From: a virus
Reading direction: 5' to 3' (one strand)
Length of the DNA: 64,000 bases
Virus record (IMG/VR): IMGVR_UViG_3300045539_000120
Span: 1-64,000 of that record
The number at the start of each line of letters is the position of its first letter. Within the stretch, counting starts at the first letter, position 1. The notes beneath the pieces are model-generated. The model saw only the letters and a list, made by a program, of their open reading frames with translations. It was not told the DNA's origin and did not search any database. Shown in pieces: positions 1 through 64,000 of this stretch. The position numbers and the translations under genes are program-made.

Positions 1-110
1 ACCCTAACAAACTTGCTTTAATTGCGTTTTTTCCAGGATTTAACTTGGAAGCTTCATTTAAAGTAATTGTACTCATAATATAATTTTTTTTATTTAATTT
101 ATATATATCT

Positions 111-302
111 TTAATTTTCAATCCAAATATGCATATCAATCTCAAGTATATTTGATTTGCCAGGGATATATTCCGGATTGTTAATGGTTTTCCATTTCAT
201 TCCACATCTTTTACATGTGCATTTTGTTGGCATCCATCCAAAATTATAGGAATATTTATGTCCTCTAATCTTGCAAATAATTTTGGCTATCGTGTTTTTC
301 AT
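111..302 (-). CDS. small Cys-rich (zinc-ribbon-like) hypothetical protein
   Basis: ORF track; CxxC...CxxC spacing (CKIRGH...CTCKRCG); no recognisable family. Confidence 0.3.
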   Translation of the reverse strand: MKNTIAKIICKIRGHKYSYNFGWMPTKCTCKRCGMKWKTINNPEYIPGKSNILEIDMHIWIEN

Positions 303-699
303 CTAATTCCTTTATTTTACCAACAACCTCTGCTATTTTTGCATTAAATAGTTCTGTCTTCTTTCTATACTCTTCGCGAATCCATTCCTCTTTGCCATTT
401 TCAAACATTGTCTTATTAACCAGTTTGCATATTTTGTTGTAAATTTCATTTTGCACAATTACAGGACCTTTATGGTCTGGCGTATAAAAAATACCTTTAA
501 TATCAAAATCTTCAAACGTTAAAAATAACTCAACAGATCTTGAATAAATTGCATAAACTTTCGCTTGGACAGCAACTTGGACAAATGGTCCAAGTTTCTT
601 AATTGATGCTCTACTTCCATCTGCCAATTTAGGTTGGTCAAGTCTAATATGATATACATCATGTAAATAATTCTCTACTATAAATTCTGGATAGGTCAT
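265..699 (-). CDS. hypothetical protein
   Basis: 144-aa ORF in the co-oriented minus-strand gene series. Confidence 0.35.
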   Translation of the reverse strand: MTYPEFIVENYLHDVYHIRLDQPKLADGSRASIKKLGPFVQVAVQAKVYAIYSRSVELFLTFEDFDIKGIFYTPDHKGPVIVQNEIYNKICKLVNKTMFENGKEEWIREEYRKKTELFNAKIAEVVGKIKELDEKHDSQNYLQD

Positions 700-700
700 A

Positions 701-907
701 TTATTTTAGATATTTTCGTTTGAATTTGGTTTCACTCCTATTTAAAACAATAATGTATTTTTGACCTGATTTGGTTTTATACACTTGAAATCTTTCAGCA
801 TTTTCAAAATGCCATTCATTGGTATAACTATGGTCTTTAATTCTTTCCTCCACTCCTCCACATGAAATTATGGTAAAAGTAAATAAGAGTGCTATTAAGT
901 ATTTCAT
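701..907 (-). CDS. putative small lipoprotein (start moved to internal Met, MKYLIALLFTFTIISCGG)
   Basis: signal-peptide-like hydrophobic N-terminus ending in SCGG lipobox; internal start removes overlap with upstream gene ending at 909. Confidence 0.35.
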   Translation of the reverse strand: MKYLIALLFTFTIISCGGVEERIKDHSYTNEWHFENAERFQVYKTKSGQKYIIVLNRSETKFKRKYLK

Positions 908-908
908 A

Positions 909-1463
909 TTATTCTTGATTAAGGTCTTCAATATTTTTAAGTTGTTGCTCCAATTCACTCACATGCCACTCGTAATCAAATAATTCATCAATAGATAATT
1001 TCCCAGCCTTATGTGATTTGTATGCCCTAGATAATTCCTTGCGTGCGCGCTGCAGCATCTTATTGATGTGCGTTGCAGATTCATGAACAGATTCAATTTT
1101 TTGTACATTCACCTCTTTTTTGGTTTTAGTACAAATATTAAATTCAAATTTATTAAAAAAATTCAAAAACCCTTTAAATGTGATTCTATCGTTATCCATT
1201 CCTATATGTATTAATTCTATAAGATTTATATTAGGATCTATGATTTGTTTCACTAACCACCCCTTATATTCATTTATATTTGCACCATGCAGTTCATATG
1301 TTTTGGATTCAATCCATCCTAAAACTATAATTCTATAACATGCATCTTCAAAAAAGTTTGATTTTGCAAATGAGAAACAAGTTAGAACCTGCTCATATGT
1401 TTCACAACTATTAATAATAGATTTAATCTTGTCTAATTTTTCTTGGATTTTCATCTGTTTCAT
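909..1463 (-). CDS. hypothetical protein
   Basis: 184-aa ORF, tightly packed with neighbours. Confidence 0.4.
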   Translation of the reverse strand: MKQMKIQEKLDKIKSIINSCETYEQVLTCFSFAKSNFFEDACYRIIVLGWIESKTYELHGANINEYKGWLVKQIIDPNINLIELIHIGMDNDRITFKGFLNFFNKFEFNICTKTKKEVNVQKIESVHESATHINKMLQRARKELSRAYKSHKAGKLSIDELFDYEWHVSELEQQLKNIEDLNQE

Positions 1464-1467
1464 TTTT

Positions 1468-1641
1468 TTAATTATCTAAAATATCTAACATTTCATCGAT
1501 GTGATTTACACAATCTTCAATACTCCTACCACAACCATATGCCTCATCACAATCCTCTGTGTTAGAGAAAATAAACTTAGATTCAGGATGTGCAGGATTA
1601 TAACAATCATTCGCCTCAATTTTGTAATTTTTGTAAGTCAT
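1468..1641 (-). CDS. small hypothetical protein (57 aa, below ORF-track cutoff)
   Basis: ATG at 1641 lies 8 nt downstream of the conserved intergenic element copy at 1645-1722; ORF runs to TAA at 1468. Confidence 0.3.
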   Translation of the reverse strand: MTYKNYKIEANDCYNPAHPESKFIFSNTEDCDEAYGCGRSIEDCVNHIDEMLDILDN

Positions 1642-1644
1642 AGT

Positions 1645-1722
1645 GTATCTGTTTTAATTATAATGTAAATATAACTATAATATTTGATATAAAAAAATCC
1701 TAGTCAAAAAGTTATTAACAAT
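1645..1722 (-). promoter_or_regulatory. conserved intergenic element copy (candidate phage promoter/leader)
   Basis: ctgttttaattataatgtaaatataactataatatttga...aaagttattaacaat; immediately 5' of a minus-strand ATG. Confidence 0.5.
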
Positions 1723-2025
1723 TTAACTAGGATTCCATTCTTTTTTATAAATTAGTTCCCAATGCGCTCGATATTCTCGAACATTCATCATTTTAATTGT
1801 GTAATTTGAGTACATACCATCTTCATAAATACTGACAAATATTGCCATTGATGATGGTGTAACATGGTGTAATTTTGCCCATTTAAAAAGTGCTTTAATA
1901 TTACCCTTCTGTCTCATCTTTTTGGCAAAAGTCTTAAAGTCACAATCCCATCTAGTAGGATAGTAGCTCAGAATACCCGGGATACCAAATCCTATATAAC
2001 CAATATTAAATACAATTTGACTCAT
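1723..2025 (-). CDS. hypothetical protein
   Basis: 100-aa ORF; its stop lies beside the element copy. Confidence 0.4.
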   Translation of the reverse strand: MSQIVFNIGYIGFGIPGILSYYPTRWDCDFKTFAKKMRQKGNIKALFKWAKLHHVTPSSMAIFVSIYEDGMYSNYTIKMMNVREYRAHWELIYKKEWNPS

Positions 2026-3149
2026 TAGTGAGAATCTCCAATGTTATTTTTCTCACCAAATATTAAGTACTCTGGGTTTATAACCTTTGCAACCTTATTT
2101 CTTGCACCAGTAATATGTTTAATTACAATTCCTTCATGTGGTACCTTAGTGCCTTCAATAAAGTTATTGAATGTAAATTTATCTTGTACCTCTTGATTCC
2201 ATAATCCATTATATAATATTTCAACATGTGGAAGTTCTAGAACATCTTCTATGATGTATTCGGTCATCTCAGGGTCAACATAAGTTCCATTGATTGTTAA
2301 ATCAAATGCCGCAAATTCAATTGTATCTAAACCATATTCATAGTTCTTTTGAATTCCTGCACCATAAATTTCACCATACAGAACAAAACCAGAACCAATT
2401 TCCTCAACACTTCTACCTTTCACAGCAGTCCAAAGTTTTTCTTTGATACCAAGAGTTTCGTTAATAGTTCTCCAAACATCAGTTGAATAGAACCCTTGTG
2501 TGTCAGATCCTTTTTCACAGTTATGAGATCCGTAAATATATTCATAATCAATCCACTCATTGGCAATTCCTAAGAATTTTCTTGCCCGATCCCAGAATGA
2601 CAATTTAGATTTCTTTACAATACCATAACGTGCATTTGTACCATGTAATTTTCTGGAGATTTGAACTCCATCTTCTTCAGTAAATAAACCTGCAACATTT
2701 TTCAAGTTTGGAAACTTGTAGTACACATGAAAGTTTTGATTATCTCTCCATTTGATTTTTCTACCAGAAGCCAATTGAATTTGTTTTACGGGTGGTTCGA
2801 ATTTAGTGATACCTAACTCTTCCATTAAGTCTCTACCTTCTCTGATACTTGAAGCTTTGATATGTATTACTGGAATGATTAAACATTCAGAATAAACACC
2901 ACGCAACTTTACAGTACGTACCCTGCTTCCTTTTCTCAAGTATGAAGTAACACCCATCTTTTCAGAAAGTGCCTCTGGGATAACTGCATCTGTTGTTGCA
3001 ATTACAGTTAAGGACCCTTCTTTAAATTCACCTTTCTTTGTGATGGCATTCCATCCTCCAGCAACGACCAATTCAATGTTATCTGCTCCTTCGATTGCTC
3101 TTACTTCGTTTATTTTTGCTACATAGCAAACTGAATTTTGATTTTCCAT
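2025..3149 (-). CDS. ATP-dependent RNA ligase (Rnl-type nucleotidyltransferase)
   Basis: covalent nucleotidyltransferase motif I KLHGTN (K-x-H/D-G) and an N-terminal domain typical of phage/bacterial RNA ligases; sits beside a tRNA array and a PNK-like kinase. Confidence 0.6.
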   Translation of the reverse strand: MENQNSVCYVAKINEVRAIEGADNIELVVAGGWNAITKKGEFKEGSLTVIATTDAVIPEALSEKMGVTSYLRKGSRVRTVKLRGVYSECLIIPVIHIKASSIREGRDLMEELGITKFEPPVKQIQLASGRKIKWRDNQNFHVYYKFPNLKNVAGLFTEEDGVQISRKLHGTNARYGIVKKSKLSFWDRARKFLGIANEWIDYEYIYGSHNCEKGSDTQGFYSTDVWRTINETLGIKEKLWTAVKGRSVEEIGSGFVLYGEIYGAGIQKNYEYGLDTIEFAAFDLTINGTYVDPEMTEYIIEDVLELPHVEILYNGLWNQEVQDKFTFNNFIEGTKVPHEGIVIKHITGARNKVAKVINPEYLIFGEKNNIGDSH

Positions 3150-3166
3150 TTCTATATTTTTTTAAT

Positions 3167-3307
3167 TTATCTGTCTGCTAATCTTTTAAATACTGCTGCA
3201 ACTTCTGGCTCTTCTAATTTCTTTTTCAAAGATTGCCATTTTTCCTCCAAGAATTGGTTGTACTCTTGTTCAGTTTTAAATCCCATCTTTTTCCAATCCA
3301 TTTTCAT
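3167..3307 (-). CDS. small hypothetical protein (46 aa)
   Basis: ATG directly downstream of the element copy at 3310-3400; below ORF-track cutoff. Confidence 0.3.
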   Translation of the reverse strand: MKMDWKKMGFKTEQEYNQFLEEKWQSLKKKLEEPEVAAVFKRLADR

Positions 3308-3309
3308 AA

Positions 3310-3400
3310 TATTGTTTGTTTTAATTATAATGTAAATATAACTATAATATTTGAACTATGAAAACTTTTTTGAATTTATTTCCAAAAAGTTATTAACAAT
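3310..3400 (-). promoter_or_regulatory. conserved intergenic element copy (candidate phage promoter/leader)
   Basis: attgtttgttttaattataatgtaaatataactataatatttgaactatgaaaactttttt...aaaagttattaacaat. Confidence 0.5.
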
Positions 3401-3403
3401 TTG

Positions 3404-3890
3404 TAGTCAGGACAGGAATCGAACCTGCAACGCAAAACTTAATTCGTCTTAGCCTACTTTCACCTGACTTCCGTTCTAATGGAGGCATCGCACCTCAAAG
3501 ACTGTTCATAAACTAGTTTAATTAGCGTAGTCAGGACAGGATTCGAACCTATATGAGTTTCTTTCACCTCCACTCCATATAGAGTTGCGTCTCTCCAATT
3601 CCGCCACCTGACCTTTTGCAATTATGGTTGATTAGACCTCATGAAGTTTATTGCCCTCCAAGCCCAGTTTCCGTAACGGCGCAACTGAATTTCAAAACCC
3701 GCTCTTGCCTCACGCCCAAGAGTATGTCGGTACGTTTTACAGATACGCACATCATCTGAGTAATCAACTCATTGTAGTTAGGGTAGGATTCGAACCTACG
3801 ACATTTGCAACCAAAGGGATGTGATAGACCGCTTTCACATTACGCAATACCTAACTTCCATAAACCTAGCCTGACCTTCCAGACAGTACA
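3404..3890 (-). tRNA. array of at least 4 tRNA-like genes; several are non-canonical (e.g. a ~66-nt element at 3404-3470 with a perfect 7-bp acceptor stem and T-arm but a shortened D/anticodon region)
   Basis: repeated minus-strand T-loop signatures (RC of ggaatcgaacc / ggattcgaacc) with complementary acceptor strands (AGTCAGG/CCTGACT; GGTCAGG/CCTGACT; AGTTAGG/CCTAACT); anticodon arms could not be folded canonically by hand. Confidence 0.4.
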
Positions 3891-3934
3891 TGTCAAAATT
3901 AATTTGGCGCCTTGTTATGTAGTAGGTTCTTATT

Positions 3935-4534
3935 TTATATCATTACATCAATAAATTGTTTCTTCCAATCTAACCAAGGTTCCTTTGTCACCTTGAAATG
4001 GGTTAAATATTTCCAATGCATAAATAGTTTACGTTCATTCCAATCTTCATATTTCTTAATCAGATCACTTTGTTTATCTAGTTCAGTTTTATAAGTATCT
4101 GCCTTTTCAGAAAGTTTAGTAAAAACATCATCTATTTTTGCCAATCGGTTTACTGCCTTTTCAGTTGGTAAACCTTGTACCGATAACGAAACTATCAATT
4201 CTTTAAGATTAACTATTTTACTAATCATAGAATTTAATGTTGGAACACATGCATTATATGAAGTCTTTGCAGATTCTAAATGTCTTTTAAAACCATCAAA
4301 GTTCTCTTGTAATTCTCTGTCCTCTAAATCCTCTTTAAATAAAGATTCGGGATCGATTCCAAAGTATTTGTCAAAATCGTCTCCACCTGGAAGTGGCGCT
4401 TTAACTGCCAAACCTGCAATGTCCATATCTTTAACTTCATTAAGAACCGCAACATAACAATTACCTCGTTGAGTTTCTAAAAGTTCTTTAACCTGTTTTT
4501 CGTTATATAGTTTCATATTATAATTTAATTTCAA
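3935..4534 (-). CDS. hypothetical protein
   Basis: 199-aa ORF. Confidence 0.45.
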   Translation of the reverse strand: MKLNYNMKLYNEKQVKELLETQRGNCYVAVLNEVKDMDIAGLAVKAPLPGGDDFDKYFGIDPESLFKEDLEDRELQENFDGFKRHLESAKTSYNACVPTLNSMISKIVNLKELIVSLSVQGLPTEKAVNRLAKIDDVFTKLSEKADTYKTELDKQSDLIKKYEDWNERKLFMHWKYLTHFKVTKEPWLDWKKQFIDVMI

Positions 4535-4913
4535 AACGTTCTTTCATCTTTACTAATGTTTCTTTTGGAACATTGTGTGAATTTATTCCTCCATGCCTGT
4601 TTTCTACAACTATAGAATGTACTCTATATCCATATTTTTTGGCTAAATCATAGTAGGCCTGCATTTCCCATTCTTGCGTAAATGTGTTTGATACTACTAC
4701 ACTATGCTCATATTTCATAAGAAACTCTACCTCTTCTTGACACCAATCATGGGCTTCTTTAATCAGAGAAAAGTCAAATTTGTAATTTCCATCTCCGTCT
4801 ATAAAATACATATCGGCCTCTTTGTGACAATAATCTTTATCACCAACTAACATTTTTGCCAATGTAGATTTTCCAGCTCCTGGTAATCCTCTTAATAAAA
4901 ATAGTTCTTTCAT
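4518..4913 (-). CDS. P-loop kinase, polynucleotide-kinase-like (AAA_33-type)
   Basis: Walker A GLPGAGKSTLAK at the N-terminus; small size and adjacency to RNA ligase and tRNAs. Confidence 0.5.
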   Translation of the reverse strand: MKELFLLRGLPGAGKSTLAKMLVGDKDYCHKEADMYFIDGDGNYKFDFSLIKEAHDWCQEEVEFLMKYEHSVVVSNTFTQEWEMQAYYDLAKKYGYRVHSIVVENRHGGINSHNVPKETLVKMKERFEIKL

Positions 4914-4914
4914 T

Positions 4915-5160
4915 TTAGTATCTTTTATAATTTATAATGATGGACCATTTAGGCCAGTTTTGATTGGTTTGATTTTCAAGTGTTTTACTACTTACAAATT
5001 CATATCCATTTTCTTTGTTAATAACCGATTGCCAATCATAATTAGGGTCATCTACAGAGAATAAAACTCTAACGTTTTCTTTATTCATAATATTGTTGTT
5101 TCTGTGATTCGTAATATTCCTCTTCAGTGATCGGTCTTTTATCATATATTGCACTAGCAA
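4915..5160 (-). CDS. hypothetical protein
   Basis: 81-aa ORF. Confidence 0.35.
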   Translation of the reverse strand: MLVQYMIKDRSLKRNITNHRNNNIMNKENVRVLFSVDDPNYDWQSVINKENGYEFVSSKTLENQTNQNWPKWSIIINYKRY

Positions 5161-5229
5161 CTAAAAATCCCATAGTGAACGCAGTTATTGCAACTACTAT
5201 AATAATCCACTTAGTATCATCGCTTTCCA

Positions 5230-5616
5230 TTAGTTGATTTGAGCAAATACAGATTCATTAACAAATTGACTATCTTCATTTAAGATGTCTAATTCGTTTT
5301 CAGTCATTTCACGATCTCCGTAATCTGCAGATTCAATGTATGCATCACAAAAATCTCCATAATCTTCCATGTCAATTCCTCCAACCATTACGTTACTAAT
5401 CTTAGAATAATCTAATTTTATATCTTCAGTTACCATTCTATTTAATTCATTTAGGTCAGAAAGAGAACATTGAAATCTTGTTCCTTGGTTTGAATAAACC
5501 GTTTCTACCACAGCGGAAGTTGAATTTTCTTGCAATATATTAACGACAGTGTTTGCGCTAATAATTATACCATCGATCTTAAGATTTTGTCCTTTGTAAA
5601 CTTTGTAATTTTTCAT
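5230..5616 (-). CDS. hypothetical protein
   Basis: 128-aa ORF preceded by an element copy. Confidence 0.4.
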   Translation of the reverse strand: MKNYKVYKGQNLKIDGIIISANTVVNILQENSTSAVVETVYSNQGTRFQCSLSDLNELNRMVTEDIKLDYSKISNVMVGGIDMEDYGDFCDAYIESADYGDREMTENELDILNEDSQFVNESVFAQIN

Positions 5617-5618
5617 AT

Positions 5619-5708
5619 TTGTAGTGTTTTAATTATAATGTAAATATAACTATAATATTTGAACCATGAAAACTTTTTTACACTTATTTTTCAAAAGTTA
5701 TTAACAAT
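5619..5708 (-). promoter_or_regulatory. conserved intergenic element copy
   Basis: gtgttttaattataatgtaaatataactataatatttgaaccatgaaaactttttt...caaaagttattaacaat; the TAA inside ATTGTTAATAAC serves as stop codon of the upstream gene 5701-6309. Confidence 0.5.
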
Positions 5709-6309
5709 CTTCTAAACTATCTGGATAATATAAAAGAGTTGGATTTTTTCTTTGGATATCAATTTCAGGATATTTCTCACTAAACGCTTTAACATCAAAT
5801 CGAGATGTGATTAAATGATTTCCATTTTTAGTTCTGATGTTAGCAATGATTTTAGCGCCAAACGGTCTACATTTAGTATTAATAAATAATTGAACTTCTC
5901 TATCGAATTGTTCATCTTTAGTATCAATATCTACAATCCATCTTTTCTCTTGTGTTTTGATTTGACCAACTACAGAATCAAATAAACCCTTTTGATTTGT
6001 GTTACCATCCTGGATTCTTTGTGCGAGTGCAACCATCATATTAAGTGACACATCAAAGTGATTTTGTTTTTGAACATGAATATATGCGCGAGCCTTAAAC
6101 ATCTCACACAGGTCCTGTATTTCACTCCACCTGCGTTCTAGATGTTCAATACTCTCAATACAATAAGTCTTAATAGTTCTTACTGATTGGTGATTATCTC
6201 TCTCCTCGACTGGCTGATCTTTCTTGCGTTTAAACACATAAAGCATATAAAAGTCTCCTTTGTTTTCAAAGTTTAGGAGAGGTTTGATTATTTCTAGGTT
6301 GTTTATCAT
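5701..6309 (-). CDS. hypothetical protein
   Basis: 202-aa ORF. Confidence 0.45.
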   Translation of the reverse strand: MINNLEIIKPLLNFENKGDFYMLYVFKRKKDQPVEERDNHQSVRTIKTYCIESIEHLERRWSEIQDLCEMFKARAYIHVQKQNHFDVSLNMMVALAQRIQDGNTNQKGLFDSVVGQIKTQEKRWIVDIDTKDEQFDREVQLFINTKCRPFGAKIIANIRTKNGNHLITSRFDVKAFSEKYPEIDIQRKNPTLLYYPDSLEDC

Positions 6310-6310
6310 T

Positions 6311-6619
6311 TTAATAAGCTATTTTATCCTTTGGAACTTCAATTCCATTTAGTGCATTCAATAAAACTTGAATTCCTTCTTCAGTGTTTGGTCTAATAGT
6401 TCCGGCACATTTCATAGAGAATTGTTCATCACTAATATCAGTTCTACCCGTTGAAGTAGCAGATACAGATTTCATAAACCATGGGTTTCGACTAGGTCTC
6501 ATTGTTAAAATGGCGTACCATTTGTTATTACTACATTGTACAAGGGTACCTTCAACACTTGTGGTTGATTTTAAAGGTTTACTTTTAATTACTGTAATCT
6601 CTACTTTTTCAGTTGACAT
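6311..6619 (-). CDS. hypothetical protein
   Basis: 102-aa ORF. Confidence 0.4.
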   Translation of the reverse strand: MSTEKVEITVIKSKPLKSTTSVEGTLVQCSNNKWYAILTMRPSRNPWFMKSVSATSTGRTDISDEQFSMKCAGTIRPNTEEGIQVLLNALNGIEVPKDKIAY

Positions 6620-6701
6620 ATATTGTTTGTTTTAATTATAATGTAAATATAACTATTATATTTGACATAGTAAACATTTATTTAATAAAGTTATTAACAA
6701 T
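6620..6701 (-). promoter_or_regulatory. conserved intergenic element copy
   Basis: tattgtttgttttaattataatgtaaatataactattatatttgacatagtaaacatttatttaataaagttattaacaat. Confidence 0.5.
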
Positions 6702-7247
6702 TTCATCGTAGACGTTTGATTGTTTAATACCTTCACTGCTTCTTGGTGTTAGGACGAAGTTTTCTAGTCCATAACCTCCATTTGCTTGAGGACTCATATT
6801 TAAGTCATCAACCGCAACCCATTCTTTTACGTTTGGATTTAATTCTAAATATTGAAGAATTTCAAGGATTCTTTTGCGTTCTAACCATCCTTTCCACATA
6901 AACAGATCATTTGCCATAGGATCGAATTCATGTAGGTTTGGTGTAATTGCAATAGGTCTTTTTGAGATACCTTGCGCCTCGTAATAATCTCCAAGTTCCT
7001 CTAAGGTTGCATGCAATTTCCAATCAGAACTTACAACTATTTCAGCACCTGTAACTTCAAGTACTTTATTTAATATCTTAATTGCTTTTTTATCAAAATC
7101 ATCAAAACGTATTTCAACAGGTGCATCCTTTAAATTTGGACTGGATTCCGGATTTTGGGATCTATATTTAGACCATTTCTTATTTCTACCTCCCCAATTA
7201 TTTAAGAGACAAATCACACCATCGTTATCTAAGAATATTACCTTCAT
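6678..7247 (-). CDS. HAD-superfamily phosphatase-like protein (start moved to internal Met MKVIFLDNDGV)
   Basis: DxDG-type motif FLDNDGV at the proposed N-terminus; the longer ORF-track start at 7364 would overlap the upstream gene by 113 nt. Confidence 0.4.
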   Translation of the reverse strand: MKVIFLDNDGVICLLNNWGGRNKKWSKYRSQNPESSPNLKDAPVEIRFDDFDKKAIKILNKVLEVTGAEIVVSSDWKLHATLEELGDYYEAQGISKRPIAITPNLHEFDPMANDLFMWKGWLERKRILEILQYLELNPNVKEWVAVDDLNMSPQANGGYGLENFVLTPRSSEGIKQSNVYDEIVNNFIK

Positions 7248-7251
7248 CTTC

Positions 7252-7764
7252 TTATTTCTTTTTAAATTTGTAAAAATCTTCCAACAATTTACGTTCAACT
7301 CCTTTACGGTATTTGCAACCAATAAATGTTGATGTAAAATATCCCATACCTTGTGGAATTTCATGTGCTATTTCTAAAATTGCTCCGGATCTATCAGATG
7401 CTCGGTTCTCAGAATTTGTAGCCAAGATGCATACATCTCTCTCATAAATAAATGCCCACCATTCATTTGCACAACTCCATTCCCTTTCAAACATTTCAGA
7501 TAACCATGCATTTCTTTGATGCACGTGGGCTCTCTCTACTGTTAATGCATCTTTTCTATTTGGAATTCTCGCAAAATCCACGGATGCAAATGAATCTAAT
7601 GCTGCCTGTGTAATACCTATAACCCTCCAACTATCTGTGTAAAATGCACCTTGTGATTGTGAAAATCCTCTAATCAAATAGGTTCTATTTACCCCTGGTG
7701 TATTATATGCCACTTGTGTTGCTTTAAAAATATTAAAGTAGCTTTCAATATGTTCTTGTATCAT
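7252..7764 (-). CDS. hypothetical protein
   Basis: 170-aa ORF directly downstream of an element copy. Confidence 0.45.
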   Translation of the reverse strand: MIQEHIESYFNIFKATQVAYNTPGVNRTYLIRGFSQSQGAFYTDSWRVIGITQAALDSFASVDFARIPNRKDALTVERAHVHQRNAWLSEMFEREWSCANEWWAFIYERDVCILATNSENRASDRSGAILEIAHEIPQGMGYFTSTFIGCKYRKGVERKLLEDFYKFKKK

Positions 7765-7850
7765 TGTGTTGTTTTAATTATAATGTAAATATAACTAAAG
7801 TTTATGACCCGTGAAAACTTTTTTACACTTATTTTCAAAAAAGATAAAAA
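7765..7850 (-). promoter_or_regulatory. conserved intergenic element copy (variant lacking the GTTATTAACAAT module)
   Basis: gttgttttaattataatgtaaatataactaaagtttatgacccgtgaaaactttttt. Confidence 0.45.
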
Positions 7851-7891
7851 AGTCTCTCTATCTCATGATAAATATCAATAAACCAAATCCC

Positions 7892-8029
7892 ATGGCAAAA
7901 GCTGCAACACAATCTAATGTACTTGAAAAACCAAAAAAGGTAAGAAAAGGGGTACATGCAAAAACAAAATCTTCAAAAAACAAGGGTTCTCAAAACTACA
8001 AAAAGATTTACAAAGGTCAAGGTAAATAA
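7892..8029 (+). CDS. small lysine-rich basic protein (45 aa), the only plausible plus-strand gene here
   Basis: MAKAATQSNVLEKPKKVRKGVHAKTKSSKNKGSQNYKKIYKGQGK; followed by a GC-rich non-coding region and a terminator readable on the plus strand; start codon choice uncertain. Confidence 0.25.
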   Translation: MAKAATQSNVLEKPKKVRKGVHAKTKSSKNKGSQNYKKIYKGQGK

Positions 8030-8034
8030 TCCCA

Positions 8035-8291
8035 TTTGGGCGACGTGATGCAGGGGCCTTTTAAATATCCCGACAATATGTGCCTATGATATTCTCCCCT
8101 CGGGAAGGTCTCATTGCTTCATTTGGCATCTAATAAATCAAATAGTCGGTTGGGTATTAATCAAAACATCGGAGGGTTACATGTACTTTAAGGGTTCTGT
8201 ACCCTCTGACCCATTCTGGGGAATAGGCAAGGGAATCCGAAGGGGACCCTTAAAAATAAATTTTCCAAAAATTCCCTGAGCACTCTGACAA
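8035..8291. ncRNA. candidate structured ncRNA (GC-rich, ORF-free island)
   Basis: local GC clearly above the ~30% background; nested helices readable, e.g. GAGGGTTACA...TGTACCCTC, ATTC-TGGG-GAAT, AAGGG...CCCTT; bounded by the terminator at 8292-8330; strand unresolved. Confidence 0.35.
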
Positions 8292-8330
8292 ATAAAAAAG
8301 ACCCTAATTGCTTAAGGTCTTTTGAGTTTA
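8292..8330. terminator. bidirectional intrinsic terminator
   Basis: AAAAAAGACC-ctaattgcttaa-GGTCTTTTGAGTTT: 6-bp stem with A-run on one side and T-run on the other; ends minus-strand gene 8347-8562 and any plus-strand transcript. Confidence 0.6.
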
Positions 8331-8346
8331 GTAGGTAGTTAGATTC

Positions 8347-8562
8347 TTAGATAGAACCTGGGCGTAATACTGTAATTGCTGAAGCAACCATAACAGAATC
8401 CCGAACTGTAAGTGCACCTGCCGCTTGCGCTTGGCCTGCTGCCTGAATTAAAACATTCAATGCTCCTTCTGGAGTAATGTTTTTAATTTCATCAAAGATT
8501 GGAGTGAATCCTTCTTCTTGTTCTACTTCCTGTGAACGTTCTTGTGTAGCTGATTTTGACAT
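8347..8562 (-). CDS. hypothetical protein (Ala/Gln-rich)
   Basis: 71-aa ORF followed by a strong terminator. Confidence 0.45.
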   Translation of the reverse strand: MSKSATQERSQEVEQEEGFTPIFDEIKNITPEGALNVLIQAAGQAQAAGALTVRDSVMVASAITVLRPGSI

Positions 8563-8602
8563 AATTTTTAATTTTGTTTATTGATTATTATATAGGTTCT
8601 TT

Positions 8603-9274
8603 TTATTTTGTTTCAATGATTGGTTTAATAATTAGGAAAGATGCAGTCCATTCATTTGTAATTTCAAACTTAAGTTTATTCTTTTTTACAAATTCTTCTA
8701 CTGCTGGATTTACACCAAATACTCCCGAGTAGCCATCTTCAACGCTACCTGCTTCTCCTTTAATAGACCACTGATAACCATCTGCCCAAACATGAATATC
8801 CTTTTTGTTTTTTAATTTTGGTACAGATTTCCAATCAACAATTAAATAATCATGACCTGACATTAATCCTCCCTGTTTTAATTTTGGCCACCATAATTCA
8901 AGGTCCTGTTTAACATGAGCATAATCGTGGTTTCCATCAATGTAAATATAGTCCAATGAATTATCTTGGAATAAATGTACCATTTCTTCTCCTAACCCTC
9001 TAAGCATAAATGCTCTATCTTCATATCCTCTAATAGATTCCATTGTTTGCGCAAAAGCATCTTGGTGATTTTTATGATTTGATGAGTCTAAATACTCTTC
9101 ATCAGATAATTCTCTCCATGGATCTATAAGATATAATGTACCATTCCATCTTTCTAAAATATTACGTGAAAATTCTCCTTTAAATACTCCAATCTCAACA
9201 CCAACATGTGAATTTGAATTATTTAGAATATTTGAGATAGTTTCAATTCTATCGGTGTTTAATGCTTTTTTCAT
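8603..9274 (-). CDS. class I SAM-dependent methyltransferase-like protein (Methyltransf_24/TylF-like)
   Basis: VGVEIGVFKGEFS (SAM-binding-like) and IYIDGNHDY...DLE...GG...GHDY pattern typical of this fold. Confidence 0.45.
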   Translation of the reverse strand: MKKALNTDRIETISNILNNSNSHVGVEIGVFKGEFSRNILERWNGTLYLIDPWRELSDEEYLDSSNHKNHQDAFAQTMESIRGYEDRAFMLRGLGEEMVHLFQDNSLDYIYIDGNHDYAHVKQDLELWWPKLKQGGLMSGHDYLIVDWKSVPKLKNKKDIHVWADGYQWSIKGEAGSVEDGYSGVFGVNPAVEEFVKKNKLKFEITNEWTASFLIIKPIIETK

Positions 9275-10173
9275 TATAGTGATTTTAACATTGATATTAA
9301 GTTTGGTTGCGGAGACATGTCTGATTTATCCTTACGCGTAGAAGTATGACTTAACATACCTTTCACCTTTCCTTTATAAGCATCTGCTTTAAAATCAAAT
9401 GCAACCTGTGGAGTTTCAGTTTTTAACCATTCAACTAATCCTTTTTTAATGTCTATTCCATTACGTTCTTTAATAAACAAGATTAATTCTCTGAGTGCCT
9501 CTATTTGTGCATCTGAATATTTATGATAATATTGAAACCCTCTAAACTTGAATCCCAAATCACATACTTGGTCCTTGTGAACGATTGCTCCTGTATATGT
9601 TTTAAAAACATCTCCAACCTTTGTTAATGGACCAAAGTTACAAACTTCAATTCCTACTGAATTAACATGCATTGATTGAGAACCATTATCACCAAGGTGA
9701 TTTGCGTAAGCACCATCAGGTAAACATTTTACAATAATACCATCGTATTTGGTTTCTTTACCATTTATAGATGGACCACCTACAATAAATTCAGTTGCAA
9801 TTCTACCTCTAGTATCGTCATTCCACATATCTGATGTTGCAATTGGATTTGGACCACCTGCCGTATGATGTAAAAATAAATACTCTGGTTTATTTGGACC
9901 TGAGTAATATTCATCAGTATCTAAATATGCTAATTCAAATTGAGACACTGTGATTTGTGTATCTAAATTCTTTTCTAATTTTTCTTTGTTGAAAATTGCA
10001 AGTTGTGTGGTTGGACCAACTAATCCATCCATAACAAGTCCTCTACTACCCTGAAAATTCTTTACAGTTTGTTCGGTCGTTGGACCAAATACACCGTCTG
10101 CCTTTAATCCTAATTCTTTTTGAAGTAACTTAACATCTTCGCCAGTGTCTCCTCTCTTTAATAAACTTCTCAT
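9274..10173 (-). CDS. endolysin: N-acetylmuramoyl-L-alanine amidase (PGRP/Amidase_2) with N-terminal peptidoglycan-binding repeats
   Basis: two PG_binding_1-like repeats (LKRGDTGEDVKLLQKELGL..DGVFGPTT; GSRGLVMDGLVGPTT) then FLHHTAG amidase motif. Confidence 0.65.
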   Translation of the reverse strand: MRSLLKRGDTGEDVKLLQKELGLKADGVFGPTTEQTVKNFQGSRGLVMDGLVGPTTQLAIFNKEKLEKNLDTQITVSQFELAYLDTDEYYSGPNKPEYLFLHHTAGGPNPIATSDMWNDDTRGRIATEFIVGGPSINGKETKYDGIIVKCLPDGAYANHLGDNGSQSMHVNSVGIEVCNFGPLTKVGDVFKTYTGAIVHKDQVCDLGFKFRGFQYYHKYSDAQIEALRELILFIKERNGIDIKKGLVEWLKTETPQVAFDFKADAYKGKVKGMLSHTSTRKDKSDMSPQPNLISMLKSL

Positions 10174-10592
10174 GCTATTATTTTATTTAAATTATCAATA
10201 CATTCCTGTATTTGGTTATATATTATCTCTTGATTTTTATGTTCTAGGGTGCATTTATAAACAACCTTATTAGATTGTAAATGTCGTAATTCACATCTTA
10301 ATGTGTATTTTGGGTTTTTAATTAATAATGGTTGTAGATGAGTAACTGCCCAAATTTGGGTCTTTGCTTCTCCTGCAAATGCATGTGTAGTTTTAATGTG
10401 AGCTATTAATGAATATTCTTCACTTTTAATATTGGCAAACTCTTGAAGTTCTTTAGTACCATTTGTAATTAAATAGAGTCGGTGGGCTATATTGTAATCT
10501 GAAGTAAGGACCTCTTTAAGGGTCCCTACTTCTAATTTTTTATTTAAATATAGACTTCTTAGTCGTACTTTTCCAACTATTAATTCGGTCAT
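10170..10592 (-). CDS. hypothetical protein
   Basis: 140-aa ORF. Confidence 0.4.
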   Translation of the reverse strand: MTELIVGKVRLRSLYLNKKLEVGTLKEVLTSDYNIAHRLYLITNGTKELQEFANIKSEEYSLIAHIKTTHAFAGEAKTQIWAVTHLQPLLIKNPKYTLRCELRHLQSNKVVYKCTLEHKNQEIIYNQIQECIDNLNKIIA

Positions 10593-10609
10593 TCTTTTTG
10601 TATTAAACG

Positions 10610-10840
10610 TTAATCTAAACTAATACTTCGATTTTTATCGTCAGACGATACATTTGTTCGATATGCGTATAAAGGACCCTTTCCTCCAACTGTCGACGAA
10701 CTTGTATTTATTGTTTCAGATATTCCTTTAAATGATTCAATAGATTCCTCGACGATTACTGTTTCTATTTCAGGTAAACTTTCATCCATCGATATTATAT
10801 CGATTTCAATAGATTCTACTTCATCTTCTAAACCATCCAT
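10610..10840 (-). CDS. acidic hypothetical protein
   Basis: 76 aa, D/E-rich. Confidence 0.3.
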   Translation of the reverse strand: MDGLEDEVESIEIDIISMDESLPEIETVIVEESIESFKGISETINTSSSTVGGKGPLYAYRTNVSSDDKNRSISLD

Positions 10841-10908
10841 TAATGTAGCATCCCATTCTGAAATTTCATCATCGCTATATGTAAATTCTATAGATTCCTC
10901 TATACTAT

Positions 10909-11424
10909 CTACTTTTTTTTTGGGTGATTAATCTCTTCAGAAATCACATCTAAATCGTTTGTTGTAATGTCATCAGACTCTTGTTCTGGTTTAATATAAT
11001 CTACAAGCGATTTAATAAATCCTAATGCAACTAAAGGTAAGATAGCTCCTGAAACTGCTGCTAATAATCTTTTTTGTGCTAATGGTTCCCATTCAACTAA
11101 ATTAAATAACTCTACCCATCCATTATATTCTTTAAGATTAATAAATGCATAATACATATTTCCTTGCATTTGCATTAGTGTAATTGTAATGAATAACGCC
11201 CATACTAATGTTTTATTCATTTTATCAAGGGTTATCAACGCTGCCAATGATGCGGCTGCACCAACTTCAAATCCAATTGCTAATGAAATTGCTAGCCATT
11301 CTGGATTTGATAATTTGAAAAAGTCAATTACGTGAATTGTTGAGATAACACTCACCAATAAATATAGTGATACAAATGTTCCTATAATAAATCCATTGAC
11401 TAATTTACTCTTTGATGTCTTCAT
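10909..11424 (-). CDS. membrane protein, holin candidate
   Basis: about 4 predicted TM helices; located 0.7 kb from the endolysin. Confidence 0.35.
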   Translation of the reverse strand: MKTSKSKLVNGFIIGTFVSLYLLVSVISTIHVIDFFKLSNPEWLAISLAIGFEVGAAASLAALITLDKMNKTLVWALFITITLMQMQGNMYYAFINLKEYNGWVELFNLVEWEPLAQKRLLAAVSGAILPLVALGFIKSLVDYIKPEQESDDITTNDLDVISEEINHPKKK

Positions 11425-11620
11425 CTTGTTCTTTATTTTTATAAAATACTTTATTAACTAAAAGGTTTGGATCGTTTAAAGCTTCCTCGCGGGGACCACA
11501 TCCACAGTCCTCATATCCTAAGGCTCTAGCGATTCGTTGTGCCGCTTGATCTGCATGTAGAAATTTAGCTACTTTAGCTATATCACTACCAAACCCTTCT
11601 GACTTTTTTTCAATTGCCAT
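11405..11620 (-). CDS. hypothetical protein
   Basis: 71-aa ORF. Confidence 0.35.
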   Translation of the reverse strand: MAIEKKSEGFGSDIAKVAKFLHADQAAQRIARALGYEDCGCGPREEALNDPNLLVNKVFYKNKEQDEDIKE

Positions 11621-11910
11621 TATTTAATACCTTCTAAATCTTTTATTTCTTTTTCGATTTGAGTTTGTCTTTGTACATCTAACATTTTTCTGTCAGTTGC
11701 TTGAATCATTCTCTTTTCAACATTTAATCCTTCGATTTTAATATCGGTTGCAGATGGTAATGAATCAATTACGATTTTTTCAATACGAGCCTCTTTTTTA
11801 AGAGTTGTAACTTCTGAATCAATTGAACATGTTTTTAACCAAGTTAAAATTATAAATGTTAGAATTAATTTAGTACCATGTTTTTCTAAAAATAGATTTA
11901 TCTTTTCCAT
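11620..11910 (-). CDS. membrane-anchored or lipoprotein-like coiled-coil protein, spanin candidate
   Basis: N-terminal hydrophobic segment ending LKTCSI then a charged coiled-coil region. Confidence 0.3.
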   Translation of the reverse strand: MEKINLFLEKHGTKLILTFIILTWLKTCSIDSEVTTLKKEARIEKIVIDSLPSATDIKIEGLNVEKRMIQATDRKMLDVQRQTQIEKEIKDLEGIK

Positions 11911-11954
11911 AATTTGTTTATTTTTAAGTGTTTATTGCTATTATATATTCCTAT

Positions 11955-13043
11955 TTATTTATATCTCTTATTAATCGATAGAATTTTTTCAGGGGTTAAT
12001 GCCTTTAAGAACTCAACATATAATTTGATAGCGTACTTAACATCTTTCTTGTGAGCCATTTCCACTGTGGTATGCATATACTTTAATGGAGTTGCAAGAA
12101 TTGCTGTTGGTGTATTTTCTAAAAAGAAAGCCATTGTATCATTACCCATTGAACCTACTGTTAATTGAACTGGAATCTTTTTATCCTTTGCAACTTCTCT
12201 TAACATTTTATTAATTTCTCTGTGGTTTTGTGCAGTATATTCTAAACATGGACCTTCTCCACCTTTGTTATCTCCATCTTTTGCTTTGTCAATTTTAGGA
12301 GTATTTGTGTTATGGCAAACATCATGTACTAATGCCAAATCTGCCTGAAGTGTCTTTGCAATCATTGAAGCACCATGTAAACCAACCTCTTCTTGTACTG
12401 AATTTACAATATGTAAATTATACGGTAGTTTAATATTTTTATCTACGATAATTCTAAGTGCCTCAGCAATGATATATCCGCCTATTTTATTATCTAATGA
12501 ACGTCCTACATAATAATCACCAATCTCTTCAAGTTGAGTATCGAATGTTATTAAATTACCAATCTCAACCCCTGCCTTTTCAACTGCCTCTTTATCAGAA
12601 AGACCCATATCGACCCATAATTCTTGTTGATCGTATCCCATTGATGTGTATTCTTTTCTAGTATGAATTGCTGGCCATCCAAAAAGTCCGCGTAATTTCT
12701 TACCATCATGTGTATGAATCATTACAGTTTTAGAAGGTGCAATCATATTATCTGAACCACCATGTCTTTTAACTCTAATCATTCCATCACTTTCGATGTA
12801 TGTAATAATCCATGCAATTTCATCGCAGTGAGCTTCAATTACCACTGAAAGTGGAGTACCTGAATTTGTATCATTAACTGATTTTCTATATAAGGTTCCA
12901 TACGCAGTTCCGTATGCATCGATATTTACCGTATCTACTAATGGTCTAATATAATCTATCCATATATTCTGTCCTTCAGTCTCTTGTGCAACTGGAGCAT
13001 ATGCATTTAAATAGTTATGTAAAAATTTCTTGTTTGCTTTCAT
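11955..13043 (-). CDS. M42-family metallo-aminopeptidase-like protein
   Basis: EAHCDEI, DNKIGG and the hallmark QEEVGLHGA motif. Confidence 0.55.
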   Translation of the reverse strand: MKANKKFLHNYLNAYAPVAQETEGQNIWIDYIRPLVDTVNIDAYGTAYGTLYRKSVNDTNSGTPLSVVIEAHCDEIAWIITYIESDGMIRVKRHGGSDNMIAPSKTVMIHTHDGKKLRGLFGWPAIHTRKEYTSMGYDQQELWVDMGLSDKEAVEKAGVEIGNLITFDTQLEEIGDYYVGRSLDNKIGGYIIAEALRIIVDKNIKLPYNLHIVNSVQEEVGLHGASMIAKTLQADLALVHDVCHNTNTPKIDKAKDGDNKGGEGPCLEYTAQNHREINKMLREVAKDKKIPVQLTVGSMGNDTMAFFLENTPTAILATPLKYMHTTVEMAHKKDVKYAIKLYVEFLKALTPEKILSINKRYK

Positions 13044-13044
13044 A

Positions 13045-13716
13045 TTAAAAATTTGTTTTGGTTGTATTTTTGCCTTTATTTATTGATTTGTGAAATTCTA
13101 TTATTTTGTTCATTGCCTCTTCTGCTGAATCTACTATTCTAAATAAATCAAAATCTTTGTCACTCATTTTACCATCCGCTAAGACCGTATTTCTAAGCCA
13201 ATCAACAAGACCTGTCCAATATTCTTTTCCTACCAAAACTATTGGGTATTTTACATTATGTCCACATTGTGCTAATGTAATTGCTTCAAACATCTCATCC
13301 AAAGTTCCTACACCTCCTGGGAAAATTACAAATCCTTGAGAGTATTTAAGAAACATTACCTTTCTCGTAAAGAAATATCTATTTTCAACTCCTTTATCAA
13401 CGTATGGATTCATACCTGCTTCGAATGGTAATTCAATTCCAATTCCAATAGATTTTCCACCAACTTCTTTAGCTCCTTGATTTGCAGCTTGCATGATTCC
13501 AGGACCTCCTCCTGTAATTACACCGAATCCTTCTCTACTTATAAGTGCTCCAAACTTTCTTGCTTCATTATACCATCTGGTATTTACTTCCGTTCTTGCA
13601 CTTCCAAAAATTGAAATACATGGAATATTTAAATCATTAAATGTATCGAATCCTTTTGTAAATTCTGCCTGAATCCTTAGGATTTGCCAGGTATCTTCTG
13701 CCTTATTATTTCTCAT
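13045..13716 (-). CDS. LOG-family protein (nucleotide 5'-monophosphate nucleosidase / cytokinin riboside 5'-monophosphate phosphoribohydrolase-like)
   Basis: GGGPGIM and PGGVGTLDE motifs. Confidence 0.7.
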   Translation of the reverse strand: MRNNKAEDTWQILRIQAEFTKGFDTFNDLNIPCISIFGSARTEVNTRWYNEARKFGALISREGFGVITGGGPGIMQAANQGAKEVGGKSIGIGIELPFEAGMNPYVDKGVENRYFFTRKVMFLKYSQGFVIFPGGVGTLDEMFEAITLAQCGHNVKYPIVLVGKEYWTGLVDWLRNTVLADGKMSDKDFDLFRIVDSAEEAMNKIIEFHKSINKGKNTTKTNF

Positions 13717-14470
13717 TATATTGTTTTAAACGTTTCATGAATTCTTTAAAATAGTATTTCATATCATTATATGTCATTGTGAATATCTGTGGCTTTTCAT
13801 CTATTTCATTAGCCATCCATACTTCGCATCCTGTGGGTACAATTCCAGTTCTTTCATAAAATGCAACCGAATAACCTGCAACTTGACAAAAATAATCTTC
13901 TATCCACTCATCTCTCTTTGGTTTTCTACTATTTTTATAATCAATAATTAGTACTTTGTTTCCGACCATTTCCGAAGCATTATCGAGAGTACCTGCATAA
14001 CCTCGCTTAGACCATATAAATTTCTCTGCTGCCAATACTTTAACTACTCTATCAAAAAAATCTTCATGGTGATTCCAAAACTTCATAAAGAATTCCCATC
14101 CAGCCTTTAACCAAACATCTCCACTGGGATCCTCGTTAAATTGATTGACCTCTTCGTCAGTTGATGTAATAACATGTAGTTGTGATAAACGCTCTGTGGG
14201 TGTACCCTTTATGCCTTTATATAATTCAATAAGACGATGCATTATAGTTCCTCGGTTCATTGACAGATTTGAGATTCTATCTGCCTCTTCATGGCCTATT
14301 TTATTTCGCCATTCATCAAGACCACCTTTGTCCTTTGTTTCACCAAGAATTGTTGTCATGCTTGGAAAGATTCCAATTACAATATCATCTACTGTTACTT
14401 TATAATGCCTTAATCCGTTTACATCAACTCGCTCAATATGTTCGCTCATGCAAATGCTGAAATTAACCAT
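13706..14470 (-). CDS. PD-(D/E)XK nuclease-like protein (YqaJ/lambda-exonuclease-like)
   Basis: IIDYKNSRKPK ... YFCQVAGYSV resembles the D..(D/E)xK...QxxxY core; weak. Confidence 0.35.
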   Translation of the reverse strand: MVNFSICMSEHIERVDVNGLRHYKVTVDDIVIGIFPSMTTILGETKDKGGLDEWRNKIGHEEADRISNLSMNRGTIMHRLIELYKGIKGTPTERLSQLHVITSTDEEVNQFNEDPSGDVWLKAGWEFFMKFWNHHEDFFDRVVKVLAAEKFIWSKRGYAGTLDNASEMVGNKVLIIDYKNSRKPKRDEWIEDYFCQVAGYSVAFYERTGIVPTGCEVWMANEIDEKPQIFTMTYNDMKYYFKEFMKRLKQYNEK

Positions 14471-14871
14471 CTTGCAAGAAATACTAATGTGGTAACAATT
14501 CCGGCAAATGCTGTATTTCGTAAAAATGACATTGAATTAAAGTAATCATTTTCTGGATAGAGAACTACTAGAAATTGATCTGTATTTTGGATTTTACTTA
14601 TTTCAGGATATGATAAATCTGAAAGACCATATTTTACTAAAATTTCATTAATAGGTCCTAACTCTTGAAATACCATTGATTGTTGTATCATTTCGGGTTG
14701 AGTTCTAAACTCTTCTTTAATTGATACTACACCATAAATTCTGCCAATCCAATCTATTCTTAGATTTGCAGTGTTTAATTCAGGTTCAATACTTTTTACA
14801 GCTTTGTAATATTTTCTTGTAATCCATGCCTCTTTAATAAAACGGGGCCAAAATAATAGTATGTCTTTCAT
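14446..14871 (-). CDS. hypothetical protein with C-terminal hydrophobic segment
   Basis: 141-aa ORF. Confidence 0.4.
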   Translation of the reverse strand: MKDILLFWPRFIKEAWITRKYYKAVKSIEPELNTANLRIDWIGRIYGVVSIKEEFRTQPEMIQQSMVFQELGPINEILVKYGLSDLSYPEISKIQNTDQFLVVLYPENDYFNSMSFLRNTAFAGIVTTLVFLARWLISAFA

Positions 14872-15109
14872 ATTAATATGTGTATTTAGTAGTTATATTA
14901 AAAAATGAGAATTTGTTTCATAAAAAAATGGGACCGAAGTCCCATTAGATTAAATAGATAAAAGGTCACCGCTATCACCTTTAGTGGTAGTTTTAGGAAT
15001 TACTTCCAAGGTTTTGAATTCTTTAATGTCTTGTTCTAAAAGACTCAACGACTGTTGCATCGTTACCGCACGAAACTACTTATACCTTAACGCGAAGCGG
15101 TTTTAAGAA

Positions 15110-15186
15110 TGGCGGTTCCAGTGGGATTCGAACCCACGACCTCCGCCGTGACAGGGCGGCGTTGTAACCAACTCTACTATGGAACC
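15110..15186 (-). tRNA. tRNA-Asp(GTC), CCA encoded
   Basis: hand-folded cloverleaf: acceptor GGTTCCA/TGGAACC, anticodon loop CTGTCAC, T-loop GGTTCGAATCC, 3' GCCA. Confidence 0.8.
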
Positions 15187-15195
15187 AATTTAAAG

Positions 15196-15269
15196 TAGTC
15201 AATAATGGACTCGAACCATTGACCTCCTCGGTATCAGCGAGGCGCTCTAACCAACTGAGCTAAATGACT
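15196..15269 (-). tRNA. tRNA-Ile(GAT)
   Basis: acceptor AGTCATT/ATTGACT (one mismatch), D-arm GCTCAGTTGGTTAGAGC, anticodon loop CTGATAC. Confidence 0.75.
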
Positions 15270-15699
15270 ATATATTCTTACCTCGATATGTTGAAGTTTG
15301 ACTATGGCAATTTGGACATAATATCCTTAGATTATCTAATTTATGATTAGTTCTATTGCCATCAATATGGTCTAATTCTAAAGATATATGATTATCCATC
15401 CACATACCTATATTACATATCTCACATTTATGTTCTTTAATACCTTCTCTTATCAACCTAATTCTTAATTTATTAGTTTGATAACTAGGGTGGTTTCCAA
15501 TTAAAATATCACTTAATTCTATTTTTGAACCATTGTGTCTTTTATTAGTACCCTTTCCTGATTGATTAGGATTATATACGTTTAAATCGATCGCTTTCTT
15601 TTTAAATGTATTAAAATGCATCTTTAATATAGCGGCTGCTTCGCTCATAGATTTTGCATTCTTGCACACATCTATTATTTGTTCATTTGTATTTTCCAT
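15268..15699 (-). CDS. HNH homing endonuclease
   Basis: CEICN...HIDGNRTNHKLDNLRILCPNCH HNH motif; inserted between tRNA genes. Confidence 0.75.
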   Translation of the reverse strand: MENTNEQIIDVCKNAKSMSEAAAILKMHFNTFKKKAIDLNVYNPNQSGKGTNKRHNGSKIELSDILIGNHPSYQTNKLRIRLIREGIKEHKCEICNIGMWMDNHISLELDHIDGNRTNHKLDNLRILCPNCHSQTSTYRGKNI

Positions 15700-15750
15700 A
15701 TTATATATATCTAAACACTAGTGACAAATTTTCCAACGTGTTAATTATAG

Positions 15751-15834
15751 TACCCAGGGCCAGACTCGAACTGGCACGGACATACTGTCCACAAGAGTTT
15801 AAGTCTTGCGTGGCTACCATTACACCACCTGGGC
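15751..15834 (-). tRNA. tRNA-Leu(TAA), type II with long variable arm
   Basis: acceptor GCCCAGG/CCTGGGT, anticodon loop CTTAAAC, variable hairpin GGACAGTATGTCC. Confidence 0.75.
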
Positions 15835-15921
15835 AGTTTTAATATTTAACAGGATAACCTTTTGTTGAGTTTACAGATTCAAGTTTTTAATTTGCTGAAT
15901 GTATCCTTCAATAAATATTAG

Positions 15922-15995
15922 TGGAGGTGACAGGAATCGAACCTGCGACCCTCTGCGTGCAAGGCAGATGCTCTAGCCAACTGAGCTACACCCCC
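15922..15995 (-). tRNA. tRNA-Ala(TGC)
   Basis: acceptor GGGGGTG/CACCTCC with G3-U70, anticodon loop CTTGCAC. Confidence 0.8.
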
Positions 15996-16059
15996 AATAC
16001 AGGTTCCATTTTCTTTAACAGATGAGTATACCAATTCCTCCACTCCTTAATAAATTAGG

Positions 16060-16145
16060 GAGGTAGGACTCGAACCTACAACGTCTTTCGACTTCTGTTT
16101 CCTTATAGAATTTGATTGCTGTAAGGAACCTTTAATGTTTAGTAT
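16060..16145 (-). tRNA. degenerate tRNA-like element (possible pseudogene)
   Basis: T-arm GTAGGTTCGAGTCCTAC present but no complementary 5' acceptor strand found within 100 nt; sits in a ~380-bp ORF-free tract. Confidence 0.25.
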
Positions 16146-16375
16146 GTTAAAGAACTTCGATAGTATATATCATTTAAAAATTTGCAATATGAGAAACTAG
16201 CCTATTCCATTTAAAACTCATATCACTTCGGGATCCAACCGCTTTAGTCTCAGGTTCAGTGTTAGAACCACTACTTATCGTTATTGACTAGTGACCTTTA
16301 TCTATATATTTGTCCACCACTTTAGCGTCAGAGTGAATAAGTCGTAACGCCTACTCGAACAGTTTTTTAAATTAA

Positions 16376-16552
16376 TTAGACTTTTTTAGCGTCTGATACA
16401 GAAACTCTTACATCTTGCGCAAGGGTCTTGATAGTTTGCATTGCTTTACGAACTCTTGTTCCAGCAGCACCATTTCCTTTTTCTTCAAACTTAGCTGCAT
16501 CTTCTCTAACTGAATCAACTGCTGCTACGATTTGGTTTAATAAATCTTCCAT
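16376..16552 (-). CDS. histone H1-like small DNA-binding protein (58 aa, below ORF-track cutoff)
   Basis: MEDLLNQIVAAVDSVREDAAKFEEKGNGAAGTRVRKAMQTIKTLAQDVRVSVSDAKKV; the KGN-AAGTR-RK core matches Bacteroidota Hc1/H1-like proteins. Confidence 0.5.
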   Translation of the reverse strand: MEDLLNQIVAAVDSVREDAAKFEEKGNGAAGTRVRKAMQTIKTLAQDVRVSVSDAKKV

Positions 16553-16615
16553 TGTTTTTGTTTTAAATTATTAATTATTACTATTGTTATATTGGTGAAA
16601 CTTATATTGTTTCAG

Positions 16616-16840
16616 TTATTTTTCAGTAAATTTTGATAATGTTTCGCCATCAATTAAAATTGCAAGAATTGGATCCTCTTTTGTTGATGTAATATACTTT
16701 ATATATGCTACTGGATTTTTCACATTATCATATACTTTGATTCGACTTCCATAATGTACCTCTACGCTATGTCCACCTGGTGTTGTTGATAGGGAATTTG
16801 TTCTAAATTCCTGGCTAACAAATACTTTACTTTTTCCCAT
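16616..16840 (-). CDS. hypothetical protein
   Basis: 74-aa ORF. Confidence 0.35.
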   Translation of the reverse strand: MGKSKVFVSQEFRTNSLSTTPGGHSVEVHYGSRIKVYDNVKNPVAYIKYITSTKEDPILAILIDGETLSKFTEK

Positions 16841-17066
16841 TTTCTATTACTATTTTGATTCTATTAAATAATTTTTCTAAATCTTCTATGGAATCTACTG
16901 ACCAACCTTCTGTTTTTAAAACAAAGAAACAATCTCCATCTCTGTCTATTCCTAATGAACTTTGGGCTTTAACCTCTATAAATTCATATTCATTACTAGA
17001 TAAACAATTAGCATCTTGTGAAAATCTAAACTTTGCCTCTTCTAATATTAAACCTTGCTCTTCCAT
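16827..17066 (-). CDS. hypothetical protein
   Basis: 79-aa ORF. Confidence 0.35.
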   Translation of the reverse strand: MEEQGLILEEAKFRFSQDANCLSSNEYEFIEVKAQSSLGIDRDGDCFFVLKTEGWSVDSIEDLEKLFNRIKIVIENGKK

Positions 17067-17077
17067 GATTATTGTAT

Positions 17078-17677
17078 CTAAATTGTATGGTTTGTTTCAC
17101 TAATTATTTTATTTATAAAGAAATTATTGTCAAATTCAGGACGTTCTGGATGCCACTGTATTGCATAGATCCTTCTTTCAATATCTTCTATTCCTTCTAC
17201 TATATTTCCACAACTAACACTCCTATATGTTATTCTAAAATTATCTGCAATTATTGAACAATGTTGATGGTGTCTACTATTTACCATAAATGAACCTCCA
17301 TCCTCATCTTCAACTAAATGGTATTGTGAAGCTCTTTCACCATGGTCATTGTCATCTTCAAATGAATCCAACCTATGGGATTCTTCTGCCTTTTCATTTA
17401 AACTATTTACCATTCCTCCGAAATAAACATTTAATATTTGCATACCTCGACAAACTCCAAATATTGGTTGTCCATTTTCAAGTGCACTTCTAATCCAATT
17501 AAATTCTAATCTGTCTCGCTTTTTATTTACACCAATATCTGCACCTCCACATAATAGTAATGGTTGGTTAATTGTGGTAATTTCAGGGGTCAATACGGTA
17601 TATTTAAGGCCATGTTGATTTAACCATTGTATATAAAGTTCCAATTCAGATGAACCTCTCGGTGGTGCTATAAACAT
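17078..17677 (-). CDS. class I glutamine amidotransferase-like protein (peptidase C26 / gamma-glutamyl hydrolase-like)
   Basis: catalytic Cys context GVCRGMQ and His context IQWHPE. Confidence 0.7.
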   Translation of the reverse strand: MFIAPPRGSSELELYIQWLNQHGLKYTVLTPEITTINQPLLLCGGADIGVNKKRDRLEFNWIRSALENGQPIFGVCRGMQILNVYFGGMVNSLNEKAEESHRLDSFEDDNDHGERASQYHLVEDEDGGSFMVNSRHHQHCSIIADNFRITYRSVSCGNIVEGIEDIERRIYAIQWHPERPEFDNNFFINKIISETNHTI

Positions 17678-17889
17678 TACTTCTTCTTTTTATCGTCACC
17701 TGGTGACTTTAAAATTCTTAAATAGAAATCAGTATCTTTAATACATTCCTCGCAATATGGTGCATAATATTCTCCTTTATCTTCAGGAACTCCTCTATGC
17801 ATTTTTCTTACTACAGTGTACATTTCCTTTGTAATAAATTCATCTAAACAATTTGCACATACCGTGGTTGATACTACTCTTTTTGCCAT
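17677..17889 (-). CDS. zinc-ribbon hypothetical protein
   Basis: CANC...CEEC pairs. Confidence 0.35.
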   Translation of the reverse strand: MAKRVVSTTVCANCLDEFITKEMYTVVRKMHRGVPEDKGEYYAPYCEECIKDTDFYLRILKSPGDDKKKK

Positions 17890-17900
17890 TTTAAATATTT

Positions 17901-18140
17901 TTATTTTGCGTAATTTCTATCTAATAAATCATGCCATGTTAATACTCCAACTAAATGTGGAAGTGAATATGAATCAGTGTTCATTTCCCAATCTCCATCA
18001 AAATTAGTAAATTGAATCATATAACAATCTTCTAAAATTGTTATTAAACATTTATCATTTGCCCATTTATTAGGGCAAACATTTTTGAATGAGTTTCTAC
18101 CTAAGAAACTTTCCACATAAGGATTAACAATCTCTTCCAT
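17901..18140 (-). CDS. hypothetical protein
   Basis: 79-aa ORF. Confidence 0.35.
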   Translation of the reverse strand: MEEIVNPYVESFLGRNSFKNVCPNKWANDKCLITILEDCYMIQFTNFDGDWEMNTDSYSLPHLVGVLTWHDLLDRNYAK

Positions 18141-19419
18141 TTTCGTATATTGCTTTAACTGTTGGAAATCTTAAACTTGTTCCACCATTTTGGTTGTGAG
18201 TTTCTTCGAAATATTGGACACATATTTGTTTTCCAAGAATTTCACTAGGATTTTCGAAATAATATCTTTTTTGTTCGTGTGTAAATCCACTACCTACTTG
18301 TACTCTACTTCCTTTATGTTCTATCACAACATTTTTCATCATTAACTCTTCAACTTCTTTTCCATCTACGATAACTCTGTTTAATGCATTTTCAATATCG
18401 ACAACCACATATTCTGCATCAAAGAATTGTTTAACCTTTAAGATATCATTGCTACGTTTTCCTTGGTAAGTTGCATCTCTACGTAACATTAATCCTTCCC
18501 AACCATTTTCTTTAGCTAATTGACTATAGTATGTTATCATTCTCTCATCAATTAGGATTTGTTGGTCTAAACATCCAATATTTTTAAATTCTTTTTCAAA
18601 GAATAAATTATCTAATTGCACATTTCTAATTGAAAATGGAGTTGTTCCTTCCTTTGTAACAAATTCATCCATCGATAATATATCAAACATATAAAAGAAT
18701 GGATTCTCAATCGTATGGTCTTTACGTTTAATTTCTTTAATGATACCTTGGAAATTCTCATTTCCATTTGCATCCATCATACAAATTTCTCCATCAATTA
18801 CCATATTCTTTAGACCTAATGAAATTATTTCAGCATCTAAATTTTTAAGTGTTAGAAATTCATTTCCTCCACGTGAAAAATACGTAGGTTCACCTTCCGC
18901 ATCGATAATACAAATACATCTACAACCATCTAATTTTCTACTAACATACCAAACATCTTTGTCCATGTCAACTTTCTTAGCGGTTTTTTCATCGTATGAA
19001 TTTGCCAAAGCAACATCAAATGTTGGAATCAAGTTTGGAATAACTTTATTAACCATTGAAGCAGTAGAACGTGTTTTTAAATTTCTATCAATAATAGAGA
19101 AAATTAAATCCTCGTGCTTTTTGTTTGCTTCTACAAATCCATTTACTAAACTAATTGCCAAGTGACCTGTGATAAATCGTATTGATAAATCATCTAACAA
19201 TTTAAAAAGATCGCTATAACCATATTTGATTAAGTTTGAATTCTTTTTGCAATTAGCAGAAGTTACTCCATATTGTTTAAACGTATTGTAAGTATATTCT
19301 AAAGCATTACGAACTGCTTCATTTTCTGAGTATTGTTTTAACACATTTAATTTATCAGTGTTTGAGTTTGTAGAATTTTGTGCATCTACGAATTCTTGTA
19401 TTTGTTCTAAATTTGTCAT
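18124..19419 (-). CDS. ATP-dependent DNA ligase
   Basis: adenylation motif I RKLDGCR (KxDGxR), motif IV-like EGLMLR, motif V-like LKVK. Confidence 0.6.
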   Translation of the reverse strand: MTNLEQIQEFVDAQNSTNSNTDKLNVLKQYSENEAVRNALEYTYNTFKQYGVTSANCKKNSNLIKYGYSDLFKLLDDLSIRFITGHLAISLVNGFVEANKKHEDLIFSIIDRNLKTRSTASMVNKVIPNLIPTFDVALANSYDEKTAKKVDMDKDVWYVSRKLDGCRCICIIDAEGEPTYFSRGGNEFLTLKNLDAEIISLGLKNMVIDGEICMMDANGNENFQGIIKEIKRKDHTIENPFFYMFDILSMDEFVTKEGTTPFSIRNVQLDNLFFEKEFKNIGCLDQQILIDERMITYYSQLAKENGWEGLMLRRDATYQGKRSNDILKVKQFFDAEYVVVDIENALNRVIVDGKEVEELMMKNVVIEHKGSRVQVGSGFTHEQKRYYFENPSEILGKQICVQYFEETHNQNGGTSLRFPTVKAIYENGRDC

Positions 19420-19502
19420 AATTTGTTTGTTTTAATTATAATGTAAATATAACTATTAACTTTGACCCGTGAAACATTTATTTGATAAAGTTATTAACAA
19501 TG
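19420..19502 (-). promoter_or_regulatory. conserved intergenic element copy
   Basis: atttgtttgttttaattataatgtaaatataactattaactttgacccgtgaaacatttatttgataaagttattaacaat. Confidence 0.5.
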
Positions 19503-20041
19503 TTCTTTATATTCATTAGATGTTTATTTAATTCAGGATTTGAAGATTTCTTAACATTCCATATTTGGTACATTTTAATCCTATTGAATTTGAATATTTG
19601 AGGGAACACCATCACTCTTAAACGTATCCAGAGTATATTCAGGGACTTCCACATTAATGATTTGGGTGAAGTTGATGTAACAATTACTCCAAGTTTCTTG
19701 TCCTCTAGGAGACCCTTACCATCCTTAAATGCAAAGTTATTAATGAAAACTTGGTCAATAAATCCTTCGATTAGTGGAGATAATGAGAGCCATCTACTTG
19801 GTGAGATTATCCAAATATGTTGTGATGTTTTTATTAGGTGTCGATATGATTTTGCGAAAGCATTATCGTTTATTTTAGAAAGATCTCCGACGAACGATGA
19901 TGGATTATAACCATCAAGATAGAGATCCACTACTTGGACATAATGTCCCTCCTTATTATAGCACATCCTAATCGTTTTTAAGAGTTTGGTATTCTCAAAT
20001 GAAGTACGATCTGGATGTGCTATAACTATAAGGCAATTCAT
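19478..20041 (-). CDS. flavodoxin-like NAD(P)H-dependent oxidoreductase (NQO1/azoreductase-like)
   Basis: N-terminal MNCLIVIAHPDRTSFEN pattern typical of the Flavodoxin_2 family. Confidence 0.5.
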   Translation of the reverse strand: MNCLIVIAHPDRTSFENTKLLKTIRMCYNKEGHYVQVVDLYLDGYNPSSFVGDLSKINDNAFAKSYRHLIKTSQHIWIISPSRWLSLSPLIEGFIDQVFINNFAFKDGKGLLEDKKLGVIVTSTSPKSLMWKSLNILWIRLRVMVFPQIFKFNRIKMYQIWNVKKSSNPELNKHLMNIKNIVNNFIK

Positions 20042-20367
20042 TATTTTTTTAGGTAGTTTCTATAGCTAATTGTTCTTTTTGCAATAATTTCAAGGCGAGA
20101 TTCTGGATTCATTTCCATAATTCTTTCAACAGATTCAAAATAACTTCCTTTTCTCCATGAAGATTCCTTTTTAGATACTATGGTTTTATTCAATTGATAG
20201 ATTCGAATATAACGACTTCCGGTTGTTTCTCTTCTTCGAACATAACCACTTTCATAACTTAGATAATCACATTTAGCAATTGGGTCATGAAAACATTGAG
20301 TTCCATTGTTTGCTTGGCGTTGACTCGTTACTTCGATTAATCCTAATACATTTAATTTACTTGTCAT
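20041..20367 (-). CDS. hypothetical protein
   Basis: 108-aa ORF. Confidence 0.4.
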   Translation of the reverse strand: MTSKLNVLGLIEVTSQRQANNGTQCFHDPIAKCDYLSYESGYVRRRETTGSRYIRIYQLNKTIVSKKESSWRKGSYFESVERIMEMNPESRLEIIAKRTISYRNYLKK

Positions 20368-20368
20368 A

Positions 20369-20432
20369 ATTTGTTTGTTTTAATTATAATGTAAATATAA
20401 CTATAATATTTGACCCGTGAAAACTTTTTTGC
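20369..20432 (-). promoter_or_regulatory. conserved intergenic element copy (no GTTATTAACAAT module)
   Basis: ttgtttgttttaattataatgtaaatataactataatatttgacccgtgaaaactttttt. Confidence 0.45.
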
Positions 20433-20546
20433 AATTATTTTTTATTTTTTTTATTGATAATATTTCCATTATCATCTACCTCAGGTGCTGCCCGAATTGC
20501 AAGTACAATCCATATTATATATATGACAGCTATTAATAAAATACCC

Positions 20547-20885
20547 TTAAGCATTAAATATTTTTACAATAATCTTTACACAAATCATTTTAAATTTAGA
20601 AGGTTTATGTCCCCATAGGATTTGCTCTTCCACATCACATACCCAATCATATAGTGGAGTACTTAGATATAAAATATCCCAATTTACGAATCGTACCTTA
20701 GTACGTTCTGCTCCATTTGGTAATCTAAACTCAATTGACAATAATGAATATGGTCTATGGTCTTTAACTATTTCACAAAGTGAAAATCCCCAACATTCAT
20801 CTCCATCGTGCAAATAAATGTCAAGTAAATTAAACTTAAGATTCCATTTTCTAGTTGCCCATGATATTTTCTGTAGTAGTCCCAT
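20547..20885 (-). CDS. hypothetical protein
   Basis: 112-aa ORF. Confidence 0.4.
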   Translation of the reverse strand: MGLLQKISWATRKWNLKFNLLDIYLHDGDECWGFSLCEIVKDHRPYSLLSIEFRLPNGAERTKVRFVNWDILYLSTPLYDWVCDVEEQILWGHKPSKFKMICVKIIVKIFNA

Positions 20886-20887
20886 AA

Positions 20888-21574
20888 TTATTTGAATTTA
20901 TTTATATATATTCTAATTAGCATTACAACATCCATTGCATCTTCAAGTGCATTATGTGTTACAACACCATCAATTCCAGCACGTTGCTTACATTGGTCTA
21001 AACTTGGAATTGATTCGTCATTAATCCAATCCACAAATAAGATGCCTGGATCTAGAACTCTACTACGAATTGAAAATACTTGTTTCCATCTCGGCAACTT
21101 CTCTAAGAATTTCTTGTCAAATCCTGCAAAGTTCTTACCTGCGCAGTTCAGGTAGGTTTTTACCATATTTGAACCTAAAATTGGATATGGAATACCATCA
21201 ACTATTTTCATTTGTTTATTTAAAAAGTTAGGGTCTAAATCAACCAAACCATTTCTGAAACAAAATTGATACAGTGCCTCTACAACCTCATCTTCATGAT
21301 AAAACTTGGCTCCAAATGATTCCTCAACTTCTTGCTTTAATTCATCGGTTTTTGATTCAGAATAATCCTTCATTGCTTGGATTAAATCTTTGTTTAAATT
21401 GAGTGCAAAGATACTGCCATACACACTTTCGCGCTTAATAACAGCATGAAACTTTGGTAATTCTTCGAATGGAAGAGGATTTAAAGTGTCTTCAATTACT
21501 GCTCCTATTGAAAGGATTTGATTAAGATCTGCGTCTAATCCGGTGGTCTCGATATCTATTGAAATATACTTCAT
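20888..21574 (-). CDS. DEDDh-family 3'-5' exonuclease (DnaQ-like)
   Basis: Exo I SIDIETTGLD and Exo III HNALEDAMD motifs. Confidence 0.7.
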   Translation of the reverse strand: MKYISIDIETTGLDADLNQILSIGAVIEDTLNPLPFEELPKFHAVIKRESVYGSIFALNLNKDLIQAMKDYSESKTDELKQEVEESFGAKFYHEDEVVEALYQFCFRNGLVDLDPNFLNKQMKIVDGIPYPILGSNMVKTYLNCAGKNFAGFDKKFLEKLPRWKQVFSIRSRVLDPGILFVDWINDESIPSLDQCKQRAGIDGVVTHNALEDAMDVVMLIRIYINKFK

Positions 21575-21575
21575 A

Positions 21576-21833
21576 TTATTTATTTTCTGGGTTCATAGCT
21601 TTATAATTAGCCAATACATATTTTTGAACTCTTTTGGATGCCTTAGAAGTTCCATTTAAAATTGCTTCGTGTGCTTCTTTAAAACTCAAATTAACATATC
21701 TCAAATGTCTGTATAATTCTCGATGAATTGGATATGGTTGATTTGACCATCCATTTCCATTTTCAGATATGTACATTCCTTGTACTTCTCTAATATCAGA
21801 AAAATCTAGTTTTGTTCCTGTATAAAATGGCAT
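21576..21833 (-). CDS. hypothetical protein
   Basis: 85-aa ORF. Confidence 0.35.
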   Translation of the reverse strand: MPFYTGTKLDFSDIREVQGMYISENGNGWSNQPYPIHRELYRHLRYVNLSFKEAHEAILNGTSKASKRVQKYVLANYKAMNPENK

Positions 21834-21856
21834 AATTTTTTATTTTAAGTTATATC

Positions 21857-22243
21857 TTAAATCTTAGAAAAGTTTAAAAATTCTGTTGCTTTTCTCGCAT
21901 CGTTAAAAATCTTTAGTGCAGATTTAAATGATACCTTTCTACCTGAATTTGTTGTCAATAACTGAATTCCGGAATCTTTGAAATCATAGTCAGTTCCCCA
22001 TACTAAATAGTAATTAGATACCACATTACCATTTTTTAGATTGTAAGATCTTTTATAAGTAATCTCTCCTAAATTACTCCATTTTTCAGAAACATAAGGT
22101 TTCATTGTTGAAGTAACTAATGCAATTACCTTTGGTAAATCCTTACCATCTTCTGTTCTTTGGAAGCTCATTAAAACTTCTACCTTTCCTAAATCTTTGT
22201 GATTAAAAAATCTTTCCATGTTTATTTTTTTAAGGGGTTCCAT
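21857..22243 (-). CDS. hypothetical protein
   Basis: 128-aa ORF. Confidence 0.4.
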   Translation of the reverse strand: MEPLKKINMERFFNHKDLGKVEVLMSFQRTEDGKDLPKVIALVTSTMKPYVSEKWSNLGEITYKRSYNLKNGNVVSNYYLVWGTDYDFKDSGIQLLTTNSGRKVSFKSALKIFNDARKATEFLNFSKI

Positions 22244-22264
22244 TCATCGTTCCAATAAATAAAA

Positions 22265-22495
22265 TCAGAACAGTTCTTCGTGTTTTTCATATTTATATTT
22301 ACCTTTAATAGTTTCATTTAGCGCTTTACCAATTGAATCCGTATTTATCAATTTCAAATAATCCTCAAGAGTAACATCAAAATATGTGTACGTTACTCCA
22401 TGAATAAACGTTACCATAAGATTATTATCACTAGTAGAATAGTATAACGATTCTATTGTTGAAGATTTTACCAATGTTGTTTGTGATTTTATCAT
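22265..22495 (-). CDS. KTSC-domain protein
   Basis: IESLYYSTSDNNLMVTFIHGVTYTYFDVTLEDYLKLINTDSIGKALNETIKGKY matches the KTSC pattern. Confidence 0.45.
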   Translation of the reverse strand: MIKSQTTLVKSSTIESLYYSTSDNNLMVTFIHGVTYTYFDVTLEDYLKLINTDSIGKALNETIKGKYKYEKHEELF

Positions 22496-22674
22496 TATTC
22501 TGCGATTGATTTTAAATGTTTTTCCTTTAATACCTTAACTAAATCATTGTAAGTTTCTACTGCAGTGTTTGCGTCAACACTCTTTGCTCTAATTAATTGC
22601 AAAGTCTTTGCATCTCTAATCATAATAACATCTACGTCTAATTCTACCGATAATCCTCCTACTAAATTTTTCAT
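22495..22674 (-). CDS. small hypothetical protein (59 aa)
   Basis: ATG just downstream of a variant element copy; 1-nt TAATG overlap with the next gene. Confidence 0.35.
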   Translation of the reverse strand: MKNLVGGLSVELDVDVIMIRDAKTLQLIRAKSVDANTAVETYNDLVKVLKEKHLKSIAE

Positions 22675-22740
22675 GTTGTTTGTTTTAAATTGATATGTAA
22701 ATATAACTATAATATTTGACCTGTGAAAACTTTTTATAAA
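22675..22740 (-). promoter_or_regulatory. conserved intergenic element copy (variant)
   Basis: ttgtttgttttaaattgatatgtaaatataactataatatttgacctgtgaaaactttt. Confidence 0.45.
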
Positions 22741-23156
22741 CTATTATCTAATTCTTTTTTAATTTCATTTAAGGATTTTTGAATATTTCCCGTTATATCA
22801 TTTTCCATTTTTACTCTCATACCTTCCATTTTATTATCGAAAACATCTAAAGTTTTATTTAGTGTTCTACCTCCAATTGGGATTGTATAACTATAAACAT
22901 GATTTATAATTTGAATAGAACTGGAACCAATGATTACAAAGATTTCCTCACTGTCTAATTTGATATATCTTTTACCGCTTAAGGGCGACATTAGGAGAAT
23001 TGCTCCTGGTTTTTCAATTAACTTTTTACAAATTAAATAGGCTGAAGTTTGTTGATTATTAACTTCTCCTTTATACGCTGAATCAAATGTTGATTTTCTC
23101 CAGATATAAAATTTCTGCTTAATTCTTTTTAATTTGTGATTTAATGTTGCTTTCAT
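22734..23156 (-). CDS. hypothetical protein
   Basis: 140-aa ORF. Confidence 0.4.
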   Translation of the reverse strand: MKATLNHKLKRIKQKFYIWRKSTFDSAYKGEVNNQQTSAYLICKKLIEKPGAILLMSPLSGKRYIKLDSEEIFVIIGSSSIQIINHVYSYTIPIGGRTLNKTLDVFDNKMEGMRVKMENDITGNIQKSLNEIKKELDNSL

Positions 23157-23160
23157 TTTT

Positions 23161-23367
23161 TTAAATTTTAGTTAGTGGAATCCATTTACCTTCTTTAAAT
23201 TTGTGAGGTACACCATCAATTGTTTTAAATGTACTATGCAAATTTACTTGATTATCGTCAATCTTTGCCTTGCTTAAAGTATTTTCAAAATCTTCAGCGG
23301 TAGTTCTGCGTCTTACTATCGAAGGATCTACCTTCTTTTTTCTTCTTGGTCCATTATAGTATGCCAT
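23161..23367 (-). CDS. hypothetical basic protein (start moved to internal Met to avoid 80-nt overlap)
   Basis: MAYYNGPRRKKK... start. Confidence 0.3.
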   Translation of the reverse strand: MAYYNGPRRKKKVDPSIVRRRTTAEDFENTLSKAKIDDNQVNLHSTFKTIDGVPHKFKEGKWIPLTKI

Positions 23368-23401
23368 ACTGATATTATATAAAATATTAAAGTTTTGTTT
23401 C

Positions 23402-24046
23402 TTATTCGTGGTGGTCCTTAAATGCAAACATGGATTTAACAGGTTGTTTTTGCATGATTGAAAGAACCTCACGTAATTCAATTGGTTTTAAATCATTACC
23501 ATCAACTCCGACATCCATCATTCTCCCTGGACCTAGTCTTCTACCTTTTGGTAAATGAACATGGCCATGTAAATGCATAACCCCTTGTCCCATATCTTGC
23601 CAACTTGCCATTGGATAGTGGCTTAATATAAATCTGTTCTTTTGTGCAGGAAGGTTCTTAGAAATTGCCTGTATTACCACAGTAACATATAGGTAATGAT
23701 TAACACTTAAGAAATTATCTCTAACATCTTCCTTGTTATTTTCAATATGATGGTCATGATTTCCTAGGATTAGGTGAATATTTTTACAAACTATTCGGTT
23801 TCTAAACTCAGATATTTTCTCAATTCCACCAAAACTCCAGTCACCTAGGTGAATCAATATGTCATTCTCTCCTACTGTATTGTTTATATTATCTACCAGA
23901 ACTTGATTCATCTGGTGTAACGTATTGAACTCACGTGTTCCTCTTGAACCATCCCATTGGGAGATACCTCCACATATATTGGTGTGGTTATAATGTGTAT
24001 CACTTGTAAAAAATACCCTTTGTCCTTTTTCTACTACTATTTTCAT
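23402..24046 (-). CDS. calcineurin-like metallophosphoesterase
   Basis: SDTHYNH, HLGDWSFGG and LGNHDHH motifs. Confidence 0.75.
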   Translation of the reverse strand: MKIVVEKGQRVFFTSDTHYNHTNICGGISQWDGSRGTREFNTLHQMNQVLVDNINNTVGENDILIHLGDWSFGGIEKISEFRNRIVCKNIHLILGNHDHHIENNKEDVRDNFLSVNHYLYVTVVIQAISKNLPAQKNRFILSHYPMASWQDMGQGVMHLHGHVHLPKGRRLGPGRMMDVGVDGNDLKPIELREVLSIMQKQPVKSMFAFKDHHE

Positions 24047-24048
24047 AA

Positions 24049-24273
24049 CTATCTTTCTAAAATTACATATTCCCCAAACGCATTATCAAATGTTTGTACT
24101 AAATATTCATAATCACCACTCATCATATCTGCGATAAGAGCATCTCCTCGGTCTAACCATCCTAATTGGGTTGCAAATCTTTTAGCGTAAGCCATAAGCG
24201 CATATGCATTTCCATCAGGTCCTGTTAAATCTATAACGATTTGGTCATTTGTTTTTTGTTTACTTCGTATCAT
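24049..24273 (-). CDS. hypothetical protein (start moved to MIRSKQ, directly after the element copy)
   Basis: the ORF-track N-terminal extension runs into the conserved intergenic element. Confidence 0.4.
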   Translation of the reverse strand: MIRSKQKTNDQIVIDLTGPDGNAYALMAYAKRFATQLGWLDRGDALIADMMSGDYEYLVQTFDNAFGEYVILER

Positions 24274-24275
24274 AA

Positions 24276-24364
24276 TATTGTTTGTTTTAATTATAATGTA
24301 AATATAACTATAATATTTGAACCATGAAAACTTTTTTACACTTATTTTCAAAAAGTTATTAACA
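24276..24364 (-). promoter_or_regulatory. conserved intergenic element copy
   Basis: attgtttgttttaattataatgtaaatataactataatatttgaaccatgaaaacttttttacacttattttcaaaaagttattaacag. Confidence 0.5.
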
Positions 24365-24416
24365 GAAAAAAGTCCCTTATTAATAAGGGACTTTGATATA
24401 TCTTTTATTTATTGAA

Positions 24417-25262
24417 TTATTTGATACCAATCATGGAATTTGTTTTGTCACCTAGCATTGTTTCAGGTAATTTACCATTCCATTTGTTAATCCATTCTAA
24501 TTGAAGTAGCATTGGTGTGATGGTTTTTTGTTTTAAACTATTTGCCTCAGCCTCAGCTCTTGCAGATGCCAACATTGCAGCGGCATTACCGTTTGCAGTC
24601 GCAACTTTAATTTTAGCTTGTGCCTCTGCTGTTTTAACTTCATTTTCTGCTCTTAATGCTGACTGTACTGCATTGTTCTTAGCTTCAATTGATCGTTTAA
24701 ATGTCTCTGGATAAATTAAGTTTGATGTAAATTGATTAATAACGAATCCCTCTTTAAGTAATTGTCCTTCAAGTAATCTTCGTACTTCTACTTCAAACAC
24801 TGCACGATTTGAAATTAATTCGTCTGCTGTATATTTATTAGTAGCTAAACGGAATGCATCATAAACTGCTGTTTTTAAGAATCCTTCCTCGATTTCTGGA
24901 AGAGATCTACGATATTTAGCAAAAATTGCTGGTACTTTTTCTGACCTAACAGAGTAATTCATAATTGGAGAAACGCTAAATTCAGAACCATCCTTTGAGT
25001 TTACAATAAATGAATTATCTACTTCTTCGGTTTTCTTATATTCTTTATGTTGAATATAAGTTGGAAACTCATAAATTTTTGTTGAAATTGGATTAAAAAA
25101 TACAACTCCAGTACATGCCGTAACATCATCTACCCCTTTACCACTTCCATAAAGGTTAACCTTTACGCCAACATGTCCTGCATCAATACGCTCACATGAA
25201 AATACTAAAAATACTGATAAAAATACTACCGAAATAATTGCAATAATTGATTTAATTGTCAT
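24417..25262 (-). CDS. SPFH/band-7 (stomatin/prohibitin-like) membrane protein
   Basis: N-terminal TM segment then an Ala/Glu-rich coiled region (AEAQAKIKVATANGNAAAMLASARAEAEA) typical of SPFH C-termini. Confidence 0.5.
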   Translation of the reverse strand: MTIKSIIAIISVVFLSVFLVFSCERIDAGHVGVKVNLYGSGKGVDDVTACTGVVFFNPISTKIYEFPTYIQHKEYKKTEEVDNSFIVNSKDGSEFSVSPIMNYSVRSEKVPAIFAKYRRSLPEIEEGFLKTAVYDAFRLATNKYTADELISNRAVFEVEVRRLLEGQLLKEGFVINQFTSNLIYPETFKRSIEAKNNAVQSALRAENEVKTAEAQAKIKVATANGNAAAMLASARAEAEANSLKQKTITPMLLQLEWINKWNGKLPETMLGDKTNSMIGIK

Positions 25263-25482
25263 TTTGTTTTGTTTTTGAATTGTTAAACATTGAATAAATA
25301 GCGTATCCTATAGCACCGATACATGTTGTGTAAATAAAGAAACCTGCAAAAAAGCTTATATCACTTGGATATGTCATTAAATAATTTGCAAGATCTATTG
25401 CCTTAATCGTTACGACTCCAATAATAAACCAAATATAAAATTTGAGGAATCGTTCATAAAAATCTTTTAATTTTTCTTTCAT
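25252..25482 (-). CDS. small membrane protein
   Basis: two hydrophobic helices. Confidence 0.35.
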   Translation of the reverse strand: MKEKLKDFYERFLKFYIWFIIGVVTIKAIDLANYLMTYPSDISFFAGFFIYTTCIGAIGYAIYSMFNNSKTKQNDN

Positions 25483-25483
25483 T

Positions 25484-25565
25484 AATTTGTTTGTTTTAAT
25501 TATAATGTAAATATAACTATTATATGTGAACCGTGAAAACTTATTTTTATAAAGTTATTAACAAT
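25484..25565 (-). promoter_or_regulatory. conserved intergenic element copy
   Basis: taatttgtttgttttaattataatgtaaatataactattatatgtgaaccgtgaaaacttatttttataaagttattaacaat. Confidence 0.5.
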
Positions 25566-25568
25566 GTT

Positions 25569-26204
25569 CTAGTCCCACCATCGTTCAATATTTTGTTCCA
25601 TTATTTTGAATAACAATTTTCTTGCTCGATCGTGATTAATGTAACCTATATTCATAGCAATAACTTGTTTGTCATCTTCACGCCCTTCACGACCAAATGG
25701 ACCTTCTCCACCTAAAACTCGTTTATAGATTAATGGATATTTTTTAAAGAAATCTTCAAAGTTCTCTTCTAATAATTTAGATTCCCATGTACTATAACCT
25801 TCTTTTCCTGGTACATCTTCAAACCAATGCTTTGTTTTATGATAGTCAGAGTATTCACTGCTATAAGTTTCCTCTTGTACCAATTTCATAAGTCGGACGC
25901 ATGTCATCATGATTTCAGCATCCCTTTTGGCTCTGGTATGAATATCTCGACTTCCGATATATTCCGATTGAGCCTTGATTTTATGTGACAAGATTTCAAA
26001 GATATAGTGAGAATCCCAGTGTCTGTCTTTCCAAATGATAGGAAACCAATACCAAATATTCTTTACTCCCTGTTTAAGGTACTTATGATAATATCTACCA
26101 TCATTATCCCACCATAGCGGAATGCACTTTAGTTTTCTTACGAGCCATGATTCTTTTTCACGCGCTTCTGCCCACTGGTCAAATATGTCTTTTTCTGGTT
26201 CCAT
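25569..26204 (-). CDS. hypothetical protein
   Basis: 211-aa ORF. Confidence 0.45.
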   Translation of the reverse strand: MEPEKDIFDQWAEAREKESWLVRKLKCIPLWWDNDGRYYHKYLKQGVKNIWYWFPIIWKDRHWDSHYIFEILSHKIKAQSEYIGSRDIHTRAKRDAEIMMTCVRLMKLVQEETYSSEYSDYHKTKHWFEDVPGKEGYSTWESKLLEENFEDFFKKYPLIYKRVLGGEGPFGREGREDDKQVIAMNIGYINHDRARKLLFKIMEQNIERWWD

Positions 26205-26209
26205 ATTAA

Positions 26210-26917
26210 TTATATAAATGTGATTTCGTTTGTTTCAGGATTCCAATCAAATGTTACTGGTTTGTTATTATATTCATATCTCTCGTTTAATATAGATGCA
26301 TTAAAGAAATGTGTTCCATTATGAAACTTATAACCATATCCACCATGAATGTGTCCAAATACATGAATCTTAGGTGGTTGTTCATCTACCTTTTCTCTAA
26401 GTAATGCACATCCTAAATGAGGTTCATTGTATGGAGGACCACTAACATCTAAATGGTCTTGTGGTGGTCCATGTGTAATAAGAATATCAGTATCTTTAGG
26501 AATTGCTTCCCATTTTGACATTAATCCTGGACCACCCTTTGGTAAGTTAAATGCCCAACTATAAAATTCAGGTTGCCAAGGACTACCGTAAATAACTGTT
26601 TGCTGATCGTCTTGATCCCATAGATCTAATCTGTTATCTTGAAGATATTCAATGTTCTTAAAAGAAGTATAAATCTCACTTGCCATTTCTGGGTCATTTT
26701 CAAAGATTCTGTCATGATTCCCAGCAATAAACACCTTCGTATCGTATTGGTTTAAACTGTCGAACCATTTACAGAATTGATGAATATCCACTGGATTTCT
26801 ACCAGAATTCATGATATCTCCGGCATGAATTAATAGGTCTCCTCCTGGTAAATCTTTTGGATCGTAAGATAACTCATCATGTTTTGTGTGAGTGTCAGAA
26901 ATTAGTGTAATTCTCAT
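26210..26917 (-). CDS. calcineurin-like metallophosphoesterase
   Basis: SDTHTKH, HAGDIMNSG, AGNHD and GHIHGG motifs. Confidence 0.75.
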   Translation of the reverse strand: MRITLISDTHTKHDELSYDPKDLPGGDLLIHAGDIMNSGRNPVDIHQFCKWFDSLNQYDTKVFIAGNHDRIFENDPEMASEIYTSFKNIEYLQDNRLDLWDQDDQQTVIYGSPWQPEFYSWAFNLPKGGPGLMSKWEAIPKDTDILITHGPPQDHLDVSGPPYNEPHLGCALLREKVDEQPPKIHVFGHIHGGYGYKFHNGTHFFNASILNERYEYNNKPVTFDWNPETNEITFI

Positions 26918-26974
26918 TTGCTTAAATATTTACATCTATTATATTTGTATTTTAACCTTTGTTTCTAAAGATTA

Positions 26975-27250
26975 TTAACATTTACAAATTTTAATATTAA
27001 TATCTTTAAGGAATTCATGTATTTTAAAAAGTGATGGTTTTGCGTTCTCATGTTCTAATGTAAACCACCAACCTTTACCTTCACTATCAGTGATACTTAT
27101 AGTACCCGATATGAATTCATATACCCTTTCTACTGTAATATTCTGCATTACAGTTTGACCATATTGATCTTTAACATGAAGTGCATCATTGTCTTTAACT
27201 AATTTAAGACAATCTCCTTCGTAATTTATAAGTCCTATTGAATTTTTCAT
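26975..27250 (-). CDS. hypothetical protein
   Basis: 91-aa ORF. Confidence 0.4.
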   Translation of the reverse strand: MKNSIGLINYEGDCLKLVKDNDALHVKDQYGQTVMQNITVERVYEFISGTISITDSEGKGWWFTLEHENAKPSLFKIHEFLKDINIKICKC

Positions 27251-27251
27251 A

Positions 27252-27749
27252 TTATTCTACGTCTTTTAATTCTGTTCTTAATCTACCAATTGCAGACTCC
27301 ATTGTATTATAGAGTGGGATATTATATCTGCTGCAAACTATATCTACATTACCTTTACGATAAAATCCATCTGGACAACATACTATTATTTTACATGAAG
27401 TAGCATACAATCCAAGTTCTAATAAACTAATTGGACTCTTTGTTTCTGGTGAAAAGTACATGAAAATAATGTCAGCTTTGTCAAGGTGGTCTAATTCCCA
27501 ATTAACTTGTTCACTAAATTGAGGACTGGATTCTGTTTGTTCCCAACTAGAATCCCAATCATTGCGTCTAGGATTTAAGAATATCAATTCTTCGCGATCT
27601 TTAAATATTTGTGGAATTACAGCTTGCCAATCTTCGGCTTTACCCATTTCTATAGAACCCGCTAAGAAAATAGTGGTATTATTACTTAGTGCTTCTTTAT
27701 ATGGTGGTTTAATTACTTTCATTTTTGTTTGTGTATTATATTTGTACAA
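27252..27749 (-). CDS. nucleoside 2-deoxyribosyltransferase-like protein (Rcl/NDT family)
   Basis: IFLAGSIEMG N-terminal motif and overall length and architecture. Confidence 0.5.
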   Translation of the reverse strand: MYKYNTQTKMKVIKPPYKEALSNNTTIFLAGSIEMGKAEDWQAVIPQIFKDREELIFLNPRRNDWDSSWEQTESSPQFSEQVNWELDHLDKADIIFMYFSPETKSPISLLELGLYATSCKIIVCCPDGFYRKGNVDIVCSRYNIPLYNTMESAIGRLRTELKDVE

Positions 27750-27994
27750 TTTCCTTTATGTGAACCCCATTGAAAGTTACCCATTCCAACTACAATATAT
27801 TCACAACCTTCAAGAGTGTATGTCCTATAAGTTCTATCAGAATATTGTGAAGTACTATCTAATTCGTAACGACTAGCACTAGTATTTTGATGTGGGTCTT
27901 TATAATTTTCTGGTTTGCAGCTAGTAACCATAAAGATTACTAGTGCAGCCAAGATTATTATTATTAATGGTATGGGTGAGTTTTGTCTATTCAT
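27719..27994 (-). CDS. small secreted or lipoprotein-like protein
   Basis: hydrophobic N-terminus ending VTSCKP. Confidence 0.35.
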   Translation of the reverse strand: MNRQNSPIPLIIIILAALVIFMVTSCKPENYKDPHQNTSASRYELDSTSQYSDRTYRTYTLEGCEYIVVGMGNFQWGSHKGNCTNIIHKQK

Positions 27995-29493
27995 TATAGA
28001 TTAGTTAAACGTTTTCTAATTTCTGTCAAAGTAGTTTGGTTTTCTAATTGGCCATTGATATAGATAGTTTTTAACATTCCTTTACTCTCATCTTCCCATG
28101 AGCATTGATCGACTAGCATATAACAATCGTTAATACTTTTATTAAAAATTTTAGCAACATGCAATAAACCTTTTGCAGATTTCTTAACACCATCATCTGT
28201 GATTGGATCTTTAAAGATTTCACGACCTTCGATTGTGTAAGCTGGACTTCCAGATTCTGCTGGATGTTTAACTTCTACATAGGTGGCTTTCATTGCAAAA
28301 CCAAATGTATCTCTAGTGTTATATTGGTATGTAAAACTTCCAACACCTAATACAATATTTGTACTTGCAAAACCTTTTGCCTCTAATCTTGTGAAGATTT
28401 GTTCAGCACGGTCTAATGTAATACTGTCTCCGTAGATTGCTCCAATATGAGGGTCTAATACTTTATAACCTTGGTCGTTAATAGTTCCACCAAATACATC
28501 CCAAAGTAATTCAATAACTCCTTTATCTTGTGGCATTGTTCCAGGAATACTGTACTCACAACCACAAATAATATCTACTGGATCACCAGAGTCAGGTCTA
28601 ATAACTACTTTACCATCACGGGCTAAAATCTCTTCTTTCAAAGTAACGATATGTTCGGTACAAACTTTCCATAAATCCCAAGTATCTGATACAATTGAAA
28701 GAATTCCTGTTGGATATGTTTCCATCAAGTTTCTAAATGTTCCAACCTCATCTTCTTTACTTCCAGCACACATCACTGAGTGTTCAGTCGCATTCACAGA
28801 TCCAGATACAAATCCAGTTTCATTATAGAATTTACGTGCTCCAAAGATTGCTGGTAAACTGTCTGAACCTGAGAAACTTGTCAAGTGACCTAATCCTGAA
28901 CTAATAGTTGCATCAATAGAATCCATACCTCTCATTGAGAAATCATGTGCTTGCCAATCTACGAACCAACCTTTTTCAGCATCAGTTTTTTCTTGCCATG
29001 AAGTAAATAATTTACGATATGCATGCGCAATAGTTGCAGAAGTCATTGGTTTCCATAACAGGTTAGAAATAACTGTTTCTAAATAATTTGTAATCCAATA
29101 GAAATCCGGATGTGTATTATAAATTGTCAATACTGGAACTCTCATTGGTACTAAACTACCTTCTTCAATTGATTTAACAACGATAGGCAAATAACCTAAA
29201 TCATGTAAAGCTTCGAAGTGAGATACGTCATAGTCTGTATTTAAATACATTGACAATTCATTTTTCATTTCTCCACAAACTTCATCTTTAGGTTTACTAA
29301 AGAAATCTTTTTCAAAAGCTTCGTGAATTTGTTTAACTACCATTTGTTGTCCAAATGATACTAATTGATCGCAACCTTGGGGTGCGTACTTATTACTACG
29401 AGGAGTAAAGTTAGAATAAACCAACGTTGTTCCTTTTGGATATTGTTGGTGATGTCCTGTTTTGTAACCGTCTGTTAAGAATAATGGATTCAT
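27994..29493 (-). CDS. nicotinamide phosphoribosyltransferase-family protein (NadV/NAMPT-like; could be a Namat-type enzyme)
   Basis: N-terminal NPLFLTDGYKTGHHQQYP signature and ~500-aa length. Confidence 0.75.
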   Translation of the reverse strand: MNPLFLTDGYKTGHHQQYPKGTTLVYSNFTPRSNKYAPQGCDQLVSFGQQMVVKQIHEAFEKDFFSKPKDEVCGEMKNELSMYLNTDYDVSHFEALHDLGYLPIVVKSIEEGSLVPMRVPVLTIYNTHPDFYWITNYLETVISNLLWKPMTSATIAHAYRKLFTSWQEKTDAEKGWFVDWQAHDFSMRGMDSIDATISSGLGHLTSFSGSDSLPAIFGARKFYNETGFVSGSVNATEHSVMCAGSKEDEVGTFRNLMETYPTGILSIVSDTWDLWKVCTEHIVTLKEEILARDGKVVIRPDSGDPVDIICGCEYSIPGTMPQDKGVIELLWDVFGGTINDQGYKVLDPHIGAIYGDSITLDRAEQIFTRLEAKGFASTNIVLGVGSFTYQYNTRDTFGFAMKATYVEVKHPAESGSPAYTIEGREIFKDPITDDGVKKSAKGLLHVAKIFNKSINDCYMLVDQCSWEDESKGMLKTIYINGQLENQTTLTEIRKRLTNL

Positions 29494-29575
29494 ATATTGT
29501 TTGTTTTAATTATAATGTAAATATAACTATTATATTTGACATGGTAAACATTTATTTAATAAAGTTATTAACAAT
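29494..29575 (-). promoter_or_regulatory. conserved intergenic element copy
   Basis: tattgtttgttttaattataatgtaaatataactattatatttgacatggtaaacatttatttaataaagttattaacaat (near-identical to the 6620 copy). Confidence 0.5.
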
Positions 29576-29576
29576 T

Positions 29577-29780
29577 TTAATTTTTTCTAATTCCTGTTAC
29601 CATTACATATTTAAACGTTCCATTTGATAAAAACGTATGTTGAATAAATGTTACCTCGTATGTTGCGGCTTTTTCCATTGTTATTAATTCATCTATTAAT
29701 GGTTTTTCAACTTCGCAAATAAAATCATGTTCGCAAACACCTTTATTCATTAGGATAAATCTACACTTCGTCATTGTCAA
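29577..29780 (-). CDS. hypothetical protein
   Basis: 67-aa ORF. Confidence 0.3.
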   Translation of the reverse strand: MTMTKCRFILMNKGVCEHDFICEVEKPLIDELITMEKAATYEVTFIQHTFLSNGTFKYVMVTGIRKN

Positions 29781-30564
29781 TATTTTTAGATGGGTTTAAC
29801 AATCCTCTAATAAAAAATCTGTCCTGGGTAAATGTTGGAGTTTCAATAACTTGCCATTTGTTTCTGGTAAAAGTTCCGTTATCATTTGTTGTTGTAACTT
29901 CAACTTTAGCAATCGCTCCTCCTCTTTTCTTACGGAAATCATAATCATTCCAATTAATTCCTTTTTGGAAGATAAATTCTTGCATTTGATCAGTTTTAAC
30001 TCCATGCAGTTCTTTAGTACTATAAAGGCTTTGTGCAACTGAAGAGATACTATTTCTTACAGCATCTTGCTGTCTCCAGATAAAATAGTTTTCTACCTCA
30101 TCAATAAATGGAATTTGAAATGCTCTAGCATCGAATTCTGCCATTCTCATTGCTTTAATATGCTCAGGTTCCAGAAATATTTGACTATTTCTCATCATCC
30201 TCATCATTCGGAGTCTGTTAAATTCTGAGGTTGCCATAGATGCAGCAACACTTACCATTTTCTGCAGATTATTGTCGAACCAAGCATGAGTTCCTAAGTC
30301 ATCAAAGTCTGTTAGGACTAAACTAATCTCATCTGATTGTACATAACCAAATTTAGCACCTTGAATATTCTTACAAAGATATGCAGTAGTTGCATTCATA
30401 TCTTCAATAAGACCCTCATCAAATGGTCTTGTTAATCCTTTAGTGTAAGTGTGGAATGCCTTACCATCAATTCTAATAATTGTGTAAGTTCTTCGTGGAA
30501 GTTTGATTCTAGTTCTATCCTCATAGAACTCTTTCATTCTGTCGCCAAGTGCGTCATTTTTCAT
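29761..30564 (-). CDS. Thg1-like protein (tRNA-His guanylyltransferase family, 3'-5' nucleotide addition enzyme)
   Basis: TIIRIDGKAFHTY, RPFDEGLIEDM and YVQSDEISLVL align with the conserved Thg1/TLP catalytic core (VVRLDGRNFH..., SDEYSFVF). Confidence 0.55.
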   Translation of the reverse strand: MKNDALGDRMKEFYEDRTRIKLPRRTYTIIRIDGKAFHTYTKGLTRPFDEGLIEDMNATTAYLCKNIQGAKFGYVQSDEISLVLTDFDDLGTHAWFDNNLQKMVSVAASMATSEFNRLRMMRMMRNSQIFLEPEHIKAMRMAEFDARAFQIPFIDEVENYFIWRQQDAVRNSISSVAQSLYSTKELHGVKTDQMQEFIFQKGINWNDYDFRKKRGGAIAKVEVTTTNDNGTFTRNKWQVIETPTFTQDRFFIRGLLNPSKNIDNDEV

Positions 30565-30644
30565 AATATATGTTATTGTGCAACCTTCGTGTGTTGGATG
30601 CTGGTTATGGTTATTATATAAGTATTACTTATTTTGTTTCAACA

Positions 30645-30893
30645 TTATACATAACATGCAAAATATTCATCTTCTAGCATCCAATTAAGTTGTGCTAATT
30701 TAATAGCATCTTCTTCGCTTAATATTTCAATTACATCTTCGGCATTAATACTATAAATAATATCATGTTCGGCTGCACAAATGACATTTTTTTCGGTGTA
30801 TTTTGCTAAAATTTGTAATCCTTGAAAGGCATTATCACCTTCCCATTTAGATTGTGTTTCTTCAAAAATCTCTTCTAATCTTTCTAGTGTCAT
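30645..30893 (-). CDS. hypothetical acidic protein
   Basis: 82-aa ORF. Confidence 0.35.
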   Translation of the reverse strand: MTLERLEEIFEETQSKWEGDNAFQGLQILAKYTEKNVICAAEHDIIYSINAEDVIEILSEEDAIKLAQLNWMLEDEYFACYV

Positions 30894-30895
30894 AT

Positions 30896-31369
30896 TTATT
30901 TAATTTGATTTTTAACTAAATTTAATGCTTGTCCTAAAAGGTTTAAACCTAACCAATAAGATGGGTCATCAATTCCTTCTGCATTTTCATCAAGTCCAAT
31001 ACCCCAAATATTATCTAATGGAGATGCTTCAACAAAAAAGCGATCACCTGTGTTTAACATTTCGTATCTTAATTCAGGATTTTGTTTGAATTTTGCCAAG
31101 TTTCCTTCATAAACAATTGCCAAACAATTTTTATCCCAAGTTGCTTTATCAAAATTTTGGATTTGTCTACCATATTTCTTTTGCTCTCTTGGATTCGTTT
31201 CTTGCATAATTTGTTCTGCAATATCTTCATCTCCAAATAACAATGCTTTTTGATGCATCATATATTGTTCACAAGAATTATATTCAATATTGTCAATTGT
31301 CATTGGCGCTTTATGCCATTGTGAGTAAATTCCATTCCAGAAAAATACATGTTTGTCTGTGATTTTCAT
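30896..31369 (-). CDS. NADAR-domain protein (YbiA-like)
   Basis: VFFWNGIYSQW...EQYMMHQKALLFGD...IWGIG pattern of NADAR/DUF1768. Confidence 0.65.
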   Translation of the reverse strand: MKITDKHVFFWNGIYSQWHKAPMTIDNIEYNSCEQYMMHQKALLFGDEDIAEQIMQETNPREQKKYGRQIQNFDKATWDKNCLAIVYEGNLAKFKQNPELRYEMLNTGDRFFVEASPLDNIWGIGLDENAEGIDDPSYWLGLNLLGQALNLVKNQIK

Positions 31370-31372
31370 TTC

Positions 31373-31945
31373 TTATGGTTTATAAATTACTACTGACACT
31401 TTCATGTCTTTTAGTTCTGTTTGAATAATCTTTTTAATTCTGTTCCAATCTCCACCCGCTAATCCTGCACCAATCTTTGGCAATCCAATATGTTTACCAC
31501 TAAATACATTATTGATTTTTCTCATACAAAGGGTTAGTGCTTCGTAATCCAAAGGTTTTGAAACTCCATCGGTATGATTCTTACCATAACGAAATTGGGT
31601 GTATGAATTCACAACCGATAATTCAGGTTCATTCAATTTATTGTCAGCATCCTCTAAAGACCAAATAGCATTTTCTCCAATAACGAATTCTTGCCAATCA
31701 ATACAACCAAGTTTTTCAATTGTTGCACCCCAAAGTTCCATTTCAAATTTATCAACTCCAAATGCCTTTGCCATTTGAGGTGCAATTCCAGCTCCCATAT
31801 TTGAAAGACAATTACAACCATGCGTAATTACATCAAAAGTACCTTGCTTTGCTAATGTAATTAAATCACCTTCAATTTCTTGATATGTTGTTTGTTCATT
31901 AGTTTCTATCGCCGATTTTATAAAATCATTAAGTTGTCTTTTCAT
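31373..31945 (-). CDS. macro-domain protein (ADP-ribose binding/processing)
   Basis: ITHGCNCLSNMGAGIAPQMAKAFG matches the macrodomain N.xN..L..G.G core. Confidence 0.6.
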   Translation of the reverse strand: MKRQLNDFIKSAIETNEQTTYQEIEGDLITLAKQGTFDVITHGCNCLSNMGAGIAPQMAKAFGVDKFEMELWGATIEKLGCIDWQEFVIGENAIWSLEDADNKLNEPELSVVNSYTQFRYGKNHTDGVSKPLDYEALTLCMRKINNVFSGKHIGLPKIGAGLAGGDWNRIKKIIQTELKDMKVSVVIYKP

Positions 31946-32457
31946 TATGCAAATCTAAATTGTTTTAAAAACTCTCTTAAGAATACGATTCTTCGAGCCT
32001 CTTGTTCATCAAATTTCATCATCCAATCCCAGTAGCTTGTTGCTTCTGGAGTTCCATCGACATAAAAAGTTCCATCATATTCTGGCCAAGTAACTTTGTC
32101 AAATACTCTGTCATCAACTAAAAAAACTACTGCAGTTAATTGGTCACCTAAATCTGGTTCAAAGAAACTACGAAATTGAACACCTTCGTCTGATAATAAT
32201 TGTCTATGATTATTTAAAGAACCGATATGGTCATGACCTAGCACAAACCTAGTGTTTGTTGTTCCTCCATTTAAAATGATAAAAGTTTTGTCTTCTTTGG
32301 CCCATTTCTGGTATTCTGGAGTTTCAAAAAACTCTAATCCATATTCTACAACAGCATGTCCAAACTGAATGCCTTGTTGGATTGGGCTTATGTTGTAAGG
32401 CACCAATCCATACATTCTATATGTTCTATTGCTCATTAGTAGTTTCCTCTGGAGCAC
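31945..32457 (-). CDS. hypothetical protein
   Basis: 170-aa ORF between macro-domain and PRS-like genes. Confidence 0.45.
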   Translation of the reverse strand: MLQRKLLMSNRTYRMYGLVPYNISPIQQGIQFGHAVVEYGLEFFETPEYQKWAKEDKTFIILNGGTTNTRFVLGHDHIGSLNNHRQLLSDEGVQFRSFFEPDLGDQLTAVVFLVDDRVFDKVTWPEYDGTFYVDGTPEATSYWDWMMKFDEQEARRIVFLREFLKQFRFA

Positions 32458-32568
32458 CTAGATCTGCCTCTACTTCAACTGATTGCAACTCATATCTTGA
32501 ACCTAAGATCGCATCTTGTACTAATACTAAACGGTCCACTGTTTCTGTTTTAATTTCTTTATTCATTT

Positions 32569-32784
32569 TTATATTAATTTTAAGTGTTTTAATTCCTCTA
32601 TTGCATCGTCAAATGCTTCTTGCCAAGTTCGGTGTAAATACCAATTTTTAATTTCGATTCTTTCGTAGTTTCCAAAATGTGTATACTTAAATATATCATA
32701 TGCATACTTAGGGGCACTCGTCTGGTCTAAACTTATTTCTATAATGTAACCACGTTCCGTATATAATGAATCAATGGTGTACAT
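32569..32784 (-). CDS. hypothetical protein
   Basis: 71-aa ORF. Confidence 0.4.
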   Translation of the reverse strand: MYTIDSLYTERGYIIEISLDQTSAPKYAYDIFKYTHFGNYERIEIKNWYLHRTWQEAFDDAIEELKHLKLI

Positions 32785-33680
32785 TATATTACCTTGAATG
32801 TTGTTGCGTTTGTTTTTTCTTCGTACTCATTATCTGCAATATCTCTGTGAGAATTTGTAGTATAAATATGTTCAAAGTATTGTGATAATTCTTTGAATCC
32901 AGCACTGAAAATACCATGTGTAACTATTAAATAAATCTTAGCACTTATTCTTTCATTCTTGATTGCTTTAGCTAATTCTATAAAAGTTCTACCGCCGTCA
33001 CATATATCGTCAATGATTACATATTTCATACCATCGTTAGCAGAGTTAGGGTCTCCAATAGATCCTGGTAAGTTTGGCAATTCAGTTTTAAGAATTTTAC
33101 CAGTTCTCATGTCTCGCACTTTATTTGCCGTAACAATATTTTGGATTTGAAACTTCTTAGCAACGTCGAAGATTTTCTTGTATGCTCCAGCATCTGGGCT
33201 TACTAAGCAAATTCTTTCTTGAGCATCTTTTCTATTATCAATTTCAGTAAGTGCATATTTAACTACAGTGTGATTATCTAATTTTTCATAGTTATTCAAA
33301 CATGCTTCTAAAACATCTGAATGTGGATCTAATGTAATTACCGTTACAAAATTTAAGGAATTAATAATTGGACAAATTACTTGTTTCAAATAATTAACTC
33401 CACCTTCAACAAATTTACGATCTGAACGAGCACCCATAAAGTATGGAACGTAAAGAGCAATTTCTCGATTTGGTTTAATATTTCTGATTGCTGCCGTTGC
33501 ACAAATAATTAATTCTAAATCTTTAAAACTATTTAAACGTGAACTAATTTTCACAGCATCTTCATATATTAATAAGTCATTCCATTCTATAAGGTCTACT
33601 GTTTGTTGACCATCTGGAAATTGACTAATTTTGTACTTGATTTGTGATTTTTCCGGATTAACTAAATCTAATGTTATCAT
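32784..33680 (-). CDS. ribose-phosphate pyrophosphokinase-like protein (PrsA-family; possibly ADPR-PP synthetase type)
   Basis: PRTase nucleotide loop VIIDDICDGGRTF and PRS-like N-terminal domain. Confidence 0.65.
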   Translation of the reverse strand: MITLDLVNPEKSQIKYKISQFPDGQQTVDLIEWNDLLIYEDAVKISSRLNSFKDLELIICATAAIRNIKPNREIALYVPYFMGARSDRKFVEGGVNYLKQVICPIINSLNFVTVITLDPHSDVLEACLNNYEKLDNHTVVKYALTEIDNRKDAQERICLVSPDAGAYKKIFDVAKKFQIQNIVTANKVRDMRTGKILKTELPNLPGSIGDPNSANDGMKYVIIDDICDGGRTFIELAKAIKNERISAKIYLIVTHGIFSAGFKELSQYFEHIYTTNSHRDIADNEYEEKTNATTFKVI

Positions 33681-33681
33681 T

Positions 33682-33771
33682 ATGTGTTTGTTTTAATTTA
33701 TATGTAAATATAACTAAAAGTTTCTATATAAAAAAATATTTAACTACTTATTTTTAAAACTTATTAACAAT
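33682..33771 (-). promoter_or_regulatory. conserved intergenic element copy (variant)
   Basis: tatgtgtttgttttaatttatatgtaaatataactaaaag...aaaacttattaacaat. Confidence 0.45.
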
Positions 33772-34134
33772 TATTCTGCCAGTAATCTGTGTTCCATTAA
33801 GAGTATCTTGAGTTGCCCAATCAATAAGATCGCTTCGCATTATTTCATCACAGATTTCTCTTTTAATAGCAACCTTAATAGTATCTAACGCAAAATTGGT
33901 ACCTTTTGCAACATCAGCACCATACAACATTTGCATATTAGACATATTCTTTGTACTTCTGATTTCGATAGGATTTCCTACTTTAATATCGTATTTAAAT
34001 ACCTTTCCTGTTTCAAATTGGTTTGCATTCTTACCTTTCATAAAAATACTGAATGGAAATAGGTGTCTAAGGGCAGATTTAATTGCTTCAATTGTACTTT
34101 TAAAATCTACCTTTTTATTTAATATTGATTCCAT
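33754..34134 (-). CDS. hypothetical protein
   Basis: 126-aa ORF. Confidence 0.4.
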   Translation of the reverse strand: MESILNKKVDFKSTIEAIKSALRHLFPFSIFMKGKNANQFETGKVFKYDIKVGNPIEIRSTKNMSNMQMLYGADVAKGTNFALDTIKVAIKREICDEIMRSDLIDWATQDTLNGTQITGRIIVNKF

Positions 34135-34136
34135 AA

Positions 34137-34562
34137 TTAACTTCTATAAATACATTCTTTATTCTTATAAATACTTAATACACTTCCTTGGCCATGTGTG
34201 ATTGCAAATTGGTACCCATAGAAATCATAAACCATTGAAGAGAAGTTCTCTGTTAGACCATCGATTGGGTCTATTTCAACTCCTTCTTTTGATGCAATTT
34301 CCCACATTAAATTCAAGATATGCAAGGTACTATCAGTATATGTTGAGTAATGTCTCTTGTCATATTTCTTCTGCTTCTCTAATATTGTTAACATTAAGTC
34401 GTCAAATGTTGCATCATCACAAACTCCCCATCTTTCTATAATACCTTTGGCTCTTGCCTGTTCGATAGCATCCCGCTGTGCAAGTTTATTAAAGTAATTT
34501 TCCATACTTTTTTGTCCTTCGGGACTCTTCATATATTCTAATGCTTCTTTCATTTTACTCAT
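34137..34562 (-). CDS. hypothetical protein
   Basis: 141-aa ORF. Confidence 0.4.
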   Translation of the reverse strand: MSKMKEALEYMKSPEGQKSMENYFNKLAQRDAIEQARAKGIIERWGVCDDATFDDLMLTILEKQKKYDKRHYSTYTDSTLHILNLMWEIASKEGVEIDPIDGLTENFSSMVYDFYGYQFAITHGQGSVLSIYKNKECIYRS

Positions 34563-34696
34563 TATCTGTATTTTTATATGTTGGTGTTAAAAGCAATGCC
34601 CATAATGGTGTTGCTGAACTTGTGAAATAACATGCGAACCCTATTAAGCCGAAGAATGCAATGTATATTAGTGTTATTGAAAAATGTTTCATAATT

Positions 34697-35239
34697 TTAT
34701 TTTGTTGAATGTTTCCAATCTATTTTAGGGCAATATTTGTTATAAGATGCTTTAACAAATTCTACAATTATATTTGGTTGTTTTTCTGTAGGTTCGTCCC
34801 AAATTCTATAACCGTTTGCATCGTATTTAATGTTACGATTTTTCCATTTCATTTTAAGGTATTGTATTCCTTGATAGATTCCAATTGTAATTGCAGCGCC
34901 CCAACCTATAGTTCCTGTGACAAATAATTGCATATACAAAGTATCTTTACCCGGAAGACTTATGAAAATAGGTGCTAATACAGCTATCATGCATGTTAGC
35001 ATAAATAATAAGAACCATAAAATGAATCCCATACCTGCTCGTTCTCCCGTTGAATGATATCTGCTTCTATCTAATCTTTCCATGATAATCATTGGAAGAG
35101 ATAAAATAGAATAAGGTACAATAAGTAACCACATTAGGACTAATTTCCAGAAGTATGGACATAATGAATATGGCATTCTATTTGTTCCATAGAACCATCT
35201 ATATAATTGTGCTGTGTTTGAATTGATGTTTAATTTCAT
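34697..35239 (-). CDS. integral membrane protein
   Basis: about 4 TM helices. Confidence 0.4.
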   Translation of the reverse strand: MKLNINSNTAQLYRWFYGTNRMPYSLCPYFWKLVLMWLLIVPYSILSLPMIIMERLDRSRYHSTGERAGMGFILWFLLFMLTCMIAVLAPIFISLPGKDTLYMQLFVTGTIGWGAAITIGIYQGIQYLKMKWKNRNIKYDANGYRIWDEPTEKQPNIIVEFVKASYNKYCPKIDWKHSTK

Positions 35240-35243
35240 ATTT

Positions 35244-35654
35244 TTAGTTATTAATGATTACGTGAAAACCTTTGTCTGAACTTTCTATTAATTCATCTAC
35301 ATATTCCTGTGCTTCTTCAGTAGATTCGAAGTTAACTCCTAATGAATGTTTATAACTCAAGTACACTGTAACATGCGCCTTGTTATAAATACGTTTATTA
35401 TTCTCATCAATTCGATACCATTGGTAATCATCAAAGTATGATGATTGTATTCGATTCCAAGGACGGTATTCCCTTCCATCGTCATCAACTTTATTGTTCC
35501 AACCGGCAATAATTCCAGGTTTCATACCATACTTAATTCCTAAAAATGTTTTAGGGCTTGGTGGAATAGAAGGGTACCATCGGTAACTTGATTCTTTTTC
35601 GTAGGTCAATGTAATTGATTCTACTTTGTCTAATTCGAAATAATTCTTTGTCAT
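35244..35654 (-). CDS. hypothetical protein
   Basis: 136-aa ORF. Confidence 0.4.
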   Translation of the reverse strand: MTKNYFELDKVESITLTYEKESSYRWYPSIPPSPKTFLGIKYGMKPGIIAGWNNKVDDDGREYRPWNRIQSSYFDDYQWYRIDENNKRIYNKAHVTVYLSYKHSLGVNFESTEEAQEYVDELIESSDKGFHVIINN

Positions 35655-35900
35655 TTAATAAGTATTAGTGATTTGTGTTGTTAGTATATGTGTATCTCTT
35701 TCCTGTGATTCGATTCCTAATGATATGGATTTTCCATAAGCAATTGCTTTAATCTGATCATCTTTTTCATCAAATATAAATCTTACAAATCCGGCTCCTG
35801 TTGCGATTTCATTGTGACCAACCATATCTTTATGTTGGATTGCAGCCGAGAATATGATGGCACATCCATCGACTATTACGTATTTTGCTGAACTTAACAT
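35655..35900 (-). CDS. hypothetical protein
   Basis: 81-aa ORF. Confidence 0.35.
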   Translation of the reverse strand: MLSSAKYVIVDGCAIIFSAAIQHKDMVGHNEIATGAGFVRFIFDEKDDQIKAIAYGKSISLGIESQERDTHILTTQITNTY

Positions 35901-35901
35901 A

Positions 35902-36240
35902 TTACTTAACTTCTATAATGTTAGGATATGAACTCAAAAAACCAATACGGTAACCTGATGTTTTAAAGGTATATGTAGAATCTTGTTTAAGTTTACCATA
36001 CACATCGCTTGAATAAAAATTACCGCGGAAAAGATCATCTTCTAATTTGAATGTACCTTTATCGGTATAAACTAAATAGAACGATTCAATGTCTTTTCCA
36101 ACTGATTCTGTGATTCTTTCTTTACCTTCAACTTTTACGTTTATGGTATTTACGTTACCATATCCGGTAATTCCAAAACCAATCGCTCCGATAATAATTG
36201 CTACTACTAAAATTTGAATTAATCCAATTGAATTTCTCAT
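35902..36240 (-). CDS. hypothetical protein with N-terminal TM or signal anchor
   Basis: 112-aa ORF. Confidence 0.4.
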   Translation of the reverse strand: MRNSIGLIQILVVAIIIGAIGFGITGYGNVNTINVKVEGKERITESVGKDIESFYLVYTDKGTFKLEDDLFRGNFYSSDVYGKLKQDSTYTFKTSGYRIGFLSSYPNIIEVK

Positions 36241-36244
36241 AATG

Positions 36245-36335
36245 TTTTGTTTTAAATTGTTTGTTTTAATTATAATGTAAATATAACTATTAAATTTGAC
36301 CCGTGAAAACTTATTTGCAAAAAGTTATTAACAAT
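36245..36335 (-). promoter_or_regulatory. conserved intergenic element copy
   Basis: ttgttttaaattgtttgttttaattataatgtaaatataactattaaatttgacccgtgaaaacttatttgcaaaaagttattaacaat. Confidence 0.5.
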
Positions 36336-36338
36336 TTT

Positions 36339-36704
36339 TTATAGTGTTAACATTGGAAAATCTATTAATTCGATTAGTTTTATTACCTTTGAAGTATCTT
36401 GTTTTATTACTAGGTGTTGGAACCTTTCGTAGAATCTTACATCTTCTGCGTGGAATTCATGAACATACCATCCATGTGATTGCAATCTAATAATATCCTC
36501 TTTAGTAAACCATTTCCATAGGGATTCTAAACTATCAGTCGCAGATAACCATCCTACGATGCTTTCATCGAATTCCATTTGAAGTTCTCTATTTGCACAA
36601 AAATCAAATTTGCCGTGGATTAATCCTGTAAAATCTCCATCATACGCATACCATAATCCTTGTAAGGTTTCTTTATGGCATACTCTATAGTATGTTTGTT
36701 TCAT
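36339..36704 (-). CDS. hypothetical protein
   Basis: 121-aa ORF. Confidence 0.4.
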   Translation of the reverse strand: MKQTYYRVCHKETLQGLWYAYDGDFTGLIHGKFDFCANRELQMEFDESIVGWLSATDSLESLWKWFTKEDIIRLQSHGWYVHEFHAEDVRFYERFQHLVIKQDTSKVIKLIELIDFPMLTL

Positions 36705-36708
36705 ATCT

Positions 36709-36858
36709 TTAGTTTTTATAAAATGCTAATAATTCTTTTGATTTCTTGATTTGTTGTCGCAGTTCTTCCATCTTTGAGTGGGAAAGCTCTGACATTTCAT
36801 ACAATGCTTGCATCATCACTATTTGATTTTCTAACATTAACATTTCTATTCCGTTCAT
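36709..36858 (-). CDS. small hypothetical protein (49 aa)
   Basis: ATG immediately after the element copy at 36859-36950. Confidence 0.3.
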   Translation of the reverse strand: MNGIEMLMLENQIVMMQALYEMSELSHSKMEELRQQIKKSKELLAFYKN

Positions 36859-36950
36859 AATTTGTTTGTTTTAATTATAATGTAAATATAACTAATTCCC
36901 GTGACATAAAAAAATTTAATTGTACTTATTTTCAAAAAGTCTCCGGAACA
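36859..36950 (-). promoter_or_regulatory. conserved intergenic element copy (variant 3' module)
   Basis: aatttgtttgttttaattataatgtaaatataactaattcccgtgacataaaaaaatttaattgtacttattttcaaaaagtctcc. Confidence 0.45.
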
Positions 36951-37183
36951 CCTTATTTTACCCACAGGCTTAAAGACTTTAGTTATATTGTCCACGTGGA
37001 TATTTGTTTCAGATATTAAAATTATCTTTGTAAATAATATATCATGTGCAGGTTAAAATAGGCCAGGTTGCAATCCCTGTATACATTTGTTTGATTATTA
37101 ATTGTTAGATGTTATGTTTTACAATAATATTATTGATGTCCTAGAATCATCCAAATGAACCTATATAATTTACCCAGAAGACA

Positions 37184-37210
37184 TAAAAAAACCAGACTAA
37201 TTTGTCTGGT
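37184..37210 (-). terminator. intrinsic terminator
   Basis: minus strand reads CCAGAC-aaatta-GTCTGG followed by TTTTTTT; 10 nt downstream of the stop of gene 37221-37622. Confidence 0.55.
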
Positions 37211-37220
37211 TAATTTGTAT

Positions 37221-37622
37221 TTATAAACTTTTAAGGATTTCTTTACCCTCGGAATGCTCTTCACATAACGTTGATATCCAACCAGGTCCTCTGACTTGAC
37301 CAAGATTTCCACATTTTTCGCAAGTAATGTAGGACGCAGATTCTGCCAAATGAATGCGCTGCCAAATTTCTTCACTACCACTATTAATATAAAATCGCAG
37401 ACCTCCAAACTTTTCTTTAACTTGACATATTTGTTTGTCCCATCCAAGTTCTATAAGATCTTCAATTAATCTTTTAATAATACCATACCATCCCCTATGG
37501 CATGAAAAGAAACCGGCACTTTTGATTGTTGGTCTATTGGAGTAAAATCCATTTTCCAATCCACCAATGCTCTCGAGGAATTCATTCATTTCCTCATCTG
37601 TCATGTAATTATTATTCATCAT
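37221..37622 (-). CDS. hypothetical protein (Cys/His-containing)
   Basis: 133-aa ORF followed by a terminator. Confidence 0.45.
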   Translation of the reverse strand: MMNNNYMTDEEMNEFLESIGGLENGFYSNRPTIKSAGFFSCHRGWYGIIKRLIEDLIELGWDKQICQVKEKFGGLRFYINSGSEEIWQRIHLAESASYITCEKCGNLGQVRGPGWISTLCEEHSEGKEILKSL

Positions 37623-37630
37623 TTCCCATT

Positions 37631-38035
37631 TTATACAGTATGTTCAATTCTTACTCTTATACAGTTCTGTGGCAATCTATGGATATGTCGATAGTTATTT
37701 ATATAACCCATCATATTTGCGCTACCAACTGCATTTGCAGAGTGTATTACAACATCAACAACAGTAGCTCCATCCAACCATTGATTGACCAACCATTTAG
37801 TGCAATCCATTCCAGTCTTCTCTGTAATATTATCATAGTTCAATTCGTAGTTGTGATATACGTTTTTATGCCATTCAGCCATCGCGGTGTCTCCTAAGTC
37901 ATGGTCTAATGAAATTAAATCGATGTTCTCAAGTCCAATTTCAGTAACTTTTTCTACAAATTCATCGTAACTTCTAACAACAACCCAGTCTTTTTCAACT
38001 GGAGTTCTTACATCATCTAAATATACTCTAATCAT
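37631..38035 (-). CDS. hypothetical protein
   Basis: 134-aa ORF. Confidence 0.4.
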   Translation of the reverse strand: MIRVYLDDVRTPVEKDWVVVRSYDEFVEKVTEIGLENIDLISLDHDLGDTAMAEWHKNVYHNYELNYDNITEKTGMDCTKWLVNQWLDGATVVDVVIHSANAVGSANMMGYINNYRHIHRLPQNCIRVRIEHTV

Positions 38036-38318
38036 TTTTTAATTCCTTTAAATAGTTTACCAAATCTTGCAATTTATCAGCGTCCTTTGGATTAAATATA
38101 AATTCATCAAAGGCTCCATAATTACATTGATATCCAAAAATGTATTTTATTCCATGTTTAACTCGTTGCCAAAATGGTTTTTTAGTTAAATGTATATGAA
38201 AATAACATGTTGGATATTTGTGCCCTTCGACCTCATCTTCATCGTATAATATTATGAGTTGGTGGTCGGTCGAGTGACAAGCACAAATTAAAATCTCTTT
38301 ATCTTCTAGTTGTTTCAT
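38028..38318 (-). CDS. hypothetical protein
   Basis: 96-aa ORF. Confidence 0.4.
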   Translation of the reverse strand: MKQLEDKEILICACHSTDHQLIILYDEDEVEGHKYPTCYFHIHLTKKPFWQRVKHGIKYIFGYQCNYGAFDEFIFNPKDADKLQDLVNYLKELKND

Positions 38319-38347
38319 ATCTATTATATGTACAAATGTGATTTTGT

Positions 38348-39088
38348 TTATTTTTTCTCAAATGTAGGTTTTAACCACATACCATCTTTAAAAACAAGAT
38401 TTAAAAATCCTGGAATAACTTGGTCAATATCTACCAATAATCTAAGACTTCTTGGAGTATCGTGTGCCATCATTTTAAATATTTCTTCTCTAATTCTTTG
38501 GCCGCTTACGGTTTGCTCAAGTTTCTTCAGGATGTTTGGTTGTTTCATTGCCTCCCAAATATCATCACTCATAATGAAATCCTTTGTAACTGTAAATCTC
38601 AATGCTCTTAATATTCTTAATGGGTCATCCATTAGGGTAACTTTAGCATCCATTGGAGTACGTAAAATACCAACCTTTAAATCTTCAATACCTCCAAAAA
38701 GATCAATAATGTTTCCATCAATATCTTCTGCTAAGGCATTTAAGGTAAAATCTCTACGAAGTAAATCATCTTCTAAAGTACCTAATTCTAAGATTGGTCT
38801 ACGAGTTCCTTTCGTGTAACCTATTTCCTTACGAGCCATTACAAAATCTGCAACCAGTCCTGCAAATTGATGGTCCTTTGGAAACTTGGCGCGAATTGTA
38901 AAACAATCTGGAGTACTTAAGAATATTTCAAATCCTTGGTCCGTCATCCAGTTCGTCATGATTTGAAAACCATCTTCAACTGTAAATCCTTTGGTATCTT
39001 CTAATACGAATGTGAAATCTATATCTTTGGAATCTACACCAAGGAATTTATCCCTGATGCAACCTCCTACTTTAAATATTTTTGCCAT
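38348..39088 (-). CDS. tRNA nucleotidyltransferase (CCA-adding enzyme / poly(A)-polymerase head-domain family), minimal form
   Basis: VGGCIRDKFLGVDSKDIDF (GGxVRD...DxD) and RRDFTLNALA motifs; start placed at MAKIFKVGG. Confidence 0.7.
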   Translation of the reverse strand: MAKIFKVGGCIRDKFLGVDSKDIDFTFVLEDTKGFTVEDGFQIMTNWMTDQGFEIFLSTPDCFTIRAKFPKDHQFAGLVADFVMARKEIGYTKGTRRPILELGTLEDDLLRRDFTLNALAEDIDGNIIDLFGGIEDLKVGILRTPMDAKVTLMDDPLRILRALRFTVTKDFIMSDDIWEAMKQPNILKKLEQTVSGQRIREEIFKMMAHDTPRSLRLLVDIDQVIPGFLNLVFKDGMWLKPTFEKK

Positions 39089-39095
39089 TTTTATC

Positions 39096-39449
39096 TTAAT
39101 TAAATAAGGTACTTGGTGCACCTACGTTATACATTAAACTTGCGAAGAATTTAAAACCTTTATATGAAGTTCCATCCGCACTTCCAATTGCATTCATTAA
39201 ATCATTACCTACAAATGCCTGAACAAATCCACCTCCTTGATAACCAACCCCCCATTTTGTACAAAGAATCGATGTACCTATTTGGATAATATGATTCTTT
39301 TCAGATTCTGGTAATTCAGATAAATTTAACCATTGAGCATTTTCAGCAAAATAATTAGTTACTACTTCTTTTACGATTTCAATTTGGTCTACTGTGTTCA
39401 TATTGTTTATGTTTTTAATTATAATGTAAATATAACTAAAAAAAGCCAA
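39096..39449 (-). CDS. hypothetical protein
   Basis: 117-aa ORF. Confidence 0.4.
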   Translation of the reverse strand: MAFFSYIYIIIKNINNMNTVDQIEIVKEVVTNYFAENAQWLNLSELPESEKNHIIQIGTSILCTKWGVGYQGGGFVQAFVGNDLMNAIGSADGTSYKGFKFFASLMYNVGAPSTLFN

Positions 39450-39494
39450 ACAAGAAAACGTTTGGCTAATTATTTTATAAAAGTTATTAACAAT
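39401..39494 (-). promoter_or_regulatory. conserved intergenic element copy split by an embedded intrinsic terminator
   Basis: gtttttaattataatgtaaatataact + aaaaaaaGCCAAACaagaaaacGTTTGGC + taattattttataaaagttattaacaat. Confidence 0.5.
39438..39467 (-). terminator. intrinsic terminator inside an element copy
   Basis: minus strand GCCAAAC-gttttctt-GTTTGGC followed by TTTTTTT. Confidence 0.55.
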
Positions 39495-39512
39495 GTGTAA
39501 TTACTAAATAAT

Positions 39513-40394
39513 TTATTGGACATATATTGTCTGTGTATCTTTTTTCCAATATGTAGTTGATATTGGGTTGCCAACATTATTAGTACTTGCTCTATATGAA
39601 TTTACTAAATTGACATTATTTACTTTAATCTCATATAAGTTTGGATTATTAGAGGTTGAACATGTTCTAGGTACACCATTATTTGCAGTATTTTTAATAT
39701 TTAAAGTGCGTAAATCGCAACCATCTAACACTATTACATTTAATATTGGATTTTCAGATAAATCTAAATGTTGTATAGGATTTCCTCCATTTGGATTATT
39801 AAAACCTACGCCTAACCAAAGATCAGTTAATCGTGGGCAATTACTTACGTCTAGACTTGTAATTCTATTTACCCATAAATATATTCTTTCTAGTTTAGTA
39901 TTATATGTTAAATCCAAGCCTATTAATCCTTTTGTTTTTCCATATTCATATGTAGGGTCAGATATCCGTTGGCTATTATTTTGAAAATCAAGTTCTACTA
40001 ATTCGGTATTTTGTGATAAATCCAAGATTGTCAATGGGCATTCGCTTAATCCTAATAATTTTAACTTTTTTAAACTTCTTAAATTAATAGAAGTAAAATC
40101 ATTATCCCATAGTAAAAGAGTTTCCAAGTTTATAAAACTTTCAATTCCAGAAATATTTTCAATTCTCAAATGTTCAAGTCTAATAGATCTTAATAAAGAT
40201 ATATTAGAAGTTAGTACCTTTCCATCTAAAAGATTATCATGTCCTAGCGATATCAATGCTGTTTCAAATTTTAGATCTGGAATTAAAGTCCATTCCGGAA
40301 GTGCAGGAGGAGTAATTATGTATGGCTCCTCGGTAATGCTAGGAGTTGAACATGACACAATTGTAATTGCTAATAGTAACAGTAATTTTTTCAT
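39513..40394 (-). CDS. leucine-rich-repeat lipoprotein
   Basis: lipoprotein signal MKKLLLLLAITIVSCS followed by repeated LxxLxLxxN-type units. Confidence 0.5.
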   Translation of the reverse strand: MKKLLLLLAITIVSCSTPSITEEPYIITPPALPEWTLIPDLKFETALISLGHDNLLDGKVLTSNISLLRSIRLEHLRIENISGIESFINLETLLLWDNDFTSINLRSLKKLKLLGLSECPLTILDLSQNTELVELDFQNNSQRISDPTYEYGKTKGLIGLDLTYNTKLERIYLWVNRITSLDVSNCPRLTDLWLGVGFNNPNGGNPIQHLDLSENPILNVIVLDGCDLRTLNIKNTANNGVPRTCSTSNNPNLYEIKVNNVNLVNSYRASTNNVGNPISTTYWKKDTQTIYVQ

Positions 40395-40466
40395 AATTTT
40401 AATTTTGATTAATAATATTCAAATATAACTAAATAAAATGACATAAAAAAACATTGTTAATAACTT

Positions 40467-40979
40467 TTATTTTCCAATAAAAAGATAATCTTTCCACTCT
40501 TCTGGAATATGGTCAATAGTTTTCATTAACATCAAATAATGTGGTCTCTTTGGATTTGGAATTTCTTTACCATATTCCTCAAGGCTAAGATCTGCCTTTT
40601 CACCATTACATTTTCTGCATGCTGTAACAAGATTCTCCCAACTGTTTGGTCCACCCTTACTTTGTGGAATAACATGGTCAAGTGTTAGTACCTTTCTATT
40701 TGTTTGTCCACAATAAACACATGTCCATTCATCTCTTTTAAATACATTATCTCTGGTTAATGGAACACTCACATGTCTAGTATTTACATACTTAGGAACT
40801 CTAATGATAGATGGTTTGTGTAAAATAACAGTAGGATCGCACATATTAAATGTTGCATCATGGTTTTGAACAATACTAGCGTTTCCCTTATACACAATGA
40901 CAAAGGATCTTAAGCTACTAATAATACTACGAGGAATATAGCTTGAATCTAACACTAATGTTTTTGAATATTTGTCCAT
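40467..40979 (-). CDS. HNH endonuclease
   Basis: CVYCGQ...LTLDHVIPQSKGG...WENLVTACRKCN. Confidence 0.75.
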   Translation of the reverse strand: MDKYSKTLVLDSSYIPRSIISSLRSFVIVYKGNASIVQNHDATFNMCDPTVILHKPSIIRVPKYVNTRHVSVPLTRDNVFKRDEWTCVYCGQTNRKVLTLDHVIPQSKGGPNSWENLVTACRKCNGEKADLSLEEYGKEIPNPKRPHYLMLMKTIDHIPEEWKDYLFIGK

Positions 40980-41095
40980 GTTTTTATTTAATAGTATAAC
41001 ATATTGGTAATAATTTGGGTGTAAGGACGGTACCGCCCCGTCTTCTCAAGATTCACAGTCTTGCACTTCACTAAAAAGCTTCGAACACCATATAA

Positions 41096-41152
41096 TTTGG
41101 GAAACGGTAGGATTCGAACCTACGAAGACCTCCGTTGTCTCATTTCCCCTTT
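41096..41152 (-). tRNA. tRNA-like minihelix (~54 nt: acceptor stem + 4-bp hairpin + canonical T-arm, no D-arm)
   Basis: minus strand GGGAAAT-GAGACAACGGAGGTCTTC-GTAGGTTCGAATCCTAC-C-GTTTCCC-A; 7-bp acceptor with one G-U. Confidence 0.3.
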
Positions 41153-41514
41153 GTACCGACTACAAGTTACGCTCTTGTCTGAAAATACTTATGAGATATT
41201 TTCGATCCTAGATCAAGTCGGCAATTATACTCCATACCCATCACGTTAAGGCTGATTATGGGCGACGCAACCTACGGTCAACTTTCGTTATGGAGTTTGC
41301 GGAAAGCAGAGGTATCGATCCCCATACCATTAAAGGTACGATTCGCTTAGCAAGCGGTCCTGAATCCTATTCAGTTTACTTTCCATTTAGAGAGACTTTG
41401 GGTCTTTCAGGGTTACTGGTTAAATGCAATGAGTGAGCTCTTCCTACTACTAACCCTTTTTCAGAAATTAATACACTCTACCTTTTAACTACAGCTTAAA
41501 CTGTCTCTCTATTG

Positions 41515-41594
41515 TACCCAGGGAGAGACTCGAACTCTCAAGCTTTCGCCACGGCTTCTAAGACCGCTGTGTCTACCAATTCCACCACCAAGGC
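41515..41594 (-). tRNA. tRNA-Leu(TAG), type II
   Basis: T-arm GAGAGTTCGAGTCTCTC, acceptor GCCTTGG/CCTGGGT (one mismatch), anticodon loop CTTAGAA, variable hairpin GCGAAAGC. Confidence 0.6.
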
Positions 41595-41691
41595 ATAAAG
41601 CCAATCCCGTAGATTGGCCGCTCAACTTAAGGTATTGAGTTTGCAAGAATAAATCTCTGACCAGGTCATGCGTCCTTTGGGCGCCGACAGT

Positions 41692-41763
41692 GACCCCGGT
41701 GGGACTCGAACCCACGACTCCCTGATTAAAAGTCAGGTGCTCTACCAACTGAGCTACGAAGTC
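41692..41763 (-). tRNA. tRNA-Lys(TTT)
   Basis: acceptor GACTTCG/CGGGGTC, D-arm GCTCAGTTGGTAGAGC, anticodon loop CTTTTAA. Confidence 0.8.
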
Positions 41764-41820
41764 TTGCCTTTTTTAGAGTTTTTATAGAACTCAAGGATAG
41801 TACAACCTATAAACTAAAGT

Positions 41821-41892
41821 AGCGGGTGAGGGACTCGAACCCCCGACCTTAAGCTTATGAGGCTCACGAGATACCAACTTCTACCAACCCGC
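41821..41892 (-). tRNA. tRNA-Met(CAT)
   Basis: acceptor GCGGGTT/CACCCGC, anticodon loop CTCATAA. Confidence 0.6.
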
Positions 41893-41903
41893 AATATATC
41901 TTG

Positions 41904-41975
41904 TAGTCAATAAAGGACTCGAACCCTTATTCCCGAGTTCGTAGCCCGGTGTTCTATCCATTGAACTAATCGACT
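41904..41975 (-). tRNA. tRNA-Arg(ACG)
   Basis: acceptor AGTCGAT/ATTGACT, anticodon stem CCGGG/CTCGG, loop CTACGAA. Confidence 0.75.
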
Positions 41976-41977
41976 AA

Positions 41978-42054
41978 TGGTGGTCCATTCAGGACTCGAA
42001 CCTGAGACCTACTGATTATGAGTCAGGCGCTCTAACCAACTGAGCTAAAAGACC
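41978..42054 (-). tRNA. tRNA-Met or tRNA-Ile2(CAT), CCA encoded
   Basis: D-arm GCTCAGTTGGTTAGAGC, anticodon loop CTCATAA, 3' ACCA. Confidence 0.65.
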
Positions 42055-42059
42055 ATTAA

Positions 42060-42470
42060 ATAATAAGTTGTTCCATACCGAACTATTAGGAACTATTAGG
42101 GCTTCTCGGACGAGGTGCACAACCCATAACGGCTATGATATGTTCTCTGTTACTTGGCTCCACCTACATGGATTAATCAGGAATCGAACCCACCTAATCG
42201 ATATATGCCTATATCAATGTTCACAGCATATCAACTTATCATTTTGCACAAGCAGAAGGGGTCGAACCTTCATCATCGGTTTTGGAGACCGGTATGCTAC
42301 CATTGCACCATACTTGTATTTTGTGGGAGATTATGGAATCGAACCATACCCTCTTACAGAACGATTTTACAGACCGCTTACATCACCAGATGCTGAAACC
42401 TCCCAAATTTAACTACCACCTGACTCCTTTCGAGCAGTGGAAACTCGTATCATTCAATTTTGGTAGTTAG
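42060..42470 (-). tRNA. tract of tRNA-like elements and fragments with aberrant arms
   Basis: several minus-strand T-loop signatures (RC of ggaatcgaacc, ggtcgaacc, ggaatcgaacc) without canonical full cloverleafs on hand-folding. Confidence 0.3.
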
Positions 42471-42471
42471 C

Positions 42472-42545
42472 TCCCCAGCTAGGACTCGAACCTAGGACCC
42501 CCTGATTAACAGTCAGGTGCTCTAACCAACTGAGCTACTGAGGAA
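42472..42545 (-). tRNA. tRNA-Asn(GTT)
   Basis: acceptor TCCTCAG/CTGGGGA, anticodon loop CTGTTAA, T-arm CTAGGTTCGAGTCCTAG. Confidence 0.8.
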
Positions 42546-42780
42546 TATTGTTGACTAATAAGGATTTGAACCTTAATCCTGTGTCCGCCCTCAGTCACTT
42601 CCGTACTTACTAACTTCTACTGTGCACCATACACCATAATCATTCCGAATGTTTCGAACCATTCAGTCTTAAGATTAATTACTTCTTAAGATTTGTTGCG
42701 ATTAGAGGAATCGAACCTCTCAGTGGTATATCTACCAAATCGTCTCATGAGAACGAACCTACACCGATATCGCAATTTAG
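42546..42780 (-). tRNA. tract of tRNA-like elements
   Basis: includes acceptor+T-arm minihelix TGACTGA...TAAGGTTCAAATCCTTA-TTAGTCA; a perfect 8-bp palindromic hairpin TCTTAAGA-agtaattaa-TCTTAAGA; further T-loop-like motifs. Confidence 0.3.
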
Positions 42781-42782
42781 TG

Positions 42783-42856
42783 TCTTTACATGGGATTCGA
42801 ACCCATACTCTTCGGGCTCAGTGCCCGCGTTCCAAACCAAGTTAAACTACGTAAAG
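42783..42856 (-). tRNA. tRNA-Gln(CTG)-like (4-bp anticodon stem)
   Basis: acceptor CTTTACG/TGTAAAG, anticodon hairpin CGGG-CACTGAG-CCCG, T-arm TGGGTTCGAATCCCA. Confidence 0.4.
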
Positions 42857-42954
42857 CAATCAATTAAAATTACAGAAATTAGTGTCGACAAATTTCTTTA
42901 AGCTATATGTAATCTTAATCGTTAGGAAGATATTGCTGATCAGGCATCTTCTTT

Positions 42955-43062
42955 GTAATTATGATTGGATTCGAACCAATTTCAGCTTTACAATAAAGAG
43001 TATATTTCAACTCAACCTTTGTGAGGTGCCGCCAACCAATGGCCTCATAATCATTTGTGGAT
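42955..43062 (-). tRNA. tRNA-like element with long extra arm and no readable standard anticodon
   Basis: acceptor GATTATG/CATAATT (G-U at bp 1) and T-arm ATTGGTTCGAATCCAAT. Confidence 0.25.
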
Positions 43063-43547
43063 AGAAACCAGACCTATCCTAGAGCTGCAGCTCTGTTATA
43101 ACTTATGCATCATCCTCAATGCTTCAACCCTTTGGCTATTACGGGTGTGGACTCGAACCACATTTTTCAGTTACCTATGCTTTTTCAAACTTGGTTTTAG
43201 TTGCTTTCCTTGCGCAAGGTTCATAACTAATTTCCAGTATCACCACGAGGAGGTGTTTGATTGATACCGCTACGCTTCGTTGGTACTTGCCGTTTCTTAA
43301 GTCGACACTTTCCCCGTTGCACGTTTTATTTAAGTGTACTTCCCTACTAGCGTCCTTGAAGCCAACACTTTTTAATTTGAGCTGCCTTATTACTAAGGTT
43401 TCGGATCGCATCTTTGATTAGGTAGCGAACCTATCATTAACGTCTCAAAGTAATTGTTAGTCTTTTCCTTACCTCTTAATAATTACACTGCCCGTCAGAT
43501 GTTACTGTCTGATGCTTACCAATCATACTGGGGTAATTATTAAATTG

Positions 43548-43619
43548 TAACGCCACGGAGAATCGAACTCCGATTTTTAGGATGAAAACCTAATGTCCTA
43601 ACCGTTAGACGATGGCGTC
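43548..43619 (-). tRNA. tRNA-Glu(TTC)
   Basis: acceptor GACGCCA/TGGCGTT, anticodon stem TTAGG/CCTAA, loop TTTTCAT, T-arm CGGAGTTCGATTCTCCG. Confidence 0.7.
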
Positions 43620-43651
43620 ATTTAAATTATTATCAAGATGTCAAATAACGT

Positions 43652-43727
43652 TTGTTCTAATTTGTTATGTAAATATAACTATAATATTTGAACCATGAAA
43701 ACTTTTTTCCAAAAGTTATTAACAATT
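43652..43727 (-). promoter_or_regulatory. conserved intergenic element copy heading a tRNA operon
   Basis: tgtcaaataacgtttgttctaatttgttatgtaaatataactataatatttgaaccatgaaaacttttttccaaaagttattaacaat; nearest downstream minus-strand feature is tRNA-Glu, no ATG. Confidence 0.5.
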
Positions 43728-43731
43728 TTTG

Positions 43732-43803
43732 AGCGACTAGAGAGAATCGAACTCTCATCTTCAGATTGGAAGTCTGAAGTAATGACCATTATACGATAGT
43801 CGC
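43732..43803 (-). tRNA. tRNA-Gly(TCC)
   Basis: perfect acceptor GCGACTA/TAGTCGC, anticodon loop CTTCCAA. Confidence 0.8.
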
Positions 43804-43812
43804 ATTGTATTG

Positions 43813-43901
43813 TGCAAGAAGCTGGGATCGAACCAGCGGCACGTCCATGTTCCTTCCAACCGAAGTACTGGGGATTGCTCTACCAACTGAGCTATTCTTG
43901 C
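43813..43901 (-). tRNA. tRNA-like gene with canonical acceptor, D- and T-arms but expanded, unfoldable anticodon region (possible Tyr-GTA type or pseudogene)
   Basis: acceptor GCAAGAA/TTCTTGC, D-arm GCTCAGTTGGTAGAGC, T-arm GCTGGTTCGATCCCAGC; 39 nt between D- and T-arms contains CAGTACT. Confidence 0.35.
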
Positions 43902-44044
43902 ATTTGGGTAGGTCAGAGGCCTTCTGCCTACCGAGACCTCGTCGTTGAACTTCTGGAAGCCAGAGCGTACCGAGACACTTTTTAAATAAAAATCAGGATC
44001 GGTTTGTTTTTAGTGCTCTACCAACTGAGCTACTTGCTTTTCAT

Positions 44045-44115
44045 CAAGATACACAAGGTCGGATTCGAACCGACGACCACTGCTTTAAAAGAGCTGTTTG
44101 TTACTGTTTGCTGTA
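44045..44115 (-). tRNA. tRNA-like element (T-arm GTCGGTTCGAATCCGAC)
   Basis: T-arm plus CTTTTAA-like loop, but stems not canonical. Confidence 0.25.
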
Positions 44116-44136
44116 ACGATCCTTATTATTTTATTG

Positions 44137-44209
44137 AGCTTCTGACCGGGTTCGAACCGATGACATCTTCATTACAAGTGAAGTGCTCTACCAACTAAGC
44201 TACAGAAGC
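44137..44209 (-). tRNA. tRNA-Thr(TGT)
   Basis: perfect acceptor GCTTCTG/CAGAAGC, anticodon stem CTTCA/TGAAG, loop CTTGTAA. Confidence 0.8.
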
Positions 44210-44271
44210 AAATTAGAGTTTTCGTATTATTAAAGCCAATACCCGGAATAATCTCTCAACCAAAACACTAG

Positions 44272-44342
44272 TCCCCTCAGGTGGAATCGAACCACCGCCA
44301 ATTGCATGTAAAACAATTACGCTACCATTACGCCATGTGGGG
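44272..44342 (-). tRNA. tRNA-Val(TAC)
   Basis: acceptor CCCCACA/TGAGGGG (one A-A mismatch), anticodon stem ATTGT/GCAAT, loop TTTACAT. Confidence 0.6.
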
Positions 44343-44401
44343 AATTCTAATTCTACGCTCACAATATGTAGTTCTATGAATTAGTAACAGTCTCGTCTGT
44401 G

Positions 44402-44472
44402 TCTAATAGGCAGGATTCGAACCTGCGTACTCCTCAGTCCAAGTGAGGCATGTGACCTAGCTTCGCTACTAG
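44402..44472 (-). tRNA. tRNA-Pro(TGG)-like
   Basis: acceptor CTAGTAG/CTATTAG, perfect anticodon stem CCTCA/TGAGG with loop CTTGGAC; D-arm atypical. Confidence 0.45.
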
Positions 44473-44483
44473 AAATTTAATTT

Positions 44484-44562
44484 GTTGCCTATGAAGGTAC
44501 TGACCCTCCTCCGATGCTGTCAAAGAGCATTGTACCACCTTTATACGAATAGGCAAAAAGTT
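44484..44562 (-). tRNA. tRNA-Gln(TTG)-like with aberrant T-loop (probable pseudogene)
   Basis: acceptor GCCTATT/CATAGGC, anticodon hairpin ATGCT-CTTTGAC-AGCAT; T-loop lacks the TTCGA motif. Confidence 0.3.
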
Positions 44563-44566
44563 TCAG

Positions 44567-44639
44567 TGGACCCTACAGGAATCGAACCTGTTCCTCTAGT
44601 TCTTCAGACTAGCGTACGCACCAGCTATACCAAAGGTCC
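44567..44639 (-). tRNA. tRNA-Phe(GAA)
   Basis: acceptor GGACCTT/AGGGTCC, anticodon stem CTAGT/ACTAG, loop CTGAAGA. Confidence 0.75.
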
Positions 44640-44655
44640 ATCTATTATTACCAAT

Positions 44656-44750
44656 ATGTCAAATAACGTTTGTTTTAATTTCTTATACAAATATAACTAT
44701 TACATTTGAAATAAAAAAACTTTTAATGTTAAATTTATGTTAACATTTTT
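44656..44750 (-). promoter_or_regulatory. degenerate element copy heading a tRNA operon
   Basis: atgtcaaataacgtttgttttaatttcttatacaaatataactattacatttga...; shares an extra 5' segment (tgtcaaataacgtttgtt) with the 43652 copy. Confidence 0.4.
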
Positions 44751-44751
44751 G

Positions 44752-44822
44752 AGTTCAGTATTGGAATCGAACCAATATCTCAGAGTTTGCAATCCTGCGC
44801 CTAACCATTCGGCCAACCGAAC
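44752..44822 (-). tRNA. tRNA-Cys(GCA)
   Basis: acceptor GTTCGGT/ACTGAAC, anticodon loop TTGCAAA (as in E. coli tRNA-Cys), T-arm ATTGGTTCGATTCCAAT. Confidence 0.6.
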
Positions 44823-45125
44823 TTGTAAAATCAAAAAAGGACCAATCATTTCTGAAAGGTCCTTTTGAATATATTATATGTTAATAGCGCTTAGCTCATA
44901 CTAACATTTCTTTTTTCAAAAAGACCAACTTGCTTCCATTCATTATAAAAGGGACATATCGTGCCAACCATTCCTAGGACCGGTTGAAAACTATTTATAT
45001 GTTGCTGAGTTGTTTGCATTTTAATTGTTTTGTTCTTAATAAACAAGAGCGTTAATGTTCTTGTGTTAATTATATATCTATATATCTTTTTGTTTCAGTG
45101 AATTCACACTTTATTTAAATTATTT

Positions 45126-45413
45126 TCAAAAAAGTTCATTTCCATGATTCTTTATTATCTTTATGATAATATCTCCATGACATGGGCCTGGTTTGCACCA
45201 ACATCCAAGTGTCTTTCCTTTTAATTCTTGTAAACTTTCCATCAGTTCACTATTTGAAAGTAGATATTTTTCATATGCACTTATTGCTTCCTTTATTGTG
45301 TTTACTTTAAATTCTGCAAGTGTTCCATCTTTATGCGAATATGGATTTCCCCAAATACTTGGCCTTCCGATATAAACATCGTATGGTTCTTTATTTATAT
45401 GTACTACTTTCAT
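45126..45413 (-). CDS. DUF4326-like protein
   Basis: GRPSIWGNPY ... CWCKPGPCHGD pattern. Confidence 0.5.
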   Translation of the reverse strand: MKVVHINKEPYDVYIGRPSIWGNPYSHKDGTLAEFKVNTIKEAISAYEKYLLSNSELMESLQELKGKTLGCWCKPGPCHGDIIIKIIKNHGNELF

Positions 45414-45416
45414 TTG

Positions 45417-45490
45417 TGATTCGGACAGGATTCGAACCTGTGGCCTACGGTTTAGAAAACCGTTGCTCTATCCGGCTGAGCTACCGAACC
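45417..45490 (-). tRNA. tRNA-Arg(TCT)
   Basis: acceptor GGTTCGG/CCGAATC, anticodon stem ACGGT/ACCGT, loop TTTCTAA. Confidence 0.8.
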
Positions 45491-45500
45491 TAATTGTTAA

Positions 45501-45902
45501 TTATATATCAATTGCCATCTTTGTTTCAAGCGCCTTGATATGTTTACAGTGTCCTCTTCTAAATGAAGATGCTGGACAATTACAATTCCACTGCTCTCTT
45601 TTATAAGTAACTAAATATTCAGACTTGCCATTTGACGATGGTACCTTAAATTCAAGTTCTTTCTGAGATATTTCAGGTGATTTTAAGGGTTGCTTATATT
45701 TGTCAACTGTTATATCATCACTAAATTCTATATCATCTCGGGTTGTTCCTTCATCAACAGGGATCCATCCTGGACAGATATATAGACCATTTAATGTTCT
45801 TACAATTCCAAAATCCTTAAACACAGGGTGTCTTGCTATTTTATACTTACTCATACGTTTGTTTTTTATTATATACAAATATAAACAAAAAAAGCCAAAC
45901 AA
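45501..45902 (-). CDS. SWIM-type zinc-finger hypothetical protein
   Basis: WNCNCPASSFRRGHCKHIKALE (CxCx...CxH). Confidence 0.4.
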   Translation of the reverse strand: MFGFFCLYLYIIKNKRMSKYKIARHPVFKDFGIVRTLNGLYICPGWIPVDEGTTRDDIEFSDDITVDKYKQPLKSPEISQKELEFKVPSSNGKSEYLVTYKREQWNCNCPASSFRRGHCKHIKALETKMAIDI

Positions 45903-45916
45903 AAAAATGTTTGGCT
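45887..45916 (-). terminator. intrinsic terminator
   Basis: minus strand GCCAAAC-attttttt-GTTTGGC then TTTTTTT; same stem as the terminator at 39445. Confidence 0.5.
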
Positions 45917-45941
45917 ACTTATTTTCAAATAAAATTAATTT

Positions 45942-46112
45942 TTATTTTACTGAATCAATTTTAACTGTAGCAGAATCTGTTTGAACTAATGTACTATCAG
46001 TTTGAACTAATGTACTGTCAGTTGTTGTAGTTTCTTCAGTTGTTGCTGAATTGTTTTTGCAAGAAGTCAATGTTGCGATAGCTATTAAAGCTAATAAAAA
46101 TACTTTTTTCAT
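45942..46112 (-). CDS. small lipoprotein with tandem DSTLVQT repeat (56 aa)
   Basis: MKKVFLLALIAIATLTSCKNN lipobox; below ORF-track cutoff. Confidence 0.35.
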   Translation of the reverse strand: MKKVFLLALIAIATLTSCKNNSATTEETTTTDSTLVQTDSTLVQTDSATVKIDSVK

Positions 46113-46177
46113 GTTTGAATTGTTTTGATTAATTTATTATTTGATAATTATATATTTAAATTTAAAAAGGTTTCAAT

Positions 46178-46675
46178 TTATTTTTTAATTTCTTTCATTT
46201 TTTCTATAGCCCAATCGACTCCTTCATCTCCACCCCATAGTAACCAAGCAACGTATCCTCGGTCTTTCCATGGAGTGTCTTTATATTCGGGTGCAATTGT
46301 AGAATTTTTGCGATGTCTATTAAATTGTGCAATACGTGAAACTACATCTGCTGAAAGTTTTTCACCTTTAGATAATTGGCTTGCACGTTGCCATCCTACT
46401 GGAGTACCTGCATCAACTTCATCTCTACCATATTCGTCTCGCCATTCAATTGCCTGTTTTGCATTTTTCTTTGCGGCTGCAGGATAATCGCCATACGTTT
46501 CTTCTGCCTCATTTAAGGACTCTTCAACTTTTATTTCAATAGGGGAATTATCATGGCCACATTCATGGCAAATAAATGGATCTTCTCCACCATCTTCTAA
46601 TCTCCATTTCCAACCACAATTATCGCACTGTACTTGATTTGCTGAAAATTCGTCAAATAATTTTATTTTTTTCAT
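46178..46675 (-). CDS. hypothetical protein with zinc-ribbon; shares its N-terminus with the next two genes
   Basis: MKKIKLFDEF...CDNCGW...CHECGH. Confidence 0.45.
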   Translation of the reverse strand: MKKIKLFDEFSANQVQCDNCGWKWRLEDGGEDPFICHECGHDNSPIEIKVEESLNEAEETYGDYPAAAKKNAKQAIEWRDEYGRDEVDAGTPVGWQRASQLSKGEKLSADVVSRIAQFNRHRKNSTIAPEYKDTPWKDRGYVAWLLWGGDEGVDWAIEKMKEIKK

Positions 46676-46688
46676 AATTTAATACACT

Positions 46689-47702
46689 CTATTTTACCGA
46701 AATAGGATCTAAACTTGATTTATATTCTTCAGGATATTCACTAGCCATCATGCTTCTATGTTTATTTACAATTTCTTGTAATTCTTCTTCGCATTCTTTA
46801 GATATATCAATACCTAATGCCATTTTTTGAAATGATTTGTAAATTGAAAGAAACATTGATGGTCCAATTCCTGGAGCTCCATTAATTTCTGGTACCCATA
46901 AAGCACCTGATTTATCTAGGATTAAATCAATATTATAAAATTCAAGTTTAACACTCTTATTAAGTTCGTCCATGATTTCATTGATTCTATCAATATGTTC
47001 AAATGTTTCTAGGTTCTGATCAAAATAAACAAGGTCTATTTTCTCATCTATTCCTTTTTTACCAACTGACATATCATTATTCGCATTAGTAATTCTTTCA
47101 GCGATATGAATAACCTTTTTATCCATTATAAATGCACGAAATTCACGATCTATTTCTTTACCTTCTTGCCAAACATCAAACGTTGATTTACTCTTTTTAG
47201 CATCATCGTATGTATCAAATTTCTCAATACCTTGTGCACTGAAACCTTGTGATGGTTTTGCAATTATTGGCAAATCTAAGTTTTCAATATCATCTAATGA
47301 ATATACCGTCTTTGGAATAAAATTAGTATTTGGGAAAGTTTTATAAAATAATTTTTTATCAGCACTTAATTGCAAATCTTCAATTTTATTATAAACCTTT
47401 GCTTGCATATCAGATACAAAATTATGATCCGTAGAAGTAAAGTTTAAAAGTGGAACATTGTATTTAATTTTATTAAATCTTCTATTGCCTGGTATTCTGT
47501 CTTCTCTATTATATTCATCACTTCCATCAATCAAAACCATGTGGATATATTTGTCATAAAGTGTTGCCATTAATTCTTTGGTAAAATCTTCAGTTTTAGA
47601 AGTTAAACCAATAGTTCCTCTTAATGTGATTTGTAATTGTGGGATTTGGTCGTCGATGTATCTTTCATTTAAGAACTCCTCGAATAATTTGATTTTTTTC
47701 AT
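46689..47702 (-). CDS. ATP-grasp-fold ligase-like protein (paralog A)
   Basis: PIIAKPSQGFSAQGIEKF (nucleotide-binding loop-like) and EINGAPG near the C-terminus; N-terminus MKKIKLFEEF. Confidence 0.5.
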   Translation of the reverse strand: MKKIKLFEEFLNERYIDDQIPQLQITLRGTIGLTSKTEDFTKELMATLYDKYIHMVLIDGSDEYNREDRIPGNRRFNKIKYNVPLLNFTSTDHNFVSDMQAKVYNKIEDLQLSADKKLFYKTFPNTNFIPKTVYSLDDIENLDLPIIAKPSQGFSAQGIEKFDTYDDAKKSKSTFDVWQEGKEIDREFRAFIMDKKVIHIAERITNANNDMSVGKKGIDEKIDLVYFDQNLETFEHIDRINEIMDELNKSVKLEFYNIDLILDKSGALWVPEINGAPGIGPSMFLSIYKSFQKMALGIDISKECEEELQEIVNKHRSMMASEYPEEYKSSLDPISVK

Positions 47703-48646
47703 TATAATTTGATTTCAAAATTTTTAGTTTTGTCTGAGGCTGTAACCTCATCCATGTATTTACTTAGTTTATCTATTTCGGTATTAGATTCTTTAGATAG
47801 ATCTTTTTTATAAAAATCTTTAAAGATTAATTTATATAATTCATTAGGTACGTTAAAAGGTGAACCTGGGTGACTGTTTCCTTCAATTACATATATTTTA
47901 CCATCTTTGTCTTCCATAATATCGAAACAAACAAATGGTAAATCTTTGAATATTTCAGCAAATTCGGAAACAACATCACTAAAGTTTTTTGGTAATTTAT
48001 TAATGTCCTTTTTAATGTACTTAAACATCATTCGATCTTCACCGTTACCATTCCCTGATTTAGCTTTATCATTTACTGGATTTCTTTCCATCCAAAAGAA
48101 TGGAGTTCCTTTAAATAACATAACTCTATGTTCTGATTTTTTATCAACGTACACAGAATAAACATTAAATTTTGAATGATCTGCAGCATCCCAATCTTTT
48201 TGATTTTTAAAGATTTGAATACCTAATCCAGAATGTCCTTTTGCTGGTTTTGCAATTAGGGGAAATCCAATCTTTAAAGCATCTTCAGTATTATATGCAG
48301 TTTTCGGTATGTTATCATTTCCATTTACTCGTTTATGGAATTCTTTCTTAGAACCAACGATTGGATAAAATTCCGGAAGATTATATACATTTTCTTTTTT
48401 AATTCTACCAGAATCTAATAAATCTTGAGAAATTGTCTTATTGTAAGTTAATACTGGAAATTCTTTGTCAATATTAATTTTATCGTAATTTTCTGGAGTA
48501 ATCCATTTGTAAATTGAAGAATCTTTAAAATCCTTATGATTATACCACTTTTGATCTGGTCCATCCATTGTGATATAAATTTTGTGCAAATCAGAATTAT
48601 TTTCTTTCTCTGTAATAAACTCCTCAAATAATTTAATTCTTTTCAT
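47702..48646 (-). CDS. ATP-grasp-fold ligase-like protein (paralog B)
   Basis: PLIAKPAKGHSGLGIQIF and VIEGNSHPG; N-terminus MKRIKLFEEF. Confidence 0.5.
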   Translation of the reverse strand: MKRIKLFEEFITEKENNSDLHKIYITMDGPDQKWYNHKDFKDSSIYKWITPENYDKINIDKEFPVLTYNKTISQDLLDSGRIKKENVYNLPEFYPIVGSKKEFHKRVNGNDNIPKTAYNTEDALKIGFPLIAKPAKGHSGLGIQIFKNQKDWDAADHSKFNVYSVYVDKKSEHRVMLFKGTPFFWMERNPVNDKAKSGNGNGEDRMMFKYIKKDINKLPKNFSDVVSEFAEIFKDLPFVCFDIMEDKDGKIYVIEGNSHPGSPFNVPNELYKLIFKDFYKKDLSKESNTEIDKLSKYMDEVTASDKTKNFEIKL

Positions 48647-48661
48647 TTATTATATATTTAT

Positions 48662-49225
48662 TTATATACCTTTAAATTCTGCAAATGGCTTGATATCGCT
48701 TCTACCTGATTCAGAGTATATTTTATATGCATTTCTTTTATCACTGCTTGATAAATCATTGTACATTTTCAAGATTTCCTTTTCTTGTTGAGATCCTTTA
48801 TTATACACATTAGAACTATCAGAGTACATGTATGTGCTATCAAAACCTTTGAAATTTAATTCCCATCGTTCTAGTGGAGTTAAACCCTTATTAGTTAATA
48901 TGGTATGAATATCAGATTCTGACATTTTCTTTTTATTTAGATACCATTCCCAACTTCCTAAAAATCTACCAATTTTAAATGCATGCAAGGTATCTCCTGT
49001 TGTAGTTTTAATTTCGAATTTGATTCCTTTTTTATCATCTGAAATATCTTCCACTGAAGATATCCACTTATCATCAAACGTTGGAGCTAAATGTTTAGCT
49101 CTAATTGTTACATCACTTTCCAAATCATCTCTAAGTTTTTCGATATTGTTTCCAAGTTTATCACCATTCTTACTATAATCAGAATATGTTTGGTATGCTT
49201 CGAATGTCATTACTATTTTGCTCAT
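48662..49225 (-). CDS. hypothetical protein
   Basis: 187-aa ORF. Confidence 0.45.
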   Translation of the reverse strand: MSKIVMTFEAYQTYSDYSKNGDKLGNNIEKLRDDLESDVTIRAKHLAPTFDDKWISSVEDISDDKKGIKFEIKTTTGDTLHAFKIGRFLGSWEWYLNKKKMSESDIHTILTNKGLTPLERWELNFKGFDSTYMYSDSSNVYNKGSQQEKEILKMYNDLSSSDKRNAYKIYSESGRSDIKPFAEFKGI

Positions 49226-49275
49226 AATTCTTGTATTTATTTAATCTATTTATCTTTATTTTATAGTACAAATAT

Positions 49276-49325
49276 AATAAAAAATCCTGAGATAAAAAAA
49301 TCTCAGGATTAAAGTTATTAACAAT
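49276..49325 (-). terminator. intrinsic terminator followed by an isolated GTTATTAACAAT module
   Basis: 11-bp perfect stem AATCCTGAGAT-aaaaa-ATCTCAGGATT with flanking A/T runs; then aaagttattaacaat. Confidence 0.5.
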
Positions 49326-49537
49326 TAAATTGTTTCGTGATTTTTAATTTTATGTTGCTTTTTATAATGCTCAATGAAAAAATCTCCAACTCCAATTTCA
49401 TCTATAACATATTCATTTGGAATTAATGGTTTTCTAGCATTACCATTTATAATTCGGTCTGGATTTTGTTCAGTTTCAAATACAGTCATGTACTTTTTCT
49501 TTGAACTTTCAGATTTTCGGTATACAACAACTACCAT
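49325..49537 (-). CDS. hypothetical protein
   Basis: 70-aa ORF. Confidence 0.35.
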   Translation of the reverse strand: MVVVVYRKSESSKKKYMTVFETEQNPDRIINGNARKPLIPNEYVIDEIGVGDFFIEHYKKQHKIKNHETI

Positions 49538-50133
49538 TATGCTACAGATTCTTCGATGATTGCCTTACCTCTACGGATTCTATTTTTAATGGTCTGCAAT
49601 GGAAGGTTGTGCTTTTCAGCAATATCTTCATATTTCATATCATTAATAAGACGGTCAACTACGATTCCTTTGTACATTTCCTTAAGAGAATCAATTGCTT
49701 TTAAAGCATTACCATATTTTAACATTAACTCATCTTCCTCTTCAAGAAAATCTTGTTCTGTTTTCATTTCGTAATCGTCAAATGCTCCTTGTAAACCATT
49801 TGTAAATTCTCCAGCTTCATTGATTTCAACTCCAAATTCTGATAAAGCATCTAAAGATGTTTTCTTGTTTCTACTGTTGATATGTCCTAATGCATCGTTA
49901 AATGCAATTCTATATAACCAAGTGGTGATTTGATATTGTGGATCGTATTGGTCAATTTTTGTCCACAATTTTGTTAATGTATTAATAGCAATATCCTCAG
50001 ACATTTCTCTGTCCTTTACAATTTTGTTAATATAGGAAGTTAATCCCGGTTTAACTTTGTAAAATAAAGCTGTGAAATCTGCGTCTGAACGTGTTTGTAA
50101 AAAGTTTTCTGTTAATTCTCTGTAACTTGCCAT
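49537..50133 (-). CDS. sigma-70-family (ECF-like) RNA polymerase sigma factor
   Basis: region-2-like TWLYRIAFNDALGHINS and region-4 HTH IAEKHNLPLQTIKNRIRRGK. Confidence 0.7.
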   Translation of the reverse strand: MASYRELTENFLQTRSDADFTALFYKVKPGLTSYINKIVKDREMSEDIAINTLTKLWTKIDQYDPQYQITTWLYRIAFNDALGHINSRNKKTSLDALSEFGVEINEAGEFTNGLQGAFDDYEMKTEQDFLEEEDELMLKYGNALKAIDSLKEMYKGIVVDRLINDMKYEDIAEKHNLPLQTIKNRIRRGKAIIEESVA

Positions 50134-50144
50134 AAATTTGTTTT

Positions 50145-50237
50145 TATTTGTTTGTTTTAATTATAATGTAAATATAACTATAATGTTTGATATAAAAAAA
50201 CTTTTTTGCAATTATTTTCAAAAAGTTATTAACAATT
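50145..50237 (-). promoter_or_regulatory. conserved intergenic element copy
   Basis: tttgtttgttttaattataatgtaaatataactataatgtttgatataaaaaaacttttttgcaattattttcaaaaagttattaacaat. Confidence 0.5.
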
Positions 50238-50757
50238 ACTGATTAACCTCATCAAGTAATTCTATAATTTTGGAAACCTCAATAGGTTTAAAATCCCAAA
50301 GGTCACACGCACAATTAATTACGCGAGTTTTATGATTAGTTTTATGTTCTTTTGCAGGATATCCAATAATGGAATAGGTTCCTTTTGATTTTCTTGGCCA
50401 TTCACTTAATGGCCAATAGGACATAACCACGTTTGCCTCTGGATGTTCCTCGATTGCATTGTATAGGAAATCAATATCTACAATACCTGACATTTCGGCA
50501 ATATCTCTGGCCGCGTTATCATGCTCTCCTGATATAACTATAATATTTCCATTTAGAGATTTAACAACAACCTCTAGGGTTTCAGGATCCCATGCAAAAT
50601 TTCCAAGCACATATACAATATCATCAATACCAACTACCGAATTCCAAATATTTATTAGTTGGAGATCCATATCGTCAGTATCAATGAATGGCCTTTTATA
50701 CGCCCTTATGGCGCCTTTTCTACCAAATTGTTGGTTTGACGTTACGAATACTTTCAT
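50236..50757 (-). CDS. metallophosphoesterase-like protein
   Basis: DIVYVLGNF and ISGEHDN motifs (weaker than the other two MPEs). Confidence 0.45.
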   Translation of the reverse strand: MKVFVTSNQQFGRKGAIRAYKRPFIDTDDMDLQLINIWNSVVGIDDIVYVLGNFAWDPETLEVVVKSLNGNIIVISGEHDNAARDIAEMSGIVDIDFLYNAIEEHPEANVVMSYWPLSEWPRKSKGTYSIIGYPAKEHKTNHKTRVINCACDLWDFKPIEVSKIIELLDEVNQ

Positions 50758-51294
50758 TTATACTATTGCAAATTTTACATTAAAATTATCCCACAGATTT
50801 TGTAGGAATTTTTGTTCGTTTACTGCAGTAGAACCATTTACGATTTTACCATCAGGTGATGTGTCAATAAACATATACATAACAAAATCGTATGCCGTTG
50901 AATAAATTACAGATTGTCCAAATCCTTCACGAAGTGCAGAACCTCTATCACCTTTTTTAAATTCAATTGCAATAATAACTCCATCACTTTCAATTGTCAT
51001 GTCTGGTCTATTTGCAGTTCCCATAAATTGAATGTTTTTTACGGTAGTGTTTACATTACCTTCCCATTTAATCATGGTTCTTGCCTTTTCTCTAGCAAGA
51101 CCTCTACTAAAGCCTTTCTTTTCTACAACGTATTCCGTTATTTGGTCAAGCAGGTGAGGATAAATAAATTGCTTTATTTTATCCTCGCTCTGTGACTTAT
51201 AATTAATTGTTTCGAAAATATCACGCGTAGTGATTCCACCTTGGATAGCTTCTAATAGATCTATTCTTTTCTTAGATTTACTTGCTAATTTCAT
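50758..51294 (-). CDS. hypothetical protein (possible restriction-endonuclease-like fold)
   Basis: DMTIESDGVIIAIEFKKGD pattern. Confidence 0.3.
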   Translation of the reverse strand: MKLASKSKKRIDLLEAIQGGITTRDIFETINYKSQSEDKIKQFIYPHLLDQITEYVVEKKGFSRGLAREKARTMIKWEGNVNTTVKNIQFMGTANRPDMTIESDGVIIAIEFKKGDRGSALREGFGQSVIYSTAYDFVMYMFIDTSPDGKIVNGSTAVNEQKFLQNLWDNFNVKFAIV

Positions 51295-51308
51295 TTGATT
51301 TATTTTTT

Positions 51309-51815
51309 TTAAATCTGTTCTACCTCTACTGTAGGTTTTTCAGCATTTTCGATTTCAATATCTAATTCTGCTAATGCGACATGTCTTTCTTGAATAACTG
51401 TGTTGTTATCTGCCATTTCTTTCAAAGCATCGGTGATTTGAGCACCTACGTTTGTTAATAATTTTGTAAATCTACGTGCAGATTCAATTCCTACTCCATT
51501 GATATTTGTTAATACAGTGTACAATGTATTTAATTGCATACTATTTAAAGAAATTTCAGTACTTTTTTCTTTAGAGTTTGTGTTGATTTTCTTTTGATCG
51601 TTTAAAGTATCGTAAAGATTAATCAAAAATGCAGCATTCTTAATATTCCAACCATAACTCTTGTCGATTTGAGTAAGAATAGCATTTAAATTACTTGCGT
51701 TTTCAATATCTACTGAATATTCTCTAGTTGCAAGTTCCGTTTGTAATTCGTTTACTTCAATTTCTAATTGAGCACGTAAATCCTTTAATTCATTAGTTGA
51801 TTTTGCTTTTGCCAT
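51309..51815 (-). CDS. hypothetical coiled-coil protein
   Basis: 168-aa ORF. Confidence 0.4.
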   Translation of the reverse strand: MAKAKSTNELKDLRAQLEIEVNELQTELATREYSVDIENASNLNAILTQIDKSYGWNIKNAAFLINLYDTLNDQKKINTNSKEKSTEISLNSMQLNTLYTVLTNINGVGIESARRFTKLLTNVGAQITDALKEMADNNTVIQERHVALAELDIEIENAEKPTVEVEQI

Positions 51816-51832
51816 TTGTATTTTATTTATTG

Positions 51833-52312
51833 TTAAAAATTTTGATTTGTTATTATACAGTCGTAATTCAAAAAGTTTCCGAATTGCTCATTATCTGCCT
51901 GAATTCTTCTTTCGATTGTATCATCTTTGTCGTTACGTTGATATAATCTAGCTCTTCTGGTTTCCTCAGGGATGTCTAGGTAGATTACAAATAATCTGTT
52001 GCGGTATACATCATCTAGTAATTCAACAGCCTCAGCATTAAGTATCATTACATCACATCGTTCGAATTCGTCAACAGTTAAACCATATCTCCAATCGTTA
52101 AATGCTTGCCATTCTACAAATTGTCCATTGTCAATATTTAATTGAAATTCTTCTTGAGATAGGAAGTAGTAATCTTCTCCATGGATTTCTCCAGGTCGAG
52201 GTGGTCTGGTAGTGCATGAAACACCATACTCAAACCCTCTATTCATAAATCGTTTTCTTAGATAATCTTTGCCGGAAGTCGCGGCTCCTACTAATGCAAT
52301 TTTGCCTTTCAT
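51833..52312 (-). CDS. guanylate-kinase-like nucleoside monophosphate kinase
   Basis: VSCTTRPPRPGEIHGEDYYFLSQEEF closely matches the GMP-kinase substrate-binding motif. Confidence 0.55.
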   Translation of the reverse strand: MKGKIALVGAATSGKDYLRKRFMNRGFEYGVSCTTRPPRPGEIHGEDYYFLSQEEFQLNIDNGQFVEWQAFNDWRYGLTVDEFERCDVMILNAEAVELLDDVYRNRLFVIYLDIPEETRRARLYQRNDKDDTIERRIQADNEQFGNFLNYDCIITNQNF

Positions 52313-52347
52313 TTATGTGTTTTTAGAATATTATATAACCCTTTTAA

Positions 52348-52800
52348 TTAGAACGGCCCTTCGGCAACTTGCATACATGTGATACCATTGTCTCTCCACA
52401 TTTTAACTACCTTGTCTCTATCATCAAAAACACACATAACGTTATGTCCATCTTGAATCAAATCATCTAACCACATTTTTTTAAGTTTATCATCAGGCGT
52501 AAAACTTCCGTTTTTACGCATTTTCAAAAATGCAGGTTTAATTCCAAATGTTGCTAACCAATCAATGGTAACTTCTCTACTAATATCATCTCTACCACTA
52601 AAGATTCCAACTGTAAAACCTGCAAGTTGTAATGCCTTGAATGTATTAATTACTGGCCAGTTTGGTTTATCCAATCCAATATTTACTGGATTAAAAAAAG
52701 CTTTCCAATTCATTTTTCCATCAGGAAATGTGGCCAATGCTCGTCTTTCATCGATAAGGGCAAGTGTACCATCTAAATCGAAAATTACAGTCTGTGTCAT
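52348..52800 (-). CDS. HAD-superfamily phosphatase (PNK 3'-phosphatase-like)
   Basis: N-terminal VIFDLDGTL motif. Confidence 0.55.
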   Translation of the reverse strand: MTQTVIFDLDGTLALIDERRALATFPDGKMNWKAFFNPVNIGLDKPNWPVINTFKALQLAGFTVGIFSGRDDISREVTIDWLATFGIKPAFLKMRKNGSFTPDDKLKKMWLDDLIQDGHNVMCVFDDRDKVVKMWRDNGITCMQVAEGPF

Positions 52801-52801
52801 T

Positions 52802-53017
52802 TTATTTCTTTGTTGATGTTGTTGTTTTAAATAATAATGAAAATAAGAAATTTAATCCTAACGCTTGCCAAAATCCAATTTCATGGGTTCCGTCAACCGC
52901 GGGCACTAAACATCCATTCCATAATAATTGTACTGGCCATGCCAATACTATAGCTGCAAATGCTATTAAAAATATTGAAGCTAAAAATAATCCTAATCCT
53001 TGTGTTACCTTTTCCAT
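52802..53017 (-). CDS. small membrane protein
   Basis: two TM helices. Confidence 0.35.
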   Translation of the reverse strand: MEKVTQGLGLFLASIFLIAFAAIVLAWPVQLLWNGCLVPAVDGTHEIGFWQALGLNFLFSLLFKTTTSTKK

Positions 53018-53157
53018 AATTGTTTTATTGTGTTATTACTATATACTTTACTGTTTCTATTTCTTTGGTTATTCCAGAGGCAACCAATACCTTTACTTCT
53101 TCTAAATCGTGAGCTGCCATTAAATTTAATGTTTGCTCCATATAAATTAATTTCATA

Positions 53158-53388
53158 TTAATATCCTCTTTCCATTCGTTGAACTAACTCATGATGCTCA
53201 TGCTCAGAGTATAAATTAAGATTCAACCATTTATTTTCATTTATATTAAATAAATGTGTTTTAGTTTCTTCAGCATCCCACTCTTTACAAAATTCATACT
53301 CCTCTTTGGTTAAATACTCTGCGGTGTTTATTAAAGATTGAAATTTAATGTAATCCTGATTTGCCTGGTAATCTTGTTCGTTTGTCAT
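53158..53388 (-). CDS. hypothetical protein
   Basis: 76-aa ORF. Confidence 0.4.
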   Translation of the reverse strand: MTNEQDYQANQDYIKFQSLINTAEYLTKEEYEFCKEWDAEETKTHLFNINENKWLNLNLYSEHEHHELVQRMERGY

Positions 53389-53389
53389 G

Positions 53390-53470
53390 ATTTGTTTGTT
53401 TTAATTATAATGTAAATATAACTATAATATTTGACCTGTGAAAACTTATTTGCAAAAAGTTATTAACAAT
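53390..53470 (-). promoter_or_regulatory. conserved intergenic element copy
   Basis: atttgtttgttttaattataatgtaaatataactataatatttgacctgtgaaaacttatttgcaaaaagttattaacaat. Confidence 0.5.
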
Positions 53471-53612
53471 CTTCGGACTTACCCTTGTGTTTTGTCTTTT
53501 TAAAATATTTCTTTTTATTTCTATGAGGTGTTGGCATTTTTAATGCATCAAACCATTCAGTAAGTGTTAAATTAATTTTAGTTAATTTTCTGTTATGTGG
53601 GTTTTGTTCCAT
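53463..53612 (-). CDS. small basic hypothetical protein (49 aa)
   Basis: flanked by two element copies; its stop codon is the TAA inside the GTTATTAACAAT module. Confidence 0.25.
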   Translation of the reverse strand: MEQNPHNRKLTKINLTLTEWFDALKMPTPHRNKKKYFKKTKHKGKSEDC

Positions 53613-53700
53613 GTTTTTAGTATTTAATTATAATGTAAATATAATCAATTCCGGTGACATAAAAAAACTTTTAATACTTTTTTATTAAATATTTTTCATA
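53612..53700 (-). promoter_or_regulatory. conserved intergenic element copy (variant)
   Basis: tttttagtatttaattataatgtaaatataatcaattccggtgacataaaaaaactttt. Confidence 0.4.
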
Positions 53701-54273
53701 ACTTCCTTTAACTGATTTATTTGGAAAATAATACGTCTTAAATAATTTTCCATTAAGTGTTATAACCTTTGAAAAACCAGTTGGAATGCTTGCTCCTGTG
53801 GGTAATCTAGATGATTTTGAGAAATCAACGTAAATTGTAATTGTAACTATATTATTGATGGCAAGTTCCTTCTCGTATGCTTCAAGTTCCTTCCAAGGTC
53901 CACGGTTAAGGTCTTTATGTTGCAATGCACAATTTACATAAGAAAATGTTCTTTTTAAATCATTTAAGTTACAATTAAATGCAGCAGCAGGAGCCATGTG
54001 TCCCTTGTCCCATTGATTATTAAAATAGTCAGCATCATCTGATGTGTGTATTGTTGGCTCTTTATAAAATGTTAATCCACTTCTACTATAATATTTCTTA
54101 GATAATTTATTGCATGTTATTTTATATTCAATTTGAGTAGGTTGTTCCAACTCCTGTGAATAAATGATATGATATGTTTGGTTTTTAATATCTACGTTTG
54201 GAAGCGAAGTATTAAATGCTAAAAAAAGGCATGTAAACAATAATGTAAACATGCCAATTAAAATCTTCTTCAT
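53671..54273 (-). CDS. secreted DNA/RNA non-specific endonuclease (NUC/EndoG-like)
   Basis: signal peptide MKKILIGMFTLLFTCLFLA and active-site-like NQWDKGHMAPAA. Confidence 0.6.
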   Translation of the reverse strand: MKKILIGMFTLLFTCLFLAFNTSLPNVDIKNQTYHIIYSQELEQPTQIEYKITCNKLSKKYYSRSGLTFYKEPTIHTSDDADYFNNQWDKGHMAPAAAFNCNLNDLKRTFSYVNCALQHKDLNRGPWKELEAYEKELAINNIVTITIYVDFSKSSRLPTGASIPTGFSKVITLNGKLFKTYYFPNKSVKGSYEKYLIKKY

Positions 54274-54276
54274 AGA

Positions 54277-54594
54277 CTATTTATCATTAGTGGAAGTGGT
54301 ACATGTAACTGTCCAATTAGGTTGACCGGGTGAAGTTCCTGGAGTACTCCAATCGATATATGGTTGTAAAATAGGTTGGTGCCATGGATTTGTTTGATTT
54401 GGATAATTTGGAATGTAACTACCTGATTCTTTTTCTTTTAATAAGGTAACTGCCTCTAGTTTTGTAATATTACCATCATTTGCAAGATCTGAAATAATTT
54501 CAGTTTTCCCATGTTTATTATTTAAAATAGCATCTGCCATTTCAATGGTGATATGTCCTTCTGTTAATAATCTTTCAATAATACGATCTTTCAT
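54277..54594 (-). CDS. hypothetical protein
   Basis: 105-aa ORF. Confidence 0.4.
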   Translation of the reverse strand: MKDRIIERLLTEGHITIEMADAILNNKHGKTEIISDLANDGNITKLEAVTLLKEKESGSYIPNYPNQTNPWHQPILQPYIDWSTPGTSPGQPNWTVTCTTSTNDK

Positions 54595-54672
54595 GTCTAA
54601 GTATTTTTATTTATAATTATACTAAATGGGTTGGTTTTGTTTCATAAAAAAACCCAGAAATTCTGGGTTTTG

Positions 54673-54757
54673 CGGAGGATGTAGGATTCGAACCTACGGT
54701 ACCTTGCGGTACAACAGTTTTCAAGACTGCCGCGATCGACCACTCTGCCAATCCTCC
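54673..54757 (-). tRNA. tRNA-Ser(TGA), type II
   Basis: perfect acceptor GGAGGAT/ATCCTCC, anticodon loop CTTGAAA, variable hairpin GTACC-gcaa-GGTAC, T-arm GTAGGTTCGAATCCTAC. Confidence 0.8.
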
Positions 54758-54803
54758 AATATCATTATATATCTATTATATAAATGTTTTTATTTTAGTT
54801 TCT

Positions 54804-57500
54804 TTATTGTTTAGAAACATCAATAATTTTAATTGCTCTATCAAATCTTGCTTCCAAGTCTTGTATTGCATCTATCAATGGCTGTAAATCAATTGATTCG
54901 CCAGCGGCTTTAGTATCTTTATTTATTTTATCTGCTGTTTTCTTAACTCCTATTACTGTTTCTTTAACTGTGTCCATTACACCAGAAACAACGTCTCCAA
55001 TTCCACTGGTAGCCTTTCCTTGTGTTTCAACTGATTTTTCAAGATTTTCCACAGTTCCAGATAATTGTTTAACTGCTTCTAATAATTTATCGGCTAAAAC
55101 TGACATTGCAGATTCTCCTTTATTTTTGGCAAGATCAGTTAATGCAGTAAACATACTCGTAGTTGCATTAATTGCTGGAATATTCATAACCTTACTAGAA
55201 TCGGCAATCATCTTATATGATTTTCCTATTTTAACGCTTGCATCTGCACGTGCATTAAAATCATCAACATCAACTTCATCATTAAAGTTAATAGCAGCTT
55301 CAAACGCTTTCATAACTCCACCTGCTGCAAGGTTAATTGCAGAGAACCCTTTACCAACTTCGGTTAATGGTTTTGCTAAGTTTTGTATATTTGGACCTAA
55401 TAATGCAATTTTTTCAAGTAATTCAATTGGCGATGGAGTATCTCCTCCAAATAATTTTCCGATTCCTTCGAATAATCCTCCAATTGCAGTTCCAATTCCA
55501 CCCACAACACTTGCTCCACCTATTGCTGCAGAGAATATTAACCATGCTCCTCCTAATGCTGCAACACCAACTGCAAGACCAAGCATATTTTCAATTCCTA
55601 TTTCATTTTTAAATCTTGCAAAAACATCTACGATACCATTTATTGGTGCTAATAATACTTCGGTTATTCCCTTTGCAACAGTAACCAATGATGGCATGGC
55701 AGGGGCTAACGCTGATAAAATCCAACCAACTGCAACTATAGTGATTGCTGCTACAATAATTCCAAGTGCTCCTAATAATAAGGTCACTGGTGTTAGTGCA
55801 GTAACCGCAATTCCCATTACCACTATGGCGGCACCCATAACTCCAAGAGCAAGAGCAACATTCATGGTCCAATCCTGCGGAGGTGCAATCATCGCTGATG
55901 GTAAAAGTTGAAATAACCACGCGACTGCTACTACTGCGAATGCAGCAACAACTACACCAACAAGAGCCTTTAACATATCGCCTATTCCCATTTTTCCAAC
56001 TGTTTTGCTAGATAGCCAAAGAATTGTACCAAATATAACAACTGACAATCCGGCCTTTAACGTCCATCCTGGTTCAGGTGCTACAAAATCAATTCCGCCT
56101 AATGCTTGAAAAATCCATGCAGTTGCAAGAACTCCAAATGCAACTATTGGAATAGCAAGTGTCATAAATAACATTTCTTTAATATTCATTCCTCCAATTG
56201 CCTTCGATATAATATAGAATGGAATTGCAAATATTAATAGTGCAAATCCTGCTTTAAGAACCCACATTGGATCTGGAGCAACCCATGTACTAACATCTCC
56301 TAATAATCCAAATATAAATGCCGTAGCAACAATTCCAATTGCCATCAATGGAATGGCTATTGAACCAAATATAAGTTCTTTAATACTTGCTCTTTTAACT
56401 GCTTTCAATATAAAGTAAAATCCTATTGCAAATAATCCAATTGCGAATGCAGATTTTAAAGTCCACATTGGATCTGGAGCAACCCATGTACTAACATCTC
56501 CTAACATTCCAAATATAAGTGCAACTCCAAGAATTGATACTGCCATTAATGGAATAGCAACTGATGCAAAAATAATATCTTTTAAACTTGCTCTTTTAAT
56601 TGCTTTTAATATAAAACTGAATCCAATTGCAAATAATCCAATAGCCAATCCAGCTCTTAAAGTCCATCCTAAATCCGGAGCAACCGGATTACTTGGCATT
56701 AACATAAATGCATAAGCAACTCCAACAACTCCTATGGCAATTGCTACCATAGATAAACTTACCATACCTAATGTCATTAATCCCTTCTTATCGGCTGTTA
56801 AACCACTCTTAGTTAATGATCGAGTTATCATTCCAAATGACAATGATAAAAAGATAAAAGCGATTCCTATCAATGCAGCTGTTGCAAATTGTGCAAACGA
56901 AATTGGCTTTACCATAGAAAGAATATATGAAGCAGCAGTAGTTCCAGCTGCCATTATCACCATGGCAAGTCCAACACCTGCAAGTAATTTACTCATACTT
57001 GGAGTATCTCCATTTCCTACTCCTGATACCTTTCCAATTATCCTATCAGTTAGGCCAGGTCCTTTAAACGCTTCACTTATTTTAACAAACATAGGTACTA
57101 ACATTACGAATAATACTCCAAGTGCTAGGGCCGTTAATATTTGTATAGCGCTAACAGGTTGCATATATCCTAGAATTCCAGAAGCAGCAACTAAAGCACC
57201 TGCCATTATTACGATTGCAACACCAGTTTTGGCAGCACCCATAATACCTGGCATTTTAGTTTTTCCTCCACCTCCAGAACCACCTTCTTTTTGATCAGCT
57301 TGTTGTTTTAATAAACCTTTAATATCTAATAAAACATCAGTTTGTTTTTTTAATTCCTTTACTGTATCTATTGCATAAGTACTAAGACTTATAACAACGG
57401 CGTTAATTTGCATTAAAATACTAGCGGATGCCTCGGAAGCTTCTGCTATTCTTTGTAATGGCGATGCTAAAATTGAAAGTTGTTTTGTATTATTAGTCAC
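54804..57500 (-). CDS. tape-measure-like protein with highly hydrophobic tandem internal repeats
   Basis: 898 aa; Gly-rich linker GGSGGGGKTK; at least 4 repeats of ~71 aa (AP(D/E)P(M/G)WTLKAGxAxxxFAIxFxxIxKAxxxxxIKExxF...), coiled-coil C-terminus; position downstream of the sheath-tube genes; could instead be a membrane protein. Confidence 0.45.
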   Translation of the reverse strand: MTNNTKQLSILASPLQRIAEASEASASILMQINAVVISLSTYAIDTVKELKKQTDVLLDIKGLLKQQADQKEGGSGGGGKTKMPGIMGAAKTGVAIVIMAGALVAASGILGYMQPVSAIQILTALALGVLFVMLVPMFVKISEAFKGPGLTDRIIGKVSGVGNGDTPSMSKLLAGVGLAMVIMAAGTTAASYILSMVKPISFAQFATAALIGIAFIFLSLSFGMITRSLTKSGLTADKKGLMTLGMVSLSMVAIAIGVVGVAYAFMLMPSNPVAPDLGWTLRAGLAIGLFAIGFSFILKAIKRASLKDIIFASVAIPLMAVSILGVALIFGMLGDVSTWVAPDPMWTLKSAFAIGLFAIGFYFILKAVKRASIKELIFGSIAIPLMAIGIVATAFIFGLLGDVSTWVAPDPMWVLKAGFALLIFAIPFYIISKAIGGMNIKEMLFMTLAIPIVAFGVLATAWIFQALGGIDFVAPEPGWTLKAGLSVVIFGTILWLSSKTVGKMGIGDMLKALVGVVVAAFAVVAVAWLFQLLPSAMIAPPQDWTMNVALALGVMGAAIVVMGIAVTALTPVTLLLGALGIIVAAITIVAVGWILSALAPAMPSLVTVAKGITEVLLAPINGIVDVFARFKNEIGIENMLGLAVGVAALGGAWLIFSAAIGGASVVGGIGTAIGGLFEGIGKLFGGDTPSPIELLEKIALLGPNIQNLAKPLTEVGKGFSAINLAAGGVMKAFEAAINFNDEVDVDDFNARADASVKIGKSYKMIADSSKVMNIPAINATTSMFTALTDLAKNKGESAMSVLADKLLEAVKQLSGTVENLEKSVETQGKATSGIGDVVSGVMDTVKETVIGVKKTADKINKDTKAAGESIDLQPLIDAIQDLEARFDRAIKIIDVSKQ

Positions 57501-57550
57501 GTGAACTTTATTTTTTTATATAAGACATATCTAGCATTATATATCTAAAT

Positions 57551-57580
57551 AAAAAGGATCCCACTCGGGGATCCTTTTTT
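57551..57580. terminator. bidirectional palindromic hairpin
   Basis: AAAAA-GGATCCC-actcg-GGGATCC-TTTTTT (two BamHI sites). Confidence 0.5.
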
Positions 57581-57851
57581 ATAGCTTCGGCATTTTCATG
57601 CTAGGCATTTTCATGCTAGGCATTTTCATGTTATTCATCATTCCTGCTGTTGAATCATTTTGCCCTTCGTTCTGTTTATTCTCCGCCTTAATATGTTCTA
57701 TTAAGTCTTTCACCAAATAATGGAATTCATAATATTCCAAATTCTCAAGTTCGCTTGGTTGTATATGTAATTTAAGATAAATATGAAATTTAGTCTTAAA
57801 GAAGTTCTCCAGCGATATCTTGAACAATGAAAAGAGATTTGATGCCGTCAC
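57579..57851 (-). CDS. hypothetical protein with C-terminal MKMPS tandem repeats
   Basis: 3 x 16-bp DNA repeat ggcattttcatgctag at 57590-57637. Confidence 0.3.
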   Translation of the reverse strand: MTASNLFSLFKISLENFFKTKFHIYLKLHIQPSELENLEYYEFHYLVKDLIEHIKAENKQNEGQNDSTAGMMNNMKMPSMKMPSMKMPKL

Positions 57852-58764
57852 GAAAGCTAATGGGAACCTCTTCCTCCTCGTCCCCTAATTGCACTAACAT
57901 ATTTGGTTGAATTCCTATTTTCATTTTTTCAGCAAGTGTATATACTAAATTGTATTTTTTACTTGACCATCCATTCAATTCAATTTCGAAATCAAATAAC
58001 GTTTTATCGTTAAATCCTCTCCAATCATGATGCAAATAAGGTATGATTTGTAAAATAGACTGATCTATCTTTTCTCCCTTTTGTTGTCTTTCCTTAATGT
58101 ATGCTGTGATTTTTTGCATAACTCCAATAACAGGTGGTCTCATTGAAATGTTTCCAAAAGACTTTGTTTCAACAATAAAAGATCTTACATCATTATCATA
58201 ATATTTATCTAATTCTGCTGGAATTTGAAAATATTGAAAATAATCCTTTTTAATTTCAACTTGGTGCTTTTCACCTTTCTTACTTCTATGGTCAATTTTT
58301 AAACTTGACTCTGGTTCTGGAAATGTTAATTCTCTAATTGATAAAATAATATAAAATCTATCTTCTTCTAAAATATCTTTATAAGATAATCTTTTAGCCG
58401 CACATGTGATTCTTATACATGATTCTACAATTTGATTTAATTTTTCATCAATATCTAATACATTGGTTTCATCGATTGTTGAAAAGTGTCTAACTTCTCC
58501 AACCTTTGCAGAACGTATTGAAATTTCAGTTCCTTCTGGATAAAACATACCACCTGATGGTAATGAAATTACAGGGATATCATGATATCCTAAGTGAAAA
58601 TCTGCTCCTTCAGCTCGTTGTGCACTAAAACGTTCCATGTTAACTTTACCTAAATTAACAGGTTGCTCCTGTACTTCTTCAACATACTGTACATTCTCAT
58701 CAGATTGAACAATATTCTTATATTGTTCCTCTAAGTTTAAATCATTTTCTTTCTCGTTACTCAT
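57796..58764 (-). CDS. hypothetical protein (tail-module position)
   Basis: 322-aa ORF between the tube and tape-measure-like genes. Confidence 0.4.
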   Translation of the reverse strand: MSNEKENDLNLEEQYKNIVQSDENVQYVEEVQEQPVNLGKVNMERFSAQRAEGADFHLGYHDIPVISLPSGGMFYPEGTEISIRSAKVGEVRHFSTIDETNVLDIDEKLNQIVESCIRITCAAKRLSYKDILEEDRFYIILSIRELTFPEPESSLKIDHRSKKGEKHQVEIKKDYFQYFQIPAELDKYYDNDVRSFIVETKSFGNISMRPPVIGVMQKITAYIKERQQKGEKIDQSILQIIPYLHHDWRGFNDKTLFDFEIELNGWSSKKYNLVYTLAEKMKIGIQPNMLVQLGDEEEEVPISFRDGIKSLFIVQDIAGELL

Positions 58765-58767
58765 AAA

Positions 58768-58983
58768 TTATTTGTCTTTAAGTTTTCTGATGTCAATTTT
58801 TTCAAAAGGCTTGTCATCTTTTACCTTATTTTCTATTTCCTGTCTGATTATTTCTCTAATAAATGCTGAAATTGAAATTGGTCTTTCACCTGTTTCTATT
58901 GCTTCATTTAAAATAATTCTATTAATTAAAGATACTTCCTCTTCTGACAGAAGAACTTGTAACTTTTTTGTAAGTTTATCCAT
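58768..58983 (-). CDS. hypothetical protein
   Basis: 71-aa ORF. Confidence 0.35.
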   Translation of the reverse strand: MDKLTKKLQVLLSEEEVSLINRIILNEAIETGERPISISAFIREIIRQEIENKVKDDKPFEKIDIRKLKDK

Positions 58984-59077
58984 TTAGCTTTGATATATTA
59001 TATTATCATTATATTATGTTTTTGTTTCATAAAAAATGGGGGATAATTTTGCAACTATCCCCCATTTATGAAATAAT

Positions 59078-59632
59078 TTATGCTAAGTCTTCTTTCCAAG
59101 CATCGCATCTCCAACCCATTTCTAATGTAGCTGCTTCTGATGAATCGTATCCTAAGTCATTTGTGAAACCTACTGCTGTAGAAATTAAACAATCTTCTAA
59201 AGTTACAGTTCTAAAAATATCTCCTGCTCTATTAAATTGTACAACTACGATAGTTCCAACGTAATCTTTCTTAAGTCCCATTGAACCATTTGTTGGGTCA
59301 TATTGCTTGTGGTACCATTGTCTCATTGATTTATAAAGGTAAGCTTGGTTAGCCTCATTTAAGTTTAATGAAAAGTTAATTGTTACATCAACTGCGGTTC
59401 CGTCAGGCATACCAGCAAATGATCTGGTTGCGAATTTATACTTTTGCTCGATTGGACCAACTTCTTTGTGTAAATCCAATCCTCCGATTGAATTAATATG
59501 TTGAAGCATTAAAGGCGCATCCGATACTCCAGCTGGAGGTAAAATCGTAACTTCGAATAAATTACCTTGTACAGGTTCGAAGTTTCTACCTTTTCTAGAT
59601 GTTTGATCTTGTGAATAATGTGGTAAAGCCAT
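59078..59632 (-). CDS. tail tube protein candidate
   Basis: 184-aa ORF directly after the sheath gene (conserved sheath-tube order); no diagnostic motif. Confidence 0.45.
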   Translation of the reverse strand: MALPHYSQDQTSRKGRNFEPVQGNLFEVTILPPAGVSDAPLMLQHINSIGGLDLHKEVGPIEQKYKFATRSFAGMPDGTAVDVTINFSLNLNEANQAYLYKSMRQWYHKQYDPTNGSMGLKKDYVGTIVVVQFNRAGDIFRTVTLEDCLISTAVGFTNDLGYDSSEAATLEMGWRCDAWKEDLA

Positions 59633-59665
59633 GTTTATTAATGTTTTATTTTTTTATATATCTTA

Positions 59666-62599
59666 TTAACCTAGGTTACCAGATTGTATTTCTCCTGTAT
59701 TTAAAATTGTAGTTCTATGAACAACGATTTCTAAACCTTTAACTGGTTCTACATAGGTATCAATGATTCCGATGTTATTATCGATAACTTCATTTGTGTT
59801 ATTGGTATTATCCATAACATTTTTAAATTCGTAAACTCCACCATCTTGTTTAATACCTGACATGAAAGAATCTGCAAGCGTTTTAATTTCTAATCTTGTT
59901 TGTACGTTATTAAATTCGAATACGTAATCTTTTAAAATATCTGCCATACCATCTTGGATATAAATAAGTGCTTCTCTAACGTGAGCTGAAGAAAGTGCTG
60001 ATTTAATAGATTGTTGTGCAGTTTTATTTCCTAAGATTGTTAATCCTACTCCTCTTTGGAATACGATAGGATTGATTCCGAATGGTTCTAGGTTATCTCT
60101 ATCATCTTTGTCAAATGAATATTCAACACCTTTAACGTTGGTACCTGCGACAACTCCACGTCTTGGTCCAGCAACAATTGACCATGGAAGGGCATTTGTA
60201 TATTTGTCTAAGAAGTTATTTGAAACATAAGCCGCAGCTGGTACAATGATATCTTTACCATTGTCAGATACAATTAATCCAGGACCATAGTAAAATGCGT
60301 AATTTGCACCTGCATTAATACTAGGTAATGAATAAACCTTAGTTGGATTTTTATCTTGATTTCCTCCAGTAGAAACATACAATGAATTAAATACTCCATT
60401 CTCATCAGTGAATGATGGATCTGTTGATTTTTTAAAATCTTCGATTGTTGGTGCATTTAAAATAGCAGATGCATTTTGTCTGTCTTTTGCTAATTGAGAA
60501 AGATTTGATTTATTATTAATTCCATTTAAATCAAAAGAAGTAAAGGTATCAACAACATATCTAAAATCGATAATATCTTTGTCGATTAAAGCGTCATATA
60601 ATCCATTTCCACCTGAAAGAACTGATAAATAATCGCTGATGTTTTTAACAGCAACTTCAGATTTTCCTAATACGAATGTTTTGTAAACATTAGAAGCATT
60701 TTCAAATGATTTAATAATTCTATCATTGTAATCTGGTGTAATGTCTGTGAATATTTCAAATATTGTATTTAATCCTACAATTTTCTTTGAAATTCTATTA
60801 ACTCTAGCAATTCTACCAGTTGTTGTTGAATCTACATAATCTCCAGGAATAATTTCAAAAGAAAATCCTGTTAAAGGAAGTGCTGACGTTAAGTATGTTA
60901 CAATGAAACTTGTACTATTACCTAAACCTGGAGTAACTACTCCACCATAATAATCTCCAAATGCATATAAACCAACTCTACCGTTTGAAACATGTAAGAA
61001 TTCTAAAGTATCTCCAATTGATGGCGATGCATCAATATATGTTGTACTGATATTTGCGTCACACTCTATTGTTAAAGTACCTAATGCAACTGGATTTCCT
61101 AAGATAACACCGTTATCAGCAAAAAGATTAAAGTTAGCTGATCCTGCGTTTGATACTGCGAATGTTCCAGAACCTACCGCAGTAAGAACCGTTCCAACAC
61201 CTGCTACAAAAGCAACAGTAAATGCAGTATTTGCAATACCAGTTCCTGCTAATAAAAACGAACCTGTTAATATTGGAGTAACTAATAGTGGATCTGTATA
61301 ATTATTAAAAACTAATGGATTTGAGTTTGTAATTGTTAAAACCGTATTTCCAGCTGAAAGTACTTTACTATCATCAGTCAATAAACCGAATGTAGTAGAT
61401 GCTGTATTGTTATAAGTATTTGGTGTTGCTGGAGTTGTTTCAACCCATGTTGTATTTGTAATGGTTGTATATTCTCCAGTAGAAAGAGCTAATAATGAAT
61501 CTTCACCTTCAATTGCGTTGTTAGCTTCGCCGAATGTAATATCGGTAATAGTTATTGTATCTGTTGATACTGCAACACTTTCAATTCCTGTAAATGTAAT
61601 TGGATTTTGTCCAACTTCTACAATTTGTTTTACTGAATGTGATAATAATTCATAATCTTGATCTACGTCAACAATATGTCCAACAAAATCAATTTTAGTT
61701 CCATTATCATTAAGTACTGCATCTTCATCAACTGCACAGAATAAACCTGTTCTTCTTGCTTCTGCATTAATAATTGATTCAATATATAAGTTTCTACCTT
61801 CAAGATCTTTAAATCCTGGTAGGATAGAACCAGTGTATTGCGCAATTAAACTAACTTGTCTTAAATTTGCAAATTCATTTAATTTGGTTTTATCTAAACC
61901 TTCTGTTGTAAAATATTCAGAGTAGATTGGGTCAACTGCCATTATTGCAGCATCAAATTCTCCTTTAAATACAAAAACATCTAGCATAAAATCTGCCATT
62001 TTGTCGAAGTCATTTAAATATTCTGGAACGTTTCCTTGACCGTACCATTCTCTAGCTGTTAAATCAAATTCTTTAACAGAAGCAGCTTGTCTTACTATAA
62101 TAGTAATTGAATCTTGTTTAATGTTAACAAAGTTTAATAAATTGTTATCGCCATTTCCAATAGTATTTAATGTATTGGTATCTGATGGTGTCATGAATTT
62201 ATCATTATCGAAGAATTTATCATAATCTTCAGAACCTTCAACTGCAGTGTTACCTTGTATTGAACCCTGTGTCGAAAGAGATTGATAATTTGCATAATCA
62301 ATTTCTGATGTAAATTTACCTAAATTCAATGCTAAGATAGGACCTCTTGAAAGAGCTTCTAAACATGATCTGTGGAAAAACATTCCCTTTTTTTCTAATC
62401 CCTTGTCAATTGAACCAAAAACATTGTTAAATGTTTCTTGTGAATCAATTAAAACTGGAGTATTGTAAGGTCCTTTTTTAGAGTGACCTACTACTAATCT
62501 AAGAGTCTCTACGTTAATATTAGCCGTTTGAGATTTATCAAACTCTAGTCTATAAACTCCTGAGCTCTTAAAATTCAATAATTGAGGACTTAATGCCAT
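59666..62599 (-). CDS. contractile tail sheath protein (unusually large, 977 aa)
   Basis: N-terminal SSGVYRLEFDKSQ (sheath S-x-GVY-x-E-x-D-x-S signature) and C-terminal FGINPIVFQRGVGLTILGNKT (sheath C-domain signature). Confidence 0.65.
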   Translation of the reverse strand: MALSPQLLNFKSSGVYRLEFDKSQTANINVETLRLVVGHSKKGPYNTPVLIDSQETFNNVFGSIDKGLEKKGMFFHRSCLEALSRGPILALNLGKFTSEIDYANYQSLSTQGSIQGNTAVEGSEDYDKFFDNDKFMTPSDTNTLNTIGNGDNNLLNFVNIKQDSITIIVRQAASVKEFDLTAREWYGQGNVPEYLNDFDKMADFMLDVFVFKGEFDAAIMAVDPIYSEYFTTEGLDKTKLNEFANLRQVSLIAQYTGSILPGFKDLEGRNLYIESIINAEARRTGLFCAVDEDAVLNDNGTKIDFVGHIVDVDQDYELLSHSVKQIVEVGQNPITFTGIESVAVSTDTITITDITFGEANNAIEGEDSLLALSTGEYTTITNTTWVETTPATPNTYNNTASTTFGLLTDDSKVLSAGNTVLTITNSNPLVFNNYTDPLLVTPILTGSFLLAGTGIANTAFTVAFVAGVGTVLTAVGSGTFAVSNAGSANFNLFADNGVILGNPVALGTLTIECDANISTTYIDASPSIGDTLEFLHVSNGRVGLYAFGDYYGGVVTPGLGNSTSFIVTYLTSALPLTGFSFEIIPGDYVDSTTTGRIARVNRISKKIVGLNTIFEIFTDITPDYNDRIIKSFENASNVYKTFVLGKSEVAVKNISDYLSVLSGGNGLYDALIDKDIIDFRYVVDTFTSFDLNGINNKSNLSQLAKDRQNASAILNAPTIEDFKKSTDPSFTDENGVFNSLYVSTGGNQDKNPTKVYSLPSINAGANYAFYYGPGLIVSDNGKDIIVPAAAYVSNNFLDKYTNALPWSIVAGPRRGVVAGTNVKGVEYSFDKDDRDNLEPFGINPIVFQRGVGLTILGNKTAQQSIKSALSSAHVREALIYIQDGMADILKDYVFEFNNVQTRLEIKTLADSFMSGIKQDGGVYEFKNVMDNTNNTNEVIDNNIGIIDTYVEPVKGLEIVVHRTTILNTGEIQSGNLG

Positions 62600-62653
62600 A
62601 ATTTTAAATGTATTTTTTTTCTTTTATTATATATCCTTTTTAATTGTGATTAT

Positions 62654-64000
62654 TTACAGCAAATCATAAATATCGTACTGTAAATCGCCTTGAATATCAT
62701 TATCTTTATAAAGTATTCTTTCCATTAGGAGATGCTTTTCAGGTTCTATTATATCTAATAATTCCTCGACGTAATCTGCATAATCACTTGTTCCAAAAAA
62801 TTCAGTTCCTGTGATGCACGTCATGATTGTATCATCATTACCCATCTGCGCTCCATAACTTCCATTTCTTAATGTACCAAATAAACTTGCCTCCTGTACT
62901 GTTATAATATCGTTAACAATAATACGATTCATTTCAATTAATTTCTTAAAGTTTTGACAGAACACTGATTTATTATCTGATTTTAATCTTATACCTGGTT
63001 TTAATGCTCTAGAATCATGTCTATGTTTAAACCTAAGAACCATCTCATCTTCAAAATCATTTCTACCTGGAAATACAGTACTTAAGTATTGTAATAAAAT
63101 ACTTCCGTATGTATTGTACTCTATAATCATCTTAACATTTTCTGAATTAAATACATCAATTGCTAATGTATAAAGTACCTTGGCGAAATCTTCAATCGAA
63201 TGTTCATTACTTCTAAACACTGCAACTTGGTTTAATCTAAAGAAATCATACATTGCTCCTGGACTAACAAAGTTTTCAATATCCCTATCATCCATTGCCT
63301 CTACTTCAAATACGTTAATTACTGAATAATCACCGCCATTTCCTTCTGCAATATCTACCGAAAATAAATAATACTTATTTGATTCAGAAGAAGAGTCAAC
63401 ATCAAAGTCTGGGTCAAATGATAAAAATCCTTCGGTTGCTATATGAATATTATCAAAATCCTCTAAATCATGATAAACAAATTTCTTAGCATTTTTTCTT
63501 ATATTTTTCATAGTACCTGGACTTAATAATAAACTCGATGAACTTGTAAATTCATTTCCATATTGTCTATTAAAAGCATCTTCCGAACCTAAGTTTCCAA
63601 GTTCTCTTTTGTACCATGCATCATCTCGGTCTGGATGTTGCCACCAATCTATTCTTGTTGCTTTATATTCGTTATTACCCTTTTCGGCATCAGCATAAAT
63701 TTCATAGAATTTATTAAATCCATTTGGTGTAGATGTGATATTAATTCTTGAGATTTTAGATGCAGATAACGTTGGATAAACGTTTTCATAGAATGAATCC
63801 ACAATAGTCGGATGGACGTGAGCAAACTCATCTAAGTATAAATTATGAATCGTAAAACCAATACCAGATTTTGCGGTTGTTGATTGTCCTACTAAACGAC
63901 ATCCATTGTCTGAACGAACATTCATTACATCATACTTAATAATACCGGGTTTCATGAAAAATGGAAGGTTTTCAATTACAACCTTTGCCTTGTCAATAAT
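62654..64000 (-). CDS. terminase large subunit (partial; frame stays open to the window edge)
   Basis: ATPase-end motifs LYLDEFAH (Walker B) and ITSTPNG, then a nuclease-domain-like region with acidic clusters; no in-frame stop upstream of the listed Met, so the N-terminus lies beyond 64000. Confidence 0.7.
   Translation of the reverse strand: MIDKAKVVIENLPFFMKPGIIKYDVMNVRSDNGCRLVGQSTTAKSGIGFTIHNLYLDEFAHVHPTIVDSFYENVYPTLSASKISRINITSTPNGFNKFYEIYADAEKGNNEYKATRIDWWQHPDRDDAWYKRELGNLGSEDAFNRQYGNEFTSSSSLLLSPGTMKNIRKNAKKFVYHDLEDFDNIHIATEGFLSFDPDFDVDSSSESNKYYLFSVDIAEGNGGDYSVINVFEVEAMDDRDIENFVSPGAMYDFFRLNQVAVFRSNEHSIEDFAKVLYTLAIDVFNSENVKMIIEYNTYGSILLQYLSTVFPGRNDFEDEMVLRFKHRHDSRALKPGIRLKSDNKSVFCQNFKKLIEMNRIIVNDIITVQEASLFGTLRNGSYGAQMGNDDTIMTCITGTEFFGTSDYADYVEELLDIIEPEKHLLMERILYKDNDIQGDLQYDIYDLL

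Follow-up and report, generated by a model that had tools for sequence, protein, structure and literature searches.

An RNA ligase gene and a P-loop kinase gene lie on the same strand of this phage DNA with a run of tRNA-shaped RNAs between them, which raises the question of whether their products mend broken RNA. On the best reading, to which we give somewhat better than even probability, the block would supply two members, kinase and ligase, of a split pathway for healing and sealing RNA ends, carried by an uncultured jumbo myovirus. The features concerned in the window, that is the whole 64,000-nucleotide stretch analyzed, are these:

2025..3149, minus strand: RNA ligase gene, 374 aa, ATP-dependent, Rnl5 family (DraRnl/NgrRnl-like) by family and motif matches
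3167..3307, minus strand: ORF46, a small ORF (46 aa) next to the ligase on its upstream side
3308..3402, minus strand: intergenic element, promoter-like, with about 18 copies in the window
3404..3469, minus strand: tRNA-like element C, 66 nt, acceptor stem AGTCAGG/CCTGACT and T arm, without D or anticodon arm (structure scan)
3528..3613, minus strand: tRNA-like element B, 86 nt, with acceptor, D, and T arms like those of tRNA-Leu and, in place of the anticodon arm, a 6-nt loop on a 4-bp stem
3614..3773, minus strand: conserved structured non-coding RNA, about 160 nt, between two tRNA-like elements
3775..3856, minus strand: tRNA-like element A, 82 nt, acceptor stem AGTTAGG/CCTAACT and T arm, interior not cloverleaf (structure scan)
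3935..4534, minus strand: ORF199, overlapping the kinase stop by 17 nt
4518..4913, minus strand: stand-alone P-loop kinase gene, 131 aa, polynucleotide 5'-OH kinase clade
5701..6309, minus strand: ORF202, archaeo-eukaryotic primase (AEP/prim-pol) fold, WIVDID and TKNGNH motifs
6678..7250, minus strand: SAK-type HAD phosphatase gene, 190 aa from M39, motif I DNDGV, "Swiss-army-knife" RNA-repair family
52348..52800, minus strand: PNKP-type HAD phosphatase gene, 150 aa, DLDGT, SGR, and DDRD motifs

Ligase, kinase, and phosphatases

The ligase ORF carries the KLHGTN motif (K167) and matches RNA_ligase (PF09414, 1.2e-15), the PHA02142 OB-fold domain (PF21189, 3e-14), phrog_968 (1.4e-57), and, in the PDB, NgrRnl (5COT, 1.5e-15), the strong alignment to the latter being confined to the N domain. 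Its domain order, an N-terminal OB domain followed by the nucleotidyltransferase domain without a C-terminal appendage, is that of DraRnl of Deinococcus radiodurans and NgrRnl of Naegleria gruberi, and it shares with them the motif I KxxG lysine and motifs III, IIIa, IV, and V; across 66 ligase homologs, that of Pseudomonas phage K5 included, K167, G170, E260, D283, E339, K344, and K355 do not vary. It differs from them in its divergence, scoring 94.5 bits (5.5e-27) against TIGR02306 (RNA_lig_DRB0094), below the 151-bit equivalog cut-off, and in being phage-encoded with a PNK-type kinase usually upstream, whereas DraRnl shares its operon with a DEDDh-like exonuclease (PMC5397189). By these profiles, the protein is best classed as a divergent Rnl5-type RNA ligase. 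The preliminary description was right in seeing an Rnl-type RNA ligase but not in likening it to Rnl1 of T4, as the Pfam search gave no match to PF09511 (Rnl1 family) and the architecture with its N-terminal OB domain is that of Rnl5. A DNA ligase identity was also rejected, since the ORF does not profile as one; a separate DNA ligase gene is found at 18124-19419.

The kinase previously recognized by its Walker A motif (GLPGAGKST, G9-T17) is confirmed by a match to AAA_33 (1.7e-13), and its invariant D34 aligns with D35, the catalytic Asp of T4 Pnk. It matches phrog_2071 (1.6e-41), the kinase half of phrog_505 (T4-type Pnkp, 4.9e-10), and the first 109 of the 737 positions of phrog_8238 (4.9e-8), which PHROG annotates as "RNA ligase"; the position of this last match suggests that kinase-ligase fusions exist. 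The closest PDB match of the kinase profile is 9D8A (6.7e-6), a tRNA-splicing RNA 5'-OH kinase (PMC11571804), with T4 Pnk (5.3e-5), CthPnk, PSTK, and Pnkp1 also matched. T4 Pnk fills Foldseek ranks 1-11 for the AF2 model (pLDDT 80.6), and gluconate kinase and PFK-2 are also among the fold matches. Profile and predicted fold together indicate that the nearest solved relatives of the kinase are 5'-OH polynucleotide or RNA kinases, which, like the RNA ligase profile of its partner, accords with the repair role first suspected.

Both phosphatase-like genes noticed earlier proved to be of the HAD type. ORF 6678-7364(-), 1.8 kb upstream of the kinase gene, matches HAD_SAK_2 (1.8e-19), and its likely start, M39 at 7250, agrees with the 7247 given before; homologs lie less than 6 kb from the ligase in loci L038, L041, L042/43, L048, L051, and L071, abutting the kinase in the last of these, and L204 has two copies. 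ORF 52348-52800, 47 kb from the kinase/ligase block, matches HAD_PNKP (6.8e-31), positions 162-295 of phrog_505 (2e-35), and, in the PDB, Pnkp1 from an RNA-repair complex (4XRP, 3.4e-12, the best) and residues 162-301 of T4 Pnkp (1LTQ, 1.1e-8). The two halves of phrog_505 correspond to two genes, the kinase half to ORF 4518-4913 and the phosphatase half to ORF 52348-52800, and the proposed division of healing activities among separate small proteins holds for the kinase, the ligase, and two HADs of RNA-repair families, all encoded as separate ORFs.

The intervening RNAs and the surrounding genes

In order of transcription, all from the minus strand, the kinase is followed by ORF199, element A, the structured RNA, elements B and C, the promoter-like repeat, ORF46, and the ligase. 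What had been described as a first tRNA array is a cluster of odd tRNA-shaped RNAs with one marginal tRNA call among them. ARAGORN and Rfam, applied to 3350-3935, called a single gene at 3527/8-3613(-), scoring 34.1 bits where the gathering score is 29; in this element B the Rfam alignment has a 6-nt loop where a 7-nt anticodon loop is expected, and the alternative "Pro-UGG" ("Pro-tgg") of ARAGORN requires A at position 33. The stem of element B is kept in an L092 homolog by a two-sided change from ACUC/GAGU to GCCC/GGGU. Element A, 90% identical in L050, gave a partial tRNA-model match (E 3.5) with no ARAGORN or Rfam call at normal thresholds, and element C, of which L204 has a nearly identical copy, gave a weak tRNA-Sec-model match (E 0.17) and went uncalled by ARAGORN and by Rfam at the gathering score. 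The structured RNA, which had no Rfam match at E<=10, shares a 41-nt identical core with L046 and has matches in eight IMG/VR contigs (seven via a 25-nt core, one via a 16-nt pattern), every one flanked by tRNA-like elements; RNAalifold on five sequences gave 42 pairs, six with changes on both sides.

The tRNA-like elements form part of a very large family whose single tRNA-Leu-like frame is constant while the interiors are hypervariable, the inserts in this frame differing greatly in length. RNA C and RNA D of T4 are stable small RNAs from its tRNA gene cluster, with tRNA-like ends. By description, the tRNA-like elements and the 160-nt RNA at 3404-3856 resemble them as phage-encoded non-decoding RNAs among tRNA genes, but the elements differ in the size of the family, its tRNA-Leu-like frame, and its hypervariable interiors; the functions of RNA C and RNA D are stated as unknown (PMC9697503). 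The elements have no specific link to the ligase, which is present in just 4 of 120 loci sampled from their side.

ORF199, without a match in Pfam, PHROG, or NCBIfam, is an insertion between kinase and ligase in few relatives, its homologs being confined to L050, L054, L057, L204, and, weakly, L061. ORF46 had no family match in Pfam; tblastn placed homologs in L007/L008 (upstream of the ligase there), L055, and L204. Within the window, blastn placed all copies of the intergenic repeat on the minus strand just 5' of an ORF or tRNA, a position that would suit a promoter; related loci each hold many copies, and Chryseobacterium phage MA9V-2 has a 78% match. One such repeat precedes ORF202, a possible nucleotide-adding partner; this ORF is situated 790 nt upstream of the kinase, and about 10 loci have it in the neighborhood of the ligase. 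Taken as a whole, the window contains 24 tRNA calls, two metallophosphoesterases, and, besides the DNA ligase, a Thg1-like enzyme and a nucleotidyltransferase of the CCA-adding type; neither a dedicated 2',3'-cyclic phosphodiesterase nor a Hen1 methyltransferase was identified.

Kinase-ligase pairing across phages

Of 66 non-redundant related phage loci, 48 have the kinase upstream of the ligase and on its strand, with a gap of at most 20 nt in 11 of these 48, although the relatedness of these loci means that the repeated adjacency partly reflects shared ancestry. The gap among relatives ranges from 4 to 4297 nt. In the present window, where the genes are 1.4 kb apart and the promoter-like repeat precedes the ligase unit, kinase and ligase may for these reasons not form one operon. 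In the closest relative found (L204, a contig of 235.7 kb), the kinase is retained while the ligase is missing from the corresponding site, and in Pakpunavirus phages both families are present about 40 kb apart. The same kinase family (48-55% identity) adjoins RNA ligases, with overlapping reading frames, in the isolated Aeromonas phage phiA009 and Pseudomonas phage Pyxpy02. Unlike here, the ligase comes first in these phages, is of the Rnl1 type (PF09511), and has no tRNA-like elements between it and the kinase; the phiA009 pair lies beside a DNA ligase, a dUTPase, and an exonuclease, and the Pyxpy02 pair near HD and calcineurin-type phosphoesterases. The earlier idea of a single ligase-tRNA-kinase block is therefore upheld as to the conserved pairing of kinase and ligase, whereas tRNA adjacency carries little weight, given the aberrant elements, the variable gap, and the 4 of 120 loci.

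RNA healing and sealing among the possible roles

The analysis shows what the domains are, that the pairing of kinase and ligase genes is conserved, and that they occur alongside a set of tRNA-maintenance genes; for RNA repair, family membership suggests the activities, order, substrate, and anti-defense role. A host ribotoxin, possibly a PrrC-type nuclease, or other damage would leave a break whose ends are 5'-OH on one side and 3'-phosphate or 2',3'-cyclic phosphate on the other; the kinase would phosphorylate the 5'-OH, either stand-alone HAD (SAK type or T4 Pnkp type) would remove the 3'-phosphate, and the Rnl5 ligase would seal the 3'-OH/5'-phosphate junction via a K167-AMP intermediate. 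The substrate may be tRNA, and because Rnl5 seals duplex nicks with an RNA 3'-OH strand, the break would most likely lie in a base-paired setting, such as a helix of tRNA or rRNA, and not in a free loop. The T4 Pnkp and Rnl1 system, which repairs tRNA-Lys after PrrC, likewise joins a 5'-OH kinase, a HAD DxDxT 3'-phosphatase, and an ATP-dependent ligase, all predicted here, and T4 provides the best fold matches of the kinase and an aligned phosphatase domain. Here, however, kinase and phosphatase are separate proteins with genes 47 kb apart, a second HAD of SAK type is present, the ligase is a nick-sealing Rnl5 with an N-terminal OB domain rather than an Rnl1 that mends anticodon loops, and no cognate anticodon nuclease is known. 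The Pnkp/Hen1 and Pnkp1-Rnl-Hen1 systems of Clostridium thermocellum and Capnocytophaga gingivalis resemble this set in the kinase matches to CthPnk and Pnkp1 and in the best match of the HAD_PNKP ORF, the Pnkp1 phosphatase domain, but theirs are cellular operons with Hen1, whereas the phage components are unfused.

A serious rival, though one we consider rather unlikely, is DNA repair or RNA-primed DNA repair, in which the AEP-type ORF202 would extend DNA at breaks or gaps with ribonucleotides, 5'-OH and 3'-phosphate DNA ends would be cleaned by the kinase and phosphatases, and Rnl5 would seal nicks with a short RNA patch on the 3'-OH side, a scheme parallel to that of bacterial LigD (POL, PE, and LIG domains) and of Deinococcus DraRnl. 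Pnk of the T4 type acts on both DNA and RNA, ORF202 has catalytic-type motifs and lies close upstream of the kinase, the phiA009 pair has DNA-metabolism neighbors, and DraRnl requires at least two ribonucleotides on the 3'-OH side, with DNA tolerated as 5'-phosphate and template strands. Deletion of DraRnl or the K165M mutation sensitizes D. radiodurans to ionizing radiation and delays genome reassembly, and a 5'-OH polynucleotide kinase lies nearby in a radiation-induced operon (PMC5397189). Against this, Rnl1-type ligases, which form the tRNA-repair family of T4, are partners of this kinase family too, RNA repair gives the families of both HADs their names, a DNA ligase is already encoded by the phage, tRNA-maintenance functions abound among the surrounding genes, and ORF202 is only loosely linked to the ligase and has its own promoter-like repeat. 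It is quite improbable that the genes do not cooperate at all, the kinase serving a nucleotide or small molecule, or independent accessory genes sharing a mosaic, insertion-prone region by descent. AAA_33 is broad and the fold matches include metabolite kinases, while the variable gaps, the L204 site, the Pakpunavirus separation, and the partly ancestral adjacency of the 66 loci would fit; but pairing with a different ligase family in overlapping frames in unrelated isolated phages, the match to the beginning of a long family annotated as RNA ligase, and top profile and fold matches that are polynucleotide kinases speak against it. Least probable is that kinase and ligase cut and rejoin or mature the phage's own tRNA-shaped RNAs in the manner of eukaryotic Trl1-type tRNA splicing. 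The three elements and the structured RNA lie between the genes, apparently within the kinase transcription unit, the closest solved relative of the kinase acts in tRNA splicing (PMC11571804), and inserts of variable length could suggest removable segments; yet no endonuclease was identified, insert removal would leave no canonical anticodon arm, ligase or kinase occurs in just 4 of the 120 element-sampled loci, the two genes abut with nothing between them in 11 loci, and ORF199 and the elements occupy the corresponding site in few relatives only.

Several observations count against an RNA repair kit, namely the distance of the T4-type phosphatase, the missing ligase at the L204 site, the 1.4 kb between kinase and ligase, the lack of an identified cyclic phosphodiesterase, the ligase score under the TIGR02306 cut-off, and the want of a precedent, as tRNA repair has been demonstrated for no Rnl5 enzyme and the single known phenotype is DNA repair after irradiation (PMC5397189). 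The physiological substrates of Rnl5 have been described as unknown (PMC4408790).

The reading as RNA repair, which we prefer, has its nearest counterpart in a survey of jumbo phages (Iyer et al., 2021, PMC7824862; after Burroughs and Aravind, 2016), which lists tRNA arrays, an ATP-dependent RNA ligase, a polynucleotide kinase, a stand-alone "Swiss-army-knife" HAD, a PNK-type HAD, a CCA-adding enzyme, and Thg1. All of its enzyme genes are in the present window, but the main ligase families of the survey are Rnl1 and Rnl2, next to "rare divergent versions," whereas the ligase here is Rnl5, and its PNK-type HAD, free-standing here, is usually fused to the kinase. RNA-mending gene sets are a known form of phage counter-defense, and the kind carried by jumbo phages, to which this one would belong, has already been described.

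Ligase, kinase and phosphatase genes

Every open reading frame (ORF) of at least 100 aa in the window, once nested ones are removed, lies on the minus strand. The block is transcribed from a kinase gene (4913-4518) through ORF199 (4534-3935), for which searches of Pfam, PHROGs and NCBIfam gave no match, a 590-nt non-coding stretch and a 46-aa ORF (3307-3167) to a ligase gene (3149-2025).

Kinase, phosphatase and ligase genes of the window
4913-4518, minus: stand-alone P-loop kinase, 131 aa (Pfam AAA_33, 1.7e-13)
3149-2025, minus: Rnl5-type RNA ligase, 374 aa (matches in Pfam, PDB, NCBIfam and PHROGs)
6678-7250, minus: stand-alone "Swiss-army-knife" HAD (HAD_SAK_2, PF18143, 1.8e-19, profile positions 1-138 of 139)
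52348-52800, minus: stand-alone HAD_PNKP phosphatase, 150 aa (PF25109, 6.8e-31, over 3-150 of 150)
18124-19419, minus: ATP-dependent DNA ligase, distinct from the RNA ligase

Rnl5 ligases, represented by DraRnl of Deinococcus radiodurans and NgrRnl of Naegleria gruberi, consist of an N-terminal OB domain and a nucleotidyltransferase domain, without a C-terminal module (PMC4408790), and seal 3'-OH/5'-phosphate nicks in duplexes, only where the 3'-OH strand is RNA (PMC4408790, PMC5397189). Judged from its sequence, the window ligase has this architecture: Pfam RNA_ligase (PF09414) covers residues 162-357 (1.2e-15), an N-terminal OB-fold is present at residues 10-94 (PF21189, PHA02142 OB-fold domain, 3e-14), and a C-terminal appendage is absent, the protein stopping 19 residues past K355 and matching neither DNA_ligase_OB nor the Rnl2 C-domain in the Pfam search. 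Its best PDB match is the N. gruberi RNA ligase (whole-sequence E 1.5e-15; residues 11-122 against NgrRnl 11-128), and it matches the PHROGs "RNA ligase" family phrog_968 at 1.4e-57. The nucleotidyltransferase motifs are all found, and their key residues, K167 (the nucleophilic lysine of KxxG) and G170 in motif I, E260 in III, D283 in IIIa, E339 and K344 in IV, and K355 in V, are invariant across 66 aligned homologues, one of them a protein annotated as RNA ligase in Pseudomonas phage K5. The match to NCBIfam TIGR02306 (RNA_lig_DRB0094, the DR_B0094/DraRnl family) is full-length (5.5e-27), and its score of 94.5 bits, under the equivalog cut-off of 151.15 bits, marks the protein as a divergent member of Rnl5, not an equivalog.

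The Walker A motif of the kinase spans G9-T17, and D34, invariant among 18 homologues, was aligned by a profile of these homologues searched against the PDB onto D35 of T4 Pnk, the general base of that enzyme; kinases of this clade combine a Walker A motif, GxxGxGK(S/T), with an Asp general base some 20 residues further on. The top match of the profile was 9D8A (6.7e-6), a Mucorales stand-alone RNA 5'-OH kinase described as a tRNA-splicing enzyme (PMC11571804), followed by T4 polynucleotide kinase (1LY1, 5.3e-5) and then by a second Mucorales kinase, the Clostridium thermocellum Pnk domain, O-phosphoseryl-tRNA kinase and Pnkp1; 4GP7 and 4XRP gave E-values of 1.3e-3 and 8e-3. For an AlphaFold model (pLDDT 80.6), the eleven best Foldseek matches were all to T4 Pnk (TM-scores 0.56-0.60 normalised to the query, within an overall range of 0.56-0.70), followed by PSTK and CthPnk; the similarity of fold is moderate, with gluconate kinase and PFK-2 further down the list. 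By profile and by predicted fold, the nearest solved relatives of the kinase are polynucleotide kinases. In PHROGs, it matches its own family, phrog_2071, as well as the kinase half (positions 1-113) of the T4-type Pnkp family phrog_505; a further match, to positions 1-109 of a family 737 positions long with the annotation "RNA ligase", suggests that kinase-ligase fusions exist.

Positions 162-295 of phrog_505, its phosphatase half, match the HAD_PNKP ORF (2e-35), so that a single T4-type Pnkp profile is spread over two genes 47 kb apart, whereas in T4 Pnkp the kinase and HAD phosphatase are fused in a single polypeptide. The DLDGT (DxDxT nucleophile), FSGR and DDRD motifs are readable in the translation of this ORF, and its PDB matches include Pnkp1 of the Pnkp1-Rnl-Hen1 complex (3.4e-12) and residues 162-301 of T4 Pnkp (1LTQ, 1.1e-8). 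In the HAD_SAK ORF, motif I (DNDGV) is located after M39, and a sequence search against solved structures gave no meaningful match. A guanylate-kinase-like P-loop kinase, probably a nucleotide kinase, is encoded 36 nt downstream of the HAD_PNKP ORF (51833-52312, minus strand, 4e-21).

The preliminary description had likened this set of genes to the T4 system of Pnkp and Rnl1, with the healing activities split among small proteins. The ligase and kinase ORFs are real and carry the motifs quoted for them, including the GLPGAGKST Walker A; the two further HAD phosphatase-like genes have clear profile matches, and the proposed split is borne out by the assignment of the two halves of phrog_505 to separate ORFs. 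The likeness to T4 Rnl1, in which the adenylyltransferase domain is joined to a C-terminal tRNA-specificity domain, was not upheld, as the Rnl1 family PF09511 (RNA_lig_T4_1) did not match the Rnl5-like ligase at E<=0.01. Nor does this protein profile only as an ATP-dependent DNA ligase, an enzyme that the window encodes separately.

Gene neighborhood and recurrence of the kinase-ligase pair

A scan of 1500-7900 for sigma-70 promoters and terminators gave counts no higher than in shuffles, and transcription units were therefore inferred from a repeated intergenic element. About 18 minus-strand copies of this promoter-like 90-nt element are present, immediately before ORFs and, in one case, tRNA-Glu. 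A portion of the element matches intergenic DNA of Chryseobacterium phage MA9V-2 at 78%, a hint that the host belongs to the Bacteroidota; against isolated phages in general, the window DNA gave short patches only, and no close relative was found.

Copies of the 90-nt repeat (minus strand) and the putative transcription units that follow them
3308-3402, minus: repeat copy; others, for example, at 1650, 5625, 6620, 7769, 19423, 24274, 29494, 43667, 50148 and 53392
From 7769: ORF170, HAD_SAK
From 6620: ORF102, ORF202
From 5625: ORF128, two small ORFs, kinase, ORF199, RNA cluster
From 3308: ORF46 (the 46-aa ORF), ligase, ORF100

In IMG/VR, a ligase 63-86% identical to that of the window is encoded at 80 loci, the longest of whose contigs reaches 271 kb; removal of duplicates leaves 66. 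The kinase lies upstream of the ligase on the same strand in 48 of these 66 non-redundant loci, a count that partly reflects common descent since the loci are related. The gap between the two genes is 20 nt or less in 11 of the 48 and reaches a maximum of 4297 nt, a range that marks the interval as a hot spot for insertions, one of which, shared with few relatives, consists of ORF199 and the tRNA-like cluster. Independent support for the linkage is provided by the isolated phages phiA009 (Aeromonas) and Pyxpy02 (Pseudomonas), in which a kinase homologue 48-55% identical to that of the window overlaps a ligase of the Rnl1 family (PF09511), with HD and calcineurin-type phosphoesterases near the pair in Pyxpy02. 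There are also counter-examples. Both families lie about 40 kb apart in Pakpunavirus phages, and the closest relative found (L204; JGI 3300047393 Ga0466489_000001, 235.7 kb), with flanking genes 78-95% identical, retains at 13044-15300 HAD_SAK (in two copies), ORF202, the kinase (58% identical), ORF199 and element C, one of the tRNA-like elements, but carries an uncharacterised 311-aa ORF in place of the ligase, which is thus a replaceable accessory gene.

ORF202 (5701-6309, minus strand), which recurs near the kinase-ligase pair, has the predicted fold of an archaeo-eukaryotic primase (AEP)/prim-pol, with an invariant DxD followed downstream by a conserved His. Only the fold could place it, sequence searches having given nothing in Pfam and chance-level matches in a PDB profile search; its family is very large and uncharacterised, comprising at least 7893 proteins without a Pfam domain. 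Elsewhere, the window encodes a tail sheath and large terminase together with the genes listed below, and the region is a jumbo-myovirus accessory region with a strong tRNA-maintenance theme.

Other genes of the accessory region
29761-30564, minus: Thg1-like 3'-5' nucleotidyltransferase (5.8e-30)
38348-39088, minus: short CCA-adding/poly(A)-polymerase-type nucleotidyltransferase (5.3e-18)
23402-24046 and 26210-26917, minus: calcineurin-like metallophosphoesterases
20888-21574, minus: RNase T-like (DEDDh) exonuclease
27994-29493, minus: NAMPT
32784-33680, minus: PRPP-synthetase-like protein
24417-25262, minus: Band-7/SPFH protein
13045-13716, minus: LOG/SLOG-family protein

The Thg1-like and CCA-adding-type enzymes are menders of tRNA 5' and 3' ends, respectively; no tRNA-His was called in the window. 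The metallophosphoesterases and the exonuclease could be further end-processing enzymes, and the DraRnl operon likewise includes a DEDDh-like protein (PMC5397189). NAMPT and the PRPP-synthetase-like protein suggest NAD salvage, and the Band-7/SPFH and LOG/SLOG proteins are other conflict-related accessory genes.

tRNA-like elements and a structured RNA

The non-coding stretch between ORF199 and the 46-aa ORF had been described as a first tRNA array, a reading that did not survive as that of the enzymes did: it yields one aberrant tRNA call, and the real arrays of the window lie elsewhere, at 15.1-16.0 kb and 41.5-45.5 kb, with a lone tRNA at 54.7 kb. The call, at 3527/8-3613 (element B), is marginal (34.1 bits against an Rfam gathering score of 29). 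Its anticodon site is a 6-nt loop in the Rfam alignment, the ARAGORN reading as Pro-UGG needs an A at position 33, and it does not form the canonical cloverleaf, whose anticodon arm has a stem of 5 bp and a 7-nt loop with U33. Elements A and C were called by neither ARAGORN nor Rfam.

RNA elements of the non-coding stretch
3775-3856, minus: element A, paired acceptor stem and GGTTCGAnTCC T arm
3614-3773, minus: structured non-coding RNA of about 160 nt, between elements A and B
3528-3613, minus: element B, paired acceptor stem and GGTTCGAnTCC T arm
3404-3469, minus: element C, paired acceptor stem and GGTTCGAnTCC T arm

More than 120 IMG/VR viral contigs contain GGTTCGAATCCTGTCCTGACTA, the 3' end shared by B and C. 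The tRNA-framed RNA family to which these elements belong (A, B and C of the window; loci L062-L067, L070 and L084-L203) has a constant 5' part, AGTCAGGTGGCGGAAT(T)GGTAGACGC, and a constant 3' part, ACAGGTTCGAATCCTGTCCTGACTA. Among the matches listed, 134 of 151 distinct elements start with (A/G)GTCAGG; positions 8-16 are 63-96% conserved though unconstrained by the search, interiors are hypervariable (19-131 nt; 114 sequence clusters among 134 elements), and ARAGORN calls no tRNA in 123 of the 151. Up to six copies occur per 5 kb, a few elements have an extra D-loop hairpin (L105, L146, L182), and some interiors recur with compensatory changes, as in element B and its homologue in L092. Many elements are seen by Rfam solely as "tRNA" with long insertions, and in the window region and 12 element-rich loci Rfam returned only "tRNA", with no Y RNA, tmRNA or intron.

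The 160-nt RNA recurs in eight IMG/VR contigs (L205-L211, L214), each time flanked by tRNA-like elements, and because of this constant position it could be released by tRNA-processing enzymes. Its consensus is a closed multi-hairpin of 42 pairs, 6 with changes on both sides (five sequences only), and no match was found in Rfam. A 16-nt pattern search for it gained one true homologue, two chance matches being discarded. No description of this RNA or of the tRNA-framed family was found in the literature that could be searched, which is weak evidence of absence.

Within the main tRNA array, an uncalled tRNA-like element of 97 nt (42956-43052, minus strand; acceptor GATTATG/CATAATT) is conserved in L015 and L016, and the same interior is found within the AGTCAGG frame in L120, L192 and L203. 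Two of the called tRNAs have an unusual look, a 90-nt "tRNA-Tyr" (43812-43901, minus strand, 46.6 bits) and a weak tRNA-Pro (44401-44475, minus strand, 36.2 bits).

Proposed function of the locus

The best reading of these genes, and one that we hold to be somewhat probable, is a split healing-and-sealing pathway of RNA repair, in which the kinase would phosphorylate 5'-OH ends, a HAD would take off the 3'-phosphate and the Rnl5 ligase would join the resulting junction. Such kits, made up of ligase, kinase, stand-alone HADs, Thg1 and CCA-adding enzyme, are already on record from jumbo-phage genomes, where they are presumed to counter host attacks on tRNA (PMC7824862). Transfer RNA is a candidate substrate of the window enzymes; the substrates of Rnl5 have been called unknown (PMC4408790). 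The recurrent pairing of the kinase with two different ligase families makes it quite unlikely that the genes do not cooperate. A serious rival, if on balance an unlikely one, is the repair of DNA nicks with ribonucleotide patches, to which the adjoining AEP-fold gene ORF202 lends weight, as does the sole known Rnl5 phenotype, in which D. radiodurans becomes sensitive to radiation and is slow to reassemble its genome (PMC5397189).

The RNAs of the interval bear on two further proposals. When IMG/VR was scanned from the side of the elements, the ligase and the kinase each turned up in 4 of 120 loci, and none of the window's proteins was enriched (maximum 9 of 120) among the matches listed; the adjacency of elements and ligase in the window is therefore no conserved functional link. 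With so weak a linkage, it is very improbable that these enzymes mature the tRNA-like RNAs of the phage. Also doubtful, if less remote, is a reading in which A, B and C are not decayed tRNAs but members of a large, apparently undescribed family of "tRNA-scaffold" RNAs, with a constant tRNA-Leu-like acceptor/D/T frame and a hypervariable insert of 19-131 nt for the anticodon arm; the healing and sealing enzymes, co-transcribed with these RNAs in the window, would maintain or remodel them, or the RNAs would serve as decoys for the very host nucleases that inflict the damage mended by the enzymes.

That phages repair RNA as a counter-defence is an established idea, and with jumbo-phage kits already catalogued the general claim of a repair kit is not new. 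No new principle emerges from the locus, but it does supply new instances: a stand-alone PNK-type kinase that habitually precedes an Rnl5 ligase, a Pnkp-type HAD encoded on its own, and a set of parts scattered over 50 kb. The locus also brings to light two things that standard tRNA finders mostly miss and that are the least expected items of the interval: a new structured RNA and a large family of RNAs in which a tRNA frame encloses a hypervariable interior. The physiological role of Rnl5 ligases has been described as uncharted (PMC5397189), and the dozens of phage genomes in which a PNK-type kinase lies directly upstream of the Rnl5 gene provide a concrete clue to that role, suggesting that Rnl5 acts on breaks that begin with 5'-OH ends; the kinase and Rnl5 ligase together offer a compact two-gene system in which RNA repair can be set against RNA-patched DNA repair.

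Follow-up and report, generated by a model that had tools for sequence, protein, structure and literature searches.

Intergenic repeats of a Bacteroidota jumbo phage: most likely its main promoters, with an mRNA leader built into each

The window analysed here, a single 64-kb stretch of viral DNA, is part of a T4-like jumbo myovirus: it encodes a T4-type terminase, 24 tRNAs and a sheath protein that is closest to those of Tenacibaculum, Lak and PAU phages, and the host is most likely a member of the Bacteroidota. Phages of this group have no RNA polymerase of their own, and use their sigma factors with the host enzyme (PMC7824862). A megablast search of GenBank phages with 12 kb of the window gave no match, and a scan of metagenomes returned relatives at 75-91% only.

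Scattered between the genes are 23 copies of a repeat, counted by anchoring on the motif TATATTT[AG] (the ‘box’). All 19 of the strong copies listed in the first-pass annotation are recovered among them, as are the degenerate copies near 40393, 44656, 45858 and 49262; the fifth degenerate copy, near 16556, is instead a decayed look-alike that has no -7 box. The copies and the look-alike are as follows (TSS, predicted transcription start site, to which negative and positive positions in the text refer unless the ATG is named):

1642..1722 (-), short-form copy: dyad 1711-1722 within a hairpin loop; box TATATTTA 1666-1673; predicted TSS 1661; ATG 1641
3308..3400 (-), long-form copy, the one singled out in the first-pass annotation: dyad 3389-3400 directly 3' of tRNA-Pro; box 3333-3340; predicted TSS 3328; ATG 3307; a 46-aa ORF and then RNA ligase downstream
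5617..5708 (-), long-form copy: dyad 5697-5708, its TAA the stop of gene 5701-6309; box 5641-5648; predicted TSS 5636
6620..6701 (-), short-form copy: dyad 6690-6701, read through by the upstream ORF; box 6644-6651; predicted TSS 6639
7765..7818 (-), dyad-less copy: box 7786-7793; predicted TSS 7781; leader 17 nt
16553..16601 (-), decayed look-alike: GTTTCAC block and AATTTAAAACAAAAACA leader; no TATATTT box
19420..19501 (-), short-form copy 5' of DNA ligase: dyad 19490-19501; box 19444-19451; predicted TSS 19439
20368..20424 (-), dyad-less copy: box 20392-20399; predicted TSS 20387
22675..22730 (-), copy lacking both dyad and TATAAT: box 22698-22705
24274..24365 (-), long-form copy: terminator hairpin 24394-24369, then dyad 24354-24365 and box 24299-24306
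25483..25565 (-), short-form copy: dyad 25554-25565; box 25508-25515
29494..29575 (-), short-form copy 5' of NAMPT: dyad 29564-29575; box 29518-29525
33681..33771 (-), long-form copy 5' of a PRPP-synthetase-like gene: dyad variant GTTAATAAG 33760-33771; box 33705-33712
36241..36335 (-), short-form copy, leader 33 nt: dyad 36324-36335; box 36278-36285
36859..36915 (-), dyad-less copy: box 36883-36890
39402..39494 (-), copy in which a terminator hairpin, 39467-39444, separates dyad 39483-39494 from box 39427-39434; dyad centre remains at -65
40395..40452 (-), degenerate copy: perfect box TATATTTG 40420-40427; inverted dyad 40453-40464 borders the end of a gene for an HNH endonuclease
43645..43726 (-), copy 5' of tRNA-Glu: dyad 43715-43726; box 43670-43677; no TATAAT; leader to the tRNA ~46 nt
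44663..44720 (-), copy 5' of tRNA-Phe: box TATATTTG 44688-44695; no dyad
45855..45916 (-), degenerate copy: terminator hairpin 45916-45893 abuts box TATATTTG 45876-45883
49226..49325 (-), copy with dyad, hairpin and box: dyad 49314-49325; hairpin 49310-49283; box TATATTTG 49269-49276; dyad centre at -54
50134..50236 (-), long-form copy, leader 31 nt, directly 5' of the phage sigma gene: dyad 50225-50236; box 50169-50176; predicted TSS 50164
53389..53470 (-), short-form copy: dyad 53459-53470, its TAA the stop of a 49-aa gene; box 53413-53420; predicted TSS 53408
53613..53668 (-), dyad-less copy: box 53636-53643

Every one of the 23 copies is intergenic and in coding-strand orientation; the predicted leader runs into an ATG in 21, and precedes a tRNA in the remaining two (43677 and 44695). 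They are spread over 1.6-53.7 kb, with none in the 54.8-64 kb that hold terminase and sheath. The 33-nt 3' module has 11 matches at no more than one mismatch, all on the minus strand, against 0 expected, and ATTGTTAATAAC, the dyad, is matched exactly 14 times on the minus strand and once on the plus strand, against 1.8 expected. From dyad to ATG the short form measures 81-83 nt and the long form 91-93 nt; three copies reach 95-103 nt because their leaders are longer. The modular make-up reported earlier is largely borne out, in that the copy at 20369 has no dyad, a terminator hairpin separates dyad from box in that at 39401, and two genes, ending at 5701 and 53463, take their stop codon from the first TAA of the dyad. 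What had been described as a dyad standing alone at 49310 is actually a dyad followed by a terminator hairpin and then a perfect box.

The family is also seen in at least 13 IMG/VR viral contigs and related metagenome contigs, and in the cultured Chryseobacterium phage MA9V-2, a phage of Chryseobacterium indologenes MA9, where copies are found near 30.9, 32.9, 35.2, 44.1, 49.8, 60.7 and 60.9 kb of OR513085. Among 114 unique copies from 41 related sources the box reads TATATTTA in 101 and TATATTTG in four, so that TATATTT[AG] is found in 105/114. Conservation spans -37 to +17, including a TCA at -26 to -24 and AATTAAAA at +4 to +11, and is best at -13 to -3 and -36 to -33. Box identity is 100% within three of four orthologous groups and 88-100% within the fourth (an A/G swap at -5); the flanks of the orthologous copies are 34-79% identical. 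Occurrence in these viral contigs speaks against a REP- or MITE-like repeat that stems from the host and has no part in phage gene expression, a reading with nothing to commend it beyond the element being an intergenic repeat. Abundance in a host genome, the outcome that the first-pass annotation had thought would point to a REP-like origin, was not seen in the genomes scanned: a core 24-mer with one degenerate position gives a single, chance-like match among 185,579 species (one genome each), and the flanks and proteins at that match show no similarity. The copies have a single orientation and lack both terminal inverted repeats and target duplications. The probability of such a repeat is close to nil, and for the exact copies a host REP origin is effectively refuted.

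Housekeeping promoters of the Bacteroidota, of the sigma-ABfr type, consist of a -33 TTTG and a -7 TAnnTTTG (Bayley 2000; Vingadassalom 2005; PMC6847099; PMC9723704; PMC7366714); the F. johnsoniae and F. psychrophilum consensus places the -7 box at -12 to -5 (PMC6847099, PMC9723704), and in F. johnsoniae T-12, A-11, T-8, T-7, T-6 and G-5 are nearly invariant (PMC6847099). The first-pass annotation could not fit the -7 pattern to the repeat. Scored against this Flavobacterium consensus, which may not be that of the phage's own host, TATATTTA or its G variant in fact matches TAnnTTTG at 7/8 positions (19 copies) or 8/8 (four copies): T-12, A-11, T-8, T-7 and T-6 are present in 23/23 window copies, and -10/-9 is TA in all of them, hence never G, in keeping with the TAHHTTTG rule. 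A T at -13 precedes the box. At -36 to -32, about where a -33 TTTG would be expected (~19-21 bp upstream of the -7 box), stands TTTT(C/A/T), a 3/4 match with the final G absent, and in three copies the T-run of a terminator stands in for this block; in Flavobacteria the -33 element is in any case weak, where it can be detected at all. Further upstream, at about -38 to -56, is an A/T tract.

With the -7 box so placed, the predicted transcription start is the A of ATAATTAAAAC (ATAATT), ~5 nt after the box, and the TATAAT that had been noted as the hexamer of the 3' module overlaps this start site. Taken as a -10 element, TATAAT would leave a leader of only 6-9 nt, and it is missing from copies 43677, 44695 and 22705, which all keep the TATATTT box. 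Sigma-70 readings fare no better: with TTTACA as the -35 the spacing is impossible, as TTTACA abuts TTATAAT; matches of the sigma-70 type are not enriched in the window, and the best of them, TTTTCA-N18-TATATT, scores 9/12. The broader proposal, of a promoter/leader 5' of start codons that defines one class of transcription unit, agrees with position, orientation, conservation in relatives and host-type grammar alike, and the repeats, to judge from their sequence, are most likely the main promoters of a Bacteroidota jumbo phage, each bringing its mRNA leader ready-made.

The predicted 5'UTR is 17-21 nt long, A-rich, and has neither G nor a Shine-Dalgarno site; leaders across relatives range from 13 to 34 nt, plus one of 51, and the host median, for comparison with the 17-21 nt, is 24 nt. 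Relative to the ATG, A is enriched to 0.75-0.95 at -14 to -11 and is also enriched at -3, in agreement with the Flavobacterium rules for efficient translation initiation (PMC6847099), and SD-like motifs are found in 4/101 window genes versus a background of 10.7%. This fit, and the inclusion of the leader in the near-identical block, might suggest an element that works at the RNA level only, as a leader for translation, for processing or as a riboregulator in read-through transcripts, and is no promoter. We consider this very unlikely, as the top-conserved positions (-13 to -3 and -36 to -33) lie upstream of any leader that would be needed, some copies precede tRNAs, which are not translated, a leader without G cannot form a stable structure, and, where a terminator directly precedes the box (39434, 45883, 49266), no transcript would reach the gene behind it. 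Rfam covariance models matched only tRNAs, at the gathering threshold and at E<=1 on 1500-8000, and the fold stability of -95 to -13 was unremarkable against shuffled sequences in 19/21 copies (z-scores of -1.7 to +1.6), the only two more stable copies being ones with canonical terminators; a known RNA family and an RNA structure were accordingly rejected as explanations. Canonical hairpins are limited to copies 1673, 24306, 39434, 45883 and 49266 (the 49226..49325 copy); those of MA9V-2 do bear hairpins. An inverted repeat between the dyad and the -33 block, AACTTTTT...AAAAAGTT, was set aside, being absent from two relatives (L008 and L012).

Two features sit less easily with ordinary host recognition. 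Position -5, nearly invariant as G in F. johnsoniae, is A in 19/23 window copies (G in four) and in 101/114 unique copies overall, and recognition may therefore not be by unmodified host sigma-A; identity over 33 nt and more greatly exceeds what a sigma factor requires, which suggests either an additional reader (a phage factor or a leader-acting protein) or homogenisation by recombination. Both could be accommodated if the repeats formed a phage-controlled class, a middle class for example, read by host core with a phage sigma (49537-50133 or another) or by a holoenzyme re-targeted by an activator at TTTTCA...TCA, at the dyad or at the start-site region. Conservation from -37 to +17 goes well beyond a normal host promoter, the sigma encoded in the window contains regions 2 and 4, and the phased dyad would suit an activator. 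T4 and SPO1 are large phages with middle promoter classes of this kind. Mot-box ‘PmSL’ elements have been described in T4-type phages (PMC4122927).

Several observations weigh against such a class, and more particularly against the earlier suggestion that the sigma factor at 49537-50133 reads the repeat. The sigma gene itself lies directly behind copy 50176, with no other host-type promoter evident in more than 3 kb upstream; MA9V-2 has the promoter family and no tblastn match to the sigma, and LR756500 encodes a homologue of the sigma (33% identity) with no element in the surrounding 40 kb. The structural genes bear ATATATAAT instead, a separate motif at hand for phage-sigma-dependent transcription: those in 54.8-64 kb carry GATATATAAT, and of the wider form, N-ATATATAA-W, the coding strand has 14 occurrences and the opposite strand 0. 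Between orthologous copies A is exchanged for G at -5 (A in window copy 43677, G in L001 3967), and the ECF-type pattern of -35 AAC and -10 CGT is absent from the repeats. Control of the class by the phage is thus, in our assessment, unlikely, and we prefer to regard the repeats as promoters of the host type.

The dyad GTTAATAAC is optional, not every copy having one. Where it occurs, its centre falls at -66 to -64, at -55/-54 or at -45 in 60/60 cases across relatives, and this spacing holds over unrelated spacer sequences, two different terminator hairpins among them. The first-pass notion of a protein-binding site is plausible, and strengthened by these centres, which suggest a site coupled to RNA polymerase; ATTGTTAATAAC is most likely, going by its sequence and placement, bound by a transcription factor or by the alpha subunit of polymerase, which would tune or switch a subset of the promoters. 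It is not a terminator, as no hairpin can fold from a 4-bp stem with a loop of 1 nt, and the real hairpins stand before or after it, nor a second promoter, the spacing of TAAC-TTTTTG being wrong for TAnnTTTG. Pfam searches of ~80 window proteins for a dyad-binding regulator turned up none, and apart from the sigma factor gave only a SWIM-finger protein and two HNH nucleases.

A bolder possibility, which we hold only tentatively, is that the dyad and the unusual box (A at -5, ~55 conserved nt) together constitute a phage-specific control system. A dedicated DNA-binding protein, either encoded elsewhere in the phage genome or perhaps a hijacked host factor, would occupy GTTAATAAC (and, in relatives, TTAAC repeats as well) at -45/-55/-65, always on the same side of the helix, and would recruit or block RNA polymerase at ~60% of the promoters; the identical leader might furnish a common handle for post-transcriptional shut-off. 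To our knowledge, an architecture of class-I-type activation or shut-off has not been described for the Bacteroidota polymerase or for their phages.

Related genomes differ by insertions and deletions of gene cassettes, and several of the breakpoints fall at a copy. A cassette with the RNA ligase has been relocated by 50 kb (L002/L006), and one of the breakpoints falls within a copy; where the window has a single copy, L004 shows copy-ORF-copy, and the orthologue of copy 50176 adjoins different upstream genes in relatives. One could hold, then, that the repeats are near-identical mainly as substrates for recombination, mobile regulatory cassettes that recombination, or a nuclease active on the dyad, has spread and homogenised, with a secondary or weak role as promoters. 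The 33+ nt of identity among paralogues would fit, as would the two HNH endonuclease genes of the window, one of which abuts an inverted dyad, and genome-specific variants (ACACTATAAT...AATAACACC in L008, GCTTATATTTACATATAAT in MA9V-2) suggest concerted evolution. Against it, copies are always oriented with the downstream gene and stand at a fixed distance from the ATG, the promoter box is the most conserved part across distant phages, the strict phasing of dyad to box is left unexplained, and orthologues retain position-specific features such as the extended leader of 50176, from which it follows that copies are inherited in place. As the primary explanation it is improbable; as a complement to the promoter reading it excludes nothing, and we propose that the copies, being long direct repeats, are also points of recombination at which cassettes are gained, lost and moved between related phages.

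Synthesising these observations, we put at roughly 60% the probability that the repeats are best explained as promoter-leader cassettes: promoters for the host polymerase, with an optional dyad, that double as recombination points. Each copy would be a complete expression cassette, combining a promoter of the Bacteroidota housekeeping-sigma type with its leader, and we infer that host RNA polymerase would read it without a phage protein. It is for this reason that we propose an early, or the main non-structural, class; early timing is suggested by gene content and by analogy with T4. The copies would drive ~22 short transcription units, comprising accessory genes, tRNAs and the phage sigma factor, whilst the structural genes would use the second motif, ATATATAAT, and the dyad, fixed on one face of the helix, would tune or switch a subset of the promoters.

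Current understanding is not overturned by these findings. Repeated promoter-leader cassettes are ordinary for big lytic phages. For Bacteroidota phages, as for the environmental jumbo phages akin to those of Tenacibaculum and Chryseobacterium and to Lak, transcription signals are essentially uncharted, and neither a review of jumbo phages nor the genome paper of the Chryseobacterium phage MA9V-1 describes a promoter family in these phages. The ~55-nt consensus, with its predicted start site, could be used to annotate transcription units in this phage clade, and the cassettes themselves might serve as compact, strong promoter-leader parts for the genetics of Flavobacteriia. The boxes with A at -5 offer a concrete test of how strictly the Bacteroidota sigma holds to G at that position, and the phased dyad a system in which to ask whether activators or alpha contacts work in the Bacteroidota as they do in E. 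coli.

Set beside known systems, the cassettes share with sigma-ABfr promoters the TA..TTT at -12 to -6 with no G at -10/-9, a weak, T-rich -33 with AT-rich DNA between the boxes, and a short, SD-less leader with A at -3 and -12/-13; they differ in having mostly A rather than G at -5, C/T for the G of the -33 block, and ~55 conserved nt versus ~8. Like T4 early promoters, they would be many strong promoters of extended consensus used at the start of infection, and like the class I activator sites and UP elements of E. coli, the upstream site would depend on helical face, in steps of ~10-11 bp. In E. coli, CRP acts at -61.5 and -71.5, and the UP element can be displaced by whole helical turns. 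Phylum and sigma are different from those of T4 and E. coli, and the analogy for the dyad is one of spacing only. Halovirus HF2, a large myovirus, has near-identical intergenic repeats, in several classes, in which reporter assays demonstrated promoters (PMC8707807); its host and promoter type are archaeal, and the sequence is unrelated. The closest parallel is with the PeSL (promoter-early stem-loop) elements of T4-type phages (Arbiol et al. 2010, PMC2839356; Comeau et al. 2014, PMC4122927), which are likewise conserved composite intergenic cassettes of AT-rich tract, early-type promoter, translation start region and ATG, numbering tens of repeats in the accessory, or ‘hyperplastic’, parts of large myoviruses and few in the structural modules, found at the breakpoints of insertions, deletions and replacements between related genomes, and known in degenerate ‘half’ copies. 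The grammar here is the -7/-33 of the Bacteroidota as against the sigma-70 TTGACA-N17-TATAAT of PeSL, the window copies have no Shine-Dalgarno site, and a canonical stem-loop is present in ~5/23 copies, its place being taken by the 12-bp dyad at -45/-55/-65. With these differences, the polymorphism of the cassettes would carry the promoter-mediated gene shuffling of PeSL elements beyond the T4-like phages of Proteobacteria and Cyanobacteria.

All genes in the window lie on the minus strand, at a GC content of about 31%, and 24 tRNA genes are present. The landmarks for what follows are:

62654-63955, minus strand: large terminase, T4-type
59666-62599, minus strand: tail sheath, 977 aa
49537-50133, minus strand: small sigma factor with regions 2 and 4

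Genes for NAMPT, DNA ligase and RNA ligase were also identified, and RNA-repair and NAD-salvage genes are numerous. The nearest relatives of the sheath belong to huge uncultured phages, Tenacibaculum phages PTm1/PTm5/pT24, Prevotella Lak phages and Sphingomonas phage PAU; PTm1 and the Lak phages form part of a T4-like jumbo group, which lacks its own RNA polymerase and uses sigma factors with the host enzyme (PMC7824862). Shine-Dalgarno-like motifs are found at 4 of 101 window genes, below the 10.7% background. Such scarcity is typical of Bacteroidota and, taking it together with the T4-type and sheath relatives, we conclude that the window comes from a jumbo myovirus of a Bacteroidota host.

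The repeat family described in the first-pass annotation is real: its 33-nt 3' module occurs 11 times at one mismatch or fewer (0 expected), and ATTGTTAATAAC has 14 exact minus-strand matches against 1.8 expected on both strands. Defining copies by a TATATTT(A/G) anchor gives 23 in the window, every one intergenic and on the coding strand; this recovers all 19 of the ‘copies’ listed at first and all but one of the five ‘degenerate’ ones, the exception, near 16556, being only a decayed look-alike. Nor is 49310 a ‘dyad alone’, as the dyad there is followed by a terminator hairpin and then a perfect TATATTTG box. The box reads TATATTTA in 19 copies and TATATTTG in four, with a TTTT(C) block at -36 to -32 and a predicted leader of 17-21 nt (18 copies), 31-39 nt (three) or, to a tRNA, ~46 nt (two). 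The leader is devoid of G, with A at -14 to -11 in 75-95% and at -3 in 75%. A class of 31-34 nt leaders (window 50134-50164 and 36241-36273; 13 copies in relatives) exceeds the 20-nt mode by about 11 nt, the extra length coming from a repeated AAAACAAA unit.

It had been reported that the Bacteroidota promoter pattern could not be fitted to the element, which is not borne out here. The housekeeping -7 box of F. psychrophilum is TAnnTTTG at -12 to -5, with a median 5'UTR of 24 nt (PMC9723704), whilst F. johnsoniae promoters hardly vary at T-12, A-11, T-8, T-7, T-6 and G-5, avoid G at -10/-9 and have a scarcely recognisable -33 element, and A at -3, -6, -12 and -13 favours translation there (PMC6847099). 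The box of the repeat matches TAnnTTTG at seven or all eight positions; when it is set at -12 to -5, the predicted +1 is the A of ATAATTAAAAC and the TATAAT hexamer straddles the predicted start site. That hexamer is lost in copies 43677, 44695 and 22705 (named by box edge), all of which keep the box. Only at -5, where A replaces G, does the box clearly depart from host grammar; the orthologous pair of window 43677 and position 3967 of L001, a stretch from a related phage, differs by exactly this swap, suggesting that the two bases are interchangeable.

Exact core words match 13 IMG/VR contigs and 23 metagenome stretches; the coding DNA of several of these shows 70-91% identity to the window, and some have only the repeats in common. 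BLAST with one element also matches Chryseobacterium phages MA9V-1 and MA9V-2, the latter holding seven copies in 40 kb by profile search. Across 387 kb from 41 sources we count 114 unique copies, with TATATTTA in 101, TATATTTG in four and a modal leader of 20 nt. Of four orthologous groups, three have a box identity of 100% and one of 88-100% (the A/G swap at -5), with flanks only 34-79% identical; the blocks conserved across other phages are TTTT (-36 to -33), TCA (-26 to -24), TTATATTTACA (-13 to -3) and AATTAAAA (+4 to +11). A host REP-like repeat is effectively ruled out for exact copies, because the core 24-mer has one isolated match among 185,579 bacterial and archaeal species (one genome per species), without flanking or protein similarity. 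An Rfam search returned tRNAs only, and no family for the element.

A second motif, GATATATAA(T/A), lies at 62626, 59653, 57536, 54764, 45500 and 45069, preceding structural genes and some tRNAs. Its wider form, N-ATATATAA-W, has 14 sites on the coding strand of the window and none on the other:

62626-62635, 59653-59662, 57536-57545, 54764-54773, 48649-48658, 46147-46156, 45500-45509, minus strand: sites 1-7
45069-45078, 20901-20910, 20514-20523, 16698-16707, 15700-15709, 11940-11949, 98-107, minus strand: sites 8-14

These sites lie 5' of the sheath and other structural genes, tRNA-Ser and tRNA-Arg, and the leader is in many cases very short or missing (the ATG follows immediately at 15709). 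In relative L006, whose stretch spans the structural region, the narrower GATATATAAW is matched three times, always in gene orientation. The wider motif looks like a -10-only late promoter, resembling TATAAATA of T4.

Which polymerase, then, reads the copies? The phage sigma factor had been proposed, a role left unsupported by the failure of element and sigma gene to co-occur: MA9V-2 has the element and gives no tblastn match to the phage sigma, and LR756500 has a sigma homologue at 33% identity and no element within 40 kb. The sigma gene itself sits directly behind a copy (box 50169-50176). This placement, the host-grammar box, the non-co-occurrence and the second motif favour reading by the unmodified host enzyme, as an early class, to which we assign a probability of roughly 0.6. 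That the copies instead form a phage-controlled promoter class seems unlikely: A at -5 and the great length of the conserved block do count against the host enzyme, but the box matches host grammar, and phage-directed transcription has a more natural target in the separate motif before structural genes.

Fifteen of the 23 copies carry the dyad, GTTAATAAC; away from them there is only an inverted one at 40453-40464, abutting a degenerate promoter (40395-40452). It is absent from the copy at 2504 of relative L003, whose orthologues carry it, and thus is not needed for the core. As first noted, the genes ending at 5701 and 53463 have its first TAA as their stop codon; dyads are placed at gene ends, and three of them are read through by the upstream ORF. 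Unrelated upstream genes end in (E/K)-D-C-stop-stop, encoded GA(A/T)GATTGTTAATAA (window 5701-5712 and 53463-53474; L002 6190-6205; L004 near 900), such that the repeat's 5' edge supplies the C-terminus and stop of its neighbours. Among 60 unique dyad-bearing copies the centre falls only at -66 to -64 (37), -55/-54 (21) or -45 (two); the intervening DNA is diverse (TTTTTGAAAATAAGTGTAAAAAA, TTTAACAAAAAATTAACA, two unrelated terminator hairpins), with lengths kept at 28, 37-38 or 47-49 nt, and the leaders of these copies range between 13 and 34 nt, apart from one of 51 nt. Some relatives (L013 about 4040-4060, L014, L015 near 11650) carry two dyads 11 bp apart (GTTAATAACTTGTTAATAAC), then TTAAC repeats at 11-bp spacing. 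Such helical-turn steps would be expected of a protein that must face RNA polymerase; the upstream sites of E. coli class I activators, and UP elements, are likewise placed in helical-turn steps. A Pfam scan of ~80 window proteins for a dyad binder gave as candidates only the sigma factor, two HNH nucleases and a SWIM-finger protein.

Further features of the window are:

2025-3149, 4518-4913, 6678-7364, 29761-30564, 37631-38035, 38348-39088, 52348-52800: RNA/tRNA-repair set
27994-29493: NAMPT
32784-33680: PRPP-synthetase-like protein
30896-31369: NADAR-domain protein
40467-40979 and 15268-15699: HNH endonuclease genes, within or beside tRNA clusters

The repair set (RNA ligase, AAA_33 kinase, HAD_SAK_2, Thg1-like, cREC_REC, CCA-adding/PolyA_pol head domain and PNKP-type phosphatase) adjoins the 24 tRNAs, and may point to a defence against anticodon nucleases of the host. 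The next three genes look like an NAD+ salvage and ADP-ribose set, with a promoter copy directly 5' of both NAMPT and the PRPP-synthetase-like gene. The first HNH gene ends right at the inverted dyad; the second starts directly at a ATATATAAT motif. At tRNA-linked promoters (43640-43662 and 44658-44680, minus strand) a conserved GTTATTTGACATNTTGRTAATAAT replaces the usual leader, is kept in relatives (L001 near 3940; L007 near 13310 and 13700), and could be a tRNA-precursor leader, processing signal or small RNA. Perfect or near-perfect sigma-70 consensus matches (TTGACA/TTGTCA-N18-TATAAT) run antisense to copies at 6613-6642, 19413-19442, 20361-20390 and 53382-53411 on the plus strand, as a result of the palindromic ATTATAAT and gene starts ATGTCAA/ATGACAA; in a Bacteroidota host they probably have no meaning, but they could be active in E. 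coli clones.

The core idea of a promoter plus leader was right, and the sequence is best read as a promoter-leader cassette of Bacteroidota type, one that is probably early and read by the host polymerase and that we suggest doubles as a recombination point, its optional upstream site being held on one helical face. It is useful for annotation and as a genetic part; if it conceals any novelty, this could lie in the phased dyad and the A at -5.

Cassettes distinguish the related genomes from one another, with several breakpoints at a copy. In L002 and L006 the homologues of window 53.6 kb and 53.4 kb flank a block of 46-aa ORF, RNA ligase and 100-aa gene (window 3396-1733), the left junction of which is inside a copy; L004 has copy, 96-aa ORF, copy and sigma gene, versus a single copy before the sigma gene in the window, and also small ORFs that follow one another singly, each provided with a copy; L003 and L007 lack a block of 49-aa gene, copy and 76-aa gene; and the gene 5' of the copy-50176 orthologue varies among genomes. 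This breakpoint behaviour matches that of the PeSL elements of T4-type phages, composites of stem-loop, AT-rich tract, early promoter, SD site and ATG that cluster in hyperplastic regions and occur at indels (PMC2839356, PMC4122927). The present family differs in its promoter grammar, in its lack of an SD site and in having a canonical hairpin in only ~5 of 23 copies, although MA9V-2 copies, unlike most in the window, carry hairpins; on this comparison it appears to work like PeSL without being a strict member. Halovirus HF2 offers a precedent for intergenic repeats shown to be promoters (PMC8707807), and the element is new as a variant of a well-known kind of phage element, unsurprising in principle.

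Follow-up and report, generated by a model that had tools for sequence, protein, structure and literature searches.

In mitochondrial polycistronic transcripts, at the MALAT1 mascRNA, and in the tRNA-miRNA (TMER) genes of MHV68, tRNA-shaped elements act as punctuation, with RNase P and RNase Z freeing the neighboring RNAs. Engineered tRNA scaffolds exploit the same shape, with an arbitrary structured RNA replacing the anticodon arm while the acceptor, T, and D parts confer processing and stability. Among phages, RNAs of the T4 species 1 type have been known since the 1970s and are a 50-year-old puzzle. T4 species 1 RNA (rnaC; AF158101), like species 2 RNA (rnaD) a stable small RNA from the tRNA cluster of T4, is 139 nt long, and its gene immediately follows the tRNA genes, with which it shares a strand; the 3' end of the RNA consists of a canonical T-arm, CCGGGUUCGAAUCCCGG, and then an acceptor-like strand that pairs with the 5' end (CGAUUCG/CGUUUCG). 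Its function is still described as unknown (PMC9697503). As far as their respective accounts go, Bacillus cereus tRNA-Other is a nontranslating pseudo-tRNA with a regulatory effect (PMC3399842), and bacterial Y RNAs (YrlA), noncoding and in some cases phage encoded, carry a tRNA-like domain that mimics the D/T elbow (PMC4201824).

The locus described here lies in a 64,000-nt stretch of viral DNA (IMGVR_UViG_3300045539_000120), the window, that derives from a large phage, probably one with a Bacteroidota host. A scan for a 7-bp acceptor stem with a T-arm identified three tRNA-like units on the minus strand between 3404 and 3856, each with perfect acceptor and T stems and the T-arm GGUUCGA(A/U)UCC. 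Over 128 kb of both strands, the scan otherwise returned tRNAs called by ARAGORN, one uncalled tRNA-like unit of 97 nt (42956 to 43052, minus strand; acceptor GAUUAUG/CAUAAUU), and one weak spurious match; because so little else is found, a chance origin of the three units is excluded. A prior sequence-only reading had described four units with acceptor and T arms. Three of these were recovered, and in units 1, 2, and 3 the scan bears out its description of intact acceptor and T arms around a noncanonical middle; the fourth, which is either the M RNA discussed below or an orphan GGUCAGG at about 3870 to 3876, has no T-arm. By blastn, no close relative of the array region or of the first 12 kb of the window was found among GenBank phages, and a whole unit matched only generic tRNA-Leu D-arms or T-arms in GenBank.

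Read 5' to 3' on the minus strand, the array runs leader, unit 3, M RNA, unit 2, S module, unit 1. Ahead of it, judging from the sequence, is a putative promoter (3894 to 3901, minus strand; TAATTTTG) that fits TAnnTTTG, which we take to be the Bacteroidota -7 box, and that is conserved in loci L050 and L046. The 5' leader (3857 to 3893, minus strand; GACAUGUACUGUCUGGAAGGUCAGGCUAGGUUUAUGGA) is also conserved, with ~90% identity to L050 and 97% to L046, where a different tRNA-like unit follows; it contains the orphan GGUCAGG, a copy of an acceptor 5' strand. The complete array is kept in L083 to L087 at another genomic site, and its position in the genome differs among close relatives. About 78 nt separate unit 3 from the ORF upstream of it, and about 96 nt separate unit 1 from the one downstream. 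The units of the window are not tightly packed against ORFs, a spacing that counts against a punctuation role. The downstream flank is an RNA ligase gene (2025 to 3149, minus strand; phrog_968, E 1.4e-57; Pfam RNA_ligase plus a PHA02142 OB-fold domain), and the upstream flank is a P-loop kinase gene resembling polynucleotide kinase (4518 to 4913, minus strand; phrog_2071 and phrog_505; Pfam AAA_33). A functional tie to these enzymes, through tRNA repair or splicing, was rejected, as just 3 of the 138 loci chosen for their units encode the RNA ligase and kinase proteins.

Unit 1 (3404 to 3469, minus strand; 66 nt) combines the acceptor stem AGUCAGG/CCUGACU, a T-arm, and discriminator A, with no D-arm. 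Its 34-nt interior holds 16 unpaired nucleotides and then a 4-bp hairpin with a 6-nt loop (CGAA-UUAAGU-UUUG), which is kept in the L083 to L087 orthologues with one pair varying among G.U, G-C, and A-U. The folding z-score of the unit is -2.36, and its only Rfam match, to tRNA-Sec, reaches 21 bits where the threshold is 47. Unit 2 (3528 to 3613, minus strand; 86 nt) has a tRNA-Leu scaffold, with acceptor GGUCAGG/CCUGACU, T-arm, discriminator A, and a D-arm, GCGGAAUUGGAGAGACGC, of the normal tRNA-Leu type (GCG...CGC with GG). Within its 54-nt interior are a 5-bp hairpin with a 4-nt loop (ACUCU-AUAU-GGAGU) and a GAG/CUC hairpin with the loop GUGAAAGAAA; the former is supported by L099, whose version (GCCCU-AUCA-GGGGU) carries a compensatory change. 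L050 and L261 carry a longer counterpart of unit 2, of 129 nt, with about 43 nt of extra insert. The shared 25-nt start of the first two units that had been noticed earlier, tagtcaggacagga(a/t)tcgaacct, is real and corresponds, in the plus-strand reading, to the T-arm plus the acceptor 3' strand. The duplication proposed to account for it is too narrow an explanation, because these 25 nt are a constant scaffold in well over 100 phage contigs.

Unit 3 (3775 to 3856, minus strand; 82 nt) has the acceptor AGUUAGG/CCUAACU, a T-arm, and discriminator A, and belongs to a class marked by GUAAUG...UCC...GGUU. Its 50-nt interior folds into an extra helix, P2 (UUGC/GCAA), a D-like hairpin (GUGA/UCAC) that P2 displaces from the usual place of the D-arm, and a mini-arm (CC/GG), with no anticodon arm. 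In a 12-member alignment of the class, 92% of cells pair, compared with 30 to 41% when the partners are slid, and both sides change in 13 of 20 pairs; none of 500 shuffles reached the observed values. The unpaired GUAAUG, UCC, and GGUU stretches are conserved in the class. The interior of the 97-nt unit is found in other phages on an AGUCAGG scaffold, so that one payload occurs on two unrelated scaffolds. Eight of 26 pairs in the class of this unit are compensatory, among them acceptor, T, and D stem pairs, and an unpaired CACCUC...AAGGUUGAGU is conserved within the insert. GUGAAAG is common to units 1, 2, and 3, in a different structural context in each, and shows a mild enrichment in the family, with 6 occurrences observed against 1.1 expected.

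The remaining array members are not tRNA-like. The M RNA (3626 to 3768, minus strand; 143 nt; GUUGAUUACU...GGUCUAAUCAACC) is a conserved, structured non-tRNA RNA, closed by an 8-bp stem and without a T-arm, that begins 6 nt past unit 3 and ends 12 nt ahead of unit 2. Ten distinct homologues each lie between a tRNA-like unit and a scaffold unit. RNAalifold on nine homologues gave 39 pairs, 11 of them with compensatory changes, and the RNA had no match in Rfam. The S module (3470 to 3527, minus strand; 58 nt; CGCUAAUUAAACUAGUUUAUGAACAGUCUUUGAGGUGCGAUGCCUCCAUUAGAACGGA), between unit 2 and unit 1, is unstructured (folding z-score, +0.95) and nearly invariant. In 14 distinct loci, its start is always directly 3' of the discriminator of a tRNA-like unit, and another unit usually comes next. 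A coding role for a 31-codon ORF overlapping unit 1 or for mini-ORFs in S was rejected, the frames not being kept in homologues.

Standard tools fit the units poorly. In the array region, ARAGORN called only 3527 to 3613, as an 87-nt tRNA-Pro(tgg) of implausible long-arm form; the intron mode (-i) added nothing on the gene strand at normal stringency, the -mt mode returned 0 genes in 3300 to 4000, and an 80% score threshold gave one weak extra call. Against the Rfam tRNA model (RF00005), unit 2 scored 34.1 bits in Infernal (gathering score, 29), a score carried by its acceptor, D, and T parts while its anticodon region did not align, and unit 3 gave a partial match of 15.7 bits. Scaffold units score 34 to 45 bits with this model, compared to 50 to 77 for real tRNAs in related loci. 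Ordinary cloverleaves, the outcome that the earlier reading had named as speaking against it, were thus returned by neither ARAGORN nor Rfam. Across 3200 to 4100, Rfam at E values up to 10 reported no ribozyme, riboswitch, Y RNA, intron, or tmRNA; in nine related loci at gathering thresholds it reported nothing but tRNA and one tmRNA, and ARAGORN found no tmRNA in the window.

The missing element is the anticodon arm. None of units 1, 2, and 3 has a 7-nt anticodon loop, bearing U33 and a purine at 37, on a 5-bp stem. A D-arm with G18G19 immediately past positions 8 and 9 is present in unit 2, whereas unit 3 has the displaced D-like hairpin and unit 1 has neither. For lack of such an anticodon loop and stem, the units cannot decode. 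Of the roles suggested in the sequence-only reading, armless or mitochondrial-type tRNAs do not fit the empty ARAGORN -mt result, the canonical T-arm, the normal D-arm of unit 2, or the D-like hairpin and covarying helix of unit 3. The idea of decoys for host nucleases narrows, as units without anticodon loops could not decoy anticodon nucleases, and only enzymes whose recognition depends on the acceptor, T-arm, or elbow could be decoyed.

The units belong to what is apparently a large and undescribed family that pairs a leucine-tRNA frame, AGUCAGG-UG-GCGGAAUUGGUAGACGC ... ACAGGUUCGAAUCCUGU-CCUGACU-A, with a different structured insert in each copy. Its members retain the elbow and the acceptor/T minihelix, in most cases along with the tRNA-Leu D-arm, and the insert replaces the anticodon and variable arms. 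Members were collected with an exact 21-nt scaffold pattern, which yielded viral contigs with at least 120 loci plus 18 MAG contigs and which makes the constancy of the scaffold 3' end partly a matter of construction. Mimicry of a host tRNA was rejected, as the 21-mer was absent from all isolate genomes among 185,579 species representatives and appeared only in the 18 MAG contigs with like units. At least 194 distinct units, 54 to 259 nt long and without a peak at normal tRNA length, carry inserts of 30 to 200 nt, some within the D-loop, that fall into about 159 unrelated types among the units listed. ARAGORN calls only 39 of the 194, nearly all with defective anticodon stems. At locus L131 (1217 to 1287), the same acceptor and T frame carries a canonical tRNA-Lys(UUU).

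Conservation extends to positions outside the search pattern, including U8 (95%), A14 (80%), A15 (86%), G18 (82%), the U directly ahead of the T-stem (81%), and discriminator A (92%). G follows G18 in about half of the units, a figure from a fixed-position logo that variable D-loop length blurs. The inserts are more stable than shuffled sequence, by a modest excess (mean z, -0.63; n = 140; p 1e-13). The flanks resemble those of canonical tRNAs in the same loci, with U at -1 in 78% of units and 72% of tRNAs and C directly past the discriminator in 98% and 93%, respectively. In 152 of 160 informative cases (95%), units lie on the strand of the flanking genes. Placement differs from that of canonical tRNAs, since an upstream stop codon lies within 20 nt of the start of 26% of units versus 6% of tRNAs, and an ATG within 20 nt downstream of 20% versus 4%. 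Ten neighboring small ORFs compared with PHROGs were essentially all ORFans, and their assignment to homing endonucleases or another known family was rejected. Few proteins of the window have homologues in the unit-selected loci.

Building on the structure, family membership, conservation and covariation, tRNA-like flanks, orientation, and placement of these units, we think it probable that 3404 to 3901 is a small noncoding RNA operon whose units are host-processed, nondecoding handles on a tRNA scaffold; transcription, cleavage, CCA addition, charging, and any role of the inserts are what we infer from them. Host tRNA maturation enzymes would recognize every unit. RNase P would cut the 5' side of each, and the 3' end would be trimmed by the pathway that serves the real tRNAs of the phage, with CCA then completed, so that the precursor would yield discrete, stable small RNAs. 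The units would in this way be processing and stability handles, or punctuation, for themselves and for the M and S RNAs, and elsewhere for small mRNAs.

Charging with leucine may be a further property of those units that have the full tRNA-Leu scaffold. Escherichia coli LeuRS requires A73, A15-U48, G18G19, and A20a, and the anticodon arm and long variable arm are dispensable to it (PMC9976931). By these E. coli rules, which also call for an intact D/T elbow, the scaffold consensus and unit 2 carry the determinants, unit 1 lacks them, and unit 3 has them in altered form. Leucylation is possible because full-scaffold units keep all known E. coli LeuRS determinants, and the argument covers at most unit 2 in this array, given the missing D-arm of unit 1 and the non-Leu D region of unit 3. 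Punctuation alone is insufficient as an explanation, because ordinary tRNAs or any minihelix would serve; it does not explain the conservation of inserts across divergent phages and scaffolds or the constancy of the scaffold.

A rival reading, to which we give a substantial chance, short of an even one, is that the payload is the point and the tRNA frame is merely a scaffold for expression and stability. The inserts would then be trans-acting effectors against a host or rival factor, such as aptamers, sponges, or decoys, the last including decoys for defense enzymes whose recognition depends on the body of the tRNA and not on its anticodon. The variety of some 159 insert types on one scaffold argues for this, as do the single insert found on two unrelated scaffolds with fully compensated scaffold stems, the conserved unpaired stretches of the inserts (CACCUC...AAGGUUGAGU and GUAAUG/UCC/GGUU), and the location of units among ORFan genes, regions that in phages, as we read them, often hold host-takeover genes. 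However, antisense complementarity of the interiors, M, and S within the window did not exceed the level of shuffled sequence, no known aptamer or ribozyme was matched in Rfam, and the stability excess of the inserts is modest. Shine-Dalgarno (SD)-like and anti-SD-like motifs are not enriched family-wide either; the idea that the family displays such motifs, prompted by GGAGGUGA in unit 2, by GAGGUG in S, and by CACCUC in the 97-nt class, was rejected across 178 payloads. An effector role for the inserts is compatible with processed handles rather than exclusive of them. More tentatively, and on balance doubtfully, one may extend it to Bacteroidota phages, and perhaps others, as makers of a large, undescribed class of modular RNAs in which a constant tRNA-Leu frame, processed, stabilized, and possibly leucylated by the host, carries one of hundreds of structured, trans-acting payloads directed against host or competitor factors.

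We regard as unlikely a role at the DNA level, in which the constant ends are recombination or mobility sites that shuffle gene cassettes in the manner of T4-type PeSL cassettes or integron attC. Scaffold ends are identical in otherwise very divergent phages that share few proteins with the window, ORFan genes lie 5 to 20 nt from units, the array occupies different genomic sites in close relatives, and one payload occurs on two scaffolds, all of which would suit such shuffling. Yet the conserved features are specific to a tRNA fold (D-loop GG, T-loop, U8, A14, and the 15-48 pair), and in other scaffold types the stems covary instead of being fixed. Units follow the direction of transcription by 152 to 8, their flanks agree with the signals for tRNA processing, and no linked recombinase was found. 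A DNA-level role could coexist with one at the RNA level.

That the units are functionless, decaying tRNA-Leu pseudogenes or debris of duplication, as the sequence-only reading had also allowed, is less likely still. The absent D-arm of unit 1, the resemblance of unit 2 to a product of deletion from its 129-nt counterpart in L050 and L261, the orphan half-stem in the leader, and the poor tRNA-finder scores could each be read as decay. Neutral decay is contradicted by family-wide conservation of the scaffold, also at positions outside the search pattern, by perfect acceptor and T stems in units 1 to 3, and by compensatory changes in interior helices. It also sits poorly with the leader and trailer signature shared with real tRNAs, the co-orientation of 95% of units with flanking genes, and the retention of the entire array in L083 to L087 at a different site.

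Unusual but decoding tRNAs, with introns or odd anticodon loops and perhaps spliced by the adjacent kinase and RNA ligase, are highly improbable: ARAGORN can force a 5-bp stem and the 7-nt loop UAUGGAG (Pro UGG) onto unit 2, the array is flanked by those two genes, and at least one family member is the canonical tRNA-Lys(UUU) in L131, but the forced loop has A33 rather than U33, its stem breaks in L099 where the tetraloop fold survives, a type II tRNA-Pro is implausible beside the normal tRNA-Pro(UGG) at 44401 to 44475 in the window and is to our knowledge not a known tRNA type, the ligase and kinase are seldom found with units, and introns were rejected because the ARAGORN intron mode found nothing new and no split anticodon-stem halves border the 30- to 200-nt inserts in 194 units.

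Phage annotation either drops such loci or labels them odd or pseudo-tRNAs, which inflates or distorts tRNA counts and the codon usage arguments built on them for large phages. If the host-processed handle explanation is true, tRNA shape is a general handle on the RNase P, 3'-end, and CCA machinery of the host, and perhaps on LeuRS, with which phages make many small RNAs and cut transcripts, and the units are designs from nature on which RNA expression from tRNA scaffolds can draw. Hundreds of members with covariation provide a comparative framework for RNAs of the T4 species 1 type, and an effector role of the inserts, if true, would give the first functional handle on that type. Two cultured carriers, Flavobacterium phage FL-1, whose element lies at about KY421186.2:19627-19797, and Leuconostoc phage phiLM33_01, are open to experiment.

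By analogy of architecture, T4 species 1 RNA is the closest known analogue. It shares with the units location on the gene strand, a T-arm plus acceptor 3' end that pairs with the 5' end, and a non-tRNA interior, of about 100 nt in rnaC, in place of the D, anticodon, and variable regions. Sequence similarity does not extend beyond the generic T-loop, and blastn of GenBank phages gave no T4-type record. In contrast to the units, rnaC has two U.U mismatches in its acceptor stem and no tRNA-Leu D-arm, and it is the single RNA of its kind in T4, while the family described here is multicopy and joins about 159 insert types to one constant scaffold. In T4 species 2 RNA (rnaD), no T-arm was seen in the sequence. 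Bacterial type II tRNA-Leu has in common with the scaffold the 7-bp acceptor stem, T-arm, A73, A15/U48, and G18G19; its D-arm region in several GenBank records matches scaffold positions 7 to 26 (GUGGCGGAAUUGGUAGACGC), as presumably does E. coli tRNA-Leu. Unlike it, the units have neither an anticodon stem-loop nor a regular long variable arm, and inserts reach about 200 nt.

As in punctuation systems, elements of tRNA shape stand directly against other genes or RNAs, here ORFs and, between units, the M and S RNAs, whose release by cleavage is predicted. The punctuation systems named above belong to eukaryotes, organelles, or herpesviruses, whereas the present one is from bacteriophages and has large conserved inserts. 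B. cereus tRNA-Other, to the extent that its account describes it, is likewise a bacterial tRNA-like gene acting outside translation, with a phenotype, and that description sets it apart from the phage family as a single chromosomal gene with a near-normal cloverleaf. YrlA has a permuted topology, ending in a Ro-binding stem and not an acceptor stem, and Rfam gave no Y-RNA match in 3200 to 4100 or in nine related loci. Engineered tRNA scaffolds are laboratory constructs, of which the phage units would be the putative natural counterpart.

The array is a genuine feature, and comparison of its sequence with related loci indicates that its members are most likely non-decoding, tRNA-scaffolded small RNAs. 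A scan for T-arms (UUCRANN loop on a 5-bp stem) that lead into a 7-nt strand pairing perfectly with an upstream 7-mer gave three units on the minus strand, unit 1 (3404-3469, 66 nt), unit 2 (3528-3613, 86 nt) and unit 3 (3775-3856, 82 nt). In the rest of the window it returned the tRNAs called by ARAGORN and just two more matches, an atypical unit (42956-43052) and a weak one that is spurious, and with so few other matches the units are real rather than a chance pattern. The sequence-only reading, which had placed four short or atypical tRNA-like genes at 3404-3890, was thus right about the existence of the units but not about their number, the supposed fourth probably being either a 143-nt RNA at 3626-3768 or an orphan GGUCAGG in the leader.

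That reading was open to refutation by a tRNA finder returning ordinary cloverleaves, and none came back, so its own test leaves the finding in place. The sole ARAGORN call in the array is an 87-nt "tRNA-Pro(tgg)" at 3527-3613. With Infernal and Rfam, unit 2 exceeds the threshold of 29 bits with a score of 34.1, its anticodon region left unaligned, unit 3 gives a partial match of 15.7 bits, and unit 1 matches tRNA-Sec alone, below threshold. The intron and mitochondrial modes of ARAGORN found no further genes in the array, which rules out intron-containing tRNAs and, through the empty mitochondrial result, the armless tRNAs that had been proposed. A tmRNA is ruled out by the ARAGORN and Rfam searches, as are other Rfam families, since Rfam gives nothing for the units except the weak tRNA match.

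All genes surrounding the array lie on its strand, and no credible open reading frame (ORF) lies within the ~620 nt from 3310 to 3935. Read along the minus strand, the locus begins with TAATTTTG (3894-3901), a putative promoter box that perfectly matches what we take to be the Bacteroidota -7 consensus, and a conserved leader containing the orphan GGUCAGG (3857-3893). Unit 3 follows, then a 6-nt linker, CAAUGA (3769-3774), the 143-nt M RNA (3626-3768), a 12-nt linker (3614-3625), unit 2, the 58-nt S module (3470-3527) and unit 1. A 31-codon ORF (3404-3489, minus strand) starts at an AUG in the S module and extends exactly through unit 1; it lacks conservation in homologues and is probably spurious. 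Upstream of the array are an ORFan of 199 codons and a polynucleotide-kinase-like P-loop kinase; downstream come an intergenic repeat of promoter-like character, an ORF of 46 codons and a gene for RNA ligase. The AT-rich, promoter-like sequence 3' of unit 1 (3301-3402, minus strand) turns up again between genes at several places in related loci L007-L020, and is therefore probably a phage promoter region present in repeated copies. The order unit, M, unit 2, S, unit 1 is kept whole in related loci L083-L087, where the array does not adjoin the ligase.

The two RNAs lying among the units are themselves conserved. The M RNA has no T-arm and is closed by a stem of 8 bp. Each of its ten distinct homologues has a tRNA-like unit on one side and a scaffold unit on the other, joined by the same short linkers, and an alignment of nine homologues shows compensatory changes at 11 of 39 predicted pairs; Rfam gave no match to it. 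Judged by eye, its 5' domain resembles an H-type pseudoknot and its 3' end an acceptor-like stem followed by a CCA-like ...AACCA. The S module occurs at 14 distinct loci from different phages, invariably starting directly 3' of a unit's discriminator, and is nearly invariant in sequence yet unstructured. It contains GAGGUG and then AUG with a 4-codon mini-ORF; reading frames are not kept among homologues.

The units are members of a large family. We collected 80 related loci through the RNA ligase; the IMG/VR contigs that hold them are as long as 271 kb and so come from large phages. Most of the relatives carry ordinary tRNA arrays, and many also have elements missed by ARAGORN in which 30-100 nt of unrelated sequence separate a start of AGUCAGG-UG-GCGGAAUUGGUAGACGC from an end of ACAGGUUCGAAUCCUGU-CCUGACU-A. 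The 21-nt 3' scaffold is present at no fewer than 120 loci in viral contigs, and all loci together yield at least 194 distinct units. These 194 units cover a continuous range of lengths, 54 to 259 nt, without any peak at normal tRNA length. Of the 39 that ARAGORN calls, nearly all have mismatched anticodon stems or wrong-sized loops. An exception is a canonical tRNA-Lys(UUU) with the AGUCAGG acceptor and ACAGG T-arm (L131 1217-1287, minus strand), and the acceptor/T minihelix is therefore common to real tRNAs and non-decoding units. With the scaffold removed, the interiors fall into ~159 similarity groups. In the scaffold units at L066 2302-2448, L157, L166 4212-4392 and L195 3737-3918, a second large insert separates GGCGGAAU from UUGGUAGACGC in the D-loop; L166 also encodes a phage tmRNA (5724-6218; Rfam 68.5 bits) in a stretch with many scaffold units and tRNAs. 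Among 185,579 species-representative genomes the 21-mer was found in 18 contigs only, all from MAGs (labelled Chitinophagia, Saprospirales, Flavobacterium and scattered others) and all with the same kind of unit, so the frame copies no host tRNA on record.

A pseudogene origin, also raised by the sequence-only reading, predicts decay, and the family argues instead for selection. The family search fixed only the 3' 21 nt and hence the acceptor pairing, leaving other positions free; outside this pattern, U8 is conserved in 95% of units, G10-C11-G12 in 75-85%, A14 in 80%, A15 in 86%, the discriminator A in 92% and a U directly 5' of the T-stem in 81%. G18 is present in 82% and the next position is G in about half, variable D-loop length blurring the fixed-position logo. 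The class of unit 3 (at least 15 members) has invariant GUAAUG, UCC and GGUU and an additional 4-bp helix foreign to tRNAs, which appears as UUGC/GCAA, AUAC/GUAU, AUAU/AUAU, AUGC/GCAU and GGGC/GCUU; the D-like hairpin of the class takes the forms GUGA/UCAC, GGCA/UGUC, GAGA/UCUC and GGGA/UCCC. In a 12-sequence alignment of this class, 92% of cells pair, compared with 30-41% with slid partners, and two-sided changes occur at 13 of 20 pairs, values matched by none of 500 shuffles. The unit 2 hairpin ACUCU-AUAU-GGAGU becomes GCCCU-AUCA-GGGGU in L099, favoring a 4-nt loop over the "anticodon" loop of ARAGORN, and one pair of the unit 1 hairpin is seen as G.U, G-C and A-U across three close relatives. 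Payloads, the variable middles, form modestly more stable folds than their shuffled counterparts (mean z -0.63, n = 140, p 1e-13).

The 97-nt unit at 42956-43052 (minus strand), uncalled by ARAGORN inside the main tRNA array, has the acceptor GAUUAUG. Its interior recurs in L083, L129, L259, L260 and L099 on the AGUCAGG frame, and compensatory changes from one frame to the other affect the acceptor, T and D stems alike, so payload and frame are separable modules. This payload carries an invariant CACCUC, the anti-Shine-Dalgarno core.

At the RNA level, the units bear signs of what may be tRNA-like handling. The flanking positions, which played no part in selecting them, show U 5' of 78% of units and 72% of canonical tRNAs from the same loci, U at -1 being a known preference of bacterial RNase P. 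The nucleotide 3' of the discriminator is C in 98% of units, where A or U and a further A come next, and in 93% of the tRNAs, where A-A comes next. Family units encode the CCA up to C74 only; the tRNA genes of these phages likewise have C74 rather than full CCA, with U at -1, and the combination suggests that the host may use a particular 3'-end maturation route. Units follow the flanking-gene strand in 152 of 160 informative cases. An upstream stop codon lies within 20 nt of the start of 26% of units versus 6% of canonical tRNAs, and an ATG within 20 nt downstream of 20% versus 4%, most commonly 13-17 nt from the unit; the adjoining small ORFs, ten of which were compared with PHROGs, are essentially ORFans. 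The window differs in that its units bracket the M RNA and the S module.

Scaffold positions 7-26 match the tRNA-Leu D-arm region in several GenBank records and, we presume, that of E. coli tRNA-Leu. As reviewed in PMC9976931, charging by E. coli LeuRS depends on A73, the A15-U48 pair, G18G19 and A20a, the anticodon and long variable arm being dispensable, and tRNA-Leu variants without both arms are still charged. The family scaffold retains all of these elements, which makes it plausible that scaffold-type units, unit 2 among them, could be leucylated under the E. coli rules, which may not be those of the host. Unit 1 has no D-arm, and the D region of unit 3 differs.

Several roles were set aside. 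A general RNA-repair module is ruled out because ligase and kinase accompany just 3 of 138 unit-selected loci. SD-like or anti-SD-like strings, present in the S module, in unit 2 and in the 97-nt class, do not mark the family as a whole, with no enrichment across 178 payloads. An antisense regulator within the window is ruled out because complementary matches there do not exceed those given by shuffled sequences. For non-decoding, tRNA-scaffolded RNAs, we propose that host tRNA-processing machinery would excise the units, which would act as processing and stability handles in a non-coding operon, full-scaffold members possibly also accepting leucine. The data allow the hyperdiverse inserts to be trans-acting effectors.

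Our literature search, limited in coverage and thus no proof of novelty, found no description of this unit family. Unannotated elements of this kind, with a tRNA-Leu scaffold, large non-canonical interiors and other acceptor sequences, occur in Flavobacterium phage FL-1 (KY421186.2 ~19627-19797; L257 1497-1667; ~170 nt, 12 nt after a CDS) and Leuconostoc phage phiLM33_01 (PV780767.1; L271 ~399-516; ~118 nt), cultured phages that could serve as experimental systems. Xanthomonas phage Xoo-sp13 (MN047793.1 ~41840-41925; L258 ~1496-1581) has a canonical tRNA-Leu(UAG), CCA encoded, unannotated in GenBank. We regard the units as a variation on the tRNA-like stable RNAs typified by T4 species 1 RNA, a kind that has long been known yet lacks an explanation; the function of T4 RNAC and RNAD was still called unknown in 2022 (PMC9697503). 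Read directly from the sequence of the T4 tRNA region, the 139-nt rnaC (species 1 RNA) has an architecture like that of our units, with ~100 nt of non-tRNA interior, a canonical T-arm at its end and then an acceptor-like strand that pairs imperfectly with the 5' end.
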